From Cyanidioschyzon merolae (Eukaryota): DNA of 64,000 nucleotides. The notes under the pieces were generated by a model. That model made no database searches. It saw nothing but the letters and a program-made list of their open reading frames with translations, and was not told the origin of the DNA. Shown here one piece after another: positions 1 through 64,000 of the stretch. Numbering within the stretch: position 1 is the stretch's first letter; every line of letters starts with the position of its first letter. The position numbers and the translations under genes were made by a program. The stretch lies in NCBI GenBank assembly GCA_000091205.1, contig AP006500.2. One strand, given 5' to 3'.

Positions 1-72
1 AACGAAAATGAGTATACAATGTGTATCCTGAGCCTACGACAGGTGTCTGATGCGATGTTAGATTCGCCATCG

Positions 73-100
73 CAGCAGCAGCTGCTGCTGCTGCTGCTGC
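73..100. repeat. Palindromic trinucleotide microsatellite (CAG)3(CTG)6
   Basis: gcagcagcagctgctgctgctgctgctgc. Confidence 0.9.
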
Positions 101-672
101 ACAAGGTAGACACCGCACCGCTCTGTAGCACCTCTGTATGGGTTTCAGCTCAAGATGAAAGCTCGACGACTCTGCAGGCACCGCGCAACTGCAGGATATC
201 GCTGTACGCTGGCGGTGCTATCGCCCCGGTGATCGCCACCGAGGCGCAGCAGCGGCTACCACCCTTGTTGGGTTATGATCGTCCTACCTAACCAGGACAC
301 TGCGAGTGTGTGATGGGTATCAGCGCCCCTTGAAGCATCTTTCGTGCCGCAGCACAGCATGAAATTCCGCCAAACATCATCAACCAAGCTTGCCTTTTAG
401 GATCATGATTCGTTCGCAAGATTCTCCCTGTGTCGAGCCTAAAGCTCCACTTCGGACACCATATGGAGACAGACTGCCTTGAGCATGTCCATATGAGTGC
501 GTCTGCTTGAGGGCGTCTGTCGTCGCCTGCCCCAGATCGCATCGGCCTTGGCGAGCCATCTGATGAACAGCCAGTTGGATAAGGAAACGTGGCAGCAACA
601 GCAGCAGCGCTCGGGTGCTTTCAACGAAACCGAAAGCGCTTCCTTAACAAGCTGCGAGTCCATATCACCTGA

Positions 673-1659
673 ATGGGTGTAAACCGACTGCACATTGCAA
701 CGCCTTGTATTGAATCGAGAGAGTTTTCGCGGTTCATCGGGAGTCAGCATGTGTGGTTGAAGCTCGAAAACCTGCAACGGAGTGGATCGTTCAAGATCCG
801 CGGCATCGGATTGCTCTGCTCCGAGTCGCTTCGCCTCCAGCACTGCACTGAGATTATTTGTTCATCTGGTGGGAACGCTGGTCTCGCAGCAGCAGCAGCG
901 GCTTCAGCTTTAGGTCTTCCTGTTCAAGTCTATGTGCCGGAGACAACGCCGGCGTACATGCGAGCACGTCTTCGCTCGGAAGGTGCAACGGTGCACGTTC
1001 ACGGCAAAGTATGGGACGAGACCAACAGAAAGGCCCTCGAAGTAGTTGAGCGATCAAGTGGTGCACTTTATGTGCACCCTTTTGATCATCCGCTGATCTG
1101 GACGGGGCACAGCACACTCGTCGATGAACTCGACCAGCGTCCAGCCGCCATCGTCTTGAGCGTTGGTGGCGGTGGTCTCCTGCTTGGAGTCGTCCAAGGT
1201 CTGCAACGTCGCGGCTGGACGGATGTGCCGGTCGTAGCTGCTGAAACCGTGGGAGCGGCAAGCTTCGCGGCCACCTTCAACGCAAACGGTGTTTTGCAGC
1301 GCATTCCCACGATCGATACTGTCGCGAAAAGTCTCGGTGCATTGCAAGTATCCGAGGCCTGTGCGGAGCTCATCCGCAGCCGAGCGCACCCGCTCTATTC
1401 ATATGTGTGTACAGACCAGGAGGCGGTTGAGGCGATGCTTGCTTTCGCGACCCTGCACCGCATGCTCGTCGAGCCGGCCTGTGGCGCCGCACTGACGCTT
1501 GTGACCTCCCCGCGGGGACGCGCTTTTTTGCATGAGCATATCGGTCAAACAGGCAATATTGTTGTTGTTGTTTGTGGCGGGAATATGATCACGCCAAGTA
1601 TGCTCATGGAACTTGCAAAGGTCACAGGTGCATCTGGGGATTCCTGGTCAGCGATGTAG
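673..1659 (+). CDS. PLP-dependent serine/threonine dehydratase (L-serine dehydratase/threonine deaminase family)
   Basis: Single 328-aa ORF. N-terminal PLP-lysine motif ...LKLENLQRSGSFKIRG... The glycine-rich loop SVGGGGLL and overall collinearity with the Ser/Thr dehydratase fold. ATG at 673. Confidence 0.8.
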   Translation: MGVNRLHIATPCIESREFSRFIGSQHVWLKLENLQRSGSFKIRGIGLLCSESLRLQHCTEIICSSGGNAGLAAAAAASALGLPVQVYVPETTPAYMRARLRSEGATVHVHGKVWDETNRKALEVVERSSGALYVHPFDHPLIWTGHSTLVDELDQRPAAIVLSVGGGGLLLGVVQGLQRRGWTDVPVVAAETVGAASFAATFNANGVLQRIPTIDTVAKSLGALQVSEACAELIRSRAHPLYSYVCTDQEAVEAMLAFATLHRMLVEPACGAALTLVTSPRGRAFLHEHIGQTGNIVVVVCGGNMITPSMLMELAKVTGASGDSWSAM

Positions 1660-2750
1660 CGTGCTTGATGACGCTTGGATCGGAGGAACCTGGAGAACAT
1701 GTTGTGTGGTTGCAGATGCCGCAAGGCGCTTCTGCGAAACGACCGATTCGGTTGCACCATGATCAAGGCGAAACGTTCGTGCGCTAACCTTGCAAATGGA
1801 TGAGCAAGCAGGTGCGGCTCTCGGGTGTCTACGTCCGCTCTGCGATTCGAATGCAGACTCAGCACGCTGCATTCATGGTAGTATGGATAGAGCCTGAGCA
1901 GAGTGCTTTCGCGACGTCTGTTGGTCGTGGAGTTCCTGCAGAGGCAGCTCGCTGCTGGCCCCGAATAGCTTTGAACCATGCTTGAGGAATGCACACTGCG
2001 TTCCGAGATGCGTATGAGCGTCTGGCAAGCGACGCTGACGTGTGTCTCGGCTGCGGTGGAACCGTGTCGACACTGCGGTGCACGTCGCTGTTCGCACATG
2101 GGCAAAGAGAGGGTGGATAACCTCGGCCTAGCATGCGTTCTCAATGACACAATAGACTACCGTGAATGGACCTTGTTGTTGCCCCTGGTGTCGTTGTGAG
2201 TGCTGCAGCATTCGAATGATGCGCTGTTCGCGAAAACGCGATGCCATTCGCATCCGGTAATGTCGCAGTCGATATGCCGGTGAGTGCATTTGTTTCCGTT
2301 CGAAAGCGGACGCGGTGGCGCCAGCGCCTTAGTGCGACGCCCGGCGCTCTCCGCAGGCAAACCGCAAGCAGTGTTCCCGCTGTCGCATCTGACGCTTGAC
2401 TGCTGATCGACGCTGCCTAGTTTTCAGTTCAGTGCGCGGGAACTCTTGGTGCATGGATTTGAACGATGATGACATGCCTCGGAATTCGACACCGTATTGG
2501 ACGCTTCCGGAAACTACCACCGGTTCGGTCAACGAGCCTCGGAACGGCTACAGCCTCCTCGGGATCGCTGCACCTCGAGATGCTTCCAAACATACCTGAT
2601 AGAGGTTGCGCATATGTTCTGGGTGCGCGTTCAGATGCGCAGCCGAGCGAGTCTGCTGACTCATGAATGAAACGAAGTAGGTCATTCGTTTTCGATTTTC
2701 CCTGCTGAAGATGATACTCTCGTGATTGCTCAGATGCGTGGCATACGGCG

Positions 2751-2774
2751 GCAGCAGCAGCAGCAGCAGCAGCG
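2751..2774. repeat. (CAG)8 microsatellite
   Basis: ggcagcagcagcagcagcagcagcagcg. Confidence 0.9.
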
Positions 2775-2879
2775 TCGAGACCTCGTTCTCTAGACTTGTG
2801 TCCAATGAAAATGGAAAAATAAACTGTTTACTCGGTTCGTGTTTGTCGATTTTCTTTTGGAAATTTTATTCGGATGCTA

Positions 2880-3200
2880 AGCTTCGACACTGAAAGTGCT
2901 GTCATACGGGCTTGTGGATTCTCACAGAACGCCAGGATGCTCGGTCGTCGTTTCCGATTGGCTGCTTTGACCTGCTGCCGCTGGAATTCGATACGTCACT
3001 GGAATGCAGATGATTCGCGACAACCTCGAACTGTTCTTCGTCCAATAAACGATATCATTATTCGATGCAAGTGTACGAGCGTCCGCTCCTCGAATTTCCT
3101 TCCTTGTGGCATGCCCATATCCTGCGTTCTTCATGTGATCGATCTCTCTCTGATTCAACCCATATCATAGGCAGAATACTTCGCAATAATGGATTGATGC
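2880..3200. repeat. Degenerate partial copy of dispersed repeat family R4 (the sequence that forms the inverted-repeat arms at 33.9-37.8 kb)
   Basis: Read by eye, 2985-3100 matches the right-arm segment 36600-36720 (ctggaattcg...gattcgcgac...aaataa..atatc.ttattcgatgca). The antisense ORF 2922-3158 repeats the arm-ORF peptide ...ASNNDI.Y..K...R.SRI...PV..RIPA... Confidence 0.45.
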
Positions 3201-5419
3201 GAAACAACTCGGTTTCGATCCTTGATGACTTGTTCGCAAGCTCATGCCGAATGTTCACTGTACCTACCATCTTAAATATGCGATTTCGTTCCAAATGCAG
3301 ATGCTGCTGTATCTGGAGCCGTTGACGAAACGGGGCTCCACAACGCCAGCATACCTTTCGTGACACACGCCTCCGGTGGATCGTGTTTCTTTTGTTTGCG
3401 TAGATACTGGTCTTGGACTCGAGGTTTCGTCATCGCAACGATTGCTTGCAGTGGACCGTTCGATTTCTCTTTTTCCACAGCTGAGAGCGTAAATGGATCG
3501 AAAGTTCTCGTCTTCTACGTATCTGGATTGTATTTCCGGTACTTGTCCTATCCGGCGCATCATCCTGTTCGGTAAATCCTTTATTGAATGCAGCAGATTT
3601 CGCTTTCGCACATAGCGGACAGCAGACACATAGTGCGGATCACCCAGAAGAAGCCCTTGGTCTAAGGGTACAGCACCGAGCGTGGAAACGGAAAGGAGCA
3701 TCGAGGAGAGTCTTCTGCACCCGACAACGGTATTTACGGAGCGAGGAAGCAAGCGTTCGGGCCTCACGGCGGGCGGCGGCCACAGGAGCAGGATGAGGAG
3801 GTGCTGTTGACGTATACGAAACACACGACCACAATCGACTTTCATTGCTGTGACAGACCCCATCGAGGCTGTATTTAGAGAAGATCAACATGATCTGCGA
3901 GGCTTCGATTGCAACCATTGCTTGTGCATGAAATGTATCGACAAGAGCTGGATGCACTGAGATAGGGACATGAACGCTGCCATCAACATCCTTCGACTGC
4001 TGAGAATGGAACTAGAAGGACAGAGGACAACGGCGTGTTCACAAGTGGAGATAAGCGAGAGGCAAAGGCTGCGATCTGCTGGTGAACATTTACCGAGAGT
4101 TTAGGATCCACGCCCGAATCGCAGGGCCGGCTTCATTTCTACTCTGACATGGGCGTAGACTACATGCCAATAGCGCTGTCCGCTGGGCGTGGCGTGTTGA
4201 ACACCGCTACTCGCGAGCGATGAACAGATTCTCAACGGCAGTTTGCTTCACGTCATAGCAGACCAGCTACACGCACTATGGTTGCTGTTCCTTCAGCAGA
4301 GCAACAAGATTTATAACGAATGCAAACGATGCTTTCGAAAGACCGAGCGGATGCAAGATTCGTCAATCGATGACGATTCTGGTGCGTTATGCCGTCCTCC
4401 ATGGATTCATGGCTTTGGATCTTCTTCACAGCGTGATTTCCTGTCGCAACAGGCGGTCTCCGGAAAACATCATGATCGTCGTGTTCTGGATACACGCCTG
4501 AAACAGGTGCCATTGTCCTCGGGCAAGGCGACTGCGCTGCATGCATTCTCGAGGAAAATGGGTATCTTGCCCGCGTCTACTTCACGAGGAGCCACAACTT
4601 CTCCAATCGGACGCCGTTTATCGATTCCCTGGACGCAAGTTGCAGCGTTCTCACCTCCCCGGATTCGATACGCAGTGCAGCGCGAGACATCAGGTCTACC
4701 AGAGGCATCGTTTGACCCTAACGACCTCTTTCCCAGAGGGCACGCTGTTCGTCGCCGTCTGGTGTGCACTGCGAATTGGCATGCACGGAGTCCGTCAACT
4801 TGCCACGAATATGCCGAATGAGGAAGCCTGAATGAACACTGCCCCAGTGATAGGCTGCATCGTCTCATGGTTGATTCGGAGCAAGCGCCGCACGTGAGTT
4901 TGCTGGAGCACTGCATTCGAAACTTCGTAAACGGATGCGCGCGGCTCTGGTCCTAAGCGGGCTGCCATCGACGCATTCTTCGATGCACAGCGGGGACGCT
5001 TTGCATTCACAAAGCCACGAATGAGCACTCGTTCACGCAGCCAGGTTCCCACTGCACAAAAAGGCGTTCCTGCATCTCTCCGAGACCGCGCCTGTGTTTC
5101 GAGAAGAGTTTCCGAAGAGACTCTCCTTGCTTGTTTTGCTTTCGATGTATCCGTGAATTTAAAGCTGCAGGTTTCCCGCCATGCGCGCACAATTTATCCC
5201 GTGAACAGGTACGAGCATCTCTGTACTTGGTGGACCATCGAAGTATTCACCTAGCTATCCTTTCGGGCGCAAGTTCTTGCCAGCCCACGTTTTTCATGAC
5301 TCATGATCGGTGCGTTCAACCACATGCCCTGGTACGCCAACCTCGATTCCAGGAGATCCTGGATCGAAGCGTCACTATCGTCACACCATCACAGAGAGAA
5401 GCGCTGTGTACCGGCCCTG

Positions 5420-6130
5420 AACAGATTCAAACGCCATGAAGCATTCTGCGTCGAGAGCACAGAAACGAAATGCTACCTAGCAACGAGATCAGAATTTCTT
5501 TCCGTCTCTACGGTTGGCATTGAAAGGGGGAATGGTTTTCCGTATTTTCGAAAGTTTACATTTTTTAGGCAGAAGATCCAGCGAGCTGGACGGGTCTGCC
5601 AGGCCAGTGCTTCATGTGCCTCTGCTGGGACAGGTGCGGTGTCGAGACCTGAGCAACTCGTCCGCAACGCAGTTCTTTCCGGATTTCGGAGCTGGTAGAA
5701 TGTGTCTGGGCGCTGCCCTGATTGCGATAGTCTGCTAGAATATCGCTTCGCGCTGCCGCAGGAATCAGGTCCGGCTGCGCAGATTGCTGGCTCCCAGTAT
5801 GATCATGAATCCCAGTCCTGTGACTAGTGAACCACACCTCGATCCGACGCTCTCTGTTGTATGGTAAATATGCTCTGTCTTCATCTCACATCTGCAACGT
5901 CGCTGCAAGGACTATGGCAGGTGCAGCAAGGCGGGTATGCGGCGCACTATAGAACATACAACACGACCAGTAAATCCGAGATCAAGTCTAGGAAAATAAA
6001 CTTGAAGGTAAGGTGCAACATCACTGACGCTTTCTCGTTTACCATTATCCATCCCGCAAACTGGAATCCCGTATCAACGGAAACGTTTTGTCAAACAAAA
6101 CAATTGAGGTCGTCTTGCCGTCGCTGATTC
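5420..6130 (+). repeat. Partial copy of the Fanzor-unit 5' module (spacer plus R2), no adjacent intact Fanzor ORF
   Basis: 5420-5700 aligns with 26640-26930 (agaaacgag.atg...aatttctttcc..tctacggt.ggc...ttcgaaagtt.ac...gcttcatg). 5700-6130 aligns with R2 at 26930-27350 and with the reverse complement of 57040-57560 (tag.atatcgcttcgcgc.gccgcag...ggtatggtaaa...tagaaca...cccatcccgc...ggaaacg.t.tgtca). Confidence 0.5.
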
Positions 6131-6286
6131 GGAATCGCAAGCGACGCAAGCGCCGACCCATTTCGCTAGAGCGCTTATCTTTGCAAGCCTTGTGCGGTCT
6201 GTTTTCAGTTGGAAGAGCGTTTGGCAGCGAACTCGTTCTATCCGTCATAGGAAGCACCGCTGCGCAGAAGACTGACCAAAGTGTGA

Positions 6287-7378
<1,092 letters not shown>

Positions 7379-7493
7379 GCAACGCCAAGTCACGTCGAGG
7401 GTCCGCGGCGACGCTATCATCCGCGAGCAGCACAAGTGCCAGACTCTTGTTGGTTTCATTTCCTCGAAAAGTTTATCGAAAGATACAGAGAAT

Positions 7494-7859
7494 TTATTCC
7501 TGCTGAAACTTTTTGGTACCCTTCTTCAGTAAGGCCTTGTGAATATGGGGAATCACGCCACCGCCAGCGATTGTTGCCTTCACCAGTTGGTCCAGCTCTT
7601 CGTCGCCCCGAATAGCCAGCTGCAAGTGCCTTGGCGCAATCCGCTTTTGCTTCAAGTCCTTCGACGCGTTTCCGCTGAGTTCCAGAATTTCTGCTGTTAG
7701 GTACTCCATGACGGCGGCTAGGTACACGGAAGCAGTAGCCCCGACGCGTTCCTGTTTATGAACGCGCTCCTTTAAGTAGCGGTGCACACGACCAACAGGG
7801 AACTGTAACCCTGCTCTTGCAGACCGAGACATGATAGATTTTCCTGGAGTTTTCGCCAT
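7494..7859 (-). CDS. Histone H2A (plant-type C-terminus)
   Basis: ...[23 protein letters not shown]...[52 protein letters not shown]...[13 protein letters not shown]. The ORF track extends to 7973. The true start is the internal ATG at 7857-7859 on the minus strand (MAKTPGKS...). Confidence 0.9.
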
Positions 7860-9863
7860 TCCGGAGGGTGTGAAGCTCTTGAGTGAAGCGCGCGACGCGC
7901 ACGGTACGTACCGCCGTCTGTAAACGAACTGCACGCGAGGCTCGAACGGACGTTCGTGCGTAGCGAGCGCCACCGTGTGGTGCGCTGCGATTCAAAATTC
8001 AACTGGGGCAGCAACCTGGGCAGCCATACGGGAGCGCGCTTCGCTGGATACAGTTTCTCATTGGGATGCCTCGGGATCGCTGAACGCCTGAGACGTTGAA
8101 GCAGACGCTTCGGATGCACGAGAGCTGTCGCTTATCTGGGCTCAAGGAATGGTGCCTACGCAGACGCTGCACTATAGTGATCCGTGTAGAGTAGTGTTTA
8201 CTTGTAGAAGAGGAGCAGCAATTCCTAGTCTTTTGGGGAAAGTTCAGGCAATGATCGGCTCTTCGTTGCCTGGACAAGCACCAGCTAGAGGCGTGCAAGT
8301 CGTGCTGCGAAGCCGGAATTCGTCTTCAGCCCCGACTGCGACGGCGTGAGCAGACAAACCTTCCGGAGACGCGTGACGGCCCATGGACGCACCGCCGCCT
8401 CGTTCAAGACGAAGCTTTGGCTTCAGATGTACCCCGTGGCTATCTTTAACGCGGAAGAAAGGCTGCGCTGTCGGGCGGTGTGGCGGCTTCAGCATGCGGT
8501 GCCGCTCGCACCGTCTGGGCAGTCCCCGGCCCGATCTTTCGTCCGACCTGAGATCTACGCCTTGAACCAGAATCCCTCGGACGTACGACTAGTTTCGAAA
8601 TCCAGGTTTGCGATGACCGCTTCGATCGCTTGGGTCCAGTGGTGGAGCTCGAGCGCGTGTGTATGTGCTCATGTCCGTTACCGACGTTTCACCGATGATC
8701 GTCCAATAGGATAGCTCGATGAAGCTGGCGACCAAAAGCAACCGCGCATACGTTGTGAAGGACATGGCAAATGCACGCAGCGCGTCTTTGCTGAACTGTT
8801 CGTGACGCTGGCAGACCGGTAGCCTTTCCTGTGACAGAACTGCGATGTTACGTGTCTTCTTGGGTAGCGAGGAAGCCTGCTACGCAAGCGCACTGCAGGG
8901 TGGCTGTTGGCGTGCGTCCTGAACCCAAGCACGCTGCTGGGATGATCAGCTCGTCGCTTGGCATCGAAGCAGACGCGCCTCGCCGACGCTATGAGATAGC
9001 ATCGCAGGTTTTGTTCTAAGAGACCCGAGCTGATGCGCCCAACTTTGCAATGACTTGCGTGCCGTGTTCCCTTACCTTTGGCCAAAGGGCGAACACTTGC
9101 GACATTCTCGCACAAGGCAGGTGTATTCAGTCTGCTGGTGGCTATCAGAGCACTAACCAGTAGCCGCAAGAGTCAAGATTCTGCAGGCTCTGCGCTTCAC
9201 GGGCGCATCTACTCGCCGCTGATTTCGCTAGACGCATGCGTCCAGCTGGAATTTGCGCAGCGCTGCGGCCGGTCGCTGTTAATCGAGGCCCTTCGGTGGA
9301 AAGCACTGCCACTCGACGGATGCTGGTGCACGCGGAAGCACCTGGCATCCAGAACACGGTTCGGCGGTGCCCGTGGCAGTGGCGGACGTGGCGGTAGCCC
9401 GTGATGATACCCCCCGCGCCCCCGGCACCTTAGAGGTAACGAGCCCAATCGCTGAACGCGAAATGCATCACAGTGCACGCTCAGGTCCCGCTGCTACAGA
9501 GCGATCGAGCTGGCACGCGAGCTATCCTGGGTAGGGGTTTGCTGATCAGCAGGGCGTCTGCTGCGGTCGACATTCGAGCCAGTCTCAACAGTGACCAACT
9601 CGCAAGTCGTAAAGCCATTCGTGAACACCCGTACGATGCAGCGTGCGAGGCCTGCATCGCCCTCATCGTGTTGCGCTGCCTATACAAACGAGCAAGGCCT
9701 TCTTCATCCACGAATGCCCAGCTCGAGGCGTCTCGAGTCATCTGTGGCATTGAGCAAGTGTCTGGTGGACCAGCGAGCGCCACGGCGACGCACTCCAGTG
9801 CCGATGAACGCTACACACTCCAGATTCGAGCCAGGAAACAGGTCCGCTGGTGTGTCTCCAGCA

Positions 9864-10791
9864 TCACCGTAGGATCGTTTCGATCATGGACTGCGCTTGG
9901 TCATAGTATCCGCCACCAAACAGGGCGCCATGATTCAGAATATGGTAAAGGTTATAAATCACACGACGTTTCTCGCGGTAACCTTTTGGCAAGGGCCAGC
10001 TAGCGTCATAGGCCTGGTAAAATGCACGAGGCAGGCGGCCAAAGAGCTCAGTCATGGCGAGATCCACTTCGCGGTCCCCATAGTAAGTTGCGGGATCAAA
10101 GATGACGACCTCATTCTGGTTCCGCAACGTCGCTACGTTGCCGGTCCACAGATCGCCATGCACCAGGGAAGGCGTCACCTGGTGCTGAATTTCATGCTCC
10201 TGTAGGACCGAGTGCACTCGTTGCAGAAGCGCATCTTCGTTACGCAAACGTCCGCCTTGGCGAGACCGTGCCAGCTTGAGCTGATAGCGAAGGCGATTCT
10301 CCACGAAAAAGTCGGCCCAGCTGTGCATCCAGGTATTGAGCTGGGGCGTCGAACCAATAGTGTTTCCGCGGTGCCACCCGTACCCGCGGCCACCGGAAGA
10401 GCAACGATGCATCGCCGCAAGCTTCTCGCCAAAGTCTCGATAGACAGCCTCGTTACCGATTCCGCCTAGCTCGAGGTATTCGAGAACGATGAACGACCGT
10501 TCTGCGGTGTTTCCATAGCAGATCGGCGCTGGTACCCGAACCGTCTCGGACTCCGCCATAGCCTGAATGCCTTCAAACTCAGCACTGAACATGGATACCG
10601 CCTGTGGCTCACTAAGTTTCACAAAGTAGCGCTCGGTAGAGTCGTTCCGATTCAAAAGCTCCGCGCTCGTCGACCAGCCGCTACCCAGTGCACTTGCGCT
10701 GCGAAGTTCGCCCTGGAAGCTTCGCTGCAACGCTGCAGCGACACTTTCAGAAACCGCTCGAGAGAGCTCGCTGGTATACAGTGATCCCATG
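9864..10791 (-). CDS. Fructosamine-3-kinase / ketosamine kinase family protein
   Basis: FN3K family hallmarks: ...ERYFVKL...AMFSAEFEGIQAMAESETVRVPAPI..., catalytic-region HGDLWTGN..., ...DPATYYGDREVDLAM.... The ORF extends to 10898. Likely start is the internal ATG at 10789-10791 (MGSLYTSEL). Confidence 0.8.
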
Positions 10792-10884
10792 GGCCAGTTA
10801 GCGTGCGGTTGGCTGTACTGGAGCAGCGTCCTTTTTCGACAGCGTACTAGTGACACACAAACAGAACTCACTACACCGACACAG

Positions 10885-12130
10885 CGAATGCCTTCCAAGC
10901 GCCAAACGCTGTATAGGCGGTGTTTAGGAGTGGCGAGCGGTGCGCCGCCCGCAACTGACTCTGCGTCTGCCCAACAACGTGCAGACGCCTCCTAGTCTTT
11001 CTAGACCGGCCACCTATGAATGGGTTCAACTTCTTCCGGTATTATTCGACCTTGAGAGGTTCCTTCACAGGGTAAGTTCGCGTCAGCTCTGCGGGTCTCT
11101 TCTGCATCACCGCATATCTCCTTCTATTGATAGCAACGTGAAGGCCTCGATGCACAAACTCCATGCATACATCACCGCTGGTTGAATTCATCAGTGCAAG
11201 GATTCCTCGACGGCGTGCCCTGTGTGCCACTACAGTCTCGGTATCGCCCGTCGGGCAAACATCTTTTCCTGACCATCTCGCCTCTTCTTGTTCCTCGTAT
11301 CACTTGCTCTTCTTCGCGCGAAGAATCGGCGAGGAGTTTTTCCGTTTTTTTTCCGGCAGCCGGCGATGCCAGCTCTCTAGGATCCCCAATTTGCGTATTG
11401 AAATTTTTCCCTTACATTTTTTCTTCTTCGAATGAGCGCACGTCGAACGCATCTGCTATGAACCACGAAAGAGCATTGAATGTCAAACACCAGGAAGTAA
11501 AACACATTCGAGGTGAAAGACGTGAACAGGTTGCATAGAGGGCGCTGGGCGCAACACCCGTGCATGAGTCGCACAACTGTACAATCGTGTATGTTTAGGA
11601 ACTATTATGTTCTACGTGCTAGGCACCGCCGCCGTCGCCAGTGTGCGCATGCCGCAACGCATACAATACCTCCGCGGGGTATGACGCTCTCGAGCAGCGC
11701 AATGCCTATCGTCGGTGCTCGCAGTGGACGCTTTCGACTGAAATGCGGCGCATCCTACGAGGGCCTGAATTCGTTTCCGCATAGGCGTATCGATCCGAGT
11801 CTACAGCGAGTCTAGCTTCTCTTCCAGGAGCGGTAGGTCGCTGGACAATGCACTCTCGACGCTGATCATGCGTGGCTCTGGTGAAAAGGTGTATGCGACC
11901 TGGGAGCCTGCCTCAGAGGGAACGGGCGATGTTCCCACTGAATTTTCTTCATCAGGATGCTGTGGACGCAGAGGAGCACGGTCTGCTTCGCAATGCTTCT
12001 GCTGGGCTCACCAGCACGAGTCACATCTTCGAGAGGGTGCTCAGTGTGCACCAGTGCCGCCCAGCTCAAACAATTGAGTTGCTCGCTATGATTTCACGGG
12101 TTCTGGGGATGTAGCCGGTTGCGGATAGCT
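10885..12130 (-). mobile_element. Internally deleted (non-autonomous) Fanzor-family element with its right end (RE), a C-terminal coding remnant, an N-terminal remnant, and degenerate spacer and R2
   Basis: 10885-11045 matches the conserved 3' non-coding region of copies A and B (gtgcagacgcctcc.agtcttt..gaccggccacc). 11045-11295, minus strand, encodes a remnant ...ETVVAHRARRRGILALMNSTSGDVCMEFVHRGLHVAINRRRYAV... homologous to the copy-A C-terminus, with RuvC-III degraded (RDFNAA to RGLHVA). 11295-11560 matches the N-terminal/NLS region of copy B 57950-58150. 11560-12100 is weaker homology to the spacer and R2. Confidence 0.55.
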
Positions 12131-12383
12131 GCCTGTCGCCCTGTGGGCAACGATCTGCCTGCAATCCTTCCGAGTCATCCAGAAGCAACTGCTGCATTGG
12201 CGCTGTATCATGTTCAACGCTACATTTGAAGCATTCATCGAAAATCTCTCGTTCCGCACCAGGAAGGCAATCGGATAGCGTTCCGTTGCACAAGCCACGC
12301 ACTATGTCGCCATTCGGTATCTACAGCCATGATGAACGTCGCCATATGCTGCTCACTGGTAGCTGCAACGCCATGCTTCCAGC

Positions 12384-13445
12384 TCAAATCTGAAGAACCG
12401 TCAACGAGGAAGGCGCTGTTACTGCCGCGATCCACTGCGGAAGCGCAGTGGACCAAGCCACGTTGTCTATGGGCCCTCGTAACTTACACGCTGCGAAGGC
12501 GCGCACCTCGGTCTTTGGCACTGCCTGAGCAAGCTCCCATAACGCTAACCGCCCATCCATATCGGCGGTTGCCAGGTAGTTCGCTGAACTCGGTGACCAG
12601 CTGATGGCGTTGACAGAGCCAGTGTTGCCACCAACATACGCCATAGGCACTGCTGGCATGCGGATATCAATAGCGACGGCGTACCGGCTTCGGCTGGGCA
12701 GCGTCAGCAAGTAGTGACTGTTCTGTTTGCTCCACGTGACTCGTAAGAGTGGGTTACCCGTTGGCGACTCATACAGCACCGTCGAATGGTCCAGCGAGCG
12801 TAAATCGAACAGACGAACGGAACCATCCGCGCCACAGGTAACGAAATGATGGGCAGTATTCTGGTCGAAAGAGACATCGTAGACTGCATTGTCGTGGGCT
12901 ATGAGTCGCGTACGCATACGACCGAGCTCGGGGTCCCATACAGCTACGGTGGTGTCCACCGAGGCTGTCGCCAGCGCGCTCCGATCAACTTCGTTCCAGT
13001 CCATGGAGGTCAAGGGTGCAATCTGCTCGGCACGCTCGTTGGGGGCCAGGGTTCGCAGAAGAAGCATATGCTCCTCTGTTACAGCCCAGAGGCGAAGCAT
13101 ATCACTTGCAGAGGCGAGTACAACGTTCTGGGTGCGTGCTAGCGAGTGTTCATACGCAGGCTCCCAGAGAAGCTTCGTGCAGGGAAAGACGATTGAGCAC
13201 TTATGTCGCGATTGGAAGCGTCGGATCGTACCCCTACTGCCTGGAACAAAGTCAAGGATCTCAATGTAGTTGTTGGGTCCTTCTTCGATGAAGCTTCCTA
13301 CGGCGAGTCGTGCGACGCCCTGAGCCGACGACGACGCACACCAGCCGACGGCGTAGAGGGGCCATTGAGAGTCCCACTCAAAGGTTACTTCAGGAAAGCG
13401 CTCTCCACCGGCACGTTTCAGCTCTTGAACAAGATCGCCGGACAT
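12384..13445 (-). CDS. WD40-repeat protein of the DCAF7/WDR68/AN11 (TTG1-like) family
   Basis: Collinear with DCAF7: ...WPLYAVGWCASSS...LAVGSFIEE..NNYIEILDF...LTSMDWNEVD...ASVDTTVAVWD...LIAHDNAVYDVSF...CGADGSVRLFDLRSLDHSTVLYES...PLLRVTWSKQ..YLAT...NVAWS. The ORF runs to 13673. Probable start is the ATG at 13443-13445 (MSGDLV); an alternative ATG lies upstream. Confidence 0.8.
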   Translation of the reverse strand: MSGDLVQELKRAGGERFPEVTFEWDSQWPLYAVGWCASSSAQGVARLAVGSFIEEGPNNYIEILDFVPGSRGTIRRFQSRHKCSIVFPCTKLLWEPAYEHSLARTQNVVLASASDMLRLWAVTEEHMLLLRTLAPNERAEQIAPLTSMDWNEVDRSALATASVDTTVAVWDPELGRMRTRLIAHDNAVYDVSFDQNTAHHFVTCGADGSVRLFDLRSLDHSTVLYESPTGNPLLRVTWSKQNSHYLLTLPSRSRYAVAIDIRMPAVPMAYVGGNTGSVNAISWSPSSANYLATADMDGRLALWELAQAVPKTEVRAFAACKLRGPIDNVAWSTALPQWIAAVTAPSSLTVLQI

Positions 13446-14374
13446 GAGAAACAGCGGTAGCACCCAAGGGTGCTGGATACGTCGACACCTGCTCCGTATT
13501 CGAACAAACGCTACTGGAGCAGTGGTATCGCCGTTGGCGCGCAGTATCCGCACCTGACGCGTGCACTGCATGCCATGCAGTTGTGCAGGTCTGTGCCGAG
13601 CATCGAGGTTTTCGGTGCCACAAACGCTGCGGCAAGCGGCATTATCATGGTGTTCAGGTGAAGATGTGCGCATTTCTTTTTACTGCAAACGATGCGTGAG
13701 GCATTCTCGATTTCACAAACACTGATATGCAAGGCGGGACATGCTCATCGACGAGAGCAGATACGACAGTATCCATCCGCCTCGCAAGGAGCCACCCGAG
13801 AACGCTATGCGGCGTCAAGACGTCGAAAACGAACACTCATGTGGCTTGTCTGAGAACGTGCCAGCGTCTTTTCCAGATGAGGGCATTGGTGCGCCTCTCC
13901 ATGAACGGATCCGAACTCGGCAGACGAGAAACGAGTTGAGCAGAACGGAGCCACAACTTTCCCCCAGTCTGGTCGGATGCTACCACCGGTAAAACGTTCT
14001 TTCGCATAGCAAGCACCTTTCGGAAATTCTTTGCGTCGGTATCGTTTTTTATAAGAAAAGAGCTGTCGTCGGTACGCTCTCCACCGAGCCGAACAACGTT
14101 CGGTACCAGGCCATGCAACTCACGTTTCTCTGCATACGAAAGGACCACACGCTCGGCTGCTTACATGGCCCTACTCAGAGTTTCCGTGAGTCAGACACCC
14201 TTCGACGCAGAGTCCCATCCCGGACCTGTTTGAGGCCTCGCAGTCGTCGAGTCGCAGGCGTTTCCGACTAGCCAGCGCGTGCTCGCGCTAGTAGGTGCGC
14301 AGCGATCCAGTGCGATCCGATGCGCTGCTGTTCTTCCGCTGCGCTGAGCGGCTTGCGAACTCCGCGCTGGGCTG

Positions 14375-16834
14375 ATGACCTATGCACTCGACCTGGGGAG
14401 CTCGTGGGACGGTTTTATCGTAATCGGTACACTTGTGGTCCAGTTCATTCTGCGTTGCGAAGCAGACCGGTCCAAGGACGAGTTTGCGAAACAAGTCGAG
14501 CTACTGAGCCTCGTCACTGCTGGTGCGGTGCTCGTTTCCGCATTCAGGCGCGCTGCTTGTGAGCCCTGCCACCGCAAGGCCGCTACACGACGTATATTGG
14601 ACAGCGCATCAAGTTCTCTGGACGCAACGGCTAGCGAGCATAAGACCAGCGGTACTGGACAGACTGCGGTGCGAGCACGGCAGCGCTTTCGTCGAGCACG
14701 AGACCAAGGGCTCCTAGTTGGACTTTTCTTGCCTTTTCTCTGTATCCTTGGTGCGTTGCGCGCTAACCTGCTGACTCCAGCCCAAGCGGTGCACTCGCTG
14801 AGCCTGGCTTTCTGTCAGGCGTGGTGCGCAGCCTGGACCTGGCACCTGGTTCCAGAGGAAACACCGGCACCAGCTGCCTCGGGAGACCGCGCTTTTTGTC
14901 GAAAACGCCGCCCTGTTGGTACCGCGCTCTTGTCAAAAGTGCCGCCTCTGGAGCTGAACTCGGATAAAGAAGGCGCCGGGCTCTGCTGGGCTTTCCTGCT
15001 GGAGCTACTCTGGCTGCATTTGGTACCTCTGGTCATTCTGAGACGGCTCAGCGGTACGTCTTGGATGCCCATCTGTACAGCGACCGTAGCGACGCTGATC
15101 GTCCGCAAGACGCTCGCAAGCGATGCCTTTGCTGGCACGTTTACGTACGGCGAAGCACTCCTGGTATCGTTCCTGGTGACAGTGGCTTGGTTTTCGCCTT
15201 TTCACATGTTCCCGACGGCACTCGGGTCTTGGCATGTAGTAGGAGTACATCAATCACACCCAGCGGTGTGGCAGGAGCACAGCTGCTTTTCAGTTGAGAA
15301 GCGCCTTGTGCCGGCAATGCACTCCGAGTTAGCCGCCGATGTCAAGCGCAGCGGCGTTGAAGCGATCCCGCTGTTTCACTTGTTCAAAGCGAGGCGCATC
15401 TCGGCAGCGTCATGTACTGAGGCTTGCGGTTGCGACGCACAGCCACCAAGGCAGCACGGGAGCCCCGGCACGCTGCAACAGTCGCGTCACATATCGCATG
15501 CTTGTCCGTATCGTCGCCTCATGCAAAGGTATCTGTTGAAGACCTCGGTAGAGCTTGCCACCGCAGGTATTTTGTTTGTGAATCACTGGCACCGATGGTT
15601 AGCGGGCTGGAACCAGGGTCATCGCGCACGCGCATCAAGTTGCGGTGCAGTGGGCATTGCTTTAAGGAGCCAGCAAGTGAGCGCTGTTCGCAACCTGCTT
15701 CGGCGGTTCGCTCGTCCGCTTGGTCTGGCCTTGCCTCTGGCACTGATCCTGCCCTTGAACTACTTGATGGCGCGTCGGACATTGAAGCGTTTATCGAGCA
15801 TGAACTCGGGCTCTTTTAGCGACTGCACAGACGCAGATGCTGCGGAGCCGTTCCGCTTGCTATGCAGCTGGATGACCCGAGACGTGTCGATTATGGTGCT
15901 CGTTCTCTACTGGGCTGTGACGCTTGCGGTAGGCATCTTCGCTCTAGGTCCGCATCGTTGGAAATGGCGACGCATCGTTGCCCGCAAGTACTACCATTTG
16001 CTGGCGCTCTTGCTTTTTATGCCGGTTATCTTGCGGCAGGATCCGCTATTATGGCAGTTTCTTTCCTTTGCTCAGACAGTAGCCTTGGCGGTGCTCATTG
16101 CCCTGGAGCTAGCCCGAATATCGGGTACGAACGCTGCGTTTCCCTTGGAGAGGCACTCGCCGTCAAAAGCTGCTTATTTGGTCGCTGGAACTTCAATGCA
16201 CCAGGTATTCGACGGTGGTCATGATGATGGTGTTTCTGCTGCAGCCAGCGGTGATCGAACAACTCCCTCCATGGATGCATCTCTGGGTGCGTCTGGTGGC
16301 ACGCAGAGTCGCCCCAGTTGCGACGTAACTCGAGGCCGCTCCTTTTACGAATCTGTTCATCAATTCATGACGACACTGGTCGACGAACGTGACCAGGGGA
16401 GCGTCATCGTCAGCCACCTCTATCTGCTTCTGGGATGTGCTGCACCTGGATGGCTTCTCCTGGGGCTCCTCGAACGATTTTCGGCATCGAATGGCTCCTG
16501 GACGAGTTTACTGACAGACTGGAGCAGTGGTCTGCTTTCGCTGGGTGTCTTCGATACTGCCGCGTGCATTCTGGGCAGTCGCTTTGGGAGACACCACTGG
16601 CCTCATAGTCGCAAGACAATCGAAGGCAGCTTGGGTGGCTTTATAGCTACCTGGCTATGTCAGTTGTTGCTGCAGCAGTGGCACGCACCGAATGTATTTC
16701 ATGTCAACTGGACAGCACTTGCGCGTTTCTCCGGTGCTGTGTTTCTCTGCACAGTATTTGAGGCACTTACCGCACAGAACGATAATCTGGTGCTACCAAT
16801 GTTCTGCTTCGCGGTTCTAGGGCTGTTCGGTTGA
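14375..16834 (+). CDS. Dolichol kinase-like polytopic membrane protein (C-terminal CTP-dependent dolichol kinase domain)
   Basis: 819-aa ORF with many hydrophobic segments. The C-terminus ...VFDTAACILGSRFGRHHWPHSRKTIEGSLGGFIATWL... resembles the DOLK/Sec59 catalytic motif (…G.R.G...WP...KT.EGS..GF…). The N-terminal extent is uncertain; the ORF may be over-extended. Confidence 0.6.
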   Translation: MTYALDLGSSWDGFIVIGTLVVQFILRCEADRSKDEFAKQVELLSLVTAGAVLVSAFRRAACEPCHRKAATRRILDSASSSLDATASEHKTSGTGQTAVRARQRFRRARDQGLLVGLFLPFLCILGALRANLLTPAQAVHSLSLAFCQAWCAAWTWHLVPEETPAPAASGDRAFCRKRRPVGTALLSKVPPLELNSDKEGAGLCWAFLLELLWLHLVPLVILRRLSGTSWMPICTATVATLIVRKTLASDAFAGTFTYGEALLVSFLVTVAWFSPFHMFPTALGSWHVVGVHQSHPAVWQEHSCFSVEKRLVPAMHSELAADVKRSGVEAIPLFHLFKARRISAASCTEACGCDAQPPRQHGSPGTLQQSRHISHACPYRRLMQRYLLKTSVELATAGILFVNHWHRWLAGWNQGHRARASSCGAVGIALRSQQVSAVRNLLRRFARPLGLALPLALILPLNYLMARRTLKRLSSMNSGSFSDCTDADAAEPFRLLCSWMTRDVSIMVLVLYWAVTLAVGIFALGPHRWKWRRIVARKYYHLLALLLFMPVILRQDPLLWQFLSFAQTVALAVLIALELARISGTNAAFPLERHSPSKAAYLVAGTSMHQVFDGGHDDGVSAAASGDRTTPSMDASLGASGGTQSRPSCDVTRGRSFYESVHQFMTTLVDERDQGSVIVSHLYLLLGCAAPGWLLLGLLERFSASNGSWTSLLTDWSSGLLSLGVFDTAACILGSRFGRHHWPHSRKTIEGSLGGFIATWLCQLLLQQWHAPNVFHVNWTALARFSGAVFLCTVFEALTAQNDNLVLPMFCFAVLGLFG

Positions 16835-18346
16835 AGTCGTGTCTCGTGTACTGGACAACGATTACGCGTTTCCCAGATGCTCTGTTTCTCTGCACAGGAT
16901 ATGAGACGCTCACTGCGTAGAGCGCCAAATCGGTGCAACCGAGGGTCTGCTTCGCACTTTTAGAACTGTTCGCGGGAAGTTATCCATCTGCGACTTGTGT
17001 CCCGGTGATCGAGTCTCGCACGATCGCTCGTGGAGACTGAGTTGGAAATCAACCCCTGGAGGCCTGCTCTGCGAAGGGCTCAGCCAAGTGCATGTTCTTT
17101 CGCCTCAGGATACGATCATAAAGCTGGGATGTTTTCGAGCATAGTCCATAAAGGATGCGTGATTCGGATGCGTCTCTGGATGGAATTGGTCTTTCGAAAG
17201 GGACCCAGTGTGATCGGCGCCTTATCGCTGCCGACAAGTTTACCGACATCGATAGGAGCCTTCAGCTCGAGTCTCGGTCGCTGCGCGTGTTTCTCCTGGT
17301 TGCGCCAGCAGAGCGCTCGTATCTCTTCAGCGTATACGCGGATGACGGCACGGGAGGTTCCAGATGTGCTTTGCTCGGAATCCATGTGCTTCTGACTCCA
17401 GTACGACGGAATCTGCATTGTTCACGGTTCCCGTTGTTCTCGACACGGTATTTCACTGTTCGTGTAGCGGGTCATCCGCGATCTCCGAATGTTCGCCTTT
17501 TTCCAAGCCAAACAAGGTCTATGGAATACCCCCGCTTCAAACATCCTGTCCCAAGGTGCAATGAAGGGTCTGATTCTCGATGAACTGCCCCCTGGAGACT
17601 TTCGGTGGGATCTTGTGCCGTCCCTGAGGCGCCAGATGCAGCAGCAGCTTCTTGCGCGAAGTTTCGTTTCCTGTATGTGCAAGCGTTCATGAATTGGTGC
17701 AACGAAATAACGTCGTGCGGGTGTGTGTAACGTCGCCAGCGAGACGACAAGCTTTGCGACGGCACATAGCCAGCTCTTAGTGCTAGATACTTTACGTGCG
17801 TCGAAGCGTTCACAGCCGCCTTGCCGTGCGCCCATTAAACTTTGGTGCGTTCATGAATACCGCACCCGAAGCGGCACCACTGCATATCGAGAAGGGCTGG
17901 ATTCATGCATCCCTTTTCAGCGCTCCGTTGGGATCATTGCAATCGATTTCGACGATTCGCTGCAACGTTGTTCACACTCTTTCAGCCTAGCGTTGTGCCT
18001 CCCATCTCGGGGGCATGCGCGTGTGTACTGTGGTCAAAAATCGTCGCATGTACGCAGCGTTGGTGTTCATCTACAGAATGAAGTGCGTCGACTCTAATGC
18101 AGACACCTTGCTTATCGGGTAACCGAATGTTGCTCTGTGGCCAGTCATGTGGAGGTGCGCACGCAAAGCTCGAATCGTGTGCAGTGAACAATGGGCACAA
18201 GAGGCACTGCATTTTTCCTGACATACGAGCGCTATCATGCGGAGTGGTTCCTTGGCTCACGAGCGCAGTGTGCACCATCAGCACTAGGGAGCATTCGGCG
18301 CGCGTTCACTTCGCTGCCGTGTCACCCGCGACCGCCAAAATGCCGG

Positions 18347-19024
18347 TCACGACAGCTCTCTATGCAGGGCATGTGTTCGAGCACGCGCCAGCTCCGCTGT
18401 CAGAGCTTCGTACTGCAGTCTTGTCGCCTGGATTTGTTGTCGAACGCGTTCGCGGGCCTGCTGGACTTTTCGCAGATCCTCTTCCTCGACCTGATGCAGG
18501 TCACCACCAAAGAGCGGCATAAGATCACCCCAACAATCCGACGGCATCCGCGCTACATCAGAGCGGTGGAGTGCGCGTTCGACTTCAGGCGCTGGCTGTG
18601 AGAAAACGAGCACATCGAGATGCTCACTCACGACGGGTTTCTCAGTTAATTCCTGCCCCACTGATGGAAAAAGCCGAAGCGGATGATACATTTCCACCGG
18701 TTTATCCGGATCAGAAATAGGAAAGAGCCGTATAATAACCTCAAACTCACCCCAGCCGTGTTCCGTGAGGCAGAACGGTGGCTCCTTCACCACGCGCACC
18801 GGGTCCGCGAAGGACTCGTGCAGCACGAACTCCACTTTTTGGATGTAGAGCGAGAGATCCTCGAGCGGGTCACGCGCACCACGCACGTAGACCGTCCAGC
18901 GGTGGGTTTTTGTCTGGGGCGCTCGCGGTCCTAGCCAAAACGCTATACTGCCGTGGACGAGGCGTTTTTCGTTCAGGGTGTTCTCTGCAGAGCCATCAGT
19001 CGTCGGAGCAGGTCCTACAAGCAT
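18347..19024 (-). CDS. YEATS-domain protein (YAF9/GAS41-like) with C-terminal coiled coil
   Basis: YEATS core ...HRWTVYVRGARDPLEDLSLYIQKVEFVLHESFADPVRVVKEPPFCLTEHGWGEFEVIIRLF... followed by a Gln/Arg/Glu-rich heptad-like tail. Confidence 0.8.
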   Translation of the reverse strand: MLVGPAPTTDGSAENTLNEKRLVHGSIAFWLGPRAPQTKTHRWTVYVRGARDPLEDLSLYIQKVEFVLHESFADPVRVVKEPPFCLTEHGWGEFEVIIRLFPISDPDKPVEMYHPLRLFPSVGQELTEKPVVSEHLDVLVFSQPAPEVERALHRSDVARMPSDCWGDLMPLFGGDLHQVEEEDLRKVQQARERVRQQIQATRLQYEALTAELARARTHALHRELS

Positions 19025-19189
19025 AGAAAATACGTTTCAGCTTTTGTAGGCACCAGGCCGCACAACATAGAGGAAAGCGTATCGCCTATACGAACCCAAA
19101 TGGCATCTTTGCTGCGACCTGACGCACGCCGCTCGGTATCCCGCAACGTGTACCTGGGCGAGATGCAGTCGCCGTTCGCGTGCAGGAGG

Positions 19190-19440
19190 AGGAGGTGGTG
19201 GTGGTTGCGGAGACAGCACGCTATACTATTCAGGTAGGTAGGTACGCTCTCGGCACACCGGGAGATCCAGAATGCGTCGAGGCCATTGCTGGATATGCCC
19301 ATCTTAGAACGAAAAGAGAAGGACAGCACGCTATACGATTCAGGCAGGTAGGTACGCTCTCGGCACACCGGGAGCTCCAGAATGCGTCGAGGCCATCGCT
19401 GGATATGCCCATCTTAGAACGAAAAGAGAAGGAGTTCTTC
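19190..19440. repeat. Tandem duplication, ~110 bp x2
   Basis: cagcacgctata..attcagg.aggtaggtacgctctcggcacaccgggag.tccagaatgcgtcgaggccat.gctggatatgcccatcttagaacgaaaagagaagga occurs twice, starting near 19214 and 19324. Confidence 0.6.
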
Positions 19441-20189
19441 TTGCGAACACCAGCGAACATGCTAAAGTTTCGGTTCAGTTCCACTATGATCAGCATAAGC
19501 CTGCGCGGGCTCTTTCCTGCGACTGCTTTCTTCCCGATTCCTTTATTTCCAGCTTAAAGTGCATCGGTCTCTCATGTGCTGCCAGCACCGTTGTCAGCAG
19601 TTCAAGGTTCTGGATCCTGGCGTTGGAGTCTCGATGACGCTATTGCCAGCTGTTGTCGACGCATTTCATGCACGGGCAAAAGTTGCGATCGATGCAGTAC
19701 GTACGATTTTTCATCTCCACCGTATAAAGCCTCGGTGCGCCGTTCGCAGCCGCTACACTTGACAATCGTCAGGTGTTGCCGTATTTCCACTGCACATCCT
19801 CTTGCTCAGCGGGCCGCATGTGGCGCGTGAACGCTTACTTCATCGCTTGGCACATGTCGTTGACGGGTCCAGAAGGCCCTCCTTGATACCTCCCTGGCTT
19901 TTCCCGCCATATGCCGCATGCGACGATCACGGGCTTCCTCTGGGCGTTCCGGTGGCGAGTACTTTGTTCGCAACACAGCCACGCGCACGCTGTACGATTC
20001 GGTAGAAGAGTTTCGGAAGGCGATTTCGTCCGTGCGAGAACGAGACCGAGGTAGAAAGTCGAGGTCAGACAACGTGACGAGATCATTCGATCCGGCTGCG
20101 CTTCGAGCTTTCAGCGGCGATACGCGACTTCCAATGGACATGATCCCTGCGATGACTGAATTCTGAGTGCGACACTCCTTTCCATGGAA

Positions 20190-20340
20190 GCAGAAGCGCC
20201 GAAAAGCCTCGGATGGCGTATCCTGTAAACGGTACCATGCTCATGTGGAATCCGGTTTGATCGATAGCGAAGAAAAACGAAGGATTCGTTTTTCGAACGG
20301 AATCGATTATTATATGACGTGATGATTTCAGCGGACATTC
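20190..20340. repeat. Small dispersed repeat R3 (second copy at 41960-42100)
   Basis: c.tcgga.ggcgta.cc…catgctc.tgt…tcga.agc…aacggaatcgattatt..gacgtga…tcag is shared between 20190-20340 and 41960-42100. Confidence 0.4.
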
Positions 20341-20559
20341 GATGTGAGTTTCTGGAGCAGTCGTCAAGCGACCACGTCGAGGTTTCTTTTCGTCAGTATA
20401 GGAGCGTGAATCGCTGCGCCTGCGACTTGCCCAGATCTTAGCGATGAAAAACTTGAAGCCTATTTGATTTGCGCATGTCACCTGTGAGGACGGAGACGCG
20501 TGGAGGATAACGCGTTCTGGTAAAATAATGAGGCAAGTTATTTTGCGAGTCCTTGTTCA

Positions 20560-21000
20560 CGAGCGATGCAGGTTATCTCGATTCGTACGACGGTACGAGT
20601 TCTAGCGGCAAGGCGTCGAAGAAGCCTCCCCGAAAATACGACCGAGAATGCTGAAACCACGCATGTATCCGTTCGTCTTTATTGATGTTTTTCGATTCCC
20701 GAAGTTGTCCATTTGAAACCAAGGATTCCTCGAACTCGTACCCTCTCTGTGCCACTACAGTCTCATTGTCGCTCCGTCAGACAAACACATTTTCTCGGCA
20801 ATCTCCTCCCCTCTTCTTCTTCTTTCCCGTCACTTGCTCTTCTTGGCTCGACGGTCGCCCAGAAGAATATTATTTTCGATTTTTCCTGCAGCCGGCCGCA
20901 CAGGGCCTCCAGGATCACTTACTTTTATGTCCATAATTTTCCCTTGGATTTTTTATCTCTTCAATTGAATACATTCTTTAGACCCTTAGGTGAGAACCTT
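20560..21000 (-). mobile_element. Second internally deleted Fanzor-family derivative; same deletion junction as 10885-12130, more degenerate
   Basis: 20740-20990 aligns base-for-base in pattern with 11220-11470 (…aaggattcctcga…ctgtgccactacagtctc…cctcttctt…cacttgctcttctt…ccggc.gccgg…ttttcccttggatttttt…), spanning the junction between the N-terminal and C-terminal regions. The 3' portion at 20560-20700 is a weak match to the RE. Confidence 0.5.
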
Positions 21001-21048
21001 TCCGGGACGAGAAGAACTTGCAGAAGAAAGCCGACATGGGCGTCGGAG

Positions 21049-21420
21049 TCATCGTATGGTGAACGCTTGCGCGATTCGCCCAGTGGAGCGATCATTATGT
21101 TTCACGATAGAAAACATTCGTTCGATGGCATTGTACCACAGAGTGTACGGAGGAATGAAAAGCAGGTCCATGTTGGATCGAACCAGCAAATGCTCGAACG
21201 TAGGGGTAATAGTGAAATACCACGCAGTCCAATAGAAGGACATCGTCAGACGTCAGGGAAAAGTCTTCTAGGACTCGATAAAGTGGGGTTGTTGTGTGAG
21301 CCTTCTCTACGAGAGAAACTTAGGCCGCCAAATAAATCCACTGCAGTTAGAATAGATGATGTCGTCCCTTTTTCGAGTTCGATTGTACGTACATCGTGCT
21401 CCCTGCTCCGCGAGTACACA
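21049..21420 (-). pseudogene. Degenerate Tc1/mariner(IS630)-like DDE transposase fragment
   Basis: Minus-strand ORF 21049-21243 encodes ...FEHLLVRSNMDLLFIPPYTLWYNAIERMFSIVKHN..., resembling the Tc1/mariner C-terminal signature (…H.S…FLE.NNIELL.WPP.SPDLNPIEN.W…K). Another frame upstream reads ...DDIIYSNCSGFIWRPK..., resembling the first D/E block (V.WSDES.F). No intact ORF remains. Confidence 0.35.
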
Positions 21421-24270
21421 TTTCCGCTCCGACCGTTTCGTCCGAAGGAATTCTCATCGACGGGAAAAACAAACCCACGTCCATCTGCTTCATACCGATC
21501 GCTGAGTTCCGGGAACGTTGTTGTACTTGCGATTTCGGTGGAAGATGGATGCACGTGAACTATGACTTTTTTCGCGGCGGTATCCCAGTGTTTTCATAAC
21601 CATACGAGCAAGCTGATACGAATCAGAGACGCACTTGGCGACTGCGATCGACGCATTGTTTTCCTACTAATGACAGCAATGAATCTTTGGGTATATCGGT
21701 TTTTGGCGCGGGGCGCGTACAACTTTTTCTTTCTTTCAGTGCTCGCCAGTCAGCAGAGTACTGTGGTATGACTGATCTGAAGGAGGAATGCAGTCATCCT
21801 TGCACTGTTCAGTAGAGGATATAGATTCAAAAGGCAATTCCCCGACGATCTCTGCTGTACAACGCATAGTGACGTCGATCGCTTGTTCCTCACTGTGGAA
21901 ACAGCATTCAATTCCATGCAGCGAAGATCCTGTACTATTGAGCTGAATGTCCAGAGGTACCGGATGTCGTGCGCCCCAAAAGAGTCAGCGATTCGGACGT
22001 CACCGCCGCCACTGATGACGGCTCATGCCCTCCGGCACAGGCGCAGATCTCGCAGATCTCGGCAGGGACCCCTGCCTGGACGCCCGTGAGAGTGGATCAC
22101 TTGTACCGAGGCGCGCGGTGATAAATTTCCATCATCATCGCTGAGCATGTGCCGGATGAAGATTCATCACGGACGAGTGACTGATACTGCACATCGATCC
22201 TGCGCGAGTATAGTCAGACGATTCTGTACAGAAAGCAGTATATAAATGCTTGCGCGACGCCGCACCGAATGATGCTCGAGTACCTATGTCCACTTCGTAC
22301 ACTTAAATCCGTGTTTTCGGTTGGCGTTCAGGCACAGGCGCGCCGTCTTTCGACGCGCGATCCGTGTCGGGCGGTGGTACTCCAACGTCGCCGAGTCCGG
22401 GAACAGAGGCGGCGCGAATCGAATCGTGCGTTTCGCTATCCCTGTCGCCGAACTAGTACGTATCGCGATCGCAGCCGGACGCATTTTTGTAGATTGTGCC
22501 GTCTACTAGTGGGGCAAGACGCTTCCTTGAACACACCTGCGGCACTGCTACGTTCCAGAAGCTGAACTGATCCTGCTGCTCGGCTAGGATGCAAGCTCGA
22601 GACGGTACCTTCTGGTGCACGCCTATCGTTCCATGCAAAAGATCGGTCAGCATGCAGCGTCCTGGATCAGCGACCTCGGCGGTGGCGGTACAGTTTTCCG
22701 CATGGAGCTAATGTTCAGCACCCGTTCCAGACCAGTCATCCTCTCAATAGCACCTTTCCGTCTCAACCGTTCCTAATGTGAACTCGCTGGCGTTCCAGCA
22801 CTATGCTACAACCGATCATAGCGCTATGCAGCGCCGGGCTGGAGCAATGGAAACGGCAGACGATGAGCGCCTGACTCGCAATCGACTAGTATCCGATAGT
22901 GGTATTGCCCCGCTTATTGGTGTCGCTGCAGTTCTCCGTCGGTGCGTGCGGGCAGGTGGCATCGTCAGAGCATCGTTGAGCCTTGATCGGACCACCCTAT
23001 TCGGATGGTGACACAGGTTTCCGTCTGGAACCAAACAGCATCGCACGCCAAAATCTTAGGTCTGCAGTCCTGTCCAGGCGCTGAAGTACAGTTATCTGAA
23101 TAAGCCAGTCAGTCGGCGCTCATCTTGCGTGGTCGTCTTCCTAAGCGAGTTGGGTTGCGCGATGAGCAGGACTCTGGGCAAACGAACGCTAAACTGGAGT
23201 CCCGGCATTTGTATACATCTGGCTGGCAGCTGCTGAACAACAAATCATCACTAGCTCAGATGATCTATCGTCCACTGTTGGAAAGACTCGTTTATCCAAT
23301 ATCTCGGATATTCGTGCTTCTGCATAGGCGCACAAGTCGCTAGACTCATCGAAGCATCGCTGTGAGAAAAACGTGCTGTGGCCCGCTTCGTTGTCGTGAA
23401 CACAGGTGATCCGCATCCATAGAGGTGCGCACTTCCCGTAAATGCAGACCGCTCGTGAAGCCATTACGGATTCTGTGTCTTGGTCCAGGAGAGGGGAACG
23501 CTTCGCTCTCACGCTCAACATTAGTCAACAGGCTCAGTACAATGCCGTACTAGGCGTCGCTCGCGCGGTTTTCGACTCTCCCGACTGCCAGCCAGAGCGG
23601 CATGACGCCTCGTGTCGTCAGTGGTCATCGATAGCCTACTGCAATGCAACCGTAGCCCTCAAGTCTCGCCTTTCCAAGACACGGAATCCGGTGGTATGCC
23701 CCTTTCCTGCCGCACTCCGCTGGTCGCTCCTGCCTTGCATGTGAGACTGAAACGACGCAAAGATCCACAAAACCCAGACGCCGCAGCCACAAATAACAAC
23801 ATCCCACCTCGTGAAACGATTTCCAGTAGTCCACCCGTTCCAGCACTGAGAAAGGCAGAACATATCCATATTACCTCATGGAGGCCTCCATTTGCGGTTT
23901 GTGCTCTCTAGTACGCTTCGTTGGCATATTCGCTCCTTCTGGGTCCGTTGGTGTGTGCGGAGGTCCCTCTATCCACCTGTCAAGGAGCGTTGATCGTATG
24001 CAAGCGCTTCTCATGGGGCTTTAGCGGTACTCGGGGCAACTCGAATACTCAGCGTGTGCAGGGCGCTGGTCGACGCAGCAACTGCTCCCGTGCCTCACCC
24101 AGACATAGCCATACACGTATGACCAGCTTTAGTCTAGTGCGCTGCAACAGACTTCCGACATTTCGCCCCCAAGCAGCAAGTGGGGCCTTGAGGAGCCCTG
24201 TAAGCGTGTGGTCGCAGCTTCAGTACAGCAGAGGACCATCTCGACTTGCTCTATTTTAGCCACGGGTTCC

Positions 24271-24600
24271 CTACGAGTGCTGCGCAGAGTCAGCGGATCT
24301 GACGGGAACGCCAGGAAACTCTCGCTTGAGATGTTTCCATTCGGGCCGATCCGTGCTTTTCGACTCCGCCATATCGTGCGCAACGAGCAGATAGATGCCG
24401 TACGGAACCAAGACTCCAAAGAGCAACGCGGTACGAATGTTCCGCGGGGTGAAACGGAACCGCTCCTCTAGAGTCTCCCGTCCAGCAACCCAGGCTTCCA
24501 CGTAAGGATTCTTCTTCACTTGCATAGCACCCATTCTTGGCCGATGTCTGCTTGAAAACGCGACTCTGAGCTTATCAAGAGCAAGAATAACCTCGGACAA
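24271..24600 (-). CDS. Small single-TM protein resembling NADH dehydrogenase [ubiquinone] 1 beta subcomplex subunit 4 (NDUFB4/B15)
   Basis: ...MGAMQVKKNPYVEAWVAGRETLEERFRFTPRNIRTALLFGVLVPYGIYLLVAHDM... resembles NDUFB4 (NPAL.RWAYART...F.PTPKNSLMGALCGFGPL.FIYYIIK). The likely start is an internal ATG (MGAMQ), not the alternative-start codon used by the ORF track. Confidence 0.4.
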   Translation of the reverse strand: MSEVILALDKLRVAFSSRHRPRMGAMQVKKNPYVEAWVAGRETLEERFRFTPRNIRTALLFGVLVPYGIYLLVAHDMAESKSTDRPEWKHLKREFPGVPVRSADSAQHS

Positions 24601-24614
24601 ATCGGGTACACGAA

Positions 24615-27350
24615 CGTCTTACAAGATAAACGCTGCTGCGGCCAGAAGTGTACAGTAGTGGCGAGAAACGCGCCCTAGACAAGACCTCTCCAAGTGACGT
24701 GCAGACGCCTCCCAGACTTTTTGGACCGGCCACCAACTACTGATTCCATTTTTTTCTCATATTAGTCCACTTTGAGAGGTTCTCCCACAAAATTCTCTCG
24801 TGTTCAGCTCTGGAGGTCTCGTCTCCAACACCGCACATCTCCTTATATTGACAGCGGCATTAAAGTCTCTGTTCACGAATTCCATACGTTTCTTGCCATC
24901 ATTGGTTGTACTTACTAATGCAAGTATTCCTCGAACTTTCGCTCCCCTTTCCATTCGCTCTACCGTCAGCGCCCCGTACGTTTTCATATCCTCAGGGATC
25001 CGCTGGCACTTTTCCATCTCCACTCTCTGAAGTGTATATCCCAACTCATGGTGTTTATAGAATGTTCGAAACTTATCTTTTGGTATCGTAACGAAACGTC
25101 GTGCCCACTCCTTGTACGTTCTTGTCGTTGGGGCTGGGGTACACCCTTTTTGGGTCACCCAGCGCCCTGCTCCGTACGCTACTACCAGCCTGTGACTCTT
25201 GTCGTCCTCCAAGGCGCTCAACTCATTAAAGAACTTGGCGAATGCACGCTGCTTCCCACTGTATAGATTCATACGCAGACGAGCCCAGCGGGGCTTTGAA
25301 TATTCTTTCCACATCTCCTCGTCATGAGCAGCCTGGGTTTCCATGAATTCCCGAAAGGCTCGAAAAACCGCCCCGCGGTTTGTCACTTTGCTGAACTCCT
25401 CACGGATATCGAACTCCGGGCTGATTTCTTTCAATGGGCCATGAAGGACGCTGGAGTTGATAGTCACAAAATGTGACTTGACGTTGCATAACGGAACGAC
25501 ATTGAAGCGCTTCCCCATTAGGGCAGCCTTCCGTCTCTCCCACTCCTCATTTTCTTCCTCATCCCGCATCATCTCCGCCTTGCGTTTGAGTTCTCGGTCC
25601 AAAAACACGAAATACGGCAGGATGAGGCGAAAGTATCTTTCCTTATATTTTTTCAACTCTGATATCTTTTCTGCTGGATTAGCCAGCCCAAGTACAAGAC
25701 GATCCTCTTGAAAAAGCGCACGGATTACAGAAGCTTCACTCGTATTCTCGTTTGACACTTTCTTGTCGACAAATTCGATCTCATCTTCATGCTGGCCATT
25801 GTTTTTGATACCATTGATAATCGCCCATATTGCTTTGCGAGAGAAGACCGGGTACAGCGCAAACACGGCGCGTATCATGAAACGTTCGAGGTTCATCGTC
25901 GAATGGTTCTTCAGGTTCGTGATGTACTTCATCGCCCCGTATGTGCAAATACGCGAGTCACCCTTGTATCGAGTACCCTCGAGGCTGTAAAACGGACGTT
26001 TTTCGTGAAGAGCGTGAACCCGCTCATTTTCCCTGCGCGTTTCCCCTGTGCCAAACATCAGCTGGCGAGTAGAGGTCTTGTCGAAAAACTCGTCTGGAAT
26101 CTCGACTGTTTCCATGTGCGTCACGTTGCGATACATCTCCCTCGCCAAATGCATCAGTCCTGACGACGCCTTAACAATGCTCTTGGAGCACGAGTCGACA
26201 CGGTTGCGGATGGCGTCTCGCAACTTTTCCTTGTACGAATCCTTCACACGTTTAAGAAGACAGGCTTTCGCCACCATCTCGTCGTACTGTTGCCTTTCGT
26301 ACAGCTTGTTCGTCTTCTCTTGTACCTCTGGACTCTGTACTGATTGTCGTCTTTTTCTGGCAGCTGGCGACACTGCGCCTCCAGGATCCTCTACTTCCTT
26401 TTCTATACGTTTCCTTTTTGTATTTGTTTTTTTTTTCTTGAAAAAGAGCGCATTTTTGAACGCTTCTTCTACAAACCAGCAAAAATAACTTGACCCCAGT
26501 CTGTTGAGGGTTAAAACGCAATCGAACTGAAAACGATGCTTTGCTACGACTACAACGCAAACACATCTTTTTCGGTGGAGCAAAACTCTATATATCAGGA
26601 TCGCGTTTCCCTTCCACAGCGACATTTACGTCGTGCCTCGTGAGTGCCAGTTCTCGAGGTGCGCGTATCGACCGCGCCATGGATAAAAGAATAGAAACGA
26701 GTCATGAAGTAGCAGCTCGATAACAATTTCTTTCCCCTCTACGGTAGGCGTTAGATGGGGAAAGTTTCTAAGCTTTCGAAAGTTCACCTTAGAGGCGGAA
26801 AAGCGCGCGAGCGGGACGAATTTCCCAGTCTCATGCTTCATGCTCCCTCCAGTGCCCAGCGCTGTAGCGAGATATAAGCAGCTTGTCCGAAACGCAGTTT
26901 ATTCTTGGACTCTGAACGGGTAGCCTGCGTCTGGTCGTCGCGCTGGTCCCAGTGGACTCCTAGCGTATCGCTTCGCGCAGCCGCAGCCGGTAGGTCTGTC
27001 CGCGCCGTTTCCAGGTTCCCAGAATGATAACGAATCCCGACCCCGTATCAGATGAACCCTGCCTCGATCCGGCACCCTCTGTGGTATGGTAAAGCCTTTC
27101 TGTCTCCGTGCTGCATCCGTTCCAGCGGTAGAAGCGCCACGGCGAGTGCTCAAAGCAGGTAATCGGCGCATGATAGAACATTCGAAACGACCGGTGCACC
27201 CGAAAGAATACACCAGTAATGGAACTTGGAGGTAGTTGCCTTATGATGGACAATTACATGAATCCTAATACCCGTCCCGCAATCTGGTATCCCTTATCAA
27301 TGAAGACGTTTCTTCATCGAAAAAAGATCAGCGGTACTGCTTCGAGCAGC
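24615..27350 (-). mobile_element. Fanzor/TnpB-like element, copy A: RE, 622-aa ORF, ~380-bp conserved spacer and ~0.45-kb 5' module R2
   Basis: Conserved along its whole length with 57040-60300 in inverted orientation. The 3' non-coding block 24615-24757 matches 60095-60300 and 10885-11045. The spacer 26550-26930 and R2 26930-27350 match the reverse complement of 57040-57940. Confidence 0.6.
24757..26625 (-). CDS. Fanzor/TnpB-like (OrfB_IS605-type RuvC) protein, intact 622-aa ORF, copy A
   Basis: C-terminal RuvC-III signature ...KKRMEFVNRDFNAAVNIRRCAV... (RDxNAAxNI, about 24847-24885). N-terminal lysine-rich NLS-like tract FFKKKKTNTKRKRIEKE. Collinear with the frameshifted paralog at 57950-60095. 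Relative to that paralog it lacks, in frame, the ~130-aa segment carrying the RuvC-I-like strand. The true start is uncertain because the ORF extends ~75 nt past the conserved 5' boundary of the element. Confidence 0.7.
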   Translation of the reverse strand: MSLWKGNAILIYRVLLHRKRCVCVVVVAKHRFQFDCVLTLNRLGSSYFCWFVEEAFKNALFFKKKKTNTKRKRIEKEVEDPGGAVSPAARKRRQSVQSPEVQEKTNKLYERQQYDEMVAKACLLKRVKDSYKEKLRDAIRNRVDSCSKSIVKASSGLMHLAREMYRNVTHMETVEIPDEFFDKTSTRQLMFGTGETRRENERVHALHEKRPFYSLEGTRYKGDSRICTYGAMKYITNLKNHSTMNLERFMIRAVFALYPVFSRKAIWAIINGIKNNGQHEDEIEFVDKKVSNENTSEASVIRALFQEDRLVLGLANPAEKISELKKYKERYFRLILPYFVFLDRELKRKAEMMRDEEENEEWERRKAALMGKRFNVVPLCNVKSHFVTINSSVLHGPLKEISPEFDIREEFSKVTNRGAVFRAFREFMETQAAHDEEMWKEYSKPRWARLRMNLYSGKQRAFAKFFNELSALEDDKSHRLVVAYGAGRWVTQKGCTPAPTTRTYKEWARRFVTIPKDKFRTFYKHHELGYTLQRVEMEKCQRIPEDMKTYGALTVERMERGAKVRGILALVSTTNDGKKRMEFVNRDFNAAVNIRRCAVLETRPPELNTREFCGRTSQSGLI

Positions 27351-29348
27351 AGTGCACGGCGGCGGCGCCGCCGAATGCCTGCGATGCACTCGGATATCTT
27401 GCTCAGGACGATAGCCTGGCCTCAAGACAGAACAGGAAAACAGTGCACTAGACAGTGCTGTTTTGTTTTGTGCTGTGTTTTGGACGAGCCCCTCAGGGAA
27501 CAGCGAGGGAGTTGCCCGCACGCCATGGGTAGTCCGCAGCTGGGGCACGCCTGCGCACCACACCAGGGCCTTCATAAGGGAACTCGGCAGCGAACCACGG
27601 AAAAGAGGCACATTGCTCCTGCCCAATTAGGACAGTTTGACACTGAGAGCGAGGTCGCTTTCTCGGGATATGGTAATGCTGCAGTGGTCAACCGTGGAAC
27701 CCACCCGCGAAGTTTTTCAGCGCGTACCAGCTTCGTCTGGTTTACTGAGCCCTGTGCTTTGACCAAAGTGCACGGCAAACACCCGTGCATAGGCATCCAG
27801 GAGAGTTCCTTCAGCGCTCCTGTTCTCTATCCGATCCATGGAGCTTCACGGATTCTTGTTCAGAGGCATTCCCCGCATCCGGTAAAGCGTGCGCTCCCGC
27901 GCTCGCGCTCTCGCTCCTGGAAAGCCTCGCTGTTCGAGCGTTTCTTCGGCCGGAAACGGTCATCGCGCCAAACTTGGCCCCACTTGATCAAAGAACAAGC
28001 ACCAACGGGGACAGTACCAGCTTCAGGTGCCTCATTCGCACAGAATGGAGCGGACACCACAGTTATTCCGCGAGCACGCGCTCGACATTCCCGTCACGAA
28101 CCGACAAGGGTAGCGTCGCCGACTCCCAGTAGTCGTGACATCACAGATGTTGACCGAAGCAACGCGGAAACTTGCATCGCGATACGCCATGTACACAAGG
28201 TTTTTCCCGACTCACATGCACCAGGAGGACAATTTTACGCCCTTTGTGATATTTTGCTCGATATCGAGGACGGCTCGCTAGTGGCTTTGGTTGGCCCCAG
28301 CGGTAGCGGCAAGTCGACACTGCTTCGTTGTATTGCGGGGCTTGAGAATCCGACCTCGGGGCGTATCTTCCTCCATGGGCGAGATACCGAGGAGATGAGT
28401 GTTCAGGAACGACGGATTGGCTTTGTATTCCAGCATTATGCATTGTGGAAGCACATGACCGTGTGGAAGAACATTGCATTTGGATTGGAGATTCGCAAGA
28501 CGCCTCGCTCAGAAATAGAACGGCGCGTCTTGGAGCTTCTGAAGCTCATGGGTCTTGAGGGACTCGGTGACCGCTACCCACATCAACTGAGCGGCGGACA
28601 GCGCCAACGGGTTGCGCTGGCTCGAGCCCTAGCTCCCGAACCGCGCGTCCTCCTCCTCGATGAGCCGTTTGGTGCGTTGGATACGCGAGTGCGGCGGAGT
28701 CTGCGTGCATGGCTTCGGCGCTTGCACGATGAGGTCGGCACAACGACGATCTTCGTGACGCATGATCAACAGGAGGCTTTAGAGATAGCCAGCTCCGTGG
28801 TGGTCATGAACAAGGGCCAGATCGAGCAGGTCGGCACACCGCTTGAGATCTATGAGCATCCAGCGTCGCCGTTTGTCATGAGCTTCATGGGCGATGTGAG
28901 CGTCGTGAGTCGTGATGCGCTCCCCGCAGAGCAGGCAAACGGGCGCACCTTCACGAATGCTACTCGAGCGCGCTCCGTGGAGACATCCAAAAAAGACTCC
29001 ATTTGGTCGGACCCCGAGCGTCCGCCGACAATACCGCGCGAGTCTGAGACAACGACCAATGTCCGTAAGAGCGATAACGCCGCCCAGTACTTGATGCTGC
29101 GTCCTCATGACGTTCACTTGCATCGCAGCCCCGATAGCACCACGGCTCCGGCTCGTGTTGTCGACGTGTTTTTCTTAGGTTGGAGTGTGCGTGTTGATGT
29201 CGAGCTCCAAGACGGCCAAATTCTTCAATCCATCATGCTCACAACGCGCTACAAAGAGCTGGGCGATTTGTATCCCGGCGACCTCGTGCATGTTAAGTTC
29301 TTCGGGGAACGCTCCTTCGAGGTGGACGAGGCCGAGTATAACATCTGA
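27219..29348 (+). CDS. CysA-type sulfate/thiosulfate ABC transporter ATP-binding protein with long N-terminal extension
   Basis: C-terminal ~400 aa: Walker [11 protein letters not shown]-loop, signature [15 protein letters not shown], Walker [13 protein letters not shown]-loop FVTHDQQEA, CysA/ModC-like C-terminal regulatory domain (...[13 protein letters not shown]...). The first ~330 aa are low-complexity. The first ~40 aa are encoded inside repeat R2, so the N-terminus may be over-extended. Confidence 0.75.
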
Positions 29349-30873
29349 AAGATAGACCAGGGACTCCACCACTGCGCAAAACTTTTCCGTACCAAAATTT
29401 CGGGGCATAGGCGAGACGGTCTGAGATGCACTCTTCTGCGCGCCCAGGGTAGAGCGTCGCGAAGCTACTGCCTCGCCAGCGCTTGTACGTTATTCGGACC
29501 CAGGGCGACGAGCATTCTGATGCAGGGGCGGTGTTCTCCCCGAAATCATGTTGCTCGGCGGCGGCAAGGTATCATGTTCTTGAGCATCTTCCTCAGCTCG
29601 TCGGATTTGGATCGGATAGCGTTCTTTCACATCGCCTGCTCGGCATTCTGTTTGCGGATGCAAATAAGCTTCCGCCCCAGCGTCTACCGCCCGATTCGAG
29701 GCGTGCGCATTCGATACGTGCAGGCAAACGTCGCTTCGCGGCGCTCGCACAGGCGACGACGACAGCAGAGGCCTCGTATGACCTAAAGTGTTGGTTACCG
29801 CTCGCAAAGATTCCTTGATACAGCGCGCGAGACGAAAGTTACGTCCGGTTCGGCGAAACATGATCGAGGAACTTGCTGCAAAGTCAGCACTAGCACCTGA
29901 AATACGTCAGCAACATGTCAAGAAAGAATCCATCAAGCAGCAACGCTGACCTCAACAAGGAACGCCGCATGCCGCACGTCTCAACCCAGGCGACTTTTAG
30001 CATCCGTCGACTTGCGAACGGCTTGCTTGGAGAACGTGACCCCAGCAGTTCACCAGTGAGCAGCAGTCGAGCGCTGCACTCGGGAGTAGGTTCGCTATCA
30101 GCAGCGGAGACAGGCAAACACTTCGTCGAGGGCAATTTGGCGTGCTCGCCCCGTTAAAGGTCCAACGCGTTTCGTCAAGGGCCAGCAAACAACGATTTCT
30201 CGGTCGCAACAGACTATAGACTCGAGGCTGCGGGGCGCCCTGACCCCTGCACCGCTGCTGGGACGGCACGCGGCAGGTACCCGTGAACCCGCACCGTCCG
30301 TCGCGACTCCAGCCAAGCGTCGCTCGAGTGGCCCCTGTTTCACCAAGGGCTTTGCGCTGTGTGGTTACGGGCCGGTATATCGTGAATCGCGGGTGTCTAG
30401 ATGACGCAAGCAGCACGTCTGCAGCAATGATGCTGCGCCTCTTGGCATCGTTGCCAATCCGGTCCATAACACCTCACGAAGCGTCCGCGTTCGACTCGCG
30501 AACCGTGTTCTTGGGAGCTTGCAGCGTCCATGATGACACATAAACCCTTACCGAACCATCTTATGGAGGAACTGGGTCTACGTCCTAAACGCTCAACGCT
30601 CTTTCCTATTCAAAACCAGTACGCAAAGAAACACACCTGCCCGTTCAGGGGAACCTCGCTCGCACGGCAGTCAGAGCCGCAAGCGCTGCATCCGTTCGGG
30701 CTGCGGCGGCGTTCTTGAATCGTTGGGGTCTACGGTGAGCCGTTTGACAGCGCATAAACGCAACCCCGCTTCGACTCTTTTGTGCGCACCTTTTGTCGAG
30801 ACGCTCCGTGGAGACGACTTTCACAACTTGAGGCACTTGGAGACTTTTCCTGCATCGCTGAGCGCGCATCGTC

Positions 30874-32997
30874 TTGAGTCACCGAGTCCAGCAGGACGCG
30901 CTGGTCCCAGCACTGCAGCACGGACACTTGGACGTTGACGCTATGCCGCTGACTGACCCCGGTACGAATGGACTGCACCTCATTAGCGCGTTGCGGGTTG
31001 CACCCGTGCCTGTTTGGCTCCAGCTGTGTGTGCTGTCATTTGCAGCGTACCACACGCTGGTGTTGCTCGGGATGTTGCTGACGGGGCGCGGCTGCTCGAC
31101 CTTACGGTACCGACGGGTGTTTCAGTTTTGGATCGTTTACGGCTTCAGTAAGTTGTGCACCGGAGCAATTCGTGAGCTCTTTCGAATCTTGTGGCTCGTG
31201 ACGACCTGGGGCTCGAACACCGCTCACTTGTCGGGAAGTGACCTGCTCGTTCGTCGCCTGGTCCGAGCGCATTCCTGGCTCGAAGCGCTTATTCTGATGT
31301 TTCTCGTTTTCCCGCTGCACCGCGGGTTAGCAGATACATTGGCACCTTTGCTCTTTTTTGGCGGCACTTACCAAGTTGAACCCGCGCGTCGAGCGAACAG
31401 TGGAGCGGAAACACGCGCATCGCCGCTTTCCGCGCATACGTCCGCAACGAACAGCCCCGGTGCACGGTCGCATAGCGTTGGCAACGTTGAAGGAACCTCC
31501 TTTCGAAATCGAAGCTGGTTTCCGCGTGCAAGTCGCCTTCGTCACCGATCGGGGTACTGGGCGTCAGCCGCATCGCCGCTCTTCGAGTGCGCGGCCTTGG
31601 TGTACCAAAACTTGTTACTACCAAACCTGGAAACCTGGGAACCAGAAATAGACCTTTTTCTAGGGCGTGTGCAGGCACAGCTACGCCAGTCACGGCTTGC
31701 GTTCAAAGAGTTGCTCTGTTTCGCTTTGGCGTGGATGCTCGCCCGTAGCGGCAACGCAGCAGAGGCCGCCATGCTCGGGAACGCTGCCCTGCACGGAGCC
31801 CAGATCGGCCTTGCGGAGCGGCTAGCGCGCGTTCGCCGTGTCGCTGCTGCGTGGCTCGAACGGGATCACCATCTCGAGGCGCTGTATCGAGGTGAATATC
31901 GAGATCGACGCGGACACGTGTACGCACGGCATGCCGTTGAAGGGATGCATGTCACCGGTGCCGCTGCTGCTGCTGCTGCTGCTGATGGTACTGATGCTGC
32001 TGCTGTGCGTGAGCGGTGCACGCATGCTGATACGCGGGAAGTGCACGGAGGCGATGCCCGCTCGAGGCAGCGCTTGTCGTCTGCTGAGCGCGCTACACGG
32101 GTTCATGCTGGGGACTCCGAGGCGAATGTCCGTGATGGAGCCATATATCGGGGAACTTCGAAGCAATGGACACCTGGTTCACCGGCTGGAGCGTCTGGTC
32201 GCGTTGTTGAGCGTTTCGAACTTGGCAAGGAGCCCGACAGCGATCATGTGTTGGACACTGAGCCAGAGCACGCACAGTCAAGTGCAGTTGTTGACGCACG
32301 TTCCAGAGCGGTGCATGTTATGTCTGTGACGGAATTAGAATCCATGAAAGAAGCTCGGTTTCCTCGTTTGCTTGCACCGAAAATGGAACCAGAGCGATTT
32401 CCATATGCGTGGTGCTCCGCAGACGAAGCAGCCATCAGGCAAATGTACGCAGCGGATGAGATCGTGCGCATGCCGCGCTCGTGCCGATACGGAGCCGCTC
32501 TGGGGCCGTCATCATCGGTACTGCTGCCGTCGCAGGCACCACGGTCGGCGGTGGGGGTTCAGCGCTCGCGTGCGAGCGGCTGGTGGCAGACCCTCGTCAC
32601 CGCATTCCATGCGGGTGTCCGCAACTCCACAACGCACACGAATCGTGATGATGATGATGATGGTGATGACGGTGCTTGTGCATTCGCGGGTCAGGTGGAT
32701 GACGGGACGCAGTGTCCACCACCGGCCTCGAAAGCGGGTGAAGCGGGCGCGCCGGCATTACGAGGTCTTTCTGAGACTGATTTTGGCCAAATCAGCTCAG
32801 AAGGAGCTCATCCAAATGCAGCGCTCCATGGCTCCATGCTTCTACACAGACCAGGGGCGTACAAAGCGACTTTCCTCAATGAGTCCAGATCCTGTTATCT
32901 GCAATCTCGGACGCGAACGTATGAACGCATCCGAGCGCTGCGGAGACAGCTGCAAATGCAGCGTCAGCAGCGAACAGCTGATGCCATCAGCACCTAG
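30874..32997 (+). CDS. Hypothetical protein with N-terminal hydrophobic segments and (GCT)n/(GAT)n-encoded low-complexity tracts
   Basis: Long 707-aa ORF with several predicted TM-like stretches (…VPVWLQLCVLSFAAYHTLVLLGMLL…, …LILMFLVFPL…). I recognise no family; it could be partly spurious. Confidence 0.3.
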   Translation: MSHRVQQDALVPALQHGHLDVDAMPLTDPGTNGLHLISALRVAPVPVWLQLCVLSFAAYHTLVLLGMLLTGRGCSTLRYRRVFQFWIVYGFSKLCTGAIRELFRILWLVTTWGSNTAHLSGSDLLVRRLVRAHSWLEALILMFLVFPLHRGLADTLAPLLFFGGTYQVEPARRANSGAETRASPLSAHTSATNSPGARSHSVGNVEGTSFRNRSWFPRASRLRHRSGYWASAASPLFECAALVYQNLLLPNLETWEPEIDLFLGRVQAQLRQSRLAFKELLCFALAWMLARSGNAAEAAMLGNAALHGAQIGLAERLARVRRVAAAWLERDHHLEALYRGEYRDRRGHVYARHAVEGMHVTGAAAAAAAADGTDAAAVRERCTHADTREVHGGDARSRQRLSSAERATRVHAGDSEANVRDGAIYRGTSKQWTPGSPAGASGRVVERFELGKEPDSDHVLDTEPEHAQSSAVVDARSRAVHVMSVTELESMKEARFPRLLAPKMEPERFPYAWCSADEAAIRQMYAADEIVRMPRSCRYGAALGPSSSVLLPSQAPRSAVGVQRSRASGWWQTLVTAFHAGVRNSTTHTNRDDDDDGDDGACAFAGQVDDGTQCPPPASKAGEAGAPALRGLSETDFGQISSEGAHPNAALHGSMLLHRPGAYKATFLNESRSCYLQSRTRTYERIRALRRQLQMQRQQRTADAIST
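31961..32005. repeat. (GCT)n microsatellite inside ORF 30874-32997 (poly-Ala/Leu coding)
   Basis: ccgctgctgctgctgctgctgctgatggtactgatgctgctgctg; a (GAT)n run follows at 32645-32674. Confidence 0.85.
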
Positions 32998-33907
32998 AGC
33001 GTTCGACATCGCTATGTGCGTTGAGATACTTGACCTGGGACTCGCACACATGGGCACGCGTGAGCGACTCCGCGTGTCCCATAGAGATATGTATCCAAGC
33101 CGCCTCGATCCTCGAGAGGATCATCTGGTTTGCGACTCGTGTTCCTTGCCGTTCCCTTTGAGTATATACCCGCTATTCACATGTTATGCTTCGTATGCTG
33201 CGCTACAATGTTTCCCCTTTGGGTGTTCGTGGCTGCATCGATTTTCGCCATAGCGCGCCAGGGCGCAGGTGGGCGCGCGGGCTCGTTCGGAACGTCAACG
33301 AGATGCGTTTCCCAGCTTCGCGTCGCCGACAGCAGCAGTGTCCGAGCGAACGGCGCAGCTGTTACAGCATTAGCTTTGGCGTCAGTTGCTCGCTCAAGTT
33401 CATGTTTTTGAATCACTGAGTCCCCGTATGGGAGCGCCACGGGCGGCTGTCCGCATCCTGAGGACTTGCACGAGGCAACGTGCCTGCCGAGCGTCACCGA
33501 GTCTGCGTCCGTCTGGAGCATACCTAGGGCATCTGTATCCCAGAGATGGGCGTATCTCGTCGGGACCGTCAGCCGCCGGTGGTATCCGAACGATCCACTG
33601 GATGGCAACGCGAGGAGTGCGTCTCGACGACACGCAACGCTTGACGGTAGCTGCACTGCCGCACTCGGTCTCTTTCGTTGTGTGCAGCGCCCCGATTCTA
33701 CTCGGCATTGAGAACATACGCTAATCTAACGATGGCATTAGCTGGCAATGGTCATACCAAACGATGCACCCGTGCGCGGTTTCGTAGAAGCGGCCGCAAG
33801 CGAGCGATTACCGTGATGCGCTCCCGGTTCACATCGAGCGTCACATGCCTGGTAATGCGCCTGGTACCGATGATGCGTATCCGAATCGTTTCAGCGTCGG
33901 GGTCTAG

Positions 33908-35505
33908 ATTGGTGTCAGCATAAAATGGAGCAGGTCCACGAATACTGGCTAGCTCTCTAAAAAATGGGCCTCTTCTCCTGGCCGTCAGCGCCAGCCACTG
34001 TGGGATTTTTCCGTGACTGCTTCTTGTTTTATGTTTCTTGTATCTGAAATGAAAAACCGCGGTCTGTCCTTTTACTCTAGATCGGTTGTCACTAGTCGAT
34101 GGATATTGAGGAACACGTCCAAGCGCCGATGTGGCCGATTCAAGCTGTTATCGACGAATATCATAGACACTCGATCGTTGTGAGCTACGCTTCACTCGCC
34201 ATTTTCATGTTATTTATACAGAGCCCCAGTGCGTCCTTCGCGGCGGTGGCGCTTAACTCTTTTCAGATGTTCCTATACGCGCACCAAACATCCGCGGGCT
34301 TCTCCTCCTTCTTCTTCGAGCACCGCCACGTGACACGGGAACGCTTGCTTCGTCCCTAACCACACGAACTTGACGGGTAGCGTGGGGTTCCTTCGATGTC
34401 TCACTCCGTTTCCGCGCCTCAGTGCTGTACCCTAGGATGACGGGCGTCGTCGTCGGCAATCTCCTCGGCGAGTGTGCTGTTCGCAGGACACGAAAGCGTA
34501 GGCTGCCCCATTCGGCTGCGGATTTGTGGAACGCGATATTGACCATGACGAAACAGTGTCTGGAAGGAAACCCGGGCCTGACGAAGCACTCGAGAGATCC
34601 AGTTCCATCTACGCTCCGTTCGTGCAGCGGATTTGTGGAACGCGATACTGACCATGACGAAACAGTGTCTGGAAGGAAACCCGGGCCTGACGAAGCACTC
34701 GAGAGATCCAGTTCCATCTACGCTCCGTTCGTGCAGCGGATTTGTGGAACGCGATATTGACCATGACGAAACAGTGCCTGGAAGGAAACCCAGGCCTGAC
34801 GAAGCACTCGAGAGATCCAGTTCCATCTACGCTCCGTTCGTGCAGCGCGGTGAAGCAGCCTCCGATAGAAGCGATCGCTGCGATAACGCAAGTCCGAGTC
34901 CAAGACACTTCTCCATGCAAACCGAAGACACGCGGGCCTCTACGAGCATACCCCGTGCAGCGTCGCACGCTGTTGTTGGCTCGCGCTCCACCGATAGCGT
35001 CAAAACGGGTAGGAATTGTTGTTCGGTCGATTTCAGCTAATGGAGGCGACAAGGTCAGTGAGCTTACGTTATGAGCTTGTACATACGACGTTCAGGGACA
35101 GCATCGACTTTTTCGTTTCCACGTCAATCCACCAGCGCCAACGCCTGCACCAACGAGTTGCTTTGAACGAGAACGATCGAAAACTTGAGCAGTGTCTGTG
35201 CTGCGAGCCTGCTATACGTCGGGCAAGGACAGGTGCGGCGGCTTGTACGCATGCATCGAATAACGATATCCGTTATTTGAGGAAGCCTTGTCTGAGGGCG
35301 TCGCGAATCGTCTCGACCCCAGTGCCGTCACGAATTCCAGCAACGACGAATTGAACGGGAGACACTGCAACAGAGACCGACCGAGACTCCTACAACTGCG
35401 TATCGGTTCGTATGCTCTTATTGCTGAACTTCAAATGTTGAGGCCGTGCTTCTAAAAAATCTTCGGAAAACTATCGAATGGTTAGAATGGAGCGAGCGGC
35501 TCAAT
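33908..35505. repeat. Left arm of large inverted repeat (R4 family element) with internal 109-bp tandem sub-repeats
   Basis: Near-identical reverse complement of 36425-37812. Arm ORFs 35016-35354(+) and 36589-36927(-) differ at 2 of 112 aa; 34099-34359(+) and 37366-37626(-) are almost identical. The outer ends match (ggtctagattggtgtcagcataaaatggagcaggtccacgaatactggctagctc…). Confidence 0.85.
34506..34860. repeat. 109-bp tandem repeat, ~3.3 copies, inside the left IR arm
   Basis: Unit cgtgcagcggatttgtggaacgcgata.tgaccatgacgaaacagtg.ctggaaggaaacc.gggcctgacgaagcactcgagagatccagttccatctacgctccgtt. Identical ORF starts at 34633 and 34742 (period 109). The right arm carries about two fewer copies, which accounts for the ~210-bp difference in arm length. 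Confidence 0.7.
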
Positions 35506-35529
35506 GCTCTCTATTACGCCGAAACGACT

Positions 35530-36201
35530 CTAAAAGACGCACGTATTAGCTGCTGCTGTACCATCGGCCGAGGCAAAGCGCGTCCGAAGTTGTTCCCATA
35601 CTGCCGCTCTTTCCGATGAGACATCACCAACCGGACTGAGAAACATACTCAGTACCACCTCCTCGCCTGCCTTCTCGTGCCCGAGCAAGCGAATGATGTA
35701 TGTCGGTGTCGAGGGATCACCCCGACTGACGCCCTGTTCAAAACGCGCCGCACGAACGCCGCTGAGAAGAATGTGTAGATCCATGTTGATCGATAAGTCG
35801 ACGACGTTGGCGTAGAGGCCTCGGCGTGGCACCTCAGCGTAGAAGAGTTTCTCGAGGGTTGCGGTCGACTCAAGCACAACCGCCGCGTTCGTCGCGATAA
35901 AACGCAATTCGCCTAACTCCTTGCATGCTTCCAAAAACTCCACAAGACGAGGAAACTTTCCTGCAGCTTGGTCAACCGTCAACCGTCCGGGAGCTTGCGT
36001 TGCCATGCGCACAACGCTTCCCGTGCGCGCACGCCTTCGAACAGGGCGTGCGGCAGCCAGCGACGCGCTGTTCCAGGGCAGCAAACGCGTCCCATGAACG
36101 AGATCACGGTACACTGCCGCACAATGTAGTGCAGTATGTGTGCACCCACTAGATCTTGTGCGTTCTTCAAGCCTCAGCCTATTCAAGCCAGTGACAAACA
36201 T
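35530..36201 (-). CDS. ChuX/HutX-like heme-binding domain protein (tentative) with ~65-aa N-terminal extension
   Basis: 223-aa ORF filling almost the whole 919-bp spacer between the IR arms. The core ...LVEFLEACKELGELRFIATNAAVVLESTATLEKLFYAEVPRRGLYANVVDLSINMDLHILLSGVRAARFEQ...TYIIRLLGHEKAGEEVVLSMFL... has the conservation pattern of bacterial ChuX/HutX heme-utilisation proteins. This is recalled from memory and not searched. Confidence 0.35.
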   Translation of the reverse strand: MFVTGLNRLRLEERTRSSGCTHTALHCAAVYRDLVHGTRLLPWNSASLAAARPVRRRARTGSVVRMATQAPGRLTVDQAAGKFPRLVEFLEACKELGELRFIATNAAVVLESTATLEKLFYAEVPRRGLYANVVDLSINMDLHILLSGVRAARFEQGVSRGDPSTPTYIIRLLGHEKAGEEVVLSMFLSPVGDVSSERAAVWEQLRTRFASADGTAAANTCVF

Positions 36202-36424
36202 CGCTGGAGTTGATCGCAGTCCAAATGGAGATCAGCGAGTGCTGCAATCGATGTCAGCGCCGCTCGCGTTCCATCTTCGCAGGAGCCGTAGAGGAAATCG
36301 TACATGAATGTATATCTAGGGACAGTAATGGACATGAGCGCCTTCGCCCGATGCCGAGTCTCCAGCAGGGCCGGAGGGTCCGTGACGCACCGTCACTGTG
36401 ACGCGCACGTGGAACGCTAGACAC

Positions 36425-37812
36425 ACTCAGATGGAAGATGCAGCCGCTCGCTCCATTCTAACCATTCGATAGTTTTCCGAAGATTTTTTAGAAGCACGGC
36501 CTCAACATTTGAAGTTCAGCAATAAGAGCATACGAACCGATACGCAGTTGTAGGAGTCTCGGTCGGTCTCTGTTGCAGTGTCTCCCGTTCAATTCGTCGT
36601 TGCTGGAATTCGTGACGGCACTGGGGTCGAGACGATTCGCGACGCCCTCAGACAAGGCTTCCTCAAATAACGGATATCGTTATTCGATGCATGCGTACAA
36701 GCCGCCGCACCTGTCCTTGCCCGACGTATAGCAGGCTCGCAGCACAGACACTGCTCAAGTTTTCGATCGTTCTCGTTCAAAGCAACTCGTTGGTGCAGGC
36801 GTTGGCGCTGGTGGATTGACGTGGAAACGAAAAAGTCGATGCTGTCCCTGAACGTCATATGTACAAGCTCATGACGTAAGCTCACTGACCTAGTCGCCTC
36901 CATTAGCTGAAATCGACCGAACAACAATTCCTACGCGTTTTGACGCTATCGGTGGAGCGCGAGCCAGCAACAGCGTGCGACGCTGCACGGGGTATGCTCG
37001 TAGAGGCCCGCGTGTCTTCGGTTTGCATGGAGAAGTGTCTTGGACTCGGACTTGCGTTCTCGCAGCGATCGCTTCTATCGGAGGCTGCTTCACCGCGCTG
37101 CACGAACGGAGCGTAGATGGAACTGGATCTCTCGAGTGCTTCGTCAGGCCCGGGTTTCCTTCCAGACACTGTTTCGTCATGGTCAATATCGCGTTCTACA
37201 AATCCGCAGCCGAATGGGGCAGCCTACGCTTTCGTGTCCTGCGAACAGCACACTCGCCGAGGAGATTGCCGACGACGACGCCCGTCATCCTAGGGTACAG
37301 CACTGAGGCGCGGAAACGGAGTGAGACATCGAAGGAACCCCACGCTACCCGTCAAGGGCGTGTGGTTAGGGACGAAGCAAGCGTTCCCGTGTCACGTGGC
37401 GGTGCTCGAAGAAGAAGGAGGAGAAGCCCGCGGATGTTTGGTGCGCGTATAGGAACATCTGAAAAGAGTTAAGCGCCACCGCCGCGAAGGACGCACTGCG
37501 GCTCTGTATAAATAACATGAAAATGGCGAGTGAAGCGTAGCTCACAACGATCGAGTGTCTATGATATTCGTCGATAACAGCTTGAATCGGCCACATCGGC
37601 GCTTGGACGTGTTCCCCAATATCCATCGACTAGTGACAACCGATCTAGAGTAAAAGGACAGACCGCGGTTTTTCATTTCAGATACAAGAAACATAAAACA
37701 AGAAGCAGTCACGGAAAAATCCCACAGTGGCTGGCGCTGACGGCCAGGAGAAGAGGCCCATTTTTTAGAGAGCTAGCCAGTATTCGTGGACCTGCTCCAT
37801 TTTATGCTGACA
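36425..37812. repeat. Right arm of large inverted repeat (R4 family element)
   Basis: Reverse complement of 33908-35505. The inner end at 36425 (gccgctcgctccattctaaccattcgatag) mirrors 35470-35505. Confidence 0.85.
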
Positions 37813-38049
37813 CCGGTGTAACACGAGACACTTGCCACTGTCGCGCTTCTATCCGCGTGCATGTACGTATGCTCGAGTTACCCGCCCCGTTGCCGGCGAC
37901 GTAATGAACAAGCTCACTTGGCGCACACCTAAAGACTCCCAAGCATCACGCTTTGACAGGCTCTATTATACCACACTCTTTGAAAGAAACAGCGCCACAC
38001 ACAGTATCGACGAGATATCTCGTTGCTATGACCTGCGCGGCGAATACAG

Positions 38050-40782
38050 TCACAAATGCGGATGCTCTGATGCAGCATTGCGACGCTTGTCTCGCGATTG
38101 TTGAGTCGCTTCGGGAACTTGGGTCAACGATACGGGCGCCTCGTACATACTCTGCGCAGCGCCGGTTGGCAGGAGTCCTGCTGACTCCGCTGCGAGCGCA
38201 TCGAGCGACTCTGCCTCTGACGAAGGCTGAAGCGCACCTGACGCTGCTGCGATGAGTTCCTGAAACAACGCATCCAGGCTGTTTTCAGCCAGCATGCGGG
38301 GTCGTAGTTGTTCGACGCGCTCCGAGGACACCAGTCCGGCAGTGAGCAGTGCATCGAAGACAGACATATGTAACGTCGAGTCCACTGGGGCATCGGGCGA
38401 CGTCTGCTCAGGCGAAGAGATCGCAATAAGTGGCTCGCTGGCGTCCTCGTGCTTGTCAGCGGGTGCTGCAGCCACTGGAGCTGTCGTCGTTGCTGATGCC
38501 GTTGTTTCACCGAAAAACAGAGCTAACGAGTCCGCTGCGGGTACCGGATTCGTTGCCACTGGCGCTTGCAGCTCGGTGCTTGTGTCTTGGTGCTTTTCAG
38601 CAGCCTGGTGCTTCGATGCCTCGGTTGACGGTACCAAAGGCAGCGACACATGTAAAAGGTTCGCATTTTCCGGCAGACATGAGGAAAACGTCGCTCCCGC
38701 GGAAGTGCACGCACTCCATGCGCAGAGCAGACAGCCGTTCGTCCATGCACTGGGCACAGCGAATGCTACCGCATCTCGGTTTCTCAGTGCATCTATGGCG
38801 TCTGTGCGAACGTCATCCACTATTGAGGAGGTTCTCAGTGGGGCACACTGCGGATGTGCTGCGGCGGCTTCCGCAGTACCTGCTCGAGGCGTTGGGTCGG
38901 TGTCAATGAGGGTCGTACTCTGCGCTACGCGCGCTTCCATGGTATCCATTACGCTCTCTGGACGAACCGAAATCTTATCGAGCGATTGTGCGCACTCCAC
39001 CGCGTAGCTCAGAACATCTACATCGTCATCTTCGAGGCCAGCGACCAGCAGGCTATTGAGTGCGCGCCAAGCTCGATCCGTGGATGTCCTTCGCGCCGCG
39101 AGCGTTCGAGCAAGACGTAGCAACTCGAGGCGCACTGGTGCAGCCAAGAGCAATCGATGCTGCTGCTGTTGCTGCTGCTGCTGCATCCATCTTCGCAGCA
39201 CCTCGTCGGCGACAGTCCCAATATGATCGATCATCGTGCCTACGATCCAGAGAAAACGACTTTGTGTCGGCGAGTCGGACTCGATCCATGCCGCATTGAG
39301 CACAATCTCTTTTAAGAGATTTTCTGCTTGACTTATGCGTTCCCGAGGCGTCGTCCGTAGCGCTCCCACTGTCATGCGCAGCAGCAGAAGGCCAACAGCA
39401 CCATAGACTGACGGCGATACGACGCTTCGGCTGCGCCAAATGTCGATGAGTTGCGGAATAGCGGCAGCACTGCTTACCGGATGCACTGCTGCCATTAAAG
39501 CCAACGCACGTGCTGCCATAATAGCAAGCTCTTCGCCACGGCACTTCAACAGCGGCACTAGCCGATCCATAATCGTGATGCACAGCGTCTCCTCGAATTC
39601 GACAAGTTTCACCAGGATGCCCAGCTGATGGCGATACACTGCCGGTTCATCAGTGCCGATCGTCGGCACAAACAGGGGCGCGTACCTTGTCAAACACGCT
39701 GGTTCACGCCACGCGAGCACGTGCAGCATTCGCAGGGCCAACACTTTCAGGCCGCTCTCGTGATCCAGCGCGTAGCGAAGCAGCGTTCGCACCACCGTCT
39801 CCGTGACGTCGTTATCGCTGGAGCGCCTCAAATGGTACAGCGTTAGCGCACCGCTCACAGCGACCGCTGCCGACAGGGACTCTACAGCTTTCCTGGCGAG
39901 TCGGTCGACGGCTTGCACAAAGCGGGTAAGCTCTTCACCGCAGAGTGTCTCTGTCATTCGCTCGGGCCGCGTTGTAGTACGCAGTAGGACGTAGCGCAGC
40001 AGCTGATGCAGTGCTATCGGGAGCAGGTTCCCCGGAATCGTCTGGTACTCTTCATCTAGTCGCTCGACCAGCGACACGGGAATGTTGAGCATTGCATCTC
40101 GATCTAGCATGCCCAGTGCTGCAGCAGTTGCAACCAGTACGGGTGCTTCCCGGTCATTTAACAACAACTGCCACAGAGGTGCCGTCAACGCCGAAGCAAT
40201 CTGCTCAACAGGCAGCTGGTGGAGGCTTTGCGCAGGCTCCGCACCGTCGGGCTCGTTCCACGTTAGCACTGGTGGGATACTCAGGGCTGCGGTGAGTCGC
40301 ACTTGCGGATGACGGTCCCGCACACCGCGGTGAATCGCCAACCACATAACCTGGCGTAGAGCGGGAACACGTAGCGAAGTCAGTAGGCGGAGCGCCTGAC
40401 TCCGCACCCAAGGGTCATTGTGCTGCAGGTCCTTAAACAACGCGTTAACCGCCAAGAGGACCAAATGCGGTTCGTCGTCCGCATGCTGCTGCAGGAATAT
40501 GCACACCAGTCGTTTCAGTTCATAGTCTGCTTGCAGCAGATTGCTCACCACGGCGGGTAGCAACTTGGCTACGGGCTGGCCCTGAACGCTGAGCGCTAGC
40601 ACTCTCTTCAGCGCTTCCCTGCGAACCTGTGCGTTGCCCTGTTCAAGCTGGAGTCGTAAAAGTGCCCAGTCTGTGTTCGCATCGTCCAAGTACGAGGCGT
40701 CTGTCCAGTTGCCCGCTAACTGAGACGCCAGCGTTGTCATCGCCGAGGCGGTACAGCCGCGAACTCTCCCCTGGAGCACCAC
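38050..40782 (-). CDS. Adaptor-protein complex large subunit (adaptin N-terminal HEAT/ARM domain protein)
   Basis: N-terminus ...REALKRVLALSVQGQPVAKLLPAVVSNLLQADYELKRLVCIFLQQHADDEPHLVLLAVNALFKDLQHNDPWVRSQALRLLTSLRVPAL...HPQVRLTAALSI... is collinear with the adaptin N-terminal region (compare AP beta/delta/epsilon). A long C-terminal Ala/Ser-rich appendage follows. Which AP complex cannot be resolved. Confidence 0.65.
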   Translation of the reverse strand: MVLQGRVRGCTASAMTTLASQLAGNWTDASYLDDANTDWALLRLQLEQGNAQVRREALKRVLALSVQGQPVAKLLPAVVSNLLQADYELKRLVCIFLQQHADDEPHLVLLAVNALFKDLQHNDPWVRSQALRLLTSLRVPALRQVMWLAIHRGVRDRHPQVRLTAALSIPPVLTWNEPDGAEPAQSLHQLPVEQIASALTAPLWQLLLNDREAPVLVATAAALGMLDRDAMLNIPVSLVERLDEEYQTIPGNLLPIALHQLLRYVLLRTTTRPERMTETLCGEELTRFVQAVDRLARKAVESLSAAVAVSGALTLYHLRRSSDNDVTETVVRTLLRYALDHESGLKVLALRMLHVLAWREPACLTRYAPLFVPTIGTDEPAVYRHQLGILVKLVEFEETLCITIMDRLVPLLKCRGEELAIMAARALALMAAVHPVSSAAAIPQLIDIWRSRSVVSPSVYGAVGLLLLRMTVGALRTTPRERISQAENLLKEIVLNAAWIESDSPTQSRFLWIVGTMIDHIGTVADEVLRRWMQQQQQQQQHRLLLAAPVRLELLRLARTLAARRTSTDRAWRALNSLLVAGLEDDDVDVLSYAVECAQSLDKISVRPESVMDTMEARVAQSTTLIDTDPTPRAGTAEAAAAHPQCAPLRTSSIVDDVRTDAIDALRNRDAVAFAVPSAWTNGCLLCAWSACTSAGATFSSCLPENANLLHVSLPLVPSTEASKHQAAEKHQDTSTELQAPVATNPVPAADSLALFFGETTASATTTAPVAAAPADKHEDASEPLIAISSPEQTSPDAPVDSTLHMSVFDALLTAGLVSSERVEQLRPRMLAENSLDALFQELIAAASGALQPSSEAESLDALAAESAGLLPTGAAQSMYEAPVSLTQVPEATQQSRDKRRNAASEHPHL
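39159..39184. repeat. (GCT/GTT)n microsatellite inside adaptin gene (poly-Gln on coding strand)
   Basis: gctgctgctgttgctgctgctgctgc; encodes the QQQQQQQQ tract of the 910-aa protein. Confidence 0.85.
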
Positions 40783-42239
40783 ACAGCCGCGTTAGAGGAC
40801 GAGTATTGGCCGTTGCAGTGTACGGCCTGGGCAACAGTGACCTACAGTGCAGAAAGAATCTTGTCCGAAGACGCAGCGAGAAAATCTAGAAACGTACTGG
40901 TCTGAGCTTGCTGAGAAACAAACGCAACTCGAACGAGATGCGTCCAGTAGCACTCGCGCTACCAGTTTTCGGGCAACGGAACGCTGCACCTCCGGAGCCG
41001 CTTCCAGGTTCTACCAGCAACACCAACACCTTGTAAATTTAGACCTGTGCTCGTCCGCAGCGTCAAGGCACGAATCCCCGACTGCCAGGCTTGGGTCCCC
41101 GGTGTTACGGCACGGAGGCGAGGTCGTCCACCGGTGTCTCCTGGGAAATCCTGTCTCACGCTAGCCCATACGCCCTTGTCAGTGTAAAAACGGGAACAAG
41201 TCGACGAATACCGGCGCAGACACTCATGGATGTGTCGCTTATCGATGTCATCAACACGTGTGTGCGCAAGCTTTTTCTGTGAATGCCTCCTTTTCCTCCC
41301 ATACATCTCCGGCTTTCAACACGGTAGTATGCTTTCTTTCCCATGTTTACGGTTGTCAGCAGTCGAGGAATGTTGATGGCATCTTTAAACTACCGATTTC
41401 TCCGTTTCCGGTGAAGGTCTGCGTATTTCATGTACAGGCCAAAATTGCGATCTATATTTCGCTTACCACATTCATCTTCGTTGTACACAGCCTCGGTGGG
41501 CTTTTCTGGCGATGACTATTTGCTATACACAGGCACGCTGATCTATCCATCCAGCTGAGGCGCTCCTTGGAACGCTGCCCCCATAGCGTATGAAGCCAAG
41601 CTTCATCGCCCGGTACACACTCTTGATGGGTTCAGAGAACTATTCTGGACGCCCTATTCGTTTTCCATGCCAGACGCGGCACCTCACCACCAGAGGCTTC
41701 CTCATGGGATTATCCTGTCGGCGAGTGCGCTGCCAGCTGCACATGCCAGAACAGGCTGTTCCGTTCGATCGAGCACTTGTGGAACGAGATTTTCTTCTTG
41801 ACAAATCAAGTACTGGAAGAAAAATTCCAGCAGGGCATCGTTTTGATCGATATCACTCCGTCTACGCCCTCTGGGTGCAAAGCGGTGACGCACGCGCCAC
41901 TGTTCATCGATCGCTGCGATGCCTCAAGACCGAGTCCAGGACCCGTGTTCATGCAAAAAAGAGAAACGAGCATCTCTCGGAGCGTACCCAGCGCCAGGTG
42001 ACATGCTCCTGTCGATTGCTGTTTCGTCGAGAGCTAAAAAGAGAAGTGGATTCCCCTCTCAACGGAATCGATTATTTGACGTGACAAGTTCAGAGAGCTC
42101 TTGGTATGAGCTCGTGAACCAGCCGTCATGGTTGCTTTGGGACAGAAAAATTTCAAGATTTGAAGAATACGTGATCTAGGCATTCAACTGGTTCATAAAG
42201 ACGAAGCGTGCAGTCTTCCATGTATGCATTGGATGGATG

Positions 42240-42450
42240 ATATCGGTTATTGTCACGAACCCGTGTTCCAGGGCGTCGTGAATCCTCTTGATCCCGGTGA
42301 CGTAACGAATTCCAGTGGGAAACCGCCAGAGAAGCCATTCCTGGAAACACAACCAGCAATCCTTGATCCCCTAGTGATGCACTGCGAATATCGCTGCTGA
42401 TCATCTAAAAACATACTTCGGAAGACTAGTTCGAAATGCAAGAACAAAGC
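42240..42450. repeat. Fragment of R4 (inner ~210 bp of the IR-arm element)
   Basis: Matches 35270-35505 (…gggcgtcg.gaatc.tct.ga.ccc.gtg.cgt.acgaattccag… …tctaaaaaa..cttcgga.aactat/gttcgaa… agcgagc…tca..gctc). Confidence 0.45.
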
Positions 42451-42600
42451 GAGCAGTTCAGAGCTCCATTTTATGTTCATACGGGTGCTGCGATCTGCCG
42501 TCGCTGCTCCTTGTTTGCTGCGAGTCATATCCTACCTGCATTTCTGTTTGCGTTCATCAACGTACTTCCAGCGTCCAAGTGACGGGGTTGCGTCTGCCTC

Positions 42601-43449
42601 GTGATAGGGCTAGAGTGCTTGCCTCTGGCAAGCCCGTTCATGGGATCGGCAGCACCTTTGTCGCGGATCGCGAGACTCCTCGAACGGGACGCAGCTACGC
42701 TGGCGTGGAGCGAACTTCACGAAGCGCACCAGGTACTGCTGCGCTGCACGCTGCGCTCGACTGACGGACAGGCACTCTGGTTGCTGTCGCAGTTCTATGA
42801 ACGCGGGTTTCACGTGCAGTGGCAGCTGCGCCGCAAGACTCGGCCTCGTGGAGGTGGTCTCATCGCTCGCTGGTGGTCCTCAGCGCGATATCGGTGGCAC
42901 TCGCTGTTCACGGAGCCGGTGCTCGCGCTTGATCGCTTCCTCGCCGACAGATACCGCTATGCAGCGGCTCGTGCTGACGTGCTTCCGGCCCAACTAGCCC
43001 TGGTAGAGGAGCTTCGGCGCAACGGTGACGATGCGGATCACGAGCTCGCCTATGCGCTCCTGAAGCGCATGGTACGGTTGATGGCAGGACAGCGCTCAGC
43101 GGGCATGAACGCTGCTGTGCTCCCGAAAATAGGTCTTGTCTGTCTAACCCGTGGTGCGTTCAATGACGCGCTAACGTTCCTGGAGCAATGGTATGAAAAT
43201 GCAGCTCCTCGTGAGGGACACGCAGACACCATAGCGGTGCTGGGCGTGCTCTACGCTCGCCGGTGGCTGCACGCAACTGAAGCAGCGCGTACGGATCACG
43301 ACCTAATGCAAGCGCAACGATATCTGACAGAGGCTGCGGAGAACGGAAGCGTACTGGCGCAGTCATGGATTGTCGCACTGGAAGAGCACTGGAAACATCC
43401 CAGGTCTGGAGAGGAGCGAACGGCCTCCATCCAAGCGGTACACATCTGA
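42601..43449 (+). CDS. Hypothetical protein with Sel1/TPR-like repeats
   Basis: ...GHADTIAVLGVLYARRWLHATEAARTDHDLMQAQRYLTEAAENGSVLAQSWIVAL... resembles Sel1-like repeats. Otherwise unrecognised. Confidence 0.3.
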   Translation: MIGLECLPLASPFMGSAAPLSRIARLLERDAATLAWSELHEAHQVLLRCTLRSTDGQALWLLSQFYERGFHVQWQLRRKTRPRGGGLIARWWSSARYRWHSLFTEPVLALDRFLADRYRYAAARADVLPAQLALVEELRRNGDDADHELAYALLKRMVRLMAGQRSAGMNAAVLPKIGLVCLTRGAFNDALTFLEQWYENAAPREGHADTIAVLGVLYARRWLHATEAARTDHDLMQAQRYLTEAAENGSVLAQSWIVALEEHWKHPRSGEERTASIQAVHI

Positions 43450-44163
43450 ATCCAGGGAAGCTAGACGAAGGCGTCGCTCACCTGAGCGACGGGATTTGGC
43501 ACTTTGGACTGCTGCTGCCTTTCGTCAAGAGCTACGTTCCTGGGCAGTGGCGATCAAGGTCGGTTTCCAAGGACGCTTGGTTGACCCAAACATCCCACAT
43601 GCGACAGCGCGTCACCGTAGGGCGTTTTTCATCGGGATCGGTCGCAACTCGATCATGTCCCTGGTAACTCGTGGGCGATAGAGACGAAGGTTTCGTGCAA
43701 ACGATCTGGTCTCGAGTTAGGCGCTTATGTGTGGTATCATGAATAAAGAAAGAAGGGCTTGCCGTCTCGGCGCTGCGGCGTCCGGCAAGTGATCTCCTGT
43801 TCTCACTTTAAAGGACGGGGAGTGCACCAAGTGCCGTATGGCCTCTGTTCCAATGACCTAGATGGAATCTGTTACTGACTTGAGCGTGAACCAAGCGAAC
43901 ACGGAGTGCTATGGCACACACGGAGCACATACGCCTGGGTAATGAAGACGCAAACAGATAAGTGTTCCGGGTTTGTGCTCATGCGGAACTGCCAAAGCAT
44001 TCCCGAGTGGTCCACAAATCGGCGAGAGGATACGCGCCGGACAAGAAGCGCATGCGCTGTGTCATCAGGAAGTGTCTAGTTCCTGGTTGCAACTGAACTA
44101 AAAAGCGGGATGCATCTCGCGCAACAACACGTCTTCTTTTCCTCTTTGGACCTATTTGGGATG

Positions 44164-45786
44164 TTATTTGGGGCGAGCTCGCACGTCCTCCAGCAGAAGC
44201 ATCGCATAGTCGCGAAATCGATCTTTTTCGGCGCCGAAGCTACGATAGAGCCCAATGAGGCGCTCATCCTGTCGCAAAGCCATCTGTACAAGCTGCGTTT
44301 CCTTCCAAGGTGCAAGTTTCAAGGCTGCAATCGCACCTAGCACGGACCAGGCAACGCCTCTCGAATCCGTACTCGTGCTCGGCGGTAGGGAAGCAGGGGT
44401 GTCTGCCAACTGCGCTTTCGTCGCCAAGTATGTCGAAGACGCGACGTCCGCTCTCGTCATATCTCGCGAGGCGTATCTTCCCCGCATCGACTCCATGCTT
44501 TGTTCTGTATCCAACGGGGGCACCAGTGGCGGCAGGCGCACATCCCTCGACATAGACCCCGCGGAAACGTTTGTTTGCACGGCCGCCAGATGCGTTGCAG
44601 CGTGCGTCACGAACGACCTCATTACATTTGCGGTTGTCTGCTGTTTCTCGTCGATGCTCGACGTCCAACCAGGCGCAGCGTTTCCCGGTTGCTGGGCCGC
44701 ATTTGAGCCCGTGAACGCGCTTTCCAAGGGACTCAGTTTCGCAGCGTCTTCCACCGGAGCCTGGATGGTCTGTACGACTTCGTGGTTCAGCACCGCGGAC
44801 TCGTTTCTTTCTTTGGTCGCTGCAGACGCGAGTCCGCAATGCTCGCTTCCAATGTCTGCGCCAGCTATCGGACCAGGCCGGGGTGGATGCGGTTCGCTCA
44901 TGCCGTCACCGCAACCGGGGAAGCGCTCATCTGTTCCTCTGATGCCCGCTATTCCTGGCGATGTCCGTCTAGGCTCCTGTGTCGTGCTTTCCTCTCGTAG
45001 TGCCTTCATTGTCGGCGGCCGAGTCCAGCCCTGGGACCATCCCGTTGGTATGGAACTGGCATGTTCTCCTAGTGAGGATGCGAGACCCAGCTCCTGTCGC
45101 ATCCGCTCCTCGACTTTGATGCGCAGTACACAAGCGGGGCAGAACCATTCTCCGCTTGGAATCGATGGCAACCCGATGCACTGCAAGTGATACCCCATGG
45201 GACACTCGTCGCAGCAGACAATATCGCCACCCAGACCGCAAATCGAGCACACATCGTCCGGCGCCCAGCCGTGCGCAATAGCCGCTATCGCGTGGTTCGA
45301 TAACGGGGTTCGGCACCGCCGGTATCGTTCCGGTATCGTCACTCGATTCAGATCTATCACCACACCGTGGCTGAGAGAGTGCAGCGACATCCGTTGTCGC
45401 CGCCATTCACTCGTTGAACCTGGCCTGCTCTCGAGCGACGCAACTGTAGGCAACGCCACACGCGCTTCAGTCTTCGCAGCGCCACGACGCCTACGCTGGC
45501 CGTTCCGCGGTACCACTTCTACATCCGCAGCTTCAGTTCCCAACCGCCGTCGCTTTATATTTTCGTTGTCGCGTACATTTCGCTTTGAAGGCAGCGGTTG
45601 TGCGAGCGAAGGTGGAACAGCCGGCCCCGCGCACGCAGCACGCAAACTGCTCCCGACTGTCGATAAACTTTGCGCACCACTTGCCACCAAAGGAACACGT
45701 CCACCTGATGCATGTGTATTCGCCCCACGAACGATCTCTTCTTCAGTCTCTGTGGAAGAAGTTTCAGTGCGTGAGTCTTCGCTCAT
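44164..45786 (-). CDS. PHD-finger protein
   Basis: Canonical C4HC3 PHD: ...DDVCSICGLGGDIVCCDECPMGYHLQCIGLPSIPSGEWFCPACV.... The ORF track extends to 46251 and overlaps the convergent FKBP ORF. The start was trimmed to the internal ATG at 45784-45786 (MSEDSRTETSS…), which is an inference. Confidence 0.55.
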   Translation of the reverse strand: MSEDSRTETSSTETEEEIVRGANTHASGGRVPLVASGAQSLSTVGSSLRAACAGPAVPPSLAQPLPSKRNVRDNENIKRRRLGTEAADVEVVPRNGQRRRRGAAKTEARVALPTVASLESRPGSTSEWRRQRMSLHSLSHGVVIDLNRVTIPERYRRCRTPLSNHAIAAIAHGWAPDDVCSICGLGGDIVCCDECPMGYHLQCIGLPSIPSGEWFCPACVLRIKVEERMRQELGLASSLGEHASSIPTGWSQGWTRPPTMKALREESTTQEPRRTSPGIAGIRGTDERFPGCGDGMSEPHPPRPGPIAGADIGSEHCGLASAATKERNESAVLNHEVVQTIQAPVEDAAKLSPLESAFTGSNAAQQPGNAAPGWTSSIDEKQQTTANVMRSFVTHAATHLAAVQTNVSAGSMSRDVRLPPLVPPLDTEQSMESMRGRYASRDMTRADVASSTYLATKAQLADTPASLPPSTSTDSRGVAWSVLGAIAALKLAPWKETQLVQMALRQDERLIGLYRSFGAEKDRFRDYAMLLLEDVRARPK

Positions 45787-46020
45787 ATCCCCTGGAGTCC
45801 ATGCGCGTCTCCGCGTACGGCGAAACGTGGTTAGGCGCGAAAGACGCTGCGTGCAACGCAGTGGTGGCCCGGATCTGTCACGGGTCACGGAGCCGGCACT
45901 TTGGAACGCCCATATCTGTACAAAATGGACGCATTGCGTGAGACGCACGACACCGTGCGTGCGTGCGCGTGCGTACGCCGGAGCTGCGCATCCTCCTCCA
46001 GCCACGGTGATGTTGAGCAC

Positions 46021-46884
46021 ATGGGGGCGTGTACCACGCGAGGTGCACTGAGCAGTACCTTTGTTTGCCGAAAACTGTGTTTTATTGCCGGTACCGGCTG
46101 TTGTGGCAGTGCATTTCATCGAATTGTGTCTGATGAACGAGTTGTGCAGTTTTGTAGGCCAAGACGCCGTGTGCTCGCTGCCGCCGGGCCGTGTTGGCGA
46201 GCGGCTCTCTCCGAGGAACCCCCGGTGAGTCGCCGAACGTTGCTGCGGCACGGTGCTTGTGCACTTGTGACGCTTGTGGTGGCGCAGGTGCTCTCGGCAC
46301 GAGTTACACTAGCAGCGGCTGCTGCAGCCGAGACGACGCATGCAAGTGGCTCGGCTACGGAGCAGCAGGCAGCTGGTGCCCCGCTGGGCAAGGTGACTGC
46401 CACTGGGCTCCGGTACTATGACTTTGTCGAGGGCGACGGCACCTCGCCCGACTGGGGCGATCTCTGCGTTGTCGAGTTTGTGCTGTACAGTGTCCCGAGG
46501 CCACGCGCCGCGCCGGGATCTTCAGCGGCGCCAGCAATAAGGTTGCGACCGTGGTACTCTACCGGAGGCCGTGGATACTTGATCAAACACGGTGATGGTC
46601 GGACGATTGCTGGAATCGAAGAAGCGATTCACACTATGCGAGAGCATGGACGACGTCGAGTCATTGTGCCTCCTCGTCTTGCCTACGTGCACGCTGACCT
46701 CGGACCAGTACCGGACCGGACTTGGACACGCTTGCGCTTGGCGAAGAAATTGGAGGAGGGCGAGCTATTGGTTTTCGACCTGGAGCTTCGAAAAGTCATG
46801 AAGGATCCCAAAGATCGCGGATATTATAAGGACATCATTGTCCGCGATGGTATGCAACTGCCATCCCTAGCCGATAACGAATAA
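46021..46884 (+). CDS. FKBP-type peptidyl-prolyl cis-trans isomerase with twin-arginine (thylakoid-lumen-type) signal
   Basis: RR-motif plus hydrophobic core ...SRRTLLRHGACALVTLVVAQVLSARVTLAAAAAAE.... C-terminal FKBP domain ...GDLCVVEFVLYSV...WYSTGGRGYLIKHGDGRTIAGIEEAIHTMREHGRRRVIVPPRLAY.... The start was trimmed to the ATG at 46021 to remove overlap with the PHD gene. Confidence 0.7.
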   Translation: MGACTTRGALSSTFVCRKLCFIAGTGCCGSAFHRIVSDERVVQFCRPRRRVLAAAGPCWRAALSEEPPVSRRTLLRHGACALVTLVVAQVLSARVTLAAAAAAETTHASGSATEQQAAGAPLGKVTATGLRYYDFVEGDGTSPDWGDLCVVEFVLYSVPRPRAAPGSSAAPAIRLRPWYSTGGRGYLIKHGDGRTIAGIEEAIHTMREHGRRRVIVPPRLAYVHADLGPVPDRTWTRLRLAKKLEEGELLVFDLELRKVMKDPKDRGYYKDIIVRDGMQLPSLADNE

Positions 46885-47081
46885 GCATCGCGCTGGGTAA
46901 CGCATGTCGGAACGCGATATCGAGAGGCACCTCACCGATGTTTCGGCCCTGTATGTCAACAGTGCTAACGAGATCCTCAGTTAGCGAGCGACAATTTCCA
47001 GCTTGGTCGTGTCCGGCATCGCGCGCTTGCCCGTCTGGCGCGTTCGTGCACGCAAGAATGTTCCGGCAAATGCTGATAAGC

Positions 47082-47101
47082 ACAGCACAGCACAGCACAG
47101 C
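47082..47101. repeat. (CAGCA)4 pentanucleotide repeat
   Basis: cacagcacagcacagcacagcc. Confidence 0.8.
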
Positions 47102-47400
47102 CTTATCGCGATGATCGGGCGAAATGCGGTAGCACTGGACAAACCGCTGATTGAAAACGAGTTGGGCGTCTCGCTAACACACGCAGCATCGCTGGCGTAG
47201 TCGATCGTACCTCGCAATGATCGTTGGCATCGCGAGGTTACCTGTCGAAATCACGGCTTCATACGAGCCACAGCACGACTCGGGGCATGATGACGCAGGG
47301 GTATCGATTTCGACCTATACTTCAAAAGCCACCTGCATGAGGCGCGCTCGATCAGCTGGCAAGCTGGTGTACACTGCGCCATTCGGTCAGGAACACCCGC

Positions 47401-48198
47401 CTAGAGACTCGGATGTTCTGGGACCTTTCTAGTCGAGTAAGCGTCGTTTTCGCAGTTAGGAAGACCGCCGAACTGCCGTCTTCGTTCGTGGAATGCCTCT
47501 AATGCCCGGAAAAAGTCACGAGACGTAAATTCTGGCCACAGGATATCGGTTGTATAGATTTCCGCGTAAGCAGCCTGCCAGAGCATAAAGTTGCTGAGCC
47601 GTTGCTCGCCGCCAGTGCGAATGATCAAGTCCGGATCGGGAACGTCGATTCCCCAGCACTGCGCCAGGTAGGTCTCAAACACGGATTCGTTGACACTGTC
47701 GGGGTCGAGCACGCCTCTTTCTACATCGCGAGCGACGCAACGTACAGCCTGTAGGATATCTTGTCGACCACTATAGTTGAGCGCTACCTGGAGACACAGA
47801 GCTCGATTCGACCGCGTGCGCTCTTCTGCATCGTGCATTCGTTCGCGAAGCGAGTCTGGAAGTGCACTACGGTCGCCGACAAAGCTCACACGCACACTAC
47901 GCGATTGCAGCTTTTCGAGCTCTGTATCCACAACATGTTGAAAAAGCGAGAGCAAACTCGATATTTCAGCAGCAGGACGTCGCCAGTTCTCGGTGCTGAA
48001 TGCAAATACTGTTAAGAATGGAATATGCAGCCAGAGGCAGTCCTCGACGATTCGACGCAATGTCTGGGTGCCGTACTCGTGACCCGCGGAACGACTTCCG
48101 CGGACGCGGAGCCCCCAGCGCCCATTCCCATCCATAATGATGCCTATATGAGTCGGTAACTTGAGCTTCTCAACCAAATGATCACGTATGCGTTCCAT
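47401..48198 (-). CDS. cis-Prenyltransferase (undecaprenyl/dehydrodolichyl diphosphate synthase family)
   Basis: ...HIGIIMDGNGRWGLRVRGSRSAGHEYG...LTVFAFSTENWRRP..E...LM........RVSFVGD...L...........T......L..A.NY.GR.DI..A........RTGGEQRLSNFMLWQAAYAEIYTTDILWPEF.... The ORF extends to 48780, which would give a ~195-aa N-terminal extension (possible transit peptide). The conservative start is the ATG at 48196-48198 (MERIRDHL…). Confidence 0.8.
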   Translation of the reverse strand: MERIRDHLVEKLKLPTHIGIIMDGNGRWGLRVRGSRSAGHEYGTQTLRRIVEDCLWLHIPFLTVFAFSTENWRRPAAEISSLLSLFQHVVDTELEKLQSRSVRVSFVGDRSALPDSLRERMHDAEERTRSNRALCLQVALNYSGRQDILQAVRCVARDVERGVLDPDSVNESVFETYLAQCWGIDVPDPDLIIRTGGEQRLSNFMLWQAAYAEIYTTDILWPEFTSRDFFRALEAFHERRRQFGGLPNCENDAYSTRKVPEHPSL

Positions 48199-49329
48199 GT
48201 CTGTTTGACCGGCTACCTTGGGAGGCTCCTTCGTTGGATAGTCAGCGGCCACGGGACCAGTTGTGATACAATCTGAAGACGTTGCATGCTCCGAATTCTC
48301 CAGTTTTTGACATAACCTTAGCTGGAAACATCCACGATGCAGCCTGTTTCGGAGCTGGCGGTTGCTTGGACTCCGCGGAAGCAGGAGACAGTTGTGAAGC
48401 GTCCCGTTTTGACGAAGGTTGCGCGCTCCCCAGCGGACGCCAGCAGCGGAAAATGAGCGCCGATTTTCGGTGAAAGCGCCACTAGGTCGTCTGTGTCGAC
48501 AGGGGACCTTGGCGTCGTCGTGGAAAATACACCAAGTCCACGAAGACACACCAGCGGCCGGTGGTGGACCCGCGTAGGTCAGCAGACGCTCGTGGCGCAG
48601 CGAGCAACGTCCACGCAACCGCTGAGGTTCAGACGCTCGCGGAATTGTTTCCATCAAAAACACCGGCCACATGACGTCTTGCGTGCGCTCTGCAATGTCA
48701 GGGAAGACGAGGTGCGCTCTGTCGCACCGCGTAGCTAACGCTTCGTCTTCCGGCAACGCGCACGGCAGCCGTGAAGGCACGCCCGCACAGCGTCTTTGGC
48801 ACAGCCTCAGAGCGCCAAAACCTCAAGAACTTCCCTCTATAGCCAGTACAAGTGTCCGAGTCCGTACAGTGCGCTGCTGTGCGAAGCGCACAGCTCGTCC
48901 AGTCTCAGCAGTTCAAAAAAGCGCGTTGTTTACGAGCACGCGTTCAGCGTATGTGGAGCGCCTTGCGCGGCACCGTTTACCACCGGCAGCTGCGTTGTGT
49001 ACGTTTCTGGCGGAAACGATTGCAAAGCTGGTAACGACACTTGTTTCACTTTATCAGACGTTCTGTTAGCGGGCGCAGTACGTAGAGCGCTTGCTCACAA
49101 CGTTACCAGCTGCCGATACGAGATCCCAATGCGGTGGCAGTGCGAGTTGCAGAGCGCACCCGTACGCTTGCTTGTGGTGTCGCGTGCTCGCTCAGGAGGC
49201 AAGACGACACAATCGGCATCTGATACTGGACGACGTTTACTTCGATGGTATTGGGCACTTGGCGTAAGCTGACACAGAAATGGATGCTACCTAGTCGTTG
49301 GCTGAAATGCCTGATCTGCCTTTCACGGA

Positions 49330-49500
49330 GCTTTTTTTGGGAGGCATGCTTGAGGATTTCCATCGGAACCCCTGAGCGCTCATGGGAAAGCGAGCATAAC
49401 GCGTTGGGTAAACGAGTTTGAGATAGTATCTCTACCCTTTACAGAGCATTTCTGGGAGGCATGGTTGAAGATTTCCATCGCAATACCCGAGAGCTCATGG
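49330..49500. repeat. Imperfect direct repeat, ~120 bp x2
   Basis: gggaggcatg.ttga.gatttccatcg.aa..cc..agcgctcatggg.aagcg at ~49335 and ~49455. Each copy encodes on the minus strand a short ORF beginning MEI(L/F)(K/N)HASQK. Confidence 0.5.
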
Positions 49501-49537
49501 GCAAGCGCGCTTCTCGTTTTATTCCGACGAAAAGACG

Positions 49538-49560
49538 GGTGTGTGTGTGTGTGTGTCTGT
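49538..49560. repeat. (GT)n dinucleotide microsatellite
   Basis: gtgtgtgtgtgtgtgtgtctgtgtctc. Confidence 0.85.
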
Positions 49561-51169
49561 GTCTCTTGGAACGTCAAGTCATCCGGAGGGACTAGTTGAT
49601 CTGGTTTCGTGCTTGCTGGCTGTGCGGGCATATGCAGGAGGCCGCAATTGATGCATCAACCCCACAGCATGAGAAAAACACTCCTGGATGCAACAGCGGA
49701 AGTGACCATTCTTACTCGTAGGCAAGCGCGCAGAGATGTCGTTCAGGGATTTCGGATCGTCGACGCTGACTGCGAATCCCCGATGAAGCGATTGATATCC
49801 GCGTCCATCATTGCGCATCGCACTGTGAGGCGTCACCAATCACCACCTTTGCTTCTCTTCACGTATACTAGTCCGCCAGTTCGTGTGATGCTGTGTGGTG
49901 CCGACTGCCTACCCTGAGCGCCGACGAGGACGTACACGGTGCCGCAGCGGATGCTGCACGGAGGCAAAGCGGCTTCGCCATACCCGTGAGAACGTCGGCT
50001 CTAAATGTGGTTTATTTGACGCGTCGTCAGGTATCTCCCTCATGTCGTGCCCTGACAGTCACTGTATGCGGACCTGACTTTACATCAAGATGCGTTGCAG
50101 AAAAGAAGCTGTCAGGAGGAATCCTGAAAACCCCGAGTCTTCGCTTCCCTGTATTGGGAGGCATGCAATGCGGTCTTGCGACTCGGGGGCCATTGCGCTG
50201 CACTCAGCAGCCAGGAGATGCACGAAACGCCGGGCGCGCATGTTCATGCAGTTCGCGGCTCTTTTTCGCCTAGAAAGACGAATAAGAGTTTGGTGCCAGA
50301 TAGCGCGCATTTTGGTCCAACCAGTGGGCCTCCAATTGTCAGTTCTGCACCCAAAATAAGCGAACGCTCATGAGCATCTATAGTGACATCCACGAGGTGT
50401 GATTGCTCGAACAGCCAGCTTCGTTCCTGTGTCCGAACGCGAACACTGCAAAAGCGAGTCTCGCCGAGCATTGGGAGTTACGTCTCCCCTGCAGAAGCAG
50501 TATGATTCCCTGCGAGCATGTAATTTTTCGATGCAACACAAGGCCCGGACGTGCTAGACTTCACCGATTCGCTCTTTAGCGAGCCAGACGGTTCCCATGG
50601 GAACCTCTGACCACCCCAATGACTCCCGCCAAACGTTTCATGTCTCTACTCGGTGGTTCTTCTAATGGGATGCGAGGCCAACGTTGAAGATCCTGTTCTT
50701 TCGAAATCGGCATTTGCATTCTTTGCCTTGAACCGTTCGTTAGAGATGTCGAGAAAAGAGTCAGTCCCAGAAACCAACTGGTATATATCCACTCCAAAGC
50801 CATACTTGAGGAAAATCTGCCTCCACTAGACCCAAACGCTTTTTCGATACCTTGGGATGCACGCCATCATCCGGTTGAGCCGGGGGCGCGTGCTGGGCCT
50901 CTTGGCCCTTGTACGACGCGCTGCAGTCTGCTGCAATGACTTCCAACGGGGGTGTATAGGATTTACATCCGAGAGCTTCCGTGCTGGGTGCTCTGCCGAG
51001 CATCCCGACACGATTCGCATCGACCTGTTGACTGGGGTCTGCATTCGCGAAGCGAGTGCGAGGCTCATGCCCCACCATTCGACGCCCCAGGTGACCGCCT
51101 TGATGATGCACATCCTAATTGACCCGATGCAGACTCCCAGCGACATCCCTATGGGTCCGATAAGAACCT

Positions 51170-51455
51170 GCATGCACGAGCTGAGCGTTTCTTGATCTTG
51201 GCAATCTCCTCTCCTATATATACACACTTTCATCCAGTGTGCATGCACGAGCTGAGCGTTTCTTGATCTTGGCAATCTGCTCTCCTATATATACACACTT
51301 TCATCCAGTGTGCATGCACGAGCTGAGCGATTCTTGATCTTGGCAATCTGCTCTCCTATATATACACACTTTCATCCAGTGTGCATGCACGAGCTGAGCG
51401 TTTCTTGATCTTGGCAATCTTCTCTCCTATATATACACACTTTCATCCAGCATCG
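51170..51455. repeat. 71-bp tandem repeat x4 with TATA-like core, immediately upstream of the oxidoreductase gene
   Basis: Unit gcatgcacgagctgagcg.ttcttgatcttggcaatct.ctctcctatatatacacactttcatccagtgt. Copies start at 51170, 51241, 51312 and 51383, giving an exact period of 71 with 1-2 substitutions per copy. Confidence 0.85.
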
Positions 51456-51462
51456 ACGTGAG

Positions 51463-52728
51463 TTGTACCAGGGCGCGGCGGGATTCGGCGTTGCCTCGCG
51501 AGCATCGCACTATCCGAAGATCGGCACTCGAGCTGCGCGTCCGAGGTGCTCCACAGCAGCTTCTAAGGTTCTGGCACAGCCTACGATGCGTATGGAACAG
51601 CCAGCAGCGTTTCTGAGTGGCAAACTACAACCCTTGTGCCTAGATCGCAAGTTCCAGTTGCGCGTGAGCGGGTCACGGCAACAGTTTCGGGGCCGCCGCC
51701 GACCCATTCTCGTCGCCCGGGTCGGGATCGGCGTCATCGGTGCAGGCCGCATAGGACAGGTACATGCAGCAACGATAGCTCGTCTGATGAATGCAGAGCT
51801 ACGAGGTATTGCTGATCCAATTGAAGCAGCTGGGCGTAAGGTGGCCGAGAGTTTCCAGACAGCGTACTTTCCAGACTATCGTACGCTGCTAGAGGACCCC
51901 GATGTACAGGGTGTCGTCATCGGCTCGCCAACGCCGTTTCACGCGGAACAAATGATAGCTGCAGCCGAAGCCGGCAAGCATATATTTTGTGAAAAGCCTA
52001 TCAGCAACGATCTCGCGACGATCGACCGTTGTTTAGAGGTGGTACGCACCAGCGGCGTCAAACTCCTGGTGGGGTTCCAGCGGCGCTTCGATAGTAACTT
52101 TAGCTACGTACGTGACCAGATTGAGCGTGGCACCATTGGGCAAGTGCGTATGTTTCACATCCATTCAAGAGATCCGGCGCCACCTCCGGCGGAATACTTG
52201 GCGAAAAGCGGAGGTATTTTCCTCGACATGTGTTCCCATGATTACGATATGGCGCGTTTTGTGACGGGCCAGGAAATCGAGGAGGTTTACGTGGTTGGCA
52301 AGGCCTTCGATCCCGAGGCACAGGCCGCAAATGATCTCGACACCCACATAACGGTACTGCGGATGTCGGGCGGGGTCATGGGCACCATCGACAACTCTCG
52401 TCGTTGCGCATACGGCTACGACCAGCGTATCGAGGTGTTTGGCTCCGACGGTTCGTTAATCGGTCAAAACAAGAGCAAGCACTCCGTAGTAGCCGCCGGT
52501 CAAGATGGGTATCATCATGGACGACCTTTTGATTTCTTTATGGATCGCTATCTGGAGGCGTACGGGAACATCATGACCGCATTTGTGCAGATGATCGAGC
52601 GCGGCACAGACCCCCCTGTCTCGGGGTTAGACGGTCGCGCGCCGGTGCTCGCTGCGCTGGCCGCAGCCCGAAGTGTCAAGGAGAATCGACCAGTGAAACT
52701 CAGCGAAGTCGATATACGCATGCGCTAG
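51463..52728 (+). CDS. Gfo/Idh/MocA-family NAD(P)-dependent oxidoreductase (myo-inositol 2-dehydrogenase-like)
   Basis: Rossmann N-terminus ...IGVIGAGRIGQVHAATIARL...GIADP..E.AGRKVAE.......Y...LLEDPDVQGVVIGSPTPFHAEQMIAAAEAGKHIFCEKPIS... Typical IolG/Gfo C-terminal alpha/beta domain. The ~75-aa N-terminal extension may be a targeting peptide, or the true start may be internal. Confidence 0.8.
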   Translation: MYQGAAGFGVASRASHYPKIGTRAARPRCSTAASKVLAQPTMRMEQPAAFLSGKLQPLCLDRKFQLRVSGSRQQFRGRRRPILVARVGIGVIGAGRIGQVHAATIARLMNAELRGIADPIEAAGRKVAESFQTAYFPDYRTLLEDPDVQGVVIGSPTPFHAEQMIAAAEAGKHIFCEKPISNDLATIDRCLEVVRTSGVKLLVGFQRRFDSNFSYVRDQIERGTIGQVRMFHIHSRDPAPPPAEYLAKSGGIFLDMCSHDYDMARFVTGQEIEEVYVVGKAFDPEAQAANDLDTHITVLRMSGGVMGTIDNSRRCAYGYDQRIEVFGSDGSLIGQNKSKHSVVAAGQDGYHHGRPFDFFMDRYLEAYGNIMTAFVQMIERGTDPPVSGLDGRAPVLAALAAARSVKENRPVKLSEVDIRMR

Positions 52729-55700
52729 GAATGAATGCAATCGCCCCTAAACCAGTATCAGGTTCAGAACTGGAACGCCGAACTGTTCGCTCTGTTGCTT
52801 CCTTGCAGTGCATTCCGAAATTTTGCTTGGACGTACAGACTCGACATTCGATGGGCAGCAATGGGAGCCTTTGGGCGCACACACAGTTTTAGGATTCTTC
52901 GTCGTCATTTCCGAGTGGCACCTTCGACGCTTTGCTGCTGCCATTGGTTGCACGTGACCTTTACCAAGGTGACTCGCCACGTTATTCACCAAGAATTCGT
53001 CATATAACCCGTATCACTATCCAGTTCAATCGCACAAATTTCGACACTTCTCCTTTCGAAAAGTTGGGTATGCTCCAATCAAATACTCCTGAACCTTTAG
53101 GTGTCTATCTTACAGAGCAGCTCGTGGGCGCTGCCATTCGCACCGCTGGATTGATGGGGAAAAACACCCGAACGTCTTCCTTTTGACGCCTTGTGCACAT
53201 GTACATGCTGAAAGTTCACCGAAATTCTCATATTAGATACTTGATTCGTTTCGAAGGCCAAATTATTTTTTGCGGCAAGTAACGAAGCTGCATTCGGCAG
53301 CAACATGATATCTCTCACGGGATATGCTCCCAGAGGCTCCCGTCTATTTTGTTTGCAGGTAAAAGGGTCTTGGATTCAGAACTGATTCATCGCTGTGAAT
53401 GCTTCCAGCGGAGCATGCTTTATCGCTTGGCATGGAGCAGACGTCGAGGGATCGAAATTACGCAAGCGAACCTTCACCCTGGACTCCCTTCCGTTTCCTG
53501 GTTCATCGTGGGCAACATCACATTCCGGGGATTCTATCGAATGAAATGTTGTCCGCTTGTGTTTGCAGCGAACAGAGTACTCGCTGACGGGGTCGCCCCG
53601 AAGGAGCCCATAGCTGTAGGTTACGGTAGCGAGCGCGCAATCGGGTAAGAGAGTCTGTGAAAGCCCTCTGCATCCGTCCAGGGCATCTACGGGGCGATGA
53701 GGCAACCATTACGCGCCACAGGACGGCCCTAGGAGGAGGTCATTTGGTTTGCATATGGGAAGATTCGACCTCAACCATACGTGACCGCTGCAGAGGGCGC
53801 ACAGCAGCTGGATAAAATGAAACTGAAAGTGGCACGCGAAGGGTACACTCCAACTACCGCCTGTGCATGAAATGCGGCACTAGGAGCCGGAAGCTGCGAA
53901 ACTGAGACTTGAAGGCGCCAATCAGCCTCCTTTGACTGTTGAGAACAGGGCTGGGGCGAACGGAGAGACCGGCGTATTGAAAGCGGGAGATACGAGAGAG
54001 TAAATGAAGCAGTCGCTAAACAAACGCGCAAAGCTTGTTGTTGATGTCAGTGGAACGAGAACCGAACTTGAGCGTGGATGCCCCTGTTAGATGACCTCTC
54101 CTGTTTAGTTATACCGCGATGCCAAACAAAGACACGCCGAAACTTTGGTGACGAGAAATCCCGTAAGAAGACTGCGAATGTTTTGATGGAGTATTGGTAC
54201 GATGGCACATACTAATGTCTCTCGGGGACGCCATTGGATCCAAACTTTGGGGATCCTAGGCTCATCTAAGACGCCACTATCAGAGTAGGTCGTGCGGAAC
54301 GTGGTCGCGGTGCAAAGTACGAGCGCCATACGGCATGTACTCTGGGGAGCGTAGAGCGACGCGGTTCGAGCTCATGGACACGAGGGGTCTTCGAGATGAT
54401 TGTGCCATCATGTCATCTAACAAGATCCACAGTATATGCAGATTTGCGGATCATTACGCTTTCTGCTGGAATCCTGCGGCATTTCAGACCGCATACGGGT
54501 ATTCATATCCGTGAACAAGCTGCAAAGTCGATGAAAGTGGTTGCCGCAATGGGACTCCCAGCTCATAGACGCTCCTCGATCCGAGAGAAATGCCCATATA
54601 TCTCGTAGTTCGATACCCGATTGGCTGTTGGCGCAAATACGAGGTTGCTCACGTACCGTCTAGCGTTCGATCGTGCGTCCTCATGAGGATTTTATGCTGG
54701 GAAAGCCAGCACAAGCACCGCTCAGGCGAACCAGCCTGAGTTGGGCGCTCTATCCTCCGTCATTTTCATTTCTATTCAATTTGAGTGGATTCGCGGAGGC
54801 CTGCCAACAGACCTCTCAAGCTGCAAGCGGGCACGTTACACGTTGTGCGCCTCCACCACTGAGTCTCTCGGACACAGGCACTGTTGCGTTATTCAGGTAT
54901 GTGGGCATCGATACAAGCTTCGCAATACAGCGGCATGGACGTGCAACTGCGCCAAACGACGGCGCGGTAGCATTCCGCAAGCCCTGTTCAGCAGAGCGAC
55001 CAGCGCTAGGCTGTTCGCGCATGAGACCTGGCGCTTTCCTAAACCCCGAGACCTTCATGAACGTCATCCGTGGACAAGACGAGGTGCGCATCAATCGAAT
55101 AAATGTCGAGCCAGACGTATCCTGCGCCCGCAAAAACTGGATACACGGGCATCAATGCCTGGAAGGCTCCATGTGCGAGACTCCCGCTATTTGACGTCCG
55201 GTATCTCCGCTACCTCCGATTCTACGACGAATGCTGCGCGGTCAGTCTACAGGAAGTTTTTAACTCGGGCCCCGGATCCGATATAGACTGGACGCGAACC
55301 ATGTCAAATGCCTCGCCTGGAAAATGCCTGAGTGTCACCTTCGTCAAGTACCACGGACCGAGCGAGGCGCGTTTGCAAATGGTGAACTGGTTGCGAGTCC
55401 TTAACAGCTCCACCGATGACTAGCTAATCTGTCAACACTGGATACGCCTCAACCGCGCTCTTCGTTCCGAATTCTGATGAGCTTCGGCATACGTCAAGGC
55501 GATCAGGCAAAGCGTCTTCATCGGCTAAGGAACTGTACTCCAGAGCGGGGGCTCGCAATCGCTCGTTGCCCAACAGTCCAGCACGCGAACCTCAGAGGAT
55601 CAGCATTCCATGTAGAATTCAGAATGCTGGAGGCGGCGCGTAGATGAAGACTAGGCTAGATATAAGCACTCACATCCACAAACAGATGGAAACGTTTGCG

Positions 55701-55760
55701 CTGTGCAGAATACGATAGCATCGAACGCACAGAGAACAGTCGTGCAGTGCTCGTAGACGC

Positions 55761-57038
55761 TCAGTCTTCGATTCGTGCTTTCCGATCCATCCATTCCTCG
55801 AGCTTCTCTCTCGGACTTTGACGATTTTCTAGGACGTCGATGACGCCTAACAGAATCGGAAACTTCAACGCTCGTCTCATGGGGTTCAAGTGCGGAAACT
55901 GCCTTTCAATGAGACTCGCAACTGCCTTTGCCGTCGGCACGCCTTCAGCGACCTGACTCGAAGTCTCTAAAATATGAGCAAGGGTTTCACCCTGACCCAG
56001 GCGGTAGCCAACCGTTCTGTTCCGACTGCTCGTGCCGAAGCAGGTCATAAACGTATCGCCTACGCCACTGAGGCCGGCCACAGTCACCGGACGAGCACCA
56101 AAACTCCGCGCAAGGCGCCGCATCTCCGAGCAGCCGCGAGTCACCAGCGCAGCTGTCGCGTTCATACCGAGACCAAGTCCCTCGCAGATGCCGGCAGCAA
56201 GGGCGATAACGTTCTTCACAGCGCCACAAATTTCAACGCCAACAACGTCGCTCGAGCGAAATACTTTCAGTGCTGGTGAGCTAATAGCGGCTGCAATACT
56301 CGCACATGCAGCAGCGTCATGCGAGGCCAGGACGACGGCTGCCGGAAGATCGGCCAACATCTCATGGGCGAAAGAGGGTCCCGAGAGAAACATGCATGGC
56401 ACCGGACGCTCTTTACCGAATACGTCGTCGAAAATCTCGTACATAAAGTTGCCTGTGCTAACCTCAATACCCTTGCTTGTGGACAGAATCGGTGTTCCGG
56501 GCGCCAAATTCGGGCGAACGCTCTCCACGAGAAAAGCTCTGCTCGCTTGGACCGGCACAGCATGAACACATAACCAGCAGCCTTTCAGAGCATCTTCGGG
56601 GTCCGTGGTCGCTCGAACAAGCTTTGGAAACCGGAAGCCTGGAACTAACGCAGTGTAGCGAGGGTTTGTGCGCTCCTTGTTGATCGTCTCTGCGACCTCC
56701 GCTCGACGAACAAGCAGCACAACCTGGTGACCATTGTTAGCCAAGGCAAACGCCATAGCGCTCCCAAAAGAGCCGCCGCCACAGATCGCTACGTGTCGAG
56801 CTTCCTCTTGGCTCTGCCCAGACAATCGTGCGTGCGTAGGTGGAACCTTCCGCCTCACAGACCGCCGCCCATAACTGGGGTCAGCAGAAGGGCGTCGCCA
56901 CAGCGTCACAGAAAAGGCGGTTTCCGTTCGAGCGGATCCTGCGCCCTCGAAGCCCCTAGCCAATGAGATGGCACAAGTGAACGCACTCGAAACAGACCTC
57001 GTGCTCTGTAGCCGCGGCACAGTTTGCTCAGGCTGCAT
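55761..57038 (-). CDS. NAD+-dependent glycerol-3-phosphate dehydrogenase with ~90-aa N-terminal extension
   Basis: ...VAICGGGSFGSAMAFALANNGHQVVLLVRR...I...RTNPRY... ...LSGPSFAHEM... ...DVVGVEICGAVKNVIALAAGI..GLGLGMNATAALVTRGCSEM.... Collinear with GPD1/GpsA. The start codon abuts the outer end of R2, the 5' module of Fanzor copy B. Confidence 0.85.
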   Translation of the reverse strand: MQPEQTVPRLQSTRSVSSAFTCAISLARGFEGAGSARTETAFSVTLWRRPSADPSYGRRSVRRKVPPTHARLSGQSQEEARHVAICGGGSFGSAMAFALANNGHQVVLLVRRAEVAETINKERTNPRYTALVPGFRFPKLVRATTDPEDALKGCWLCVHAVPVQASRAFLVESVRPNLAPGTPILSTSKGIEVSTGNFMYEIFDDVFGKERPVPCMFLSGPSFAHEMLADLPAAVVLASHDAAACASIAAAISSPALKVFRSSDVVGVEICGAVKNVIALAAGICEGLGLGMNATAALVTRGCSEMRRLARSFGARPVTVAGLSGVGDTFMTCFGTSSRNRTVGYRLGQGETLAHILETSSQVAEGVPTAKAVASLIERQFPHLNPMRRALKFPILLGVIDVLENRQSPREKLEEWMDRKARIED

Positions 57039-57039
57039 G

Positions 57040-60000
57040 AGCTACTATCCTGCATCGGAACGAAGGACGCTCACCCGCGGTAGTGTCGCGCTTCTGATCC
57101 GCGCAGGCGCGTAAGCCGGCAGGAGTCGTTGCTGCATCGAGTTTTTTTCGATGACAGAGCGTTTCCATTGACCATGAATCCCCAATAGCGGGATGGGTAC
57201 TACGATTCATGTAATTCTCCATCATGACGCAACCTATCTCCAAGTTCCATTACCCATATTTCCTCTCAGGTATACTGGTCTTTTCCTTTGTTCTATCGTA
57301 TGCCAAGTGCCTGCAGTGAGCACCCACCGCAGCGCCTAAACCGCTTGTGCGGATGCTACACGGAGACAGAGTAGCTTTGTCATACCACTGAGGGCGTCGG
57401 CTCGAGGAATGCTACACCTGACACGGGATCAGGGCTACTTATCATTCTGGGAGTCTGGAAGCTGCGCAGGCAGGCGTACTGCCTGCGGCAGCGCAGAGCG
57501 ATATTCTTCGAGGACACCACGACCAGCGCGACGCCCAGACGCAGCATACCGCTCTGAGTCCCAGAATAAACTGCATTGCGGACGAGTTGCTCAGATCTCT
57601 CTGCATGACCAGGCTCCGAGAGGTCTATGAAGCACGAGCCTGGGAGAATCGTCCGACTCGCGGGACATTCCGCCCAGAAGGTAAACTTTCGTCAATATGG
57701 AAATCTTTGCTCCCCATGAATTTTTATCATTGACAGGGAAGGCAATTGTTATCTCGCTGCCAGTCAGTAGTGAGTCTCTGCTCTTCGTTCTATAGAGTAC
57801 AGTCGATAGGCGCACCCAGGAGATCTGCCAGGCACGAGGTACGACGTGGATATCGCCATTGAAGAGAAACGCGATCCTGATCATTAGCATGTTGTATACC
57901 GTACAAGGTGTATTTGCGTTGAAGTCGTAGCAACGTTTAGTCTTCAGTTCAGTTGTGTTCCAACCCCAAAGCAAGTATATACGAGCGATTTTTCGTGGTT
58001 TATAGCAGAAGCGTTCAAAGTGTGTTCTTTTTCGAAAATAAAAAAGGAAAGTTCTGGACGAAGAAGTGGAGGATCCTGGAGGCACGGTGTCGCCAGGTGG
58101 CGAAAAGAACGAAAAATAGTGCCGAGCAAAGATGAACAGGAGAAGAAGAAGAAGAAGCGAGAGCCAGACCTCAACGGCTGCAAGAAAGGCGACAGCATGA
58201 CGAGATGATAGTGAACGCCTGCCTTCTTGGATGTATCAAGGATCCGTACGAGCAGAAGATGCGAGAGACCACCAGAAGCCGTGTCGATTCCTACTCCAGG
58301 AGCGTGCGTAACACTTCTTTTTGGACTGAAGCATACGGTGAAGGAGATATACGATGACCTTACCGACACGAAAACAGTCGAGGTTCCGGAAGCGTTTTTT
58401 TTAACAAGACCCTCAGCCGCCACTTGATGCTTGGCACAGGGGGACGTCGAGGGAAAATGAGCGCATGTGCGTCCTCCATGAAAAATACCCCTACTAGGGT
58501 CTCAAAGGTACTCGTTACAGGGGTGACTCGCGTATTTTCGAATACAGGGCAAAAAAGTATCTCACGAACCTGAACAACCATATGATCATGAAGCTCGAAC
58601 GTTTCATGACACGCTCCATCGTTGCGCGCTACCCGGGCCTCTCTCGCAAAGGGATACGGGCCATCATCAATGGCGTCAGGAACGATAGTAAGAATGAACA
58701 GGAGATCGAATTCCTCGACGAGAAGACATCACACAGGAGAACGAATGAAGCTTCTGCAATCCGTACGGCAATTCAAGAGCACCGTCCGGTCTCGGAGCTG
58801 GTCAATCCAGCAGGAAATGTATCAGGTATGGAAAAAGAAAAGCAAAGATGTTATCCCCTAATCCTGCGCTATTTCGTGTGTTTGGACCGCGAACTCGATC
58901 CCAAGGCCAATATGGAGCTGGGTGTGGAACAAAATGTAGAGTCAGAGAAACGGAAGGGTATCCTAACGGGTAAGCGCTTTAGCGTTGTTGCGTTATGCAT
59001 CACCAAGTTCCATTTTGTAACAATCGACTCCAGAGTCCTCAACGGCATCATGAAGGAGGTCTGTCTGGAGTTCGATGTAAGGAAGATAGAGTTCACCAGT
59101 GAAAACCGGGAGACGTACTGGAAGAATATCTTCAATTTCAAACGTCTCAATACGTGCAAGCAAAAGGTATTCACTGGCATCATCGAAACCGATGGAGTAG
59201 CCATGTGTGTACACTCTCGGCGCTTGAAGGCAGATCGTCCAGTTCCGTCCTCGACTGCGCCCGTGGCGAAGCATGAAGAAAACAAGGAGGCTGGCCTTAC
59301 AACGCAGGAGGTACAGGAGAACGATTTTGTTGTTGGCACGGACCCTGGGAACACGAATATCGTAACCATCGCAGTACCCAAGCGTGCGGAAGATGATATC
59401 GACGGCAACTTACGTCAGAAGGACATCCGTCTTTGAAAGCTCACGACAGCTACATCTTACCGAGAATCAGGAAAACTGAATGCAAGGAAAAGAAATGAGA
59501 CGTGGAATGCAGGAGTGAAAGAGCACAAGGCAGCGATCAGCCAGGTGACGAGCCGAGGAGCGGACTTTGAAGCTTTTCGAGAGTTCATGAAAGTCCGCGC
59601 TGCTCTTGACGAGCCGCTGTCGAAAGAATCTACAAAGCCCCGGTGGGCTCGTCTGCTTAGAATCTTGTACTTTGGGAAGCAGCACGCATTTGCCAACTTC
59701 TTCAATGAGTTGAGCGCTCTCAAAGAGGACAAAATTCAGAGACTCGTGGTGGTATACGGAGCAGGGCATTGGATGACACGGAAAGGTAGCACACCAGCTC
59801 CATCGACACGAGCGTATAAGGAGTGCACACTGTGCTTCGTCATGATGTCGATAGATGGGTTCCGAACGTCGTATACATCCACCATGAGCTAGGGTGTGTA
59901 CTTGAGAGTGTCGAGATGGAAAAGTGCCAGCAGAGCACTGAGGATGTAGCAAACTACGGAGCGCTGACAGAGCACCTAACGGCATGGAGGGTGCGAGTTC

Positions 60001-60300
60001 GAGGTCTACTTCCGTTGGTGAGTACAACCAATGCCAAGAAACATATGAAATTCGTGAACCGAGACTTCAATGCCGCCAACAGTATAAGCAGATAGGCGGT
60101 GCTGGAGAAGAGGCCCCCAGAGTTGACCAGAGCCAACTTTCTGGGGCAACCTCTGCAGATGGCGCTGTACGAGAAGAAGCTGAAGCCAGTAGTAAATGGC
60201 CGGTCCAAAAACCCTGGGAGAATTCTGCACGCTGGCGTATATACATCAACGCTATCGGCTTGATGTGTGTGCGTTCGTTTGCTCGTTTTGCTGGCGGGAT
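57040..60300 (+). mobile_element. Fanzor/TnpB-like element, copy B: R2, spacer, full-length but disrupted ORF and RE
   Basis: 57040-57560 is R2 in reverse complement relative to 26930-27350. 57560-57940 is the spacer, the reverse complement of 26550-26930. 57950-60095 is coding. 60095-60300 is the conserved 3' block (…ccagag.tga.c…aacctct…cagtag…tggccggtccaaaaa.cctgggag…tctgcac…). Confidence 0.6.
57950..60095 (+). pseudogene. Fanzor/TnpB-like gene, copy B; retains RuvC-I-like and RuvC-III motifs; disrupted by stop and frameshifts
   Basis: Frame pieces 58582-59436, 59437-59892 and 59823-60095. RuvC-I-like ...[19 protein letters not shown]... at 59333-59356. In-frame TGA at 59434-59436. Frameshift near 59870. 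RuvC-III ...KKHMKFVNRDFNAANSI.... The N-terminal NLS-like region 57950-58210 (…QEKKKKKRE…) is itself split across two frames. About 60% amino-acid identity to copy A over alignable parts, estimated by eye. Confidence 0.65.
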
Positions 60301-60804
60301 TGATGGCGTCGATCCCGAGTCCAGATGGAGAGCTGGCGGGAATGCTGCTGCGCTCTTTTCGCTGCAGTGCGTTGCGAGGCATTCTGTAACGAGAGGCAGG
60401 TTTCCAGGGGCAGCACAGAGCAGCAACACAGGATACGTTCAAAGGCGTGCTTGGCGTGCTTCCGAGCGGCACCTTCGGGGGTTTATTTCGGAGCTTCGCC
60501 TTCGAGCGCTCTCCATAAGCGAAATACCAACGGTTTCAGTGATGGGCGGGCAACGATGCGTACAGGTGAGAAACGCTCCAGATGCCACGACCACCGCGCG
60601 ATCGTTGCGCCAGGAAACGACATAATTTTGAGAAGAAGCATATACAGGCCCAATCCTAATGATAAGCGATTTCATGTAGTCGACGCATCGAATATATGTA
60701 GCCGCTAGGCACCGACGCATCCTCGTTGACATGCGGAGCGCAGCGTTCTCCTGTCCAATGCCCAGTCATGCCCCGTACAGGTATTCATTTCTTGACCGCA
60801 TCAT

Positions 60805-61563
60805 TCATTCCTCAGCGGACGCCGATGACGCCGGTCGAGAGCGAGGCCGAAAGCGCAGCGGTGCAGCGCTACGCTTTCGGCGACTCGAGCCCGAGGTGGC
60901 TTTCACGATGTTCGCGTCGGCGGCCGTGCAGATAAGACGCAAACGATCAGCGTAAACGTAGGCCTCGGTAGTCGCGTCTCCAGCGGAGCGTGCATGACTG
61001 GTCACAGCGGGAACAGCGCGTCCGTCCAGGCAGTCCGGCCGAGGCGGTAAATGGGAAGCAAGTCGCGGGCCCTCGAGTTTCAGGCTCCCGCTCGCGGGAA
61101 CTGCCGGTTCAACGCGTATACTGGCATCCGTGGCGCCACCTAGGTCACTGGTCCGTGGCAGTCGCTCCACAGCAGCGTAGGTTTCCGGTTTGCGCTCGAG
61201 TCGAAGCAGTGCATGTCGGACGAGAAAAGTCCACACGTTATCTCGCAAGTTGTAGTGTGCGAGGCGTCCCCTGAGCACGGAACGCTGGCGGACTTTCCGT
61301 CGTAGATAGCGAGCAACTGCTTGGTCAAACTGGGTCCACACCAAAGCAGCCTCTGACTCCTGCAAGTGTCCCGCGCTCAATAACTCGTCGAGGGTGTCCT
61401 CAAGAGTCAGGCCAATTGTTGAGGCCCGGTAGTGAGCGTAAAACACCCCCGGCTGGTTAGCGGCGGTGTTTGCATCTTGTTTCCCTCCCCGAATGCTTTC
61501 CGTTGTAGCTTGGCCCGCATCTGGCTCTGCTTTTGCAGTACGCTGCGGTGTTGCGTCGCTCAT
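60805..61563 (-). CDS. Transcription factor IIA small (gamma) subunit-like protein with N- and C-terminal extensions
   Basis: ...FYAHYRASTIGLTLEDTLDELLSAGHLQESEAALVWTQFDQAVARYLRRKV..QRSVLRGRLAHYNLRDNVWTFLVRHALLRLE... matches the TFIIA-gamma/Toa2 pattern (YELYRRSTIG..L.D.LD.LI..G.I....A..VL..FD........V......G.L..Y...D.VWTF.V). The ORF may be over-extended at both ends. Confidence 0.55.
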   Translation of the reverse strand: MSDATPQRTAKAEPDAGQATTESIRGGKQDANTAANQPGVFYAHYRASTIGLTLEDTLDELLSAGHLQESEAALVWTQFDQAVARYLRRKVRQRSVLRGRLAHYNLRDNVWTFLVRHALLRLERKPETYAAVERLPRTSDLGGATDASIRVEPAVPASGSLKLEGPRLASHLPPRPDCLDGRAVPAVTSHARSAGDATTEAYVYADRLRLICTAADANIVKATSGSSRRKRSAAPLRFRPRSRPASSASAEE

Positions 61564-63098
61564 CGCACGACCAGGATATTCCCCTACGGAGCACGCCTCG
61601 GCTGGCGGCTTAGGTACTGATCTTCACCGTACTGTACGTCCTACCTCAAGAGTTATCGCTCCTATTTTGTTTCACCTTGATCCAAGTAGGTTAGCAGTTT
61701 AAAGACTGGTTGCTGCCCAGCCGGTCCAGCAAGGCGCTCACGAGACGCAAACACGGAACGTTTCGCGCTCGCGCGGCGTTTGCAACGCCGGATACACGCG
61801 CTAGCCAGGGCGATCCATGACTACTCCCACCTCTATCACTTCTCCTACATCAATAACTACTTTCTGGGGTCCTAGAACGGAACGGAATGGTGGTCCCTTC
61901 CCTGGATGCCGATGATCATCACGCAATGGGCACTTCCACCCCAGTCTCATCGATCCAACACTATTCAAGTAAGTTATTGCGATCGTCCCGTGCCTTCGGC
62001 ACCGTCGTGAAGCTGCCGACGATCGCAGCACCACGGGACTCGGTTTATGCCGGCGATCAGGCTCCGCTGCAGTTCATGGACCGGCTGCGCTGCTGCATCA
62101 TGTGCATCGCTCAGTCTAGTTAAAAGCGTAAGCAAGCTCGACCAAAAATCGTTTGATCTCTGTGTATCCCCGATGAGGCTTTTGATGCTGGATGCGGGGT
62201 GACCTATCGTCTCCCGGTCCACGAGGAAAGACTCGGCATCCTGGCACGGCATATTGGCAACGACACCGGCTCCCGTGGCGTATTGCGAGCATCGGGTGCA
62301 TTCCAGAGAACCCGGCCATCGTGCTGCCTGCACCAAGCTGCTAACACTGAAGGGCCAGCATATGATCCTCCTCTTTCCTGTACGCGATGCACAGGGCACT
62401 CTGGGTGCCCAGGCCTATATGGGGCGCTTGCCATGACGCTGGGCGTGTCGCCGCCAATGCCGCACGAAGACAAGATGCATGCACGACGTGTTCTATGCTG
62501 TGCGACTGAAGCGTCTGCCCAGGTTTCGACGAATGCGGAATCGGTGATGGCAATCAGGGAAGAGCACACAACTCCGCTTCGAATCTTGCACCGTACTATC
62601 AGCACAAGGTCAGTAGTTCCGATGGGTATGTGGGTGCGTTTCAGAGACTCTCCGAGTACCAACTCTATTACGTCGATTTGCGCTACCACTACGGGCGTCA
62701 GTTCGATGTGCGTGAGTATCATTCGATGGGTGCGCTGGCGTCGACATAATCGCGCCCGTATCCGGCGCAGCTCGTGCACGACTCCATAGCGCTTTCTTAG
62801 CGCTTTTGTGGCGATACGTTCGGGCAGCAAGGATTCACTCATCAAAGCGGTGCGTTTGCCACAGACTTGGGTGAGCGTTCGGAGCTGCGAGCTCGTGCTG
62901 TCAGCGTGCTATTCCCCGATGCATCCAGTAGTATAGACGCCGTCCTCTCGAAGAAAAGCCAAAAAGCGATCAGCAACCATCCAGCAGACTTTCTCTTCAT
63001 GGAGTCTGTCTCTTTCCCGCTCATGGACGCCCCAAGTACGCAATCGACTCAGCAAATTTGCACCATCAAAAGTCGCCTCTGAAGCGCTTTTCGTGTCC

Positions 63099-63140
63099 TC
63101 ACGCACGCACGCACGCACGCACGCATGCATGCATGCGTGT
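63099..63140. repeat. Compound tetranucleotide microsatellite (CACG)6(CATG)3
   Basis: cacgcacgcacgcacgcacgcacgcatgcatgcatgcgtgtg; followed by (CAG)4(CGG)n at 63280-63309 and (GCC)8 at 63367-63390. Confidence 0.9.
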
Positions 63141-64000
63141 GTTCCAGTGCCGCAACCGCATCGCAACGCCAGCAATGAACGCGCAGGTACAGCAATGTCC
63201 AGAATCGATCCGTGTCGCCGCTCCGTGGCCCGACTGAAGATGCCGGCGGCGAGTGCCGGCATCATCAATGCCCGACGAAGCAGCAGCAGCAGCGGCGGCG
63301 GTGGCGGCATCGATAGCGCGCCCGACAGCTGCGCACCGCTGCCGCCGAGCGCAGAATCGAAGGATTGCCGCCGCCGCCGCCGCCGCCGCCGTCAAATCCA
63401 GCGCCTACGAACCTGTAGCTACTGTTCTTATAGTTGTTTTCGGGGTATCCCTCACATACAGAACAAACTCGCAGGGTTTCGCAGGGCCCTATAGATACTG
63501 TGGTGCAGATCAACAAACCTTGCGCTTACGAACCTTGAGAACCGACGGAAATTACTACGAACGAACGCAGAGACGTACAGCGTACCACGACTTGATCAGC
63601 GACGGTACCAACCTGTATACACTCCAGCGCTCTCTTTTGAGCGTGCAAGTCGTGCACACGCAAACTTCATCGGGCACCGATCCCTAATACTCTGCATTTT
63701 GGGTGCTTTGTTCTTCAATGGGTCAGCCGACACACATCAAATGGTTCAACGGAAACGACTACACCGCTCCGTCCTTTGATTACGCAAGCAACGGCTCACA
63801 GAGCGGGCCGAAGACCTGGCACGGAAACGATCACTCGCTTGAAGGCCAGGCTCCATCGTTTCACGCAGCGCCGGTTGGCTGGTCAGCGACGATACCGCAA
63901 GCGCCGGGGGCTCGTTACCCAGACGCATCAAACTCATATGGAAACGGAGACTGGGGCCACAGCACTGCGCCGTATCGCGGGCGCACTGCAACCCAGGACG

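Follow-up and report, generated by a model that had tools for sequence, protein, structure and literature searches.

Copies A and B and their common junction

The window, by which we mean the whole 64,000-nt stretch of DNA analysed, holds two short copies (A and B) and two long copies (C and D) of a transposable element that carries a Fanzor1 gene (Table 1). Positions within the element refer to a family profile ('model') of 3261 positions built from four long copies. Copy A lies on the minus strand, from approximately 11524 to 10881, and is a type-1 short copy; such copies are ~0.55-0.65 kb long and have no ORF. Homologues of its left-end (LE) module form the 5′ end of the transposase-type elements described below and model positions ~795-870 of full-length copies, and the leader and N-terminal part that follows aligns locally with 26535-26266 in C and 57991-58162 in D. 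Beyond the junction, the decayed RuvC-III coding remnant of A reads ..MEFVHRGLHVAINRRR.. and is 50% identical in a tblastn comparison to residues 692-747 of P0002, an intact Fanzor1 of 752 aa. An earlier note on this DNA had described, at two loci, an N-terminal/NLS region joined to the RuvC-III region and right end; this holds for A, which reaches ~10881 (noted start, 10885), but not for B, where homology stops at 20716.

The second locus had been placed at 20560-21000. It proved to be the 3′ portion of a ~1.24-kb element on the minus strand, of which the upstream ~1 kb is a decayed DDE_3 transposase gene (longest ORF, 64 aa) and the Fanzor part runs from 20993 to 20716. The earlier interval hence missed ~1 kb upstream (20993-21962) and took in 20560-20716, where a profile built without B detected no element homology. 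With that profile, homology ended ~60 nt past the junction, and so B has neither the RuvC-III remnant nor the right end. From 20994 to 20720, B is 82.6% identical to the type-2 consensus. The string ggaggatcc, previously quoted for these loci, is present in neither, A having ggggatcc and B gtgatcc.

Table 1. Features of the element family in the window, and copies of a second deletion subfamily in metagenome loci (L numbers).
Feature	Coordinates	Strand	Evidence or remarks
A: left-end (LE) module, ~75 nt	11450..11524	-	Start = CACGTCTTTCACCTCG; 5′ boundary common to all type-1 short copies
A: Fanzor1 upstream leader and N-terminal basic (NLS-like) remnant, model ~870-1037	11282..11449	-	nhmmer against family profile, E=1.5e-22
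A: junction zone, breakpoint somewhere in ~60 nt	11221..11281	-	Between two profile segments; flat breakpoint scan; 13/13 short copies collinear
A: Fanzor1 C-terminal remnant (decayed RuvC-III) and conserved 3′ non-coding region, model 3012-3259	10976..11220	-	nhmmer E=6.5e-42
A: 3′ tail of full-length type (tail-F), terminal hairpin decayed	10881..10975	-	A-C alignment reaches A 10881 / C 24608; tail alignment
B: LE module (start ~21952), then decayed DDE_3 (Tc1/mariner-IS630 superfamily) transposase gene with several stop codons	20993..21962	-	
B: Fanzor1 leader and N-terminal (NLS-like) remnant, model ~887-1035	20812..20992	-	nhmmer E=4.9e-13
B: junction zone and first ~50 nt of 3′ segment (GAGACTGTAGTGGCAC..TCGAGGAATCCTTG), then truncated	20716..20811	-	Profile built without B ends at 20716
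C: long CMe-1A-type copy: TE-N2-like 5′ module, Fanzor1 gene and tail-F	24608..27325	-	622-aa ORF 24757-26625
D: ~3.1-kb (3.09-3.14) copy, full architecture, tail-S-like tail	57143..60283	+	ORF in three frames; RuvC-I GTDPGNTNI kept
Solo TE-N2-like module (model 10-654)	5454..6099	-	nhmmer E=2.3e-89; partial copies 49748-50277 (+) and 284-513 (+)
Type-3 copies, second deletion subfamily, different loci	L021:5829-7182, L077:15451-16826, L078:6731-8149		

Read on the minus strand, A (11435..11197) and B (20968..20720) align across the junction with 70.4% identity over 250 nt (E from 1e-21 to 1e-23) and zero indels, over essentially the interval for which collinearity had been claimed. A covers model positions 810-1037 and 3012-3259, and the 5′ segment of B stops at 1035, indicating that the same ~1.95 kb was lost at both loci. 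With the same profile breakpoints and unrelated flanks, the two are separate loci that share one junction, in agreement with the earlier note. The junction fuses the Fanzor1 N-terminal/NLS leader to the last ~55 codons of the gene, near which (~59956 in D, ~24990 in C) the 3′ part of both copies begins. On a rough estimate, the chance that two separate deletions of a ~2.4-kb gene would coincide at both ends to within a few tens of bases is <1e-3.

All switch points between the 5′ and 3′ parental consensus sequences were scored, and the optimum was flat, every switch point across ~60 nt lying within 4 units of the best. The single best is the GAGATGG site at which a microhomology had been proposed (the junction string gaggcgagatgg given for it is 11284-11273 in A), and a second local optimum falls between GTAGTGG and CAC. 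Because similar short motifs (GAGATGG; TGACG.AG) occur in both parental regions, the breakpoint is not uniquely placed; microhomology at the junction is therefore plausible and coincides with the best-scoring breakpoint, but not in a unique position. The short forms also have motifs specific to them, AAGAAGAGCAAGTGA and GAGACTGTAGTGGCAC, and derived motifs such as the latter are absent from every full-length copy.

The Fanzor1 parent and the DDE_3 module

Alone, the 622-aa ORF of C had no match in Pfam or PDB, and five homologues of it had none in Pfam. Almost all of its 74 homologues come from JGI metagenomes, and a profile made from an alignment of 16 homologues matched the solved Fanzor1 structures from Parasitella (9cf0, E=1.5e-14) and Guillardia (9cer, E=0.009). 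The parent is therefore a Fanzor1 element, which bears out the Fanzor parentage first suggested for A and B. Pfam files relatives of the ORF under DUF8286. RuvC-I DPG, RuvC-II DEFRTS and RuvC-III NRDxNAAxNI are conserved across the family alignment; between RuvC-II and RuvC-III, where the C4 zinc finger of the Bao & Jurka motif was looked for, the aligned segment (TSYTHHELGCTLQRVEMEKCQR...) has no CxxC pairs, and the zinc finger of this Fanzor1 clade is degenerate.

The ORF of C is uninterrupted and lacks ~430-600 nt encoding the RuvC-I GxDPG motif, which D has (compare 59108-59537, +). It is thus an in-frame variant without a catalytic motif, and a 562-aa protein 95% identical to it (P0001, with 18 member sequences) is found in metagenomes. 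Elsewhere in the Fanzor1 ORF, a 75-78-nt unit in the acidic/lysine-rich linker (model 2120-2197) is tandemly repeated in variable number (L007:11221-11373, L006:10540-10617). At the other end of C, a 709-aa ORF for a CysA-like ABC ATPase (27219-29348, +) starts inside the 5′ end of the copy, the overlap being 27219-27325; the true start codon of the gene probably lies further downstream, with transposon C abutting its upstream region.

Host proteins of the window have exact matches on JGI, ENA and Logan metagenome contigs, and the flanking WD40 gene has a nearest orthologue 71% identical in protein sequence, with 50% identity for Cyanidium caldarium. We therefore take the host to be a cyanidiophyte red alga of environmental origin. 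Matched on published description, the parent belongs to CMe-1A, a Fanzor1 family known from Cyanidioschyzon-like red algae. In C. merolae, CMe-1A is ~3 kb long and has ~150 copies that are ~80% identical to the consensus, no TIRs and TSDs that could not be determined; another element, TE-N2_CMe, exists separately and is identical to the 635 bp at the 5′ end of CMe-1A (Bao & Jurka, 2013; PMC3627910). Likewise, the element described here is a ~3-kb Fanzor1 element of a cyanidiophyte host, with old copies, few intact ORFs, no TIRs and a separable 5′ portion of ~635-650 bp that also occurs solo. Set against CMe-1A by description, it differs from the family as published (PMC3627910) in the deletion subfamily with a shared junction, in the link to DDE_3 and in its host, an environmental relative.

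Model positions 1-655, corresponding to the TE-N2-like module, are found on their own at three places in the window and at many in the metagenome loci; solo modules of ~650 bp were seen in L020, L022, L031, L032, L042, L057 and L077. The module is also present directly 5′ of the Fanzor element's own start (model ~650-680), in either orientation and sometimes doubled. This suggests repeated insertion at or beside one site rather than a fixed composite element.

B shares ~950-1000 nt of upstream sequence with five other copies, at 68-72% identity. The frame-stitched consensus of this module matched Pfam DDE_3 (PF13358; E=2.3e-21, 76.6 bits for a cutoff of 28.6), with a weak match to HTH_Tnp_Tc3_2; the DDE_3 domain is that of transposases in the IS630/Tc1-mariner superfamily. 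In all, 11 places carry the module (B and 10 others, at 68-72% identity), and L045 has it immediately 5′ of a complete Fanzor gene. Each of the 10 modules sampled is broken, the longest ORF being 164 aa, and no intact DDE_3 gene was seen among the copies in the window and the loci. DDE_3 is the sole transposase linked to the family here, and the description of these elements as IS605-like is accordingly not supported; no TnpA came to light among the sequences inspected.

Short copies, their tree and their ends

We used the profile to scan 80 metagenome loci (1.03 Mb) around Fanzor relatives, which represent several related strains or species and not one genome. In a short form, model positions ~800-900 to ~1030 are succeeded, after 20-120 nt, by positions ~2980-3012 to ~3255; redundant loci were recognised by their flanks (L031=L032; L003-5=A). 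The scan yielded 11 further non-redundant copies with the same architecture, for a total of 13 with A and B. The multiple alignment that the earlier note had suggested as a check for differing breakpoints has all 13 collinear through the junction, three of them with small secondary deletions. Flanks are unrelated among the short copies, including those of A and B, for which segmental duplication had been raised as the alternative. L054 and L032 each have two short copies per contig.

Copies of type 1, such as A, consist of the ~75-nt LE module, the leader, the deleted Fanzor gene and a tail, and those of type 2, such as B, of LE, the DDE_3 gene, the deleted Fanzor gene and a tail. In type 3, the DDE_3 module is joined directly to model 2907-3257 at another junction, common to three copies. 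Full forms exist with or without the DDE_3 gene, and the LE module is common to type-1, type-2 and full-length copies.

In a neighbour-joining tree of two shared segments (412 columns, 60 non-redundant copies, 200 bootstrap replicates), the short forms constitute one clade with 86% bootstrap support, except for L024, which groups with full-length copies. Types 1 and 2 are intermixed, and were separately monophyletic in none of the 200 replicates. L045, which is full-length and transposase-linked, groups with other full-length copies. The clade may be inflated by long-branch attraction, given that short forms are free of coding constraint and that the short-short distance (0.33) is barely below the short-full one (0.37). 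Nevertheless, a single deletion event is favoured by the one clade, the intermixed types, the placement of L045 and the shared derived motifs; and with 13 non-redundant copies sharing the junction, the proposal that a deleted progenitor was copied is upheld.

Most full-length copies run ~100 nt past the profile end in a tail, tail-F, that ends just after the hairpin CGTCGTTCGA-CTT-TCGAACGGCG. At this end (24608-24695, -; alignment columns 150-205), the 9-10-bp hairpin is followed by GCGTT and has two sequence versions, CGTTCGA..TCGAACG and CGTTTTT..TGAAAG. It resembles the hairpin-adjacent ends of Helitron or IS200/IS605-type elements, and its covariation is not significant. A second tail of ~55 nt, tail-S, is unrelated to tail-F; the majority of short forms have it, as do every type-3 copy and some of the full-length ones (D, L014). 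Tail-S ends in ...GACATTTTTCGTTTCACTGA (D 60232-60283, +; L014:4378-4440; short forms in L030, L032, L041, L054, L058, L078 and L081), and the LE module holds a similar ATGCTTTTTCG motif in direct orientation. A and L024 are short forms with tail-F. The distribution of 5′ modules and tails across lineages indicates that these parts were shuffled among lineages. Since L024 lies among full-length copies and both it and A carry tail-F, family members must have exchanged modules or recombined, and descent along one strict lineage is too simple a picture.

Searches for TIRs gave no 5′/3′ inverted match above chance matches of 6-12 nt, and no TSDs, TA signature or target motif were found flanking 12 copies, decay limiting the power of both. 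The empty-site search proposed earlier for defining termini and a target motif gave none among the metagenome loci, and no element was detectable in the WD40/fructosamine-kinase intergenic region of the nearest relative (71% protein identity), which is of no use for termini because it is unalignable outside coding sequence.

Conservation is high in the ~160-nt 3′ non-coding region, which is also self-complementary: in a hand-specified structure 82% of cells were paired, compared to 30-62% when partners were slid. Covariation in the region was not above that of shuffles (0.100 vs 0.096), RNAalifold predicted no structure for it, and it had no match in Rfam. A role as guide RNA (omega/fRNA) or DNA hairpin is possible.

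Age, origin and relation to known elements

Short copies differ by 16-25% from the consensus of their own subfamily (K2P 0.18-0.30) and by ~33% among themselves, the divergence from consensus being 0.235 for A and 0.16 (over 125 sites) for B. The short-form consensus is 22% from that of the full-length copies, which themselves average 13% from consensus in the segments compared. Only three of 46 full-length copies keep a Fanzor ORF of ≥650 aa; in the window, C is without the RuvC-I segment and D is frameshifted. The family is ancient and decayed, presumably now inactive, and hence an ordinary transposon fossil in the genome of a hot-spring red alga, not a sign of recent activity. The recent activity that had been read from the shared junction is not supported, given the divergence of the short copies, the scarcity of long Fanzor ORFs and the broken state of all sampled transposase modules.

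Probably, then, A and B are decayed members of an old, multi-copy, internally deleted subfamily of a Fanzor1-carrying DNA transposon, with CMe-1A as the parent. One ~1.95-kb deletion would have taken out almost the whole Fanzor1 gene and brought its last ~55 codons, with the 3′ non-coding end, directly behind the upstream leader and N-terminal basic region, and this deleted progenitor would then have been copied to many loci. It exists in two architectures, types 1 and 2, with the LE module and junction in common; B is a type-2 copy truncated later on its 3′ side, and A a type-1 copy without the transposase gene. The existence of the LE-DDE_3-complete Fanzor1 arrangement in L045 implies that the copies form a deletion series. 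With no TIRs, TSDs or empty sites, we infer transposition from copy number and discrete ends. The family's DDE_3 transposase may have been the mobilising enzyme, acting in cis on type 2 as long as its gene was intact and in trans on type 1; we put this forward tentatively, as slightly short of an even chance, because neither TIRs nor TSDs are visible. Trans-mobilisation of A-type copies is plausible.

A microhomology-mediated hotspot could also have led to the independent loss of the same ~1.95 kb in different full-length lineages, in which case a shared junction would be no proof of common descent. Such recurrence would fit with the similar short motifs in both parental regions and a breakpoint unfixed within ~60 nt, with the differing 5′ architectures of types 1 and 2 and 3′ tail of A and L024, and with the grouping of L024 among full-length copies. 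All 13 copies nonetheless have the same sequence across the entire ambiguous zone, down to derived motifs that full-length copies do not have, the short forms are monophyletic without either type ever being so separately, and L045 does not group with type 2; we therefore regard recurrent deletion as quite unlikely. The spread of a single deleted form by means other than transposition, that is, by segmental duplication, templated double-strand-break repair or gene conversion between pre-existing copies, is unlikely. It would account for the failure to find TSDs or TIRs and for the missing right end of B, elements are clustered in TE-rich patches, and the mixed 5′ modules and 3′ tails imply that members of the family recombined with one another. 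Yet the copies cease to match at the same discrete LE and tail boundaries, beyond which each locus has unrelated flanks. They occupy 13 or more independent loci, and in segmental duplicates of such age the flanks would still be ~70% identical, just as the elements are.

The version in the earlier note, in which recently active MITE-like elements are trans-mobilised by an IS605-like (TnpA-type, TSD-less, motif-targeted) mechanism, draws on the shared junction and multiple copies and could also appeal to the hairpin beside the 3′ terminus of full-length copies, of which A has a decayed form. We consider it extremely improbable: copies 16-25% from their consensus are not recent, DDE_3 is the one transposase linked to the family, covariation in the hairpin is not beyond controls, no conserved target motif lies beside the ends, and Fanzor1 elements are known to ride on eukaryotic transposons, not on IS605 (PMC3627910, PMC10530073). 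Another reading takes the short forms to be guide-only satellites that borrow the Fanzor1 protein of full-length copies for RNA-guided homing or retention, as they keep just the two parts that such a locus would require, the leader/promoter and the conserved structured 3′ region, the site of TnpB/Fanzor guide RNAs. Though very unlikely, it would, if true, make them a eukaryotic counterpart of non-autonomous omega-RNA-only elements, with a spread driven by the nuclease and not by DDE_3.

As deleted derivatives of a Fanzor1 transposon, the short copies fit a known general picture. In the CRe-1/2/3 Fanzor1 families of Chlamydomonas reinhardtii, copies are often 5′-truncated and internally deleted with intact 3′ ends, much like A (PMC3627910); these families differ in having Helitron2 ends and being young (~98% identical to consensus), whereas here the ends are unclassified, there is a DDE_3 link and copies are very old. 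L045 and the type-2 copies are similar to Mariner/Tc1 transposons with Fanzor1 in combining a DDE-type transposase and Fanzor1 in one element in the same orientation (PMC3627910; Jiang et al., 2023, PMC10530073), but, unlike in those carriers, TIRs and the TA duplication are undetectable and every transposase copy is a pseudogene. MITE-like, the earlier term, is apt for A and other type-1 copies insofar as these are short, non-coding and multi-copy, arose by internal deletion and have discrete shared ends. It fails on the lack of TIRs and TSDs, on a modest-looking copy number, and on B, whose 1.24-kb element is not miniature, includes a transposase pseudogene and has no right end. For C. merolae, no MITEs were recorded in the P-MITE survey.

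It was already known that Fanzor1 occurs on Mariner/Tc1 and other eukaryotic transposons and that Chlamydomonas has internally deleted copies (PMC3627910, PMC10530073). New here for the CMe-1A lineage are the amplified deletion subfamily and the DDE_3 link, the latter a concrete connection to a Tc1/mariner-superfamily transposase for a family whose transposon class was previously unknown. This old Fanzor1 family, from extremophilic red algae, is modular, made up of the LE module, an optional DDE_3 gene, the Fanzor1 gene and one of two 3′ tails, and spawned at least two amplified deletion subfamilies. There is no indication of current transposon or nuclease activity in the genome, and the findings raise no new mechanistic question by themselves; the aligned set of copies is usable for reconstructing consensus elements.

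Members of the family are found in clusters, in L032 (8512-10704), L054 (8045-14956), L078 (6731-11989) and the window (20.7-27.3 kb). In L032, a type-1 and a type-2 short form lie head-to-head ~170 nt apart, in L054 two type-2 copies are 5.4 kb apart, and in the window B and C are separated by <3 kb. This clustering suggests TE-tolerant islands or a local insertion preference.

Follow-up and report, generated by a model that had tools for sequence, protein, structure and literature searches.

The window analysed here is a 64,000-nucleotide stretch of the genome of the red alga Cyanidioschyzon merolae 10D, with a KRR1 protein identical to that of this strain, and its Fanzor copies are members of CMe-1A, a Fanzor1 family published in 2013 by Bao and Jurka (PMC3627910). 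The following parts of the element are present in the window:

24609–27334, minus strand: copy A of the CMe-1A Fanzor1 element, an internally deleted pseudogene
24757–26625, minus strand: copy A's current open reading frame (622 aa), with a TGA stop at 24757–24759
10877–11729, minus strand: 3′ fragment ('deletion derivative') of a diverged CMe-1A copy, with the last ~280 codons and the right end
10879–10952, minus strand: non-coding right-end module of the 3′ fragment (covariance model, 17.4 bits, E = 0.026)
57143–60236, plus strand: copy B, degraded by stop codons, with the coding tail to ...GRILHAG and without the right-end module
5478–6102, minus strand: solo copy of the ~625-nt non-coding 5′ part of the element, similar to TE-N2_CMe and with the left end in common (PMC3627910)

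The copies had been called Fanzor from the letters alone, and this call is borne out by a profile of 13 CMe-1A family members, which matched the solved Fanzor1 of Parasitella parasitica (9cf0; E = 1.4e-16) and, with a weak score, Fz1 of Guillardia theta, while nothing above threshold was obtained for the Fanzor protein with a single-sequence search or Pfam. The split RuvC triad D...E...D (GxDPG, DEFRTS, NRDxNAAxNI) is complete in full-length relatives such as P0002, and its motifs are invariant across the family protein alignment; in the family they read GADPG, DEFRTS and NRDFNAAINI. A Fanzor1 identity of the CMe-1A proteins is therefore supported at the level of sequence. Homology of copy A to copy B and to metagenome copies spans 27325/27334 down to 24609, and the triad of copy A is incomplete, as the RuvC-I segment, which bears GADPGNTNI in P0002, is deleted. 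All three window copies (A, B and the 3′ fragment) are dead relics of a family with ~150 copies in the genome and >540 among metagenome sequences. They agree with the elements of ~3 kb, ~80% identical to their consensus, that Bao and Jurka described, and the CMe-1A 5′ segment of ~635 bp, also known as a separate short element, has its counterpart at 5478–6102 (PMC3627910). The 2013 description, which is older than the discovery of omega-RNA, reports that obvious terminal inverted repeats were not found, gives neither termini nor target site, and makes no mention of the features presented below, namely the dispensable tail of the protein and, at the right end, the stem-loop, the motif and the hairpin (PMC3627910).

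The initial annotation proposed a conserved block downstream of the Fanzor stop codons, and this block is where the elements of CMe-1A, a red-alga Fanzor1 transposon family already on record, have their 3′ end. A block profile from ~70 related copies matches copy A at 24825–24609 (E = 6e-59), the 3′ fragment at 11103–10881 (E = 2.5e-30) and copy B at 60105–60233 (E = 4e-24), and a covariance model of the non-coding part matches copy A at 24677–24605 (44.5 bits, E = 3.5e-8). The block, placed by the annotation at 24615–24757 in copy A and at 10885–11045 in the 3′ fragment, is real at 24609–24757 and 10879–11045, respectively; in the latter the profile match is joined by the covariance model (E = 0.026), and the fragment as a whole is matched by a 900-nt nhmmer profile at E = 4e-97. 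In copy B, where 60095–60300 had been proposed, the block is present up to ~60236, but it holds only the first ~130 positions of the profile, and this copy is without a terminus because 60237–60300 is unrelated. A further weak match, suggested at 20560–20700, is absent: nhmmer --max returned nothing there, and neither did the covariance model run with its filters off. As a separate observation, a DDE_3 remnant (21100–21274) and faint Fanzor coding traces lie in the neighbourhood of 20560–20700.

Around the right end of copy A, the following layout was obtained:

24678–24803, minus strand: ancestral C-terminal coding tail (TRENFVGEPLKVD*YEKKMESVVGGRSKKSGRRLHVTWRGLV), in frame in ~70 copies
24675–24677, minus strand: ancestral stop codon TAG, from the consensus of 73 copies and direct reading
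24660–24674, minus strand: stem-loop 1, GGCG-(variable loop)-CGCC, with low stem diversity and the sole RNAalifold helix
24648–24659, minus strand: conserved 12-nt motif ACTACTGTACAC, diversity 0.13 (p = 0.006 against four-fold sites)
24609–24647, minus strand: terminal hairpin, G·U-rich, and right end of the element, where homology ends
24589–24608, minus strand: flank directly 3′ of the right end, UACCCGAUUUGUCCGAGGUU, which differs between insertions

Homology between copies ends sharply ~60–68 nt past the ancestral stop codon, and for this reason the end of copy A is placed at 24609. In ~50 independent insertions the diversity stays at ~0.3 as far as the hairpin reaches and is ~0.7 just beyond, the change taking place within a few bases. 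The right end of the element at the conserved block, as originally proposed, is thereby confirmed: conservation stops abruptly at a structurally defined point. In a sister sub-family the right end is different, and is an inverted copy of the left end. Searching Rfam with 24300–25100, on both strands, gave no match up to E = 10.

The block had also been described as non-coding, which holds only for the last ~66 nt, 3′ of the ancestral TAG (24609–24674 in copy A), whereas 24678–24803 is in-frame protein in most copies. The first ~80 nt of the block, 24678–24756 in copy A, are former coding sequence, the ancestral C-terminal tail ...GQPLKVELYEKKLEAVVGGRSKKTGRRLHVSWRRFV*, whose frame is read as protein by tblastn in ~70 copies; most copies translate it. 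Over NFVGQPLKVELYEKKLEAVV the ratio of diversity at codon positions 1 and 2 to that at position 3 is ~0.55, and the Ser and Gly codons of the tail differ in their third position between sub-families. The best-kept stretch of the block (tggccggtccaaaaa...tctgcac) is the ancestral coding segment GGRSKK.GRRLH, with third positions free. In copy A a +1 insertion near 24803–24806 shifts the tail out of frame, and the tail also carries a TAA at 24762–24764; the open reading frame of this copy stops at the TGA at 24757–24759 because of this frameshift only. An alternative genetic code, or a mini-intron, was considered for the TAA that copy A shares with the 3′ fragment; neither is needed, since the long reading frames are stop-free and most copies have Leu at this codon.

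The tail holds a basic patch, RSKKTGRRL, which may serve in nuclear targeting. Stop codons are enriched at two of its codons (11/61 and 7/61 rows, vs 1–4 elsewhere), and the longest intact reading frames, those of L002 and L011 (744–785 codons upstream), terminate at NFIG*. Since these are the two most intact copies, truncation ahead of the tail is tolerated, which agrees with PpFz1 ending just past its RPP...R segment (PMC11423790). An extra constraint on synonymous sites of the tail, relative to upstream ones, was not significant (p = 0.09), so there is no evidence from these sites for an RNA element reaching into the reading frame.

To support a functional RNA, the initial annotation argued mainly that the block is better conserved than the coding sequence. 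Among ~60 related copies, the diversity increases from the coding part (0.152) through the tail (0.192) to the sequence past the stop codon (0.295), and the mean of the 60 post-stop nucleotides equals that of the four-fold sites taken as neutral proxy (0.295 vs 0.287, p = 0.74); likewise, copies A and B are 69.6% identical in the coding part and 60% in the block. The block is thus not better conserved than the coding sequence, and this argument fails. Within stem-loop 1, the diversity of the stem is 0.097, vs 0.287 at four-fold sites (p = 0.002), and that of the loop is 0.53.

The annotation had further called for a stable fold shared by the copies. Such a fold is found in well-kept copies, with z-scores of −4.7 (L017), −6.0 (L054) and −3.9 (L023) and a weaker antisense strand, but not in copy A, whose block is no more stable than its shuffled versions (z = 0.01); the 3′ fragment gives z = −2.1. 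The terminal hairpin is seen in nearly all copies, its stem being degenerate in copy A (AGCGUUU / AGACGUU). It is a structure of the sense strand alone; in 49 copies its folding energy is −15.0 kcal/mol on the sense strand, compared with −9.4 kcal/mol on the antisense strand (Wilcoxon p = 1.7e-9) and −8.6 kcal/mol for the flanks (Mann-Whitney p = 5e-14). In the same copies G·U pairs make up 150 of 669 pairs on the sense strand and 16 of 480 on the antisense strand. A separate count gives 161 G·U cells vs 40 A·C cells. The hairpins of L009, L023 and L014 have a different sequence.

The outcome for compensatory changes, which had been proposed as a check, depended on the alignment. With MAFFT columns the helices have no excess covariation (81.2% paired vs 80.6%, a level reached in 54/500 shuffles; a second figure is 137/500), and RNAalifold on 50 copies retains a 4-bp stem only, with a covariation term of 0. 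A modest signal is present in a model-fitted alignment, where 38 cells are changed on both sides vs 26 ± 3.8 in shuffles (2/500) and the covariation score is 0.143 vs 0.126 (9/500; a further shuffle figure is 4/500), although this alignment leans to structure, its sequences are related, and the tool warns that such figures can arise without structure. Covariation in the non-coding right end is weak to modest.

Long-range pairing of the right end with the coding tail was also considered. The sequence CCACTACTG (24653–24661; the motif with the preceding CC) is complementary to CAGTAGTKG at 24733–24742; L017 and L054 both contain this helix in their minimum-energy structures, and its covariation is not significant. 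The helix CAGUAGUGG:CCACUACUG occurs in single-sequence folds and is near-invariant; one of its pairs is an A·C mismatch in many copies, a clean compensatory case is offered by L008 only, and the chance expectation for a 9-mer complement within 200 nt is ~0.08, so that it was set aside and is kept only as a possibility. By eye, the CMe-1A tail resembled non-coding 3′ sequence of distant relatives, GGCGGTCGGTCC in L083 and GTGGCC...GAGGCGTC in L085; this similarity was dropped as nhmmer did not support it.

In conclusion, the block consists of a decayed coding tail and a ~66-nt right end, and we favour, with some reservation, a function of the latter as omega-RNA scaffold. It sits 3′ of the nuclease gene, reaches the right end of the transposon and is followed by a flank that varies among ~50 independent insertions, and by this position and its architecture a scaffold is a plausible candidate. 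In the proposed mechanism, transcription of the Fanzor gene would run on through the right end into the flank. Such read-through could occur because the block consensus has no UAAA poly(A) signal, UAAA being the signal in 93% of C. merolae genes, with no other motif found (PMC8831791). The read-through RNA would then be trimmed to an omega-RNA, in which the ~66-nt part (24609–24674) would form the scaffold, possibly lengthened into the tail by CAGUAGUGG:CCACUACUG pairing, and the first ~15–20 nt of the flank would form the guide. For copy A, we infer only that 24589–24608 would be the place where a guide is read, if an omega-RNA were made; the guide of SpuFz1 has 14–15 nt (PMC10432273). The terminal sequence probably doubles as the DNA right end, and some copies still show, in inverted orientation, a weak resemblance between it and the left end.

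This arrangement resembles that of SpuFz1 from Spizellomyces punctatus: there too, a conserved non-coding segment separates the Fanzor stop codon from the right end, and the flank beyond is variable; the SpuFz1 scaffold has 75 nt, vs ~66 nt here (Saito et al. 2023, PMC10432273). ORF-less 'ghost' elements occur in both the Spizellomyces and the C. merolae genomes (PMC10432273). In contrast, Spu-1 has clear 30-nt inverted repeats, whereas CMe-1A has a G·U-rich hairpin and at most a vestigial inverted repeat; the RNA, TAM and cleavage of SpuFz1 were mapped experimentally (PMC10432273). No sequence similarity to the SpuFz1 omega-RNA is detectable. The solved omega-RNAs of GtFz1, SpuFz1 and PpFz1 have a first stem-loop, at least one more, and then the guide (Xu et al. 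2024, PMC11423790), and the CMe-1A order of stem-loop, motif and hairpin fits this layout (PMC11423790; PDB 9cf0). The comparison of folds suggested by the initial annotation therefore agrees in layout, but not in stem length, since the solved SL1 has 7 bp (PMC11423790), while in CMe-1A only 4 bp of the stem are invariant and certain copies reach 6. That the CMe-1A stems correspond to the solved ones is a guess.

In ISDra2 and other IS200/IS605 elements, the TnpB omega-RNA (reRNA) takes its scaffold from the right end, including a subterminal hairpin, and this scaffold may reach into the 3′ end of the nuclease ORF, while the left flank carries the target motif. The motif of ISDra2 is TTGAT, and TGAT is found in 4 of 12 independent CMe-1A left flanks and NNAT in 9 of 12, a signal that rests on only these 12 flanks, with a boundary blurred by a T-run. 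Unlike these elements, CMe-1A has neither a Y1 transposase nor a matching left-end hairpin, and its eukaryotic relatives are linked to DDE_3 transposases. A two-hairpin architecture of the IS605 type was rejected, as the strong hairpin is at the right end only and folding of the outermost 40 nt at the left end is weak, with a mean of −5.6 kcal/mol and no strand asymmetry; a hairpin module like that of the right end, sought upstream of every left end, is present in some flanks only and is not general.

The link to DDE_3 transposases raises the possibility that the non-coding end is a transposition signal at the DNA level and does not act as RNA; it would then be a degenerate right terminal inverted repeat or hairpin, recognised in trans by a transposase of the Tc1/mariner type (DDE_3). 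Distant relatives have a DDE_3 transposase gene directly upstream of Fanzor, one of them with 28-nt inverted repeats, and DDE_3 remnants are present in this genome (window 21100–21274 and 53046–53436); the CMe-1A elements themselves contain no transposase. The inverted left-end copy of the sister sub-family, clear in one copy, points in the same direction, as does copy A, where 24613–24629 is 76% complementary to 27294–27310, the sole inverted pair linking its termini. L074 and L041 resemble copy A. Of 7 elements compared for inverted similarity of their ends, 3 give a marginal result (p = 0.014–0.05) but the other 4 have none, and Bao and Jurka report no inverted repeats (PMC3627910). A double-stranded protein site would moreover not be strand-asymmetric, whereas here the G·U to A·C ratio is 161:40 and the sense fold is more stable than the antisense one by 5.6 kcal/mol, and the left end has no comparable hairpin. 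Such a signal would also fit an omega-RNA, because that of SpuFz1 spans its right inverted repeat. We consider a purely DNA-level signal unlikely.

It is less probable still that the block has no function and was kept by descent from one ancestor, hairpin and motif being inherited from a dead element. This would account for the neutral mean diversity after the stop codon, the pseudogene state of the window copies with z = 0 for the block of copy A, and the lack of significant covariation on MAFFT columns. It does not account for the unevenness of the diversity, which is below the neutral level in the stems (0.097, p = 0.002) and the motif (0.13, p = 0.006) and above it in the loops (0.53), for the strand-specific G·U excess, or for the hairpins that persist with replaced sequences in L009, L023 and L014. 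In addition, the coding part of the same copies is under purifying selection, which indicates that the lineages were active while they diverged.

We regard as quite doubtful a more specific scenario, in which the main CMe-1A lineage lost the right inverted repeat and the DDE_3 transposase of a Tc1/mariner-like ancestor, gained a sense-only G·U-rich hairpin in place of the repeat, and increased to ~150 copies with Fanzor as sole gene; its spread or retention would then depend mainly on cutting directed by Fanzor and its omega-RNA, at a TGAT-like TAM, and on homology-directed copying, and not on a transposase. Hardly any weight can be given to an mRNA 3′-UTR element of the Fanzor gene (a 3′-end processing or stability signal) in place of a guide-RNA scaffold: the block is sense-strand specific, directly follows the stop codon and contains UGUA within the motif, but C. 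merolae uses UAAA (93% of genes), which is absent from the block consensus, and a reading of the UGUA-containing motif as poly(A) signal was rejected on account of this usage (PMC8831791); in addition, the structure closes exactly at the transposon boundary, not at an internal processing site.

The window alone changes little, because its copies are dead and the arrangement is as Fanzor biology predicts. If the ~66-nt right end is indeed an omega-RNA scaffold, it would be the guide RNA that naturally belongs to a Fanzor1 of a red alga which is both thermo-acidophilic and genetically tractable, and the CMe-1A termini, which the 2013 description did not give, would be settled. It would also provide a compact scaffold for use with intact family members, as well as a natural case of a nuclease ORF that has grown into the region beside its guide-RNA gene and can be truncated before it.

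The host ORFs of the window are eukaryotic genes without introns (adaptin, KRR1, a PHD protein and a WD40 protein), and the KRR1 protein (ORF 6323-7378) is identical to BAM82625.1 of C. merolae 10D. The repeated gene encodes a TnpB-like nuclease, with GADPG, DEFRTS and NRDFNAAINI present in full-length relatives. Single-sequence and Pfam searches gave nothing above threshold for Fanzor membership; a profile of 13 relatives matches the Parasitella Fanzor1 structure 9cf0 (E=1.4e-16). The family is CMe-1A of Bao and Jurka 2013, with about 150 copies at ~80% identity to a ~3-kb consensus, inverted repeats absent and target-site duplications not established, and the separate element TE-N2_CMe corresponds to the 5' 635 bp of CMe-1A (PMC3627910). 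Both protein family and element family are already known; what this analysis adds is an account of the CMe-1A right end and of a dispensable coding tail. The CMe-1A sequences of the window are:

24609-27334, minus strand: copy A, internally deleted
57143-60236, plus strand: copy B, with many stops
10877-11729, minus strand: 3' fragment
5478-6102, minus strand: TE-N2_CMe-like solo segment, limited to ~625 nt of 5' non-coding sequence from the Fanzor element, left end shared

The 3' end of the solo segment falls just upstream of the point that corresponds to the start of the Fanzor ORF in complete elements.

We took 80 related loci from hot-spring metagenomes, and aligned 73 distinct 3' ends. 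Nucleotide diversity remains at ~0.15-0.35 until about 60-68 nt past the common TAG, beyond which it leaps to about 0.7, as high as between unrelated sequences, and this abrupt jump confirms the transposon right end proposed in the initial annotation. The profile of the shared 3' terminal block matches copy A at 24825-24609 and the 3' fragment at 11103-10881. With filters off, a covariance model built on the non-coding part has just two credible matches in the window, 24677-24605 (E=3.5e-8) and 10952-10879 (E=0.026). Copy B matches the block profile over the first 129 positions only (60105-60233). The block is therefore real in copy A and the 3' fragment, truncated in copy B, where it had been placed at 60095-60300, and absent at 20560-20700, where the profile search does not recover the weak match noted earlier.

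The block had been described as non-coding, which holds for its last ~66 nt; most of it is an ancestral coding tail, in frame in most copies. After the TGA of copy A the ancestral frame gives ...GQPLKVELYEKKLEAVVGGRSKKTGRRLHVSWRRFV*, and in the large majority of copies this frame is uninterrupted by any frameshift. Copy A carries a one-base insertion (CTGAACACG vs TTGA-CCAG) and a TAA at 24762-24764, a codon that is Leu in most copies.

Nucleotide diversity by codon position (61 copies)
Upstream coding: position 1, 0.116; position 2, 0.091; position 3, 0.248; four-fold sites, 0.287
Tail: position 1, 0.199; position 2, 0.160; position 3, 0.218; four-fold sites, 0.225

Measured in windows of 30 nt, diversity at positions 1+2 divided by that at position 3 comes to ~0.55 over NFVGQPLKVELYEKKLEAVV, within the coding range, to 0.72 for GGRSKKTGRR and to about 1 for the final ten codons. 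When sub-families are compared, every third-position base occurs in the Gly and Ser codons of GGRSKK, which indicates that the stretch tggccggtccaaaaa...tctgcac is conserved as protein; this basic patch could be a nuclear localisation signal. Constraint on synonymous sites is not significantly stronger in the tail than upstream (0.225 vs 0.287, p=0.09), and thus there is no sign of a second, RNA-level constraint overlapping the ORF.

Truncation of the tail is tolerated. Stop codons concentrate at two tail codons (11/61 and 7/61 rows, vs 1-4 elsewhere), and the two longest intact ORFs, in the metagenomic loci L002 (4001-6259) and L011, stop at ...NFIG*, which arises from a TAA in place of Gln. 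Both loci, the most intact of the family, have 744-785 codons ahead of the RuvC-III motif, and the ~100 nt past their NFIG* stop still match the tail consensus best. PpFz1, the Parasitella parasitica Fanzor1, also ends shortly past the RPP...R segment, like the truncated CMe-1A ORFs.

The data reject the view that conservation is higher in the block than in the coding sequence: mean diversity rises from 0.152 in the coding sequence to 0.192 in the tail and reaches 0.295 over the 60 nt that follow the stop, and copies A and B share 69.6% identity in coding sequence vs about 60% in the block. Selection is seen on shorter elements of the right-end consensus, which reads TAG, GGCGCGTTTCTCGCC, ACTACTGTACAC, CGCCGGCGTCGTTCGACTTTCGAACGGCGTTGATGGTG and then flank. 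The GGCG/CGCC stem (diversity 0.097, p=0.002) and a 12-nt motif (0.13, p=0.006) both fall below four-fold sites, and the loop of the stem, at 0.53, is above neutral. The terminal region has a diversity of 0.35 and keeps its hairpin in almost all copies, with quite different stem sequences in the metagenomic loci L009 and L023 (CCGGCGAG...CTCGCCGG) and L014 (AACGTTTT/AAAACGTT). In well-preserved copies this hairpin is bounded by the CAC of GTACAC and the last GTG, so the structure closes exactly at the end of homology.

The terminal hairpin is specific to the sense strand. Its mean fold energy is -15.0 kcal/mol on that strand, vs -9.4 for the reverse complement (Wilcoxon p=1.7e-9) and -8.6 for flanking DNA (Mann-Whitney p=5e-14), both p-values being inflated by the common ancestry of the copies. 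G·U pairs number 150/669 on the sense and 16/480 on the antisense strand, and fixed columns hold 161 G·U cells vs 40 A·C cells. The direction of this asymmetry is that expected of a sense-strand RNA, unlike a duplex protein-binding site. The whole block folds far better than shuffles in good copies (L017, z=-4.7; L054, z=-6.0; L023, z=-3.9), reaches z=-2.1 in the 3' fragment, and is no better than shuffles in copy A (z=0.01).

From 50 MAFFT-aligned copies RNAalifold recovered the 4-bp stem alone, with zero covariation energy, and in a clean 32-sequence MAFFT alignment the proposed helices had no excess of paired cells (81.2% vs 80.6±0.5 shuffled, 54/500) or of covariation score (0.113 vs 0.109, 137/500). 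With 45 distinct copies re-aligned to the covariance model, 38 cells changed on both sides vs 26±3.8 shuffled (2/500), paired cells were 73.5% vs 71.9% (4/500), and the score was 0.143 vs 0.126 (9/500); this is modest support only, because the alignment follows the structure and the copies share ancestry. The initial annotation would be refuted by the absence of both compensatory changes and a stable shared fold; this is not what the copies show, but the evidence in its favour is not strong either.

In TnpB and Fanzor systems the guide-RNA scaffold lies at the 3' end of the gene, up to the right end, and the guide is taken from the flank. The CMe-1A right end probably encodes such a molecule, as the candidate has the position and architecture expected of a Fanzor omega-RNA. 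Solved Fz1 omega-RNAs consist of a first stem-loop, one to three more stem-loops and then the guide (PMC11423790), and the CMe-1A right end agrees with Fanzor omega-RNAs in size and in the order of its elements. The scaffold would be ~66 nt, possibly lengthened by CAGUAGUGG:CCACUACUG pairing, which appears in single-sequence folds and is without covariation support, and in copy A the guide would be read from 24608 downward. The C. merolae poly(A) signal is UAAA in 93% of genes (PMC8831791); it was not found in the block consensus, so transcripts could run on into the flank. Transcription would pass through the right end, and the RNA would be processed, bound by the nuclease and used as guide. 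Within the library searched, no paper connects the C. merolae Fanzor to an omega-RNA.

The terminal hairpin may have originated as a right inverted repeat and may still serve as a DNA-level terminus, given the linkage of Fanzor to DDE_3 in distant relatives, the repeats of a sister sub-family and a marginal left-right similarity. In distant relatives (36-45% protein identity; loci L084 and L085) a DDE_3 Tc1/mariner transposase gene lies directly upstream of Fanzor, one of them has 28-nt inverted repeats, and DDE_3 remnants are present in the C. merolae genome, including the window:

21100-21274, minus strand: DDE_3 remnant, tblastn E=5e-7
53046-53436, plus strand: DDE_3 remnant, tblastn E=1e-4
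41942-42046, minus strand: DDE_3 remnant, tblastn E=0.3

The first adjoins faint Fanzor traces at 20702-20945. The sister CMe-like sub-family (L053:124-400; L045:3790-4019, minus; L028:5835-6010; L009:4830-5018, minus), whose ORF ends earlier, after ...RRRL, has a right end (GTCGTGAAACGTTTTCTTTCCATTGA) that is an inverted copy of the common left end (score 32 vs a shuffle maximum of 31). This sub-family thus has terminal inverted repeats, in place of which the main family carries a hairpin. Among main-family elements, three show marginal left-right inverted similarity, copy A being one of them (24613-24629 vs 27294-27310), and four show none. The left end forms no strong hairpin. The sense-strand G·U excess and fold asymmetry are not expected of a duplex protein-binding site. 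A DNA-end role would be compatible with an omega-RNA spanning the hairpin; the omega-RNA of Spu-1, the Spizellomyces punctatus Fanzor1 transposon, likewise spans the terminal repeat.

At the left flank (27325-27345, 57130-57143, 6102-6115 and nine loci), TGAT occurs in 4/12 independent insertions and NNAT in 9/12, a small sample in which TGAT may represent a target or TAM motif; it recalls the TTGAT of ISDra2.

Another TnpB/Fanzor-like C-terminus, highly degenerate (...CNHCLCMKC...DRDMNAAINILR), lies at ~3850-4010 (plus strand) and 41353-41400. It is unrelated to CMe-1A at the DNA level, and its Pfam Cas12f1-like_TNB match is far below threshold. Related repeats are:

2980-3447
36602-37074
53339-53404

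The window also holds a large inverted repeat (33911-35501 / 36442-37814; 99% identical, arms about 0.7-0.8 kb) with a 109-nt tandem repeat inside it at 34515-34847, two copies of a 110-nt tandem repeat at 19212-19431, and four copies of a 71-nt tandem repeat at 51169-51521, which extends into the start of a GFO/IDH/MocA oxidoreductase ORF.

Follow-up and report, generated by a model that had tools for sequence, protein, structure and literature searches.

The closest structurally characterised relatives of the elements described here are the Fanzor1 proteins SpuFz1 of Spizellomyces punctatus (8GKH/9CEU), PpFz1 of Parasitella parasitica (9CF0/9CF1) and GtFz1 of Guillardia theta (9CER), followed by the TnpB protein of ISDra2 (8H1J/8EXA) and Cas12f. 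In Fanzors the canonical RuvC-II glutamate is replaced by glycine or proline, and the site of the zinc finger is preceded, at a distance of six residues, by an alternative glutamate (PMC10711439, PMC10530073); mutating either the RuvC-I aspartate or this relocated glutamate abolished cleavage by ApmFNuc (PMC10530073). From Cyanidioschyzon merolae, Bao and Jurka (2013, Mob DNA 4:12, PMC3627910) described the transposon CMe-1A, and its consensus, the CMe-1 protein and the element TE-N2_CMe are available from Repbase and from Additional files 2 and 3 of that paper. They counted about 150 copies with approximately 80% identity, listed CMe-1A as non-autonomous and assigned CMe-1 to the Fanzor1 clade. 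The first 635 bp, at the 5' end of CMe-1A, correspond to the independent element TE-N2_CMe, of which there are about 70 copies (PMC3627910). SpuFz1, PpFz1 and GtFz1 are found in defined transposon contexts, whereas the class of CMe-1A was published as 'unknown' (PMC3627910).

The window analysed here, a stretch of 64,000 nucleotides of C. merolae contig AP006500.2, is gene-dense, largely intronless and 55% GC, and contains genes with organelle-type N-terminal extensions, which supports the view of the earlier note that it derives from a eukaryotic nuclear genome. Two elements in the window, at 24-27 kb (copy A) and 57-60 kb (copy B), can with high confidence be regarded as decayed copies of CMe-1A, the transposon that bears the Fanzor1 protein CMe-1. 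The 3169-bp CMe-1A consensus aligns with copy B over positions 1-3087 at 82.4% identity (blastn), and with copy A over positions 1-1950 and 2394-3159 at 81-86% identity (blastn of the window), and the CMe-1 protein matches the window copies at 74-78% identity. Overall, identities range from 72 to 86%. The earlier note took this to be an undescribed Fanzor family; because the published consensus and protein align over their full length with the window copies, it is not, and to judge from these alignments the family is not new but has been known since 2013. An exact-sequence look-up of the 622-aa open reading frame (ORF) of copy A returned no record, and no function could be read from the names of the clusters to which relatives sourced from NCBI belong. 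The window copies share with CMe-1A the length of about 3.2 kb, the absence of terminal inverted repeats (TIRs), the identity of around 80% to the consensus, a 5' module that also occurs on its own, and the protein motifs. With the consensus as reference, both members in the window are degenerate, copy A by a 447-bp deletion and point lesions, and copy B by frameshifts and stops. Junction alignments suggest that the element reaches beyond the published consensus by about 12 nt at its 5' end (GATC plus a T-run) and by 2 nt or more at its 3' end.

Copy A is internally deleted and lies on the minus strand at 24613-27319, where consensus positions 1-1950 correspond to 27319-25392 and positions 2394-3159 to 25392-24623, with a projected end at 24613 (blastn with the CMe-1A consensus). 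Beyond its ends, coverage by 72 related loci falls to zero. Its 5' module, equivalent to TE-N2_CMe and thus to the first ~635 bp of the consensus (consensus alignment and PMC3627910), occupies 26677-27319 on the minus strand, and the T-run and GATC at 27320-27331 probably belong to this module as well. The 622-aa minus-strand ORF at 24757-26625, which ends with ...MEFVNRDFNAAVNIRRC... and contains the RDFNAAVNI RuvC-III signature as the earlier note had it, is the relic of a Fanzor1 gene. The ancestral start codon of this gene, at 26406-26404, has changed from ATG to ATA, and because it is lost, the first ~73 codons of the ORF are to be read as 5' leader read-through. The lysine-rich, NLS-like N-terminus that was pointed out earlier can be recognised as a Lys/Arg-rich stretch, FFKKKKTNTKRKR...AARKRRQ (residues 62-94, window 26439-26344), in which the basic clusters KKKKTNTKRKR and ARKRRQ constitute a putative nuclear localisation signal.

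The motif RDxNAAxNI could in principle occur by coincidence in an ORF of an unrelated family, and several database searches might be taken that way. A Pfam scan of the 622-aa ORF and 15 relatives, with a Pfam set without PF26935/DUF8286, gave nothing significant; for OrfB_IS605 and OrfB_Zn_ribbon (now Cas12f1-like_TNB) the best of the 15 relatives reached E=0.019, which misses the cut-off, and a PDB search with the single sequence gave no match. However, a family profile built from the relatives matches the Parasitella Fanzor1, PpFz1, in the PDB with E=1.8e-14, across three separate conserved blocks, ETDG/DPGR, DEFRTS and NRD. The fold comparison, which was carried out on the intact relative P0002 and not on the deletion-bearing ORF of the window, gives the same picture: the AF2 model of P0002 (pLDDT 81.5, pTM 0.78) retrieves in Foldseek seven top matches that are all Fanzor1 structures (SpuFz/PpFz/GtFz; E 1e-16 to 1e-13, TM at most 0.73), with Cas12 and TnpB structures ranking far below. 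Together with the placement of CMe-1 in the Fanzor1 clade by Bao and Jurka (PMC3627910), this makes a chance motif extremely improbable. The Fanzor/TnpB-superfamily call of the earlier note is therefore borne out by profile and fold, and a structure comparison of the kind that it proposed, made with P0002, puts Fanzor1 structures first. Its other proposal, a search with the Pfam models OrfB_IS605 and OrfB_Zn_ribbon, would, if taken as decisive, wrongly reject a true Fanzor, as the kinship is visible only by comparing a profile with the PDB and by comparing folds.

By sequence and model, then, the family is a Fanzor1 family of the TnpB superfamily with a predicted RuvC nuclease. P0002 shares its fold with SpuFz1, PpFz1 and GtFz1 at TM scores of 0.5-0.73, and the CMe-1 family has in common with these proteins the RuvC-I DPG, the relocated glutamate within DEFRTS and the RuvC-III NRD, even though sequence identity is only 12-15%. 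The catalytic D/E/D residues are invariant in 46 relatives, being D484 (within D484/P485/G486) and E656 in P0002 numbering and the RuvC-III aspartate. Two features set the CMe-1 family apart from the three characterised proteins: a variable linker of 25-aa tandem repeats before RuvC-I, and HHELGC...C in place of the CxxC...CxxC zinc finger. The earlier note found no CxxC pair ahead of RuvC-III, and indeed no C4 zinc finger (CxxC...CxxC) was detected between RuvC-II and RuvC-III; the best candidates in the family are THHELGC...C or HCxxxC...WC, and several members are without any Cys pair. Since Bao and Jurka still placed CMe-1 in Fanzor1, the zinc finger appears degenerate in the CMe-1 clade. 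With TnpB and Cas12f the family shares a single RuvC domain, the D..E..D triad and its location on a transposon. A further common feature would be the candidate structured RNA region, which starts within the 3' part of the gene and borders on the right end of the element. In contrast to these two, the family has a glycine at the position of the canonical RuvC-II glutamate, a eukaryotic host and a basic N-terminus that resembles an NLS; the fold matches of P0002 to TnpB and Cas12f are weak and partial (E 0.05-0.5), and the Pfam TnpB models are not significant.

At the active site, copy A shows clear losses. An in-frame 447-bp deletion, with its junction …EISPEFDIREEFSKVT… at 25381-25428 (minus strand, by comparison with relatives), removes 149 codons of the family consensus, among them those for the WED strand 'FTGxIETDG', for the linker repeat and for the aspartate of the RuvC-I 'DPG'. 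The segment RLVVAYGAGRW (25159-25191, minus strand) corresponds to the strand that holds the canonical RuvC-II glutamate in TnpB; there is no glutamate, the family residue being glycine (family consensus VVAYGAG), and the earlier note had rightly seen its absence as consistent with the rearranged active site of Fanzors (PMC10530073, PMC10711439). At the alternative glutamate, for which the family consensus is VDEFRTS, copy A reads KDKFRTF (25060-25080, minus strand), with lysine in place of glutamate. The RuvC-III motif FVNRDFNAAVNI at 24844-24879 (minus strand) retains its aspartate, as does that of copy B, and a late frameshift, private to the strain of the window, rewrites the C-terminus. 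The ORF might nevertheless be read, as the earlier note implies, as an active nuclease that represents a new family and whose active site is rearranged in an unusual way, since it is long and open, keeps RuvC-III and a basic N-terminus, and since relocated RuvC-II glutamates do occur in Fanzors (PMC10530073). I consider this very unlikely, as the ORF is without the RuvC-I aspartate and 148 adjacent codons that every intact relative has, the relocated glutamate is a lysine at a site where, as at RuvC-I, a single mutation abolished ApmFNuc cleavage (PMC10530073), and the family is already published as CMe-1A. Copy A is, as far as its residues allow prediction, a decayed, nuclease-dead Fanzor1 relic.

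Copy B, at 57149-60231 on the plus strand, is near full length (consensus 1-3087, without the last ~82 bp; blastn of the consensus). The earlier note had correctly seen a diverged paralog with RuvC-I and RuvC-III here, and its limits of 57950-60095 fall short of the true extent. It is a pseudogene, whose reading frame is shifted by six indels and interrupted by three stops. It keeps RuvC-I as GTDPGNTN (59335-59358), which includes the DPG deleted from the 622-aa ORF, as well as RuvC-III as FVNRDFNAANSI (60051-60086), and its alternative glutamate has been replaced by glycine in IDGFRTS (59851-59871). The relocated glutamate is accordingly absent from both window copies. Since neither copy retains all its catalytic residues or an intact coding sequence, there is no working system in the window, and the 622-aa ORF, which lacks its start codon, RuvC-I and the catalytic glutamate, does not form the system for which the earlier note had made this family its main candidate. 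The two copies are, on the evidence of these lesions, inert genomic fossils for which no nuclease function is possible. The decay is not confined to these two, almost all of 71 related loci being broken as well.

In bacteria, nuclease-dead TnpB derivatives act as RNA-guided regulators or repressors. They form a conceptual parallel to copy A, in which the reading frame is open and catalytic residues are lost, and copy A could by the same token encode a nuclease-dead Fanzor derivative that the host has exapted and retained, serving, for instance, as a regulator or as a DNA-binding protein guided by RNA. The deletion is exactly in frame and leaves 622 codons open, and the same derivative is open at the orthologous locus of a related strain (JGI metagenome 3300054705), with 97.3% nucleotide identity including the unique flank and with the same deletion junction in the orthologue (P0001/L073). 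Between the two strains, 16 synonymous and 27 non-synonymous changes give a dN/dS of 0.45 (p=0.014); the value was 0.52 when inflated by the frameshifted tail and 0.45 when redone. Because the ORF is open in two strains with a dN/dS of about 0.45, copy A may keep a residual non-nuclease role. However, the Nei-Gojobori statistic ignores transition bias and is based on 43 changes only, and the dN of 0.021 equals the non-coding divergence of the same locus (0.016-0.021). The ancestral start codon is lost, the codon of the catalytic glutamate has mutated independently, so that it now specifies K in one strain and M in the other, and the private frameshift has rewritten the C-terminus in the window strain. 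Furthermore, the deletion takes part of the WED/RuvC core, so that the fold is probably destabilised, and the 3' RNA region of copy A is unfolded (z=0.07) and the most diverged part between the strains (10%). Unlike the bacterial regulators, copy A has thus also lost structural core elements, its 3' RNA region has decayed, and there is no clear signal of selection in the two strains. I regard exaptation as decidedly unlikely, and the reading of copy A as a decayed relic is retained.

The earlier note counted at least four copies in the window, which is an overstatement: what is present is two copies, a single gutted remnant and some short scraps. The supposed copy at 10.9-12.1 kb is a gutted CMe-1A remnant at 10964-11481 (minus strand; blastn), made up of only a 3' piece (10964-11210, consensus 2852-3100) and a 5' coding piece (11338-11481, consensus 830-969); the RuvC-III motif of the remnant, FVHRGLHVAINRR, is degraded. 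At 20.56-21.0 kb there is only an 82-bp scrap (20873-20954, minus strand), a nucleotide match to consensus 885-968 in the low-complexity lysine-rich/leader region; a match at the protein level is absent, and its significance as a copy is doubtful. Two further pieces found by blastn had escaped notice, a solo TE-N2_CMe at 5456-6093 (minus strand; consensus 4-634, 77% identity) and a TE-N2_CMe scrap of about 100 bp at 49900-50001 (plus strand; consensus 153-252, 74% identity).

An intact CMe-1A consists of the ~635-bp 5' module, a Fanzor1 gene of about 734 codons and, overlapping the last part of this gene, a 3' end of about 150 nt that is predicted to be structured. On the analogy of Fanzor1/TnpB systems that have been characterised, this 3' end would be transcribed into a guide RNA, whose scaffold would bind the Fanzor1 protein and whose guide would be copied from the DNA just past the right end of the element. 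The ribonucleoprotein would enter the nucleus by means of the basic N-terminus, and matching DNA would be cut by the single RuvC site, formed by the Asp of DPG, the relocated Glu within VDEFRTS and the Asp of NRDxNAA. RNA guidance and cleavage by CMe-1, and any role of it in transposon maintenance, I infer from this analogy. The family consensus of the 3' 145 nt folds stably, at -56.8 kcal/mol (z=-2.79; none of 200 shuffled sequences reached this stability), and the alignment of 60 copies shows 3' ends with a long-range stem and a terminal hairpin, in two self-consistent versions. The consensus equivalent of the decayed 3' terminal region of copy A (24613-24760, minus strand) is therefore a candidate omega RNA scaffold with terminal hairpin. 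RNAalifold, applied to 32 3' ends, recovered hardly any consensus structure, and an explicit pair count on hand-drawn 3' helices gave complementarity, but no covariation above shuffles; since most copies decay neutrally, I judge this count to be uninformative. The complete window matched no family in Rfam, and in the literature searched I found no characterisation of the transposition mechanism or the guide RNA of CMe-1A.

The related loci show a modular organisation. CMe-1A ends are discrete and copy number is high, and the 5' module is found with and without the core and in both orientations. The core itself has sharp 5' and 3' boundaries of its own, hairpins at both ends, interchangeable 5' modules and many 5'-truncated copies. 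No TIRs or target site duplications were found at the element ends, no transposase for CMe-1A came to light, short of a systematic scan of the ORFs flanking the 71 loci, and there was no orthologous empty site for the unique DNA of the window among the loci retrieved. The T-run upstream of the 5' end was considered as a target or TAM; this was dropped since the run recurs next to inverted modules, and for that reason it is probably part of TE-N2_CMe. A retroposon origin of the 5'-truncated copies was rejected, as the 3' end carries no poly(A) and the T-run lies opposite to where it would be expected, and a Helitron-like reading of the 3' hairpin is unsupported, with no CTRR end and no consistent 5' TC. 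A combined proposal, which I hold to be improbable, is that copy A stays open in at least two strains because its product, derived from a Fanzor but nuclease-dead, was exapted and, separately, that CMe-1A moves by an undescribed mechanism.

The 2013 paper in which the Fanzors received their name already had the CMe-1A family among its founding examples, and as the copies in this window are dead, they have little discovery value. They do provide a case for calibration, in that a correct motif call (RDxNAAxNI) was still misjudged as novel and functional. The metagenomic copies, with their core boundaries, modular 5' ends and two-version 3' hairpin, could help to define the mobility and the guide RNA of CMe-1A.

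The earlier note had built its case on a 622-aa ORF on the minus strand at 24757-26625, ending in …MEFVNRDFNAAVNIRRC…; this ORF exists, and the observation is largely real. Comparison of the window with itself reveals two substantial related elements, copy A at ~24.6-27.3 kb (-) and copy B at 57.1-60.2 kb (+), with ~72% nucleotide identity. About 430 bp of coding sequence in copy B are missing from copy A, and the 622-aa ORF is therefore an internal-deletion derivative. The paper that named the Fanzors (Bao & Jurka 2013, PMC3627910) covers CMe-1A of Cyanidioschyzon merolae, a transposon of unknown class with ~150 copies that show ~80% identity to a 3169-bp consensus, without TIRs and with undetermined TSDs; its 5' 635 bp constitute an independent element, TE-N2_CMe, with ~70 copies (PMC3627910). 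From the additional files of that paper I took the consensus sequence and the CMe-1 protein (734 aa) and aligned both to the window. The ORF and CMe-1 share 74-78% amino-acid identity. Copy B (57149-60231, +) corresponds to consensus positions 1-3087 at 82.4% identity, and copy A (-) to positions 1-1950 (27319-25392) and 2394-3159 (25392-24623) at 81-86%. Apart from these there are a solo TE-N2_CMe (consensus 4-634, 5456-6093, 77%), a gutted remnant (consensus 2852-3100 and 830-969, at 10964-11210 and 11338-11481, 73-75%) and scraps (consensus 885-968 and 153-252, at 20873-20954 and 49900-50001, 74-77%), so that the proposed count of at least four copies was too high. Given these alignments, the claim that the family is undescribed was wrong; to judge from sequence, the window elements are fossils of an already described family.

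The Fanzor assignment itself is borne out. A Pfam scan and a single-sequence PDB search with the 622-aa ORF gave no match; taken by itself, the Pfam check proposed in the earlier note would have led to a wrong rejection of the call. A database search yielded 74 relatives, with full-length members of 600-750 aa, whose alignment shows three conserved blocks: xDPGxxNI; VVAYGxG, followed ~35 residues on by VDEFRTS; and FVNRDxNAAxNI. The family profile matches Fanzor1 of Parasitella parasitica (9cf0, E=1.8e-14) over exactly these blocks, and a deeper, 46-sequence alignment shows no exception to the Asp in DPG, the Glu in DEFRTS or the Asp in NRD. The proposed structure prediction and fold search succeeded with an intact relative, P0002, modelled with AlphaFold from the 46-sequence alignment (pLDDT 81.5, pTM 0.78): the top seven Foldseek matches in the PDB are all Fanzor1 (SpuFz 9ceu/8gkh, PpFz 9cf1/9cf0, GtFz 9cer; E 1e-16 to 1e-13, TM up to 0.73), whereas Cas12 and TnpB appear below them, only at E≥0.01. 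Published hallmarks of Fanzors are a DPG RuvC-I, replacement of the canonical RuvC-II Glu by Gly or Pro, and an alternative Glu located six residues N-terminal to the zinc finger (PMC10711439, PMC10530073). All three are found in the CMe-1A protein family, and its zinc finger is degenerate in the relatives' alignment; the earlier remarks that RLVVAYGAGRW lacks a Glu and that no CxxC is present were therefore correct. The CMe-1A family is rightly placed in Fanzor1. Many relatives (P0002, P0003 etc.) carry a precomputed PF26935 'DUF8286' domain, which appears to belong to a Fanzor1 clade.

Both window copies are decayed. Copy A has lost its start codon (ATG to ATA), and ~73 codons at the beginning of the '622-aa ORF' therefore read through the leader. 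It also carries an in-frame 27-bp deletion, an in-frame 447-bp deletion (149 codons) that takes out the RuvC-I DPG motif together with the linker and the FTGxIETDG strand, a change of the alternative Glu to Lys (KDKFRTF, 25060-25080), and a 1-bp insertion that rewrites the C-terminus. Copy B has three in-frame stops and six frameshifting indels, and lacks the last ~82 bp of the element; it keeps DPG and RuvC-III, and its alternative Glu has become Gly. A characterised Fanzor no longer cleaves once its RuvC-I Asp or its alternative Glu is mutated (PMC10530073), so, judged by these residues, neither copy can give an active nuclease, and the functionality claimed for them was mistaken. Nearly all of 71 related loci, drawn from a handful of JGI metagenomes, are similarly broken; only the P0002 locus, L001, combines a long open frame with the full set of motifs.

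Alternatively, copy A could have been exapted. An orthologous metagenome locus, L073, shares the deletion junction and has an open ORF; its identity to copy A is 97.3% across 2499 bp, of which 240 bp are unique flank. The two differ by 16 synonymous and 27 non-synonymous changes, giving a dN/dS of 0.45 (p=0.014). However, the dN of 0.021 matches the divergence of non-coding sequence there (0.016-0.021), the two strains have different catalytic codons (K vs M), the frameshift is private to the window strain, and divergence peaks in the 3' RNA region (10%); together these points make exaptation very improbable. The 144-bp terminal segment at 24613-24756 is 10.4% diverged from L073, against ~2% everywhere else, possibly because gene conversion patched in sequence of another copy or because the metagenome assembly is chimeric.

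The window is gene-dense, largely intronless and 55% GC, with genes of eukaryotic type (KRR1, adaptin, PHD finger, WD40) and N-terminal extensions on several enzymes, which agrees with C. merolae as the probable host. GC drops to 0.49-0.51 in the 2-kb bins 20001-22000, 24001-26000 and 58001-60000, which contain transposon sequence, versus 0.53-0.59 elsewhere; yet only an 82-bp CMe-1A scrap is detectable at 20-22 kb, where another decayed repeat may lie. A 709-aa ORF at 27219-29348 (+) has a CysA-like ABC ATPase and TOBE domain in its C-terminal half and looks like a nucleus-encoded, organelle-type sulfate/molybdate importer ATPase. It begins with a ~340-aa low-complexity extension, and since ~100 nt at its beginning are shared with the 5' end of copy A, the true start probably lies further downstream.

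The right boundary is sharp in 60 aligned 3' ends, which share a conserved ~150-nt region overlapping the end of the ORF, with a long-range stem (CAGUAGUGG…CCACUACUG), internal hairpins and a terminal hairpin in two versions, both pairing (GGCGUCGUUCGA-CUU-UCGAACGGCGUU and CAACGUUUUUC-UUUU-GAAAGGCGUUG). As DNA, both versions are perfect stems (GGCGTCGTTCGA-CTT-TCGAACGGCGTT vs CAACGTTTTTC-TTTT-GAAAGGCGTTG; ~60 loci, window 24613-24650), and the hairpin extends at least 2 nt beyond the published consensus end. The published consensus 3' end folds at -56.8 kcal/mol (z=-2.79; 0 of 200 shuffles equally stable), and that of copy A at z=0.07. Neither RNAalifold nor an explicit pair count detected covariation above shuffles, which is expected of neutrally decaying copies and thus neither supports nor refutes a structure; Rfam held no matching family. 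From its position, and by analogy, I infer that this region is an omega RNA. Were the element active, the flank at 24271-24600 would be the source of the guide sequence. A 109-aa ORF, on the minus strand like copy A, occupies this flank; it starts 13 bp past the element's right end and is ~98% conserved in the portion spanned by the orthologous contig.

The Fanzor 'core' (e.g. L001:9675-12396, window 26676-24613, L057:4926-5700) has its own sharp 5' boundary, between …ATCG and CGCUCGGUGAGCG, with a hairpin; at this boundary (…ATCG, then CGCTCGGTGAGCG) the hairpin sequence differs among subfamilies and pairing is kept. It adjoins four contexts, namely forward TE-N2, inverted TE-N2, a 775-bp module ('U2') absent from the window, and unique DNA, and the 5' modules seem exchangeable next to a constant 3' part made up of gene and RNA. 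Many copies are truncated at the 5' end with the 3' end intact, several of them head-to-head or in tandem (L042, L052/L055, L021/L022, L056/L058), a pattern that suggests insertion of copies beside or inside one another, or else copying that began at the 3' end and was aborted. The element copies showed neither TIRs nor TSDs, and no transposase came to light. The 25-aa acidic/lysine linker that directly precedes the RuvC-I DPG (KHEEKKEA..TQEVQDNDxVV) is encoded by a 75-bp tandem repeat with one to about five units: the consensus (~nt 1990-2060) has a single one, some element copies as many as 4-5 (L001:11146-11450; same region of L010, L014 and L017). In the P0002 model this stretch (residues 376-470) is disordered. 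All TE-N2_CMe/CMe-1A 5' ends follow a (T)GATC and a run of 6-9 T (window 27320-27331; e.g. L045, L032, L040). The string recurs, reverse-complemented, where an inverted TE-N2 module meets the Fanzor core, so the element probably starts ~12 nt before the published consensus does. The core boundary, the interchangeable upstream contexts, the 5' truncations, the variation in the linker repeat and the GATC with its T-run are additions to the 2013 description of CMe-1A.

What the first reader, a model, noticed from the sequence alone, without database searches (positions are those of the whole stretch)
24757..26625. The intact copy lacks the RuvC-I segment; the copy retaining RuvC-I is a pseudogene
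Aligning the two paralogs shows copy A jumps in frame from ...EFDIREEFSKVTNRG... to ...AVFRAFREFMETQAAHDE.... Copy B has ~130 aa between the equivalent points (…[22 protein letters not shown]…[38 protein letters not shown]…TSRGADFEAFREFMKV…). That segment includes the only RuvC-I-like G.D.G..N strand. Copy A is therefore an open, selectively maintained-looking ORF that may be catalytically dead. It could be a domesticated or regulatory Fanzor derivative, or a guide-RNA-binding protein without nuclease activity. Alternatively its RuvC-I lies somewhere I have not recognised. Copy B, which has the motif, carries a TGA at 59434-59436, a frameshift near 59870 and N-terminal frameshifts.
Basis: seen in the sequence. 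Interest (0 to 1): 0.75.

Follow-up and report, generated by a model that had tools for sequence, protein, structure and literature searches.

The report
Decaying, internally deleted Fanzor1 transposon copy

Summary
Copy A (24757-26625, minus strand) lacks 447 nt (149 codons) that copy B has at about 59077-59529. The missing piece holds the only RuvC-I motif (GTDPGNTN). Copy B is a multiply disrupted pseudogene.

The window is C. merolae 10D. Both copies belong to CMe-1A, a Fanzor1 family of about 150 old copies described by Bao and Jurka in 2013. A family profile hits Parasitella Fanzor1 (E=1.8e-14). A full-length relative's model matches Spizellomyces Fanzor1 (E=4.6e-17, TM 0.60-0.70).

Copy A is nuclease-dead. 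Family HMM positions 317-461 are absent. They cover two strands I take to be WED, RuvC strands beta1-3 and the following helices. The relocated catalytic Glu is Lys, and no alternative RuvC-I exists.

Selective maintenance is not supported:
- An (A)10 run puts the family-frame ATG out of frame.
- A 1-nt insertion scrambles the C-terminus.
- In strain alleles at the same syntenic locus the A-run has 8, 9 or 10 bases, two of five carry a TAG at codon 134, and the Glu codon is Lys or Met.
- Allelic polymorphism fits neutrality.
- Conserved-site substitutions are about 5-fold enriched.
- The deletion junction occurs only at this locus.
- No gene with this product is on record.

Verdict: an ordinary transposon relic of low interest.

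The parts
24757..26625 (-). Copy A: longest ORF (622 aa) of an internally deleted CMe-1A Fanzor1 relic. Residues 95-407 and 409-617 match the family HMM.
24645..27325 (-). Approximate full extent of the copy A element: 5' TE-N2-like module, ORF and conserved 3' non-coding tail.
25399..25404 (-). Deletion junction (codons R408|E409). 447 nt, about 145 family HMM positions, are missing here.
25072..25074 (-). Codon K518 (AAG) at the family's relocated catalytic glutamate (VDEFRTS reads KDKFRTF in A). Strain alleles carry K or M here.
24865..24867 (-). Retained RuvC-III aspartate D587 (NRDFNAAVNI).
26427..26436 (-). (A)10 homopolymer, which is (A)8 or (A)9 in strain alleles. In 10D it puts the family-frame ATG (26451-26453) out of frame.
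26224..26226 (-). Codon K134 (AAG), which is TAG (premature stop) in alleles L002 and L003.
24804..24804 (-). Extra A that frameshifts the last 15 codons away from the family C-terminus. It is present in 10D, L002 and L003 and absent in L001 and L004.
26626..27325 (-). 5' non-coding module of copy A, shared with copy B and with a solo copy. It corresponds to TE-N2_CMe, the 5' 635 bp of CMe-1A.
   Evidence: PMC3627910
24600..24756 (-). Conserved 3' non-coding tail, the candidate omega-RNA scaffold region of the element.
   Evidence: structure support weak
57143..60231 (+). Copy B: full-length CMe-1A element of about 3.1 kb, a Fanzor1 pseudogene with several stops and frameshifts.
59077..59529 (+). 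Segment of copy B that copy A lacks. By fold position it holds two strands taken to be WED, the RuvC-I DPG strand, beta2-3 and the following helices.
59335..59358 (+). RuvC-I motif GTDPGNTN of copy B (Asp codon 59341-59343).
59434..59436 (+). In-frame TGA in copy B.
10976..11293 (-). 3' fragment of a third CMe-1A copy (RuvC-III region and tail).
5478..6088 (-). Solo TE-N2_CMe-like module.

Best explanation
Copy A is a fixed, single-locus relic of CMe-1A, the known Fanzor1-carrying transposon family of Cyanidioschyzon merolae.

Its ancestor encoded an omega-RNA-guided RuvC nuclease of the Fanzor1 type. The catalytic residues are Asp in DPG, a relocated Glu in VDEFRTS, and Asp in RDxNAA.

An in-frame 447-nt deletion removed two strands I take to be WED, the first three strands of the RNase-H-like RuvC core and the helices after them. 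The relocated Glu then mutated to Lys. The product therefore cannot cleave DNA and probably cannot form the RuvC fold.

Since then the locus has drifted:
- Homopolymer slippage displaced the start codon.
- A 1-nt insertion scrambled the C-terminus.
- A nonsense allele segregates among strains.
- Short ectopic gene-conversion tracts from paralogous copies are the best reading of the clustered allelic differences in its 3' third.

The long open frame reflects recent inactivation plus ascertainment: one open copy was picked out of about 150.

Shown: homology, the deletion, the residue losses, the allelic disruptions and single-locus occurrence. Inferred: loss of fold, neutrality since the deletion, and gene conversion as the source of the clustered differences.
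For: **Organism and family**
- Flanking proteins match C. merolae 10D records exactly.
- Bao and Jurka 2013 describe CMe-1A: about 150 copies, about 80% identical to a 3-kb consensus, 5' 635 bp equal to TE-N2_CMe, and no TIRs.
- The window shows exactly this architecture.

**Fanzor1 membership**
- The family profile hits PpFz1 9cf0 at E=1.8e-14 and aligns DPGR, IDEFRTS and NRD..A..N.
- The AlphaFold model of P0019 (pLDDT 79.8) matches SpuFz 9cez/8gkh at E about 1e-16, TM 0.60-0.70.

**Loss of function**
- HMM positions 317-461 are missing from A.
- The gap maps to P0019 residues 350-483, which include strands E376-395, E417-422 (D422), E427-434 and E449-455.
- E593 of P0019 corresponds to K518 in A.
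- The copy A model is poor (pLDDT 59, pTM 0.43) and matches SpuFz only at TM 0.30.

**Decay**
- Six metagenome contigs from the same syntenic locus (L001-L004, L010, L011) are 97.3-99.1% identical where aligned to the window and all carry the deletion.
- The poly-A run is 8, 9 or 10 bases long.
- Two of five alleles carry TAG at codon 134.
- The C-terminal frameshift is polymorphic.
- Polymorphism is 14 synonymous to 29 nonsynonymous (binomial p=0.06 against neutrality). Without the conversion-like tracts it is 7 to 18 (p=0.29).
- Copy A deviates at 10 of 60 family-conserved columns, against 31 of 868 for the other members (Fisher p=1.4e-4).
- No gene with this product is on record for three possible starts.
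Against: - The frame from M158 to codon 606 is open in every allele examined.
- A-versus-L001 dN/dS is 0.47, and the parsimony omega for the A branch is 0.45. That is no higher than for paralogs that keep RuvC-I (0.38-0.44).
- However, the obvious pseudogene B gives only 0.56 by the same method, so the measure is dominated by history before inactivation.
- Expression was not tested.
Confidence: 0.86

Rival explanations
1. Domesticated nuclease-dead Fanzor derivative. A shorter protein, for example the 465-aa frame from M158, would keep the helical REC-like half and the C-terminal remnant. It would be retained by the host or by the transposon family as an RNA- or DNA-binding regulator, for instance a competitor for omega-RNA.
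For: - The locus is fixed and syntenic in all sampled strains.
- The M158-to-codon-606 frame is open in all alleles.
- The poly-A frameshifts and the codon-134 stop lie upstream of M158.
- Overall allelic dN/dS is below 1 (0.47).
- The conserved 3' tail is retained.
Against: - Diversity is so low that no disruptive hit in 449 codons is expected by chance.
- Polymorphism does not differ significantly from neutral.
- The low dN/dS comes mostly from conversion-like tracts imported from paralogs.
- There are excess replacements at family-invariant sites, including in the retained parts.
- The C-terminus is frameshift-polymorphic.
- Three of the five RuvC core strands are gone and the model is poorly folded.
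- No gene with this product is on record.
Confidence: 0.07
2. Non-autonomous deletion derivative that still transposes. It would use Fanzor and a transposase supplied in trans by intact copies, so its ORF would be irrelevant but the element would be alive.
For: - The 5' TE-N2-like module and the 3' conserved tail are both present.
- TE-N2_CMe shows that short derivatives of this family did amplify.
Against: - An exact-match scan of the metagenome contig collection finds the deletion junction only at this one syntenic locus.
- Only one protein cluster carries the deletion.
- Family copies are about 20% diverged, so the family is old.
Confidence: 0.05
3. Assembly or sequencing artefact: the deletion or the open frame is not real.
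For: Homopolymer lengths such as (A)10 are error-prone.
Against: - The same junction is found in six independently assembled metagenome contigs from several samples.
- A single-base error cannot produce a 447-nt deletion.
Confidence: 0.01

Closest known systems
CMe-1A Fanzor1 element family of Cyanidioschyzon merolae, with its short relative TE-N2_CMe (Bao & Jurka 2013, Mob DNA 4:12, PMC3627910)
   Same: - The organism is the same.
- The full element is about 3 kb (copy B is 3.1 kb).
- The 5' module of about 635 bp is also found alone (5478-6088).
- No TIRs were noticed.
- The copies are strongly diverged (72-80% identity).
- The encoded protein is a Fanzor1.
   Different: Copy A is an individual member with a 447-nt internal deletion and a lost catalytic Glu. 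The paper does not describe individual copies. It notes only that some copies still encode intact proteins.
Structurally characterised Fanzor1 nucleases: SpuFz1 (PDB 8gkh, 9cez), PpFz1 (9cf0) and GtFz1 (9cer)
   Same: - The full-length family member P0019 shares the fold (Foldseek E=4.6e-17, TM 0.60-0.70).
- The DPG, (I/V)DEFRTS and RD.(N)AA motifs align.
- The catalytic Glu is relocated, as reported for Fanzors (PMC10530073).
   Different: - Sequence identity is about 13-15%.
- The C. merolae subfamily lacks a canonical C4 zinc ribbon.
- Copy A lacks RuvC strands beta1-3 and the Glu, and its own model matches SpuFz only weakly (TM 0.30).
Nuclease-dead TnpB derivatives co-opted as RNA-guided repressors (TldR; from my own knowledge of the literature, not checked here)
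   Different: - As I recall, TldR proteins keep a folded RuvC-like core and a guide RNA, are conserved across species, and sit next to regulated genes.
- Here the core of the fold is deleted.
- The locus is polymorphic for stops and frameshifts.
- Nothing indicates conservation beyond closely related strains.

Membership tests
Fanzor1 (eukaryotic TnpB-like RNA-guided nuclease) | Sequence and fold homology to characterised Fanzor1 proteins | tested here: met
   - The family profile A1 hits PpFz1 9cf0 at E=1.8e-14.
- The P0019 model matches SpuFz at E=4.6e-17, TM 0.60-0.70.
- Copy A matches the family HMM over residues 95-407 and 409-617 (E about 1e-114 and 8e-91).
Fanzor1 (eukaryotic TnpB-like RNA-guided nuclease) | RuvC-I aspartate. 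This is the first D of the Bao-Jurka motif D-X(125,275)-[TS][TS]-..-RD, DPG in this family. | tested here: not met
   - In copy A, HMM positions 317-461 are deleted, and they include the DPG strand.
- No alternative hydrophobic-strand D.G motif exists in A.
- Copy B has the motif (GTDPGNTN) but is a pseudogene.
Fanzor1 (eukaryotic TnpB-like RNA-guided nuclease) | Relocated RuvC-II glutamate (alternative Glu downstream of the canonical position; PMC10530073) | tested here: not met
   - The family motif VDEFRTS has a nearly invariant Glu (E593 of P0019).
- Copy A has K518, strain alleles have K or M, and copy B has G.
Fanzor1 (eukaryotic TnpB-like RNA-guided nuclease) | RuvC-III aspartate (RD motif) | tested here: met
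   Copy A has NRDFNAAVNI with D587. Copy B has NRDFNAA at 60057-60077.
Fanzor1 (eukaryotic TnpB-like RNA-guided nuclease) | C4 zinc ribbon between [TS][TS] and RD | tested here: inconclusive
   - Distant family members keep H/H/C...C.
- The C. merolae subfamily keeps at most two Cys.
- Copy A keeps only HH, and its [TS][TS] reads TF in 10D.
- Metal binding was not assessed.
Fanzor1 (eukaryotic TnpB-like RNA-guided nuclease) | Omega-RNA encoded at the 3' end of the element | tested here: inconclusive
   - About 110-170 nt downstream of the stop are conserved among paralogs.
- RNAalifold gives plausible helices, but the covariation term is unfavourable (+1.49) with only 7 sequences.
- Rfam finds nothing. 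There are no RNA data.
CMe-1A transposable element family (Bao & Jurka 2013) | C. merolae host, about 3-kb unit, 5' module of about 635 bp shared with TE-N2_CMe, old diverged copies, encodes Fanzor1 | tested here: met
   - The host is confirmed.
- Copy B is 3.1 kb, and a 5' module of about 640 bp is shared by A, B and a solo copy.
- The copies are 72-75% identical.
- The paper's description is quoted.
- The Repbase consensus itself was not available for alignment.
Domesticated / exapted nuclease-dead TnpB-like gene | Purifying selection and an intact frame across lineages after loss of catalysis | tested here: not met
   - A nonsense allele segregates, and both the poly-A run and the C-terminal frameshift are polymorphic.
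- Polymorphism does not differ from neutral.
- Substitutions at conserved sites are about 5-fold enriched.
Domesticated / exapted nuclease-dead TnpB-like gene | Expression as a stable protein | not testable with these tools
   No expression data were available. No gene with this product is on record for three candidate starts.

The most novel reading that the evidence does not exclude
A 465-aa product starting at M158 would keep the helical REC-like half of Fanzor1 plus a RuvC-II/III remnant. It would be a host-retained or transposon-retained nuclease-dead factor, for example an omega-RNA sponge or a repressor of CMe-1A, kept at a fixed locus in C. merolae populations. The upstream stop and the poly-A frameshifts would then lie in its 5' leader.
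Probability: 0.05. Interest if true: 0.5.

Novelty: already known. Interest (0 to 1): 0.1.

Why it matters
It matters little. The case shows how one Fanzor1 copy dies: an in-frame deletion of the RuvC core, loss of the relocated Glu, then homopolymer slippage, a nonsense allele and what look like ectopic conversion tracts.

It is also a caution that a long open frame in an old, high-copy transposon family is not evidence of selection.

If the minority reading were true, it would be a eukaryotic example of a nuclease-dead Fanzor co-opted for another role. That would interest the TnpB/Fanzor field, but nothing here points that way.

Tried and rejected
- **Single-sequence searches.** Pfam scans of copy A, the copy B ORFs and six relatives gave nothing meaningful. 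The precomputed PF26935/DUF8286 hits are weak. Single-sequence phmmer of copy A against the PDB found nothing. Only the family profile found Fanzor1.\n- **RNA searches.** Rfam at gathering threshold and ARAGORN found nothing in the window.\n- **dN/dS.** The pairwise value (0.47) and the parsimony branch values (A 0.45, paralogs 0.38-0.44, pseudogene B 0.56) could not tell selection from neutrality. Branch values are dominated by history before inactivation. Allelic differences are concentrated in conversion-like tracts.\n- **Omega-RNA structure.** RNAalifold on seven 3' tails gave helices without convincing covariation, so no omega-RNA structure is claimed.\n- **Annotation check.** Exact-product look-ups for three possible starts of copy A (M1, M117, M158) found nothing on record.\n- **Amplified deletion derivative.** Considered and rejected, because the junction occurs only at this locus.\n- **RuvC-I elsewhere in copy A.** Considered and rejected.\n- **Ideas not pursued.** A 6-nt island (ATCCGT) at the junction matches copy B at 59425-59430. 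This might mean two adjacent deletions, or microhomology at GGAGTTC. It was not resolved.
Full report
**Observation**

The ORF at 24757-26625 (minus strand, 622 aa) is real. Self-BLASTN shows that it lies in a repeat, window 24698-27325. That repeat matches 57143-60231 on the plus strand at 72-75% identity. A break in the match places copy A positions 25376-25394 against copy B positions 59108 and 59537.

A pairwise DNA alignment puts the gap at 447 nt, or 149 codons, in frame, between A residues R408 and E409. It also shows that copy B changes frame several times and has internal stops. The TGA at 59434-59436 is confirmed. The B-only segment contains GTDPGNTN at 59335-59358.

**Organism and element family**

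Flanking ORFs are exact matches to Cyanidioschyzon merolae 10D proteins: KRR1 is BAM82625, glycerol-3-phosphate dehydrogenase is BAM82641, and serine dehydratase is BAM82624. The other long ORFs in the window are ordinary intron-less eukaryotic genes.

Bao and Jurka (2013, PMC3627910) described a Fanzor1 family, CMe-1A, in this genome. It has about 150 copies, each about 80% identical to a consensus of about 3 kb. It has no TIRs. Its 5' 635 bp equals a separate short element, TE-N2_CMe, which has about 70 copies.

The window shows exactly this layout:
- Copy B is 3.1 kb.
- A 5' non-coding module of about 640 bp is shared by A (26626-27325), by B, and by a solo copy at 5478-6088.
- A third copy survives as a 3' fragment at about 10976-11293.

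**Family membership**

Single-sequence Pfam and PDB searches were empty. The homologue search returned 74 relatives, almost all from metagenomes, including full-length proteins of 600-750 aa.

Their alignment shows three conserved catalytic positions:
- a nearly invariant Asp in (V/I)G.DPG;
- a nearly invariant Glu in VDEFRT(S/T);
- an invariant Asp in FVNRD.NAA.NI.

The profile hits Parasitella parasitica Fanzor1 (PDB 9cf0) at E=1.8e-14 and aligns all three motifs.

An AlphaFold model of the full-length relative P0019 (pLDDT 79.8, pTM 0.73) matches Spizellomyces Fanzor1 (9cez, 8gkh) at E about 1e-16 with TM 0.60-0.70. Parasitella and Guillardia Fanzors come next, and Cas12 proteins trail far behind.

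The Glu position fits the relocated RuvC-II glutamate reported for Fanzors (PMC10530073). At the canonical RuvC-II position the family has VVAYG.

**What copy A has lost**

A family HMM built without copy A matches it in two pieces: HMM 19-316 to A 95-407, and HMM 462-663 to A 409-617. HMM positions 317-461 are therefore absent.

In P0019 the gap corresponds to residues 350-483. In the model these residues comprise:
- short helices;
- two strands, E376-383 and E387-395, which I take to be WED from their position in the fold;
- RuvC strand beta1 ending at D422;
- strands beta2 (E427-434) and beta3 (E449-455);
- most of the three helices that follow, H456-486 (the gap ends at residue 483).

Three of the five core strands of the RNase-H-like fold are thus gone.

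The relocated Glu is Lys (K518). The RuvC-III Asp (D587) remains. The only D.G tripeptide in A lies in the disordered N-terminal tail.

The model of copy A is poor (pLDDT 59, pTM 0.43), worst in the region after the junction. It matches SpuFz only at E=1.9e-3 with TM 0.30.

Copy A is therefore nuclease-dead beyond reasonable doubt.

**Is the ORF maintained by selection?**

Six metagenome contigs cover the same syntenic locus, next to the divergently transcribed ABC-transporter gene. Five of them, L001-L004 and L010, are 97.3-99.1% identical to the window. L011 comes from the same contig as L004. All carry the same deletion. Five of these alleles (the window, L001, L002, L003, L004) were compared base by base. 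They show continuing decay:

1. **Start codon.** The A-run at 26427-36 has 10 bases in 10D, 8 in L001 and 9 in L002-L004. The ATG at 26451-26453 is in frame only in L001, whose N-terminus (MRSFSRKK...) matches the family frame. In 10D that ATG is out of frame. The frame stays open only by running on into upstream sequence as far as an unrelated ATG at 26625.
2. **Premature stop.** Codon 134 is TAG in L002 and L003. Several other members of the 90% protein cluster start only at M158.
3. **C-terminus.** An extra A at 24804 frameshifts the last 15 codons in 10D, L002 and L003. L001 and L004 keep the family-like C-terminus.
4. **Catalytic Glu.** The Glu codon is Lys or Met among alleles, and the neighbouring residue also varies.
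5. **Polymorphism.** In the in-frame core, 14 variable codons are synonymous and 29 nonsynonymous, including the stop (p=0.06 against the neutral expectation). Excluding two dense tracts the counts are 7 and 18 (p=0.29).
6. **Conserved sites.** Copy A deviates at 10 of 60 columns that are at least 95% conserved in the family, against 31 of 868 for the other members (Fisher p=1.4e-4).
7. **No gene on record.** No gene with this product is on record for starts at M1, M117 or M158. The 90% cluster that holds the strain alleles has no NCBI member.

**Caveats**

Pairwise dN/dS between A and L001 is 0.47. A parsimony branch estimate gives 0.45 for A, against 0.38-0.44 for paralogs that keep RuvC-I and 0.56 for the obvious pseudogene B. 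These values mostly record the time when the lineage was an active element, so they cannot settle the question.

Allelic differences are concentrated in the 3' third of the relic. There they form 40-70-bp tracts at 25186-25228, 24927-24973 and 24686-24750, where 17-28% of positions differ. That density is typical of divergence between paralogs.

The adjacent ABC gene differs at only 2 of 1824 positions between 10D and L004. The relic outside the tracts differs at about 17 of 1540 positions (Fisher p=1e-4). The best reading is ectopic gene conversion from other CMe-1A copies. Such conversion would import a selection-like signature.

The frame from M158 to codon 606 is open in all alleles. At about 1-2% diversity this is expected by chance. 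I leave about 5-7% for a retained, shorter, nuclease-dead product.

**Other readings**

The deletion junction occurs only at this locus in an exact-match scan of the metagenome contig collection. The deletion derivative has therefore not amplified as a non-autonomous element. The same junction in independent assemblies rules out an artefact.

**Mechanism of the family**

This part is inferred from homology. An intact CMe-1A Fanzor1 would bind an omega-RNA transcribed from the 3' end of the element and cut DNA with its single RuvC site.

About 110-170 nt after the stop codon are conserved among paralogs, roughly as well as the coding sequence. RNAalifold proposes helices, but covariation is unconvincing with seven sequences. 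Rfam has no match.

**Verdict**

The suggestion of a selectively maintained or domesticated gene is not supported.

Copy A is a recently inactivated, single-locus, decaying member of a transposon family described in 2013. It is already known in kind and of low interest.

Noticed in passing
window 5478-6088: A solo copy of the ~640-bp 5' module (TE-N2_CMe-like) lies just upstream of KRR1 (6323-7378). All three such modules in the window (5478-6088, 26626-27325, 57143-~57840) lie next to an ORF on the opposite strand that reads away from them: KRR1, the ABC transporter and G3P dehydrogenase.
   Followed up: partly
window 10976-11293 (-): A 3' fragment of a third CMe-1A copy, covering the RuvC-III region and the conserved tail. 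It is about 70% identical to copy A.
   Followed up: partly
window 24686-24750, 24927-24973, 25186-25228, compared with L001-L004: Allelic differences between strains cluster in 40-70-bp tracts where 17-28% of positions differ, which is divergence at paralog level. The adjacent ABC-transporter gene differs at 2 of 1824 sites. This looks like ectopic gene conversion among CMe-1A copies.
   Followed up: partly
window 24600-24756 (-), and the paralog tails in L005, L006, L008, L009: The non-coding tail after the stop codon is conserved across paralogs (GGTGGCCGGTC.A.AAAG...GGAGGCGTCTGCACG...CGCCACTACTGTACAC). Helices are possible (GGUGGC/GCCAC., GGCGUC/GGCGC), making this a candidate omega-RNA scaffold. 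Covariation support is weak.
   Followed up: partly
window 27219-29348 (+): The longest ORF of the CysA-like ABC ATPase begins inside the 5' module of the transposon. Metagenome gene calls start 102 codons later (607 aa), so the true start is probably downstream of 27219.
   Followed up: no
P0002 (L005:2501-4759), residues ~370-500: The linker before RuvC-I contains about four tandem acidic repeats of ~25 aa (..VD..KHEE.K.A.P.TQ.V.DND..V). P0003 has two and distant relatives have none. This explains why the 'missing' segment measures 134-224 aa depending on the reference.
   Followed up: no
L006:2087-4261, L009:2087-4249 and L009:1050-1956: The paralog next to an SMC gene is split into a 136-aa and a ~585-aa ORF, so it is also disrupted. 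L009 carries a second, inverted partial copy immediately upstream.
   Followed up: no
window 25387-25416 (-), compared with 59425-59430: The junction reads GGAGTTCGAT-ATCCGT-GAGGAGTTC. The GGAGTTC heptamer is repeated on both sides. The ATCCGT island matches copy B at 59425-59430. This hints at microhomology-mediated deletion or at two adjacent deletions.
   Followed up: no

Follow-up and report, generated by a model that had tools for sequence, protein, structure and literature searches.

This analysis indicated that the repeated segment R2, which the first-pass annotation had flagged in a window of 64,000 nt from Cyanidioschyzon merolae 10D, is very probably the non-coding left (5') end of the Fanzor1 transposon CMe-1A, as judged from sequence comparison. 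R2 corresponds to the outer part of a module of approximately 635 bp, equivalent to positions 1-635 of the CMe-1A consensus, and the same module is also found free-standing as the repeat TE-N2_CMe. Both were published by Bao and Jurka (2013, Mob DNA 4:12, PMC3627910), so that the module containing R2 is already known. These authors reported about 150 copies of CMe-1A, without TIRs, and about 70 of TE-N2_CMe, with 95% identity between the 5' 635 bp of CMe-1A and the entire TE-N2_CMe, the copies of this family being about 80% identical to the consensus.

The presence of a repeated module at the three sites first proposed (26930-27350, 57040-57560 and 5700-6130) was borne out by nhmmer searches, using a module profile built from seven lineages (E 1e-181 to 1e-195), and by alignment to the consensus. 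Identity to the CMe-1A consensus over the full module reached 79.6% in copy A, 81.1% in copy B (positions 1-635) and 76.8% in copy C (positions 4-634), and blastn extended the match to consensus positions 1-980 in copy A (27319-26333, 79%) and copy B (57149-58127, 82.5%). The module thus lies 5' of Fanzor1 in A and B and stands alone in C (about 230 bp upstream of KRR1), with the same boundaries, and element sequence was found past neither boundary of copy C. The outward direction of R2 is opposite to the element strand, so that in copy A the element lies on the minus strand and outward is plus. The extent of R2 had been underestimated at about 0.45 kb, since the span 26930-27350 comprises the outer two thirds of the copy A module plus 31 bp of flank, and the "380-bp gap" said to separate R2 from the start of the Fanzor ORF also consists of conserved element sequence. 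The degenerate copy proposed at 11760-12100 yielded no nhmmer match, even with --max and E<=100; all that is left of element D is the 3' end (10912-11177) and part of the N-terminal region. A partial copy missing from the original list was detected at 49741-50034; it faces, on the minus strand, the undecaprenyl-diphosphate synthase gene (47401-48672), and locus L026 carries the same partial copy at the matching position. The CMe-1A consensus begins at CGATGACAAAACG. Just beyond this terminus, most copies show an A-run of variable length and purity, which may be either flank, reflecting a target preference, or a tail.

Coordinates of the element copies and neighbouring features in the window (strand is that of the element or gene)
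Feature	Positions	Strand	Evidence and remarks
Copy A, module	26687..27319	-	blastn to consensus over 635 nt; nhmmer 26702-27328 (+); alignments
Copy A, leader, from module to consensus Fanzor start	26404..26686	-	consensus coordinates
Copy A, Fanzor1 pseudogene	24757..26625	-	alignment with 13 homologues
Copy A, right-end (3') module	24613..24899	-	consensus tail aligns 24774-24623; nhmmer 24634-24899; terminal hairpins; end at 24613 extrapolated, aligned sequence stopping at 24623
A-run outside consensus terminus of copy A	27320..27326	+	flanks of about 10 copies compared
Fortuitous ORF extension	27219..27524	+	36 codons in R2 and 66 codons of host flank, in frame with CysA
CysA-like ABC ATPase, most likely CDS	27525..29348	+	607 aa from M103; Pfam ABC_tran, TOBE_2
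Copy B, module	57149..57785	+	alignment to consensus; nhmmer 57140-57771 (-); outward is minus
Element B, remainder (leader, frameshifted Fanzor, right-end module)	57786..60303	+	tblastn pieces in several frames
Element B, right-end module	60031..60303	+	
Copy C, stand-alone full-length module (TE-N2_CMe type)	5456..6093	-	alignment to consensus; nhmmer 5470-6101 (+)
Partial stand-alone copy	49741..50034	+	profile positions 338-631, outer terminus kept; nhmmer E 5.8e-20

The consensus element, 3169 bp long, is organized as the module (1-635), a TATATAG box (641-647), a leader of about 260 nt, the Fanzor ATG (906) opening a 734-aa ORF, and a right-end module; the published CMe-1 protein begins with MEKEVEDPGG. 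The family displays the DPG, VDEFRTS and NRDxNAAxNI motifs in alignment (RuvC-I D, RuvC-II E and RuvC-III D), and its profile matches the Fanzor1 of Parasitella parasitica (9cf0, E 2.5e-10). The Fanzor gene of copy A is a dead copy: an internal deletion of about 190 aa removed the RuvC-I DPG motif, VDEFRTS became KDKFRTF (E to K), ATA stands in place of the consensus ATG and the TATATAG box is degenerate. Conservation within the element is highest in the right-end module (84-86% between lineages), which, by its position, is the likely omegaRNA scaffold; a whole-element Rfam scan returned only two sub-threshold snoRNA-like chance matches. The terminal GACAAAACGT motif of the left module reappears inverted near the right end, and a sub-terminal inverted match of 17/21 links the left end to an internal site in the right end. 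The motif RACGTTTTGTC was not more frequent in the window than in shuffled sequences, because the copies present here have decayed. Two other ideas were discarded: a premature-termination model, in which the inner end of the module would correspond to the right end of the element, met only a weak resemblance, and an upstream Fanzor exon was contradicted by stops everywhere in the six-frame translation upstream of A, B and C. From a functional point of view, the module would have supplied left-end cis sequences to the active element, and probably upstream promoter sequence to the Fanzor gene as well. The copies in the window would be relics in decay, nothing in the comparisons showing that they serve CysA, GPD or KRR1.

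The ATG-initiated ORF noticed in R2 is, by the comparison of copies, a copy-specific accident and does not belong to the module as such. In the published consensus, this frame ends with a TAA inside the element, 17 nt before the terminus; copies A and B lost this stop by mutation, and only A is in frame with its neighbour, CysA. The copy A peptide ending in HRKKI had been read correctly, but no ATG of copy B gives the translation "MEIGCVMMENYM..." attributed to it. There, the first ATG (57250) leads to MELGDRLRHDGELHES* (16 aa), while the 65-aa reading MMENYMNRSTHPAI...HRKKL opens at 57225 and closes at about 57028-57030, out of frame with the GPD ATG (57038). Nor does R2 abut the GPD start in copy B, as had been thought, since homology ends at about 57143-57149, some 105-111 bp from this ATG. 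No ATG was found in the last 130 nt of copy C. More generally, neither the frame nor the start is conserved, gap runs between copies measure 1, 2, 4 or 5 nt, no codon periodicity or third-position excess is observed, and none of the six frames of our own profile consensus is free of stops. Its Fanzor-sense strand does contain an open stretch of 132 codons, which was rejected as coding on account of non-triplet indels and lack of periodicity. Within R2, conservation is lowest over the terminal 100 bp (identity 0.43-0.56). The module is without coding constraint and without extended conserved RNA structure.

The evolutionary rate of R2 appears close to neutral, with no sign of exaptation in these alignments. 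Pairwise identity between copies was 0.58-0.72, roughly as at the third codon positions of Fanzor (0.60-0.79), compared with 0.68-0.88 at positions 1 and 2 and 0.84-0.86 in the right-end module. Between strains, at the same place, R2 differed by 0.8, 1.6 and 1.4%, adjacent intergenic DNA by 0.3-2.9% and coding sequence by 0.07-0.9%, values that rest on 5-11 differences and have low power; at this power, the purifying selection in place expected of an exapted promoter was not seen.

A different view of the module, possible although we consider it a good deal less probable than a left end proper, is that TE-N2 is an independent element, for instance a SINE-like retroposed outward transcript with a short A-rich tail, which became joined to a Fanzor unit starting near the TATA box, R2 being in A and B a mere passenger. 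The module is indeed separable: solo copy C has both of the boundaries that the module has inside CMe-1A, and at locus L035 a complete module is inverted in place relative to the adjoining Fanzor unit, which resumes at about consensus 650-660, just past the TATA box. The roughly 70 TE-N2_CMe copies counted by Bao and Jurka (PMC3627910), the variable A-rich runs beyond the outer terminus, and the retention of this terminus by the partial copies at 49741 and L029:1550 point in the same direction. However, each of the seven other lineages sampled has the module joined to Fanzor, always in the same orientation, and its divergence resembles that of the rest of the element. Neither six full-length copies nor C yielded a consistent target-site duplication; the significance of the 7-bp repeat at 49741 and of the 10-bp direct repeat at L029:1550 is doubtful, the latter lying at an internal deletion junction in an element that keeps its right end. 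Truncation is not one-sided, as L036 retains only the inner 140 bp, and right-end fragments are equally common as solo pieces, as general decay predicts. The module showed no tRNA-, 5S- or 7SL-like match, and pattern scans of IMG/VR and prokaryotic genomes for further copies returned only chance 17-mer matches.

The reading of R2 as the left end of CMe-1A also bears on the start codon of CysA. The 709-aa ORF described as running from R2 into the CysA-like ATPase exists (27219-29348) and is the annotated C. merolae protein BAM82632.1, whose start therefore falls inside a transposon end. Comparison with related proteins suggests that CysA probably starts at M103 (27525). Gene calls in related strains give 607 aa, and the orthologue P0134 (602 aa), the single informative one in the N-terminal protein search, aligns only from residue 232, with nothing matching residues 1-231 and a length that fits M103. 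Examination of orthologous loci lacking R2, the check initially suggested, succeeded in part: locus L033, from a more distant species, has neither R2 nor Fanzor, and its CysA is this orthologue of 602 aa, compared with 607 aa from M103, but the locus is too diverged to define the junction. No empty orthologous site was found in close strains, all related metagenome contigs carrying the same insertions. In the host flank (27328-27524), the codon-usage score favours no frame, a result of little weight because control genes also score low over their transit peptides. Against an accidental extension, a rough estimate is that 102 open codons from the R2 ATG to M103 would arise by chance in only about 2-3% of cases. 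Most simply, the R2-CysA fusion is a longest-ORF annotation effect.

The initial proposal that R2 acts as an outward promoter, or as a 5' exon donated to neighbouring genes, with the R2 ATG as the true start of CysA, is therefore improbable. It finds some support in the annotation of the R2-initiated 709-aa ORF as BAM82632.1 and in the orientation of the copies. Of the nine independent insertions that could be assigned, eight have the R2 terminus turned towards the 5' end of the adjoining gene (one-sided binomial p about 0.02 against 50%, by our own arithmetic). The distance to the ATG is 105-361 bp for seven of these and about 1.07 kb for the remaining one, the 49741 copy with its synthase gene. 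Promoter donation would also be conceivable where very short promoter regions were hit, about 105 bp being left between copy B and the GPD ATG. This orientation bias is suggestive, but it is underpowered and confounded: copy A, and probably C and L035, judging from ORFs alone, face a 5' end automatically because they lie in divergent intergenic regions, where either orientation does so, and L016 points into a 3' end. The donated exon is contradicted by the unconserved ATG and frame, with a stop before the terminus in the family consensus, an ORF out of frame with GPD in copy B and none starting in the outer part of copy C, by the position of the ORF in the least conserved part of the module, and by CysA at the element-free locus, which has 602 aa and nothing similar to residues 1-231. 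The divergence of R2 between strains, which is like that of neighbouring intergenic DNA, speaks at low power against the donated promoter. The other option offered at the outset, namely that R2 is just the left end of the element and the in-frame continuity an artefact, matches both the consensus and the comparison of copies.

A broader version, in which the module would be a separable mobile unit that lands or is retained upstream of host genes and gives them promoter activity, including the essential KRR1, seems to us marginally less probable again. The only hints of such wiring are the L035 inversion and the 8/9 orientation tally. If it were true, the most abundant repeat of C. merolae would be wired into host expression and the native upstream region of KRR1 would have been displaced. 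A host promoter made from this module would represent exaptation of a transposable element in a eukaryotic genome that ranks among the most compact, which nothing here shows.

Very improbable, finally, is a structured ncRNA encoded by R2, whether an omegaRNA-like guide reading outward into the flank or another element RNA: the module does end exactly at the element boundary, where such a guide would start, and one hairpin with G-U pairs (copy A, about 27110-27150) is significant on the outward strand only (z -3.1 to -3.7), but this signal comes from two overlapping windows of 30 that contain the same hairpin, the other 28 giving none, RNAalifold found 19 consensus pairs in 688 columns, the hairpin is broken in L029b and L035, no Rfam match was obtained, the outer 100 bp beside the would-be guide are the least conserved and show no conserved structure with compensatory changes at the boundary, and the canonical omegaRNA position, from the ORF 3' end to the right end, coincides with the stretch of the element that is conserved best.

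The identification of R2 as the left end of CMe-1A is an ordinary finding, of small significance beyond annotation housekeeping. The sharper anatomy of CMe-1A, with its separable 635-bp module, TATA box, leader, Fanzor1 gene and conserved right end, could nevertheless help in reconstituting a red-algal Fanzor with its guide RNA, or in masking repeats in Cyanidiales genomes.

With respect to known systems, the closest is TE-N2_CMe itself, from the same organism: the copies described here match the published consensus from end to end at 77-82% identity, have the same two boundaries, likewise revealed no TIRs or consistent TSDs, and present no essential difference from it, being diverged individual insertions. 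The details added here are the end of the module 5 nt before TATATAG, its in-place inversion in L035, its neutral evolution and the inverted recurrence of its terminal motif near the right end. As in TE-derived promoters and chimeric first exons, copy A provides an ATG ORF continuous with a host gene, and copies precede host start codons by 100-360 bp; unlike in those cases, the frame is not conserved and no constraint on the module was seen in place. As in TnpB/Fanzor elements of IS200/IS605 type, CMe-1A has no TIRs, and a strongly conserved right-end module comes after the nuclease ORF, where the omegaRNA usually lies; no consistent TSD was found at the copies compared. IS605-type elements carry a TAM just outside their left end, and CMe-1A has a T-rich run directly outside its own, a likeness that is positional only. 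CMe-1A differs from these elements in having no TnpA/Y1 transposase and no subterminal left-end hairpin conserved across copies, and in possessing a separable left module of 635 bp, which bacterial IS605 elements do not have.

This analysis indicated that R2, the repeated segment in which the first-pass annotation had placed an ORF reading outward (away from the Fanzor ORF), corresponds to the non-coding module at the left end of a known Fanzor1 transposon (consensus CMe-1A); the feature is real, ordinary and already described. Five ORFs of the window, looked up by exact sequence, place it in the nuclear DNA of Cyanidioschyzon merolae strain 10D. Self-comparison of the window revealed an inverted ~2.7-3.1-kb repeat made of element copies A (~24.6-27.3 kb) and B (57.1-60.3 kb), a 0.6-kb fragment (copy C, 5.5-6.1 kb) and an element 3' end (copy D, 10977-11210). 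A seven-lineage profile indeed matched at all three places where the module had been reported (26930-27350, 57040-57560 and 5700-6130), and gave zero matches at 11760-12100, the supposed degenerate copy, in an unfiltered search allowing E<=100. It also retrieved a partial copy absent from the earlier list, lying upstream of the undecaprenyl-diphosphate synthase gene, with the same partial copy at the equivalent position of locus L026. Starting at the outer end (...CATCG, A 27319), A, B and C resemble one another without a break for about 635 bp inward, and in A and B the similarity then runs on into the Fanzor ORF; because of this continuity, R2 is longer than the ~0.45 kb initially proposed, and the ~380 bp said to separate it from the ORF is not an unconserved gap.

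Module copies, comparison insertions outside the window and host genes, with the gene end faced by the R2 terminus
Feature	Position	Strand	Gene end faced	Identification
Module, copy A	26702-27328	+	CysA, 5' end	Seven-lineage profile search
Module, copy B	57140-57771	-	GPD, 5' end	Seven-lineage profile search
Module, copy C	5470-6101	+	KRR1, 5' end	Seven-lineage profile search
Partial module, outer ~300 bp	49741-50034	-	Synthase gene, 5' end, 1.07 kb	Seven-lineage profile search
Insertion L029:1550			HEAT-repeat gene, 5' end	
Insertion L004			CDP-diglyceride synthase, 5' end	
Insertion L008			Protein kinase, 5' end	
Insertion L017			MFS transporter, 5' end	
Insertion L016			Points into a 3' end	
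KRR1				BAM82625.1, exact ORF look-up
GPD				BAM82641.1, exact ORF look-up
Undecaprenyl-diphosphate synthase				BAM82639.1, exact ORF look-up
'Sulfate ABC transporter ATP-binding subunit cysA', 709 aa	27219-29348			BAM82632.1 / XP_005538668.1, exact match

The case for R2 as an outward promoter of host genes is at most weak and circumstantial. Of nine assignable independent insertions, eight have the R2 terminus directed at the 5' end of the neighbouring gene, at 105-361 bp from the ATG in seven. This tally is suggestive; nine insertions are too few to tell targeting, survival bias and function apart. Copy A lies in a divergent intergenic region between CysA and a small conserved ORF (24271-24600, -; also in a related species, L033 579-836), where either orientation faces a 5' end; since just ~80 bp separate the start of this ORF from the right end of the element, the insertion took place in a ~290-bp divergent promoter region. 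Judging from unchecked ORFs, copy C and the insertion at locus L035 probably also occupy divergent intergenic regions. Between lineages, R2 identity (0.58-0.72) was about equal to that of Fanzor third positions and well below that of the right-end module (0.84-0.86), with a flat profile whose minimum (0.43-0.56) fell in the terminal 100 bp bearing the supposed ORF. RNAalifold found only 19 pairs over the 688 columns of the R2 alignment, and Rfam returned no match. In a sliding-window structure test of both strands, nothing stood out except one hairpin (A ~27110-27150; z -3.1 to -3.7, outward strand only, two overlapping windows), which two further copies do not keep. The window insertions are also present in related metagenome-sampled strains, where R2 divergence from 10D is 0.8% (A), 1.6% (B) and 1.4% (C); set against 0.3-2.9% for adjacent intergenic DNA and 0.07-0.9% for coding sequence, these values, from small counts, gave no indication that the resident R2 copies are under purifying selection. 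In the orthologous copy A insertion (24634-26625 versus L020/L021), divergence between strains was 2.1% in the Fanzor body and reached 6.8% in the right-end module, with only 0.5-0.8% in R2 and flanks, a pattern resembling ectopic gene conversion in which other element copies were donors to the Fanzor part.

The outward ORF, raised as a possible 5' exon donated to neighbouring genes, is not a real coding feature; it is an accident of individual decayed copies. The peptide of copy A is as first quoted, whereas in copy B the first ATG (57250) opens only a 16-codon ORF and the MMENYM... frame starts at 57225 (65 aa). Nor does copy B abut the GPD start: that frame stops ~8-10 nt beyond the GPD ATG, in a different frame, and R2 homology ends 105-111 bp short of it. 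The consensus outward frame reads MELGGRCSMMDAFPKANIHPAIWDPWSM from its ATG and meets a TAA stop inside the element, 17 nt short of the terminus; this stop is lost in A (AAG) and B (GAA). Among ten copies compared, the first ATG is missing in C, L004 and L008; copy C has zero ATG in its last 130 nt, several lineages lack any ATG, and A carries a 1-nt indel between the first ATG and ATGATGG relative to the other copies. Alignment gap runs in R2 are of 1, 2, 4 and 5 nt, conservation showed no three-base periodicity, and the module's profile consensus has stops in 6/6 frames. By contrast, the Fanzor ORF displays identities of 0.60-0.79 at codon position 3 and 0.68-0.88 at positions 1/2.

The in-frame R2-CysA fusion is likewise an accident of one decayed copy. 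The 709-aa ORF exists as reported and equals the annotated protein, whose start ATG lies inside the transposon end (extension 27219-27524). The only divergent CysA orthologue found (P0134; 77% identical, 602 aa) aligns from residue 232, residues 1-231 being without similarity, and its size agrees with initiation at M103 (27525, 607 aa), the start of the 607-aa gene call in related strains. Locus L033, from which it comes, keeps synteny on either side and is free of R2 and Fanzor; this comparison with an R2-less locus, suggested by the first-pass annotation, fits a start downstream of R2. In codon-usage scores, the host-flank part of the extension (27328-27524) favoured none of the reading frames; transit-peptide regions of control genes scored low too. 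From the orthologue and its locus, the 709-aa annotation is most likely a longest-ORF artefact beginning in the transposon end, and the 602- and 607-aa lengths suggest M103 as the real start. Between the element terminus and this probable start, the host flank (~27436-27480, +) holds an 11-12-bp hairpin (AAAACAGTGCACT...CAGTGCTGTTTT) followed by TTTTGTTTTG. The exact 429-aa WD40 ORF was found in metagenome sources only, a shorter 353-aa cluster member being annotated as BAM82628.1.

Locus L035 carries all of the module in place but reversed relative to the Fanzor unit beside it: consensus 618..1 occupies 7979-8598, and 660-966 then runs forward. Both breakpoints of this inversion (region 7979-8938) coincide with the ends of the module, and the junction lacks the TATATAG box. 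Elsewhere the module is joined to residue 127 (L004), lacks 120 bp internally (L010), or is reduced to its inner 140 bp (L036) or to its outer 260 bp with a right-end fragment (L029:1550); copy D is left with the right end plus a piece from the N-terminal region, and solo right-end fragments are equally common. Such internal deletions and truncations from either side fit the general decay of an old family. Target-site duplications were sought, and none was consistent. Unrelated to the Fanzor element are a ~1.5-kb inverted repeat (33911-35501 and 36442-37814, 99% identical), whose arms hold 109-bp tandem units, and separate arrays of 71-bp, 110-bp and ~143-bp units; their joint coordinates also include 34515-34847, 51169-51521, 19212-19431 and 16707-16980. 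Self-comparison further gave a second dispersed family (64-76% identity: 2980-3447, 34869-35341, 36602-37074, 41908-42012, 53339-53404).

In the consensus, TATATAG (641-647) lies 5 nt past the module's inner end, and the Fanzor ATG (906; MEKEVEDPGG...) ~260 nt further downstream. The box is found at ~26673-26679 in A (degenerate) and ~57790 in B, and is conserved as TATAG, TATAT or TATTT in most lineages. At the other end, the element extends ~42 nt past ...CTGTACAC and terminates in a hairpin (24613-24660, -; L008 6420-6470, L010, L016, L017) whose arms vary compensatorily between copies; with the strongly conserved preceding 250 bp, it probably forms the omegaRNA/right-end region. The left-end motif GACAAAACGTTTAC-ATTGAC (consensus 4-24, window ~27296-27316) matches, in inverted orientation and at 17/21 positions, the sub-terminal right-end GTCAGTTGGAGACGTTTTGTC (~65-85 nt from the consensus 3' end, window ~24680-24700). 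Strongly decayed in the window copies, these motifs may be paired recognition sites, despite the reported lack of TIRs.

The 622-aa Fanzor ORF, searched singly, had no match in Pfam or PDB and 74 homologues, nearly all metagenomic. Their alignment carries the RuvC triad motifs GxDPG, VDEFRTS and NRDxNAAxNI, and its profile matches Parasitella parasitica Fanzor1 (PDB 9cf0, E 2.5e-10). With ~190 residues deleted, including RuvC-I, and the RuvC-II glutamate changed to lysine, copy A is a dead Fanzor copy as judged from its sequence; copy B is frameshifted. CMe-1A was described as ~3 kb long, with ~150 copies ~80% identical to the consensus, without TIRs and with TSDs not determinable, its 5' 635 bp being 95% identical to the entire TE-N2_CMe, a stand-alone repeat of ~70 copies and unknown class (Bao and Jurka, 2013, PMC3627910). 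The published 3169-bp consensus (Additional file 2 of PMC3627910) aligns over positions 1-980 to B 57149-58127 (82.5%) and A 27319-26333 (79%), and over positions 4-634 to C 6093-5456 (76.8%). This match bears out the alternative, also raised initially, that R2 is merely the element's left end: R2 makes up the outer portion of the TE-N2_CMe module, and a stand-alone TE-N2 is present as copy C.
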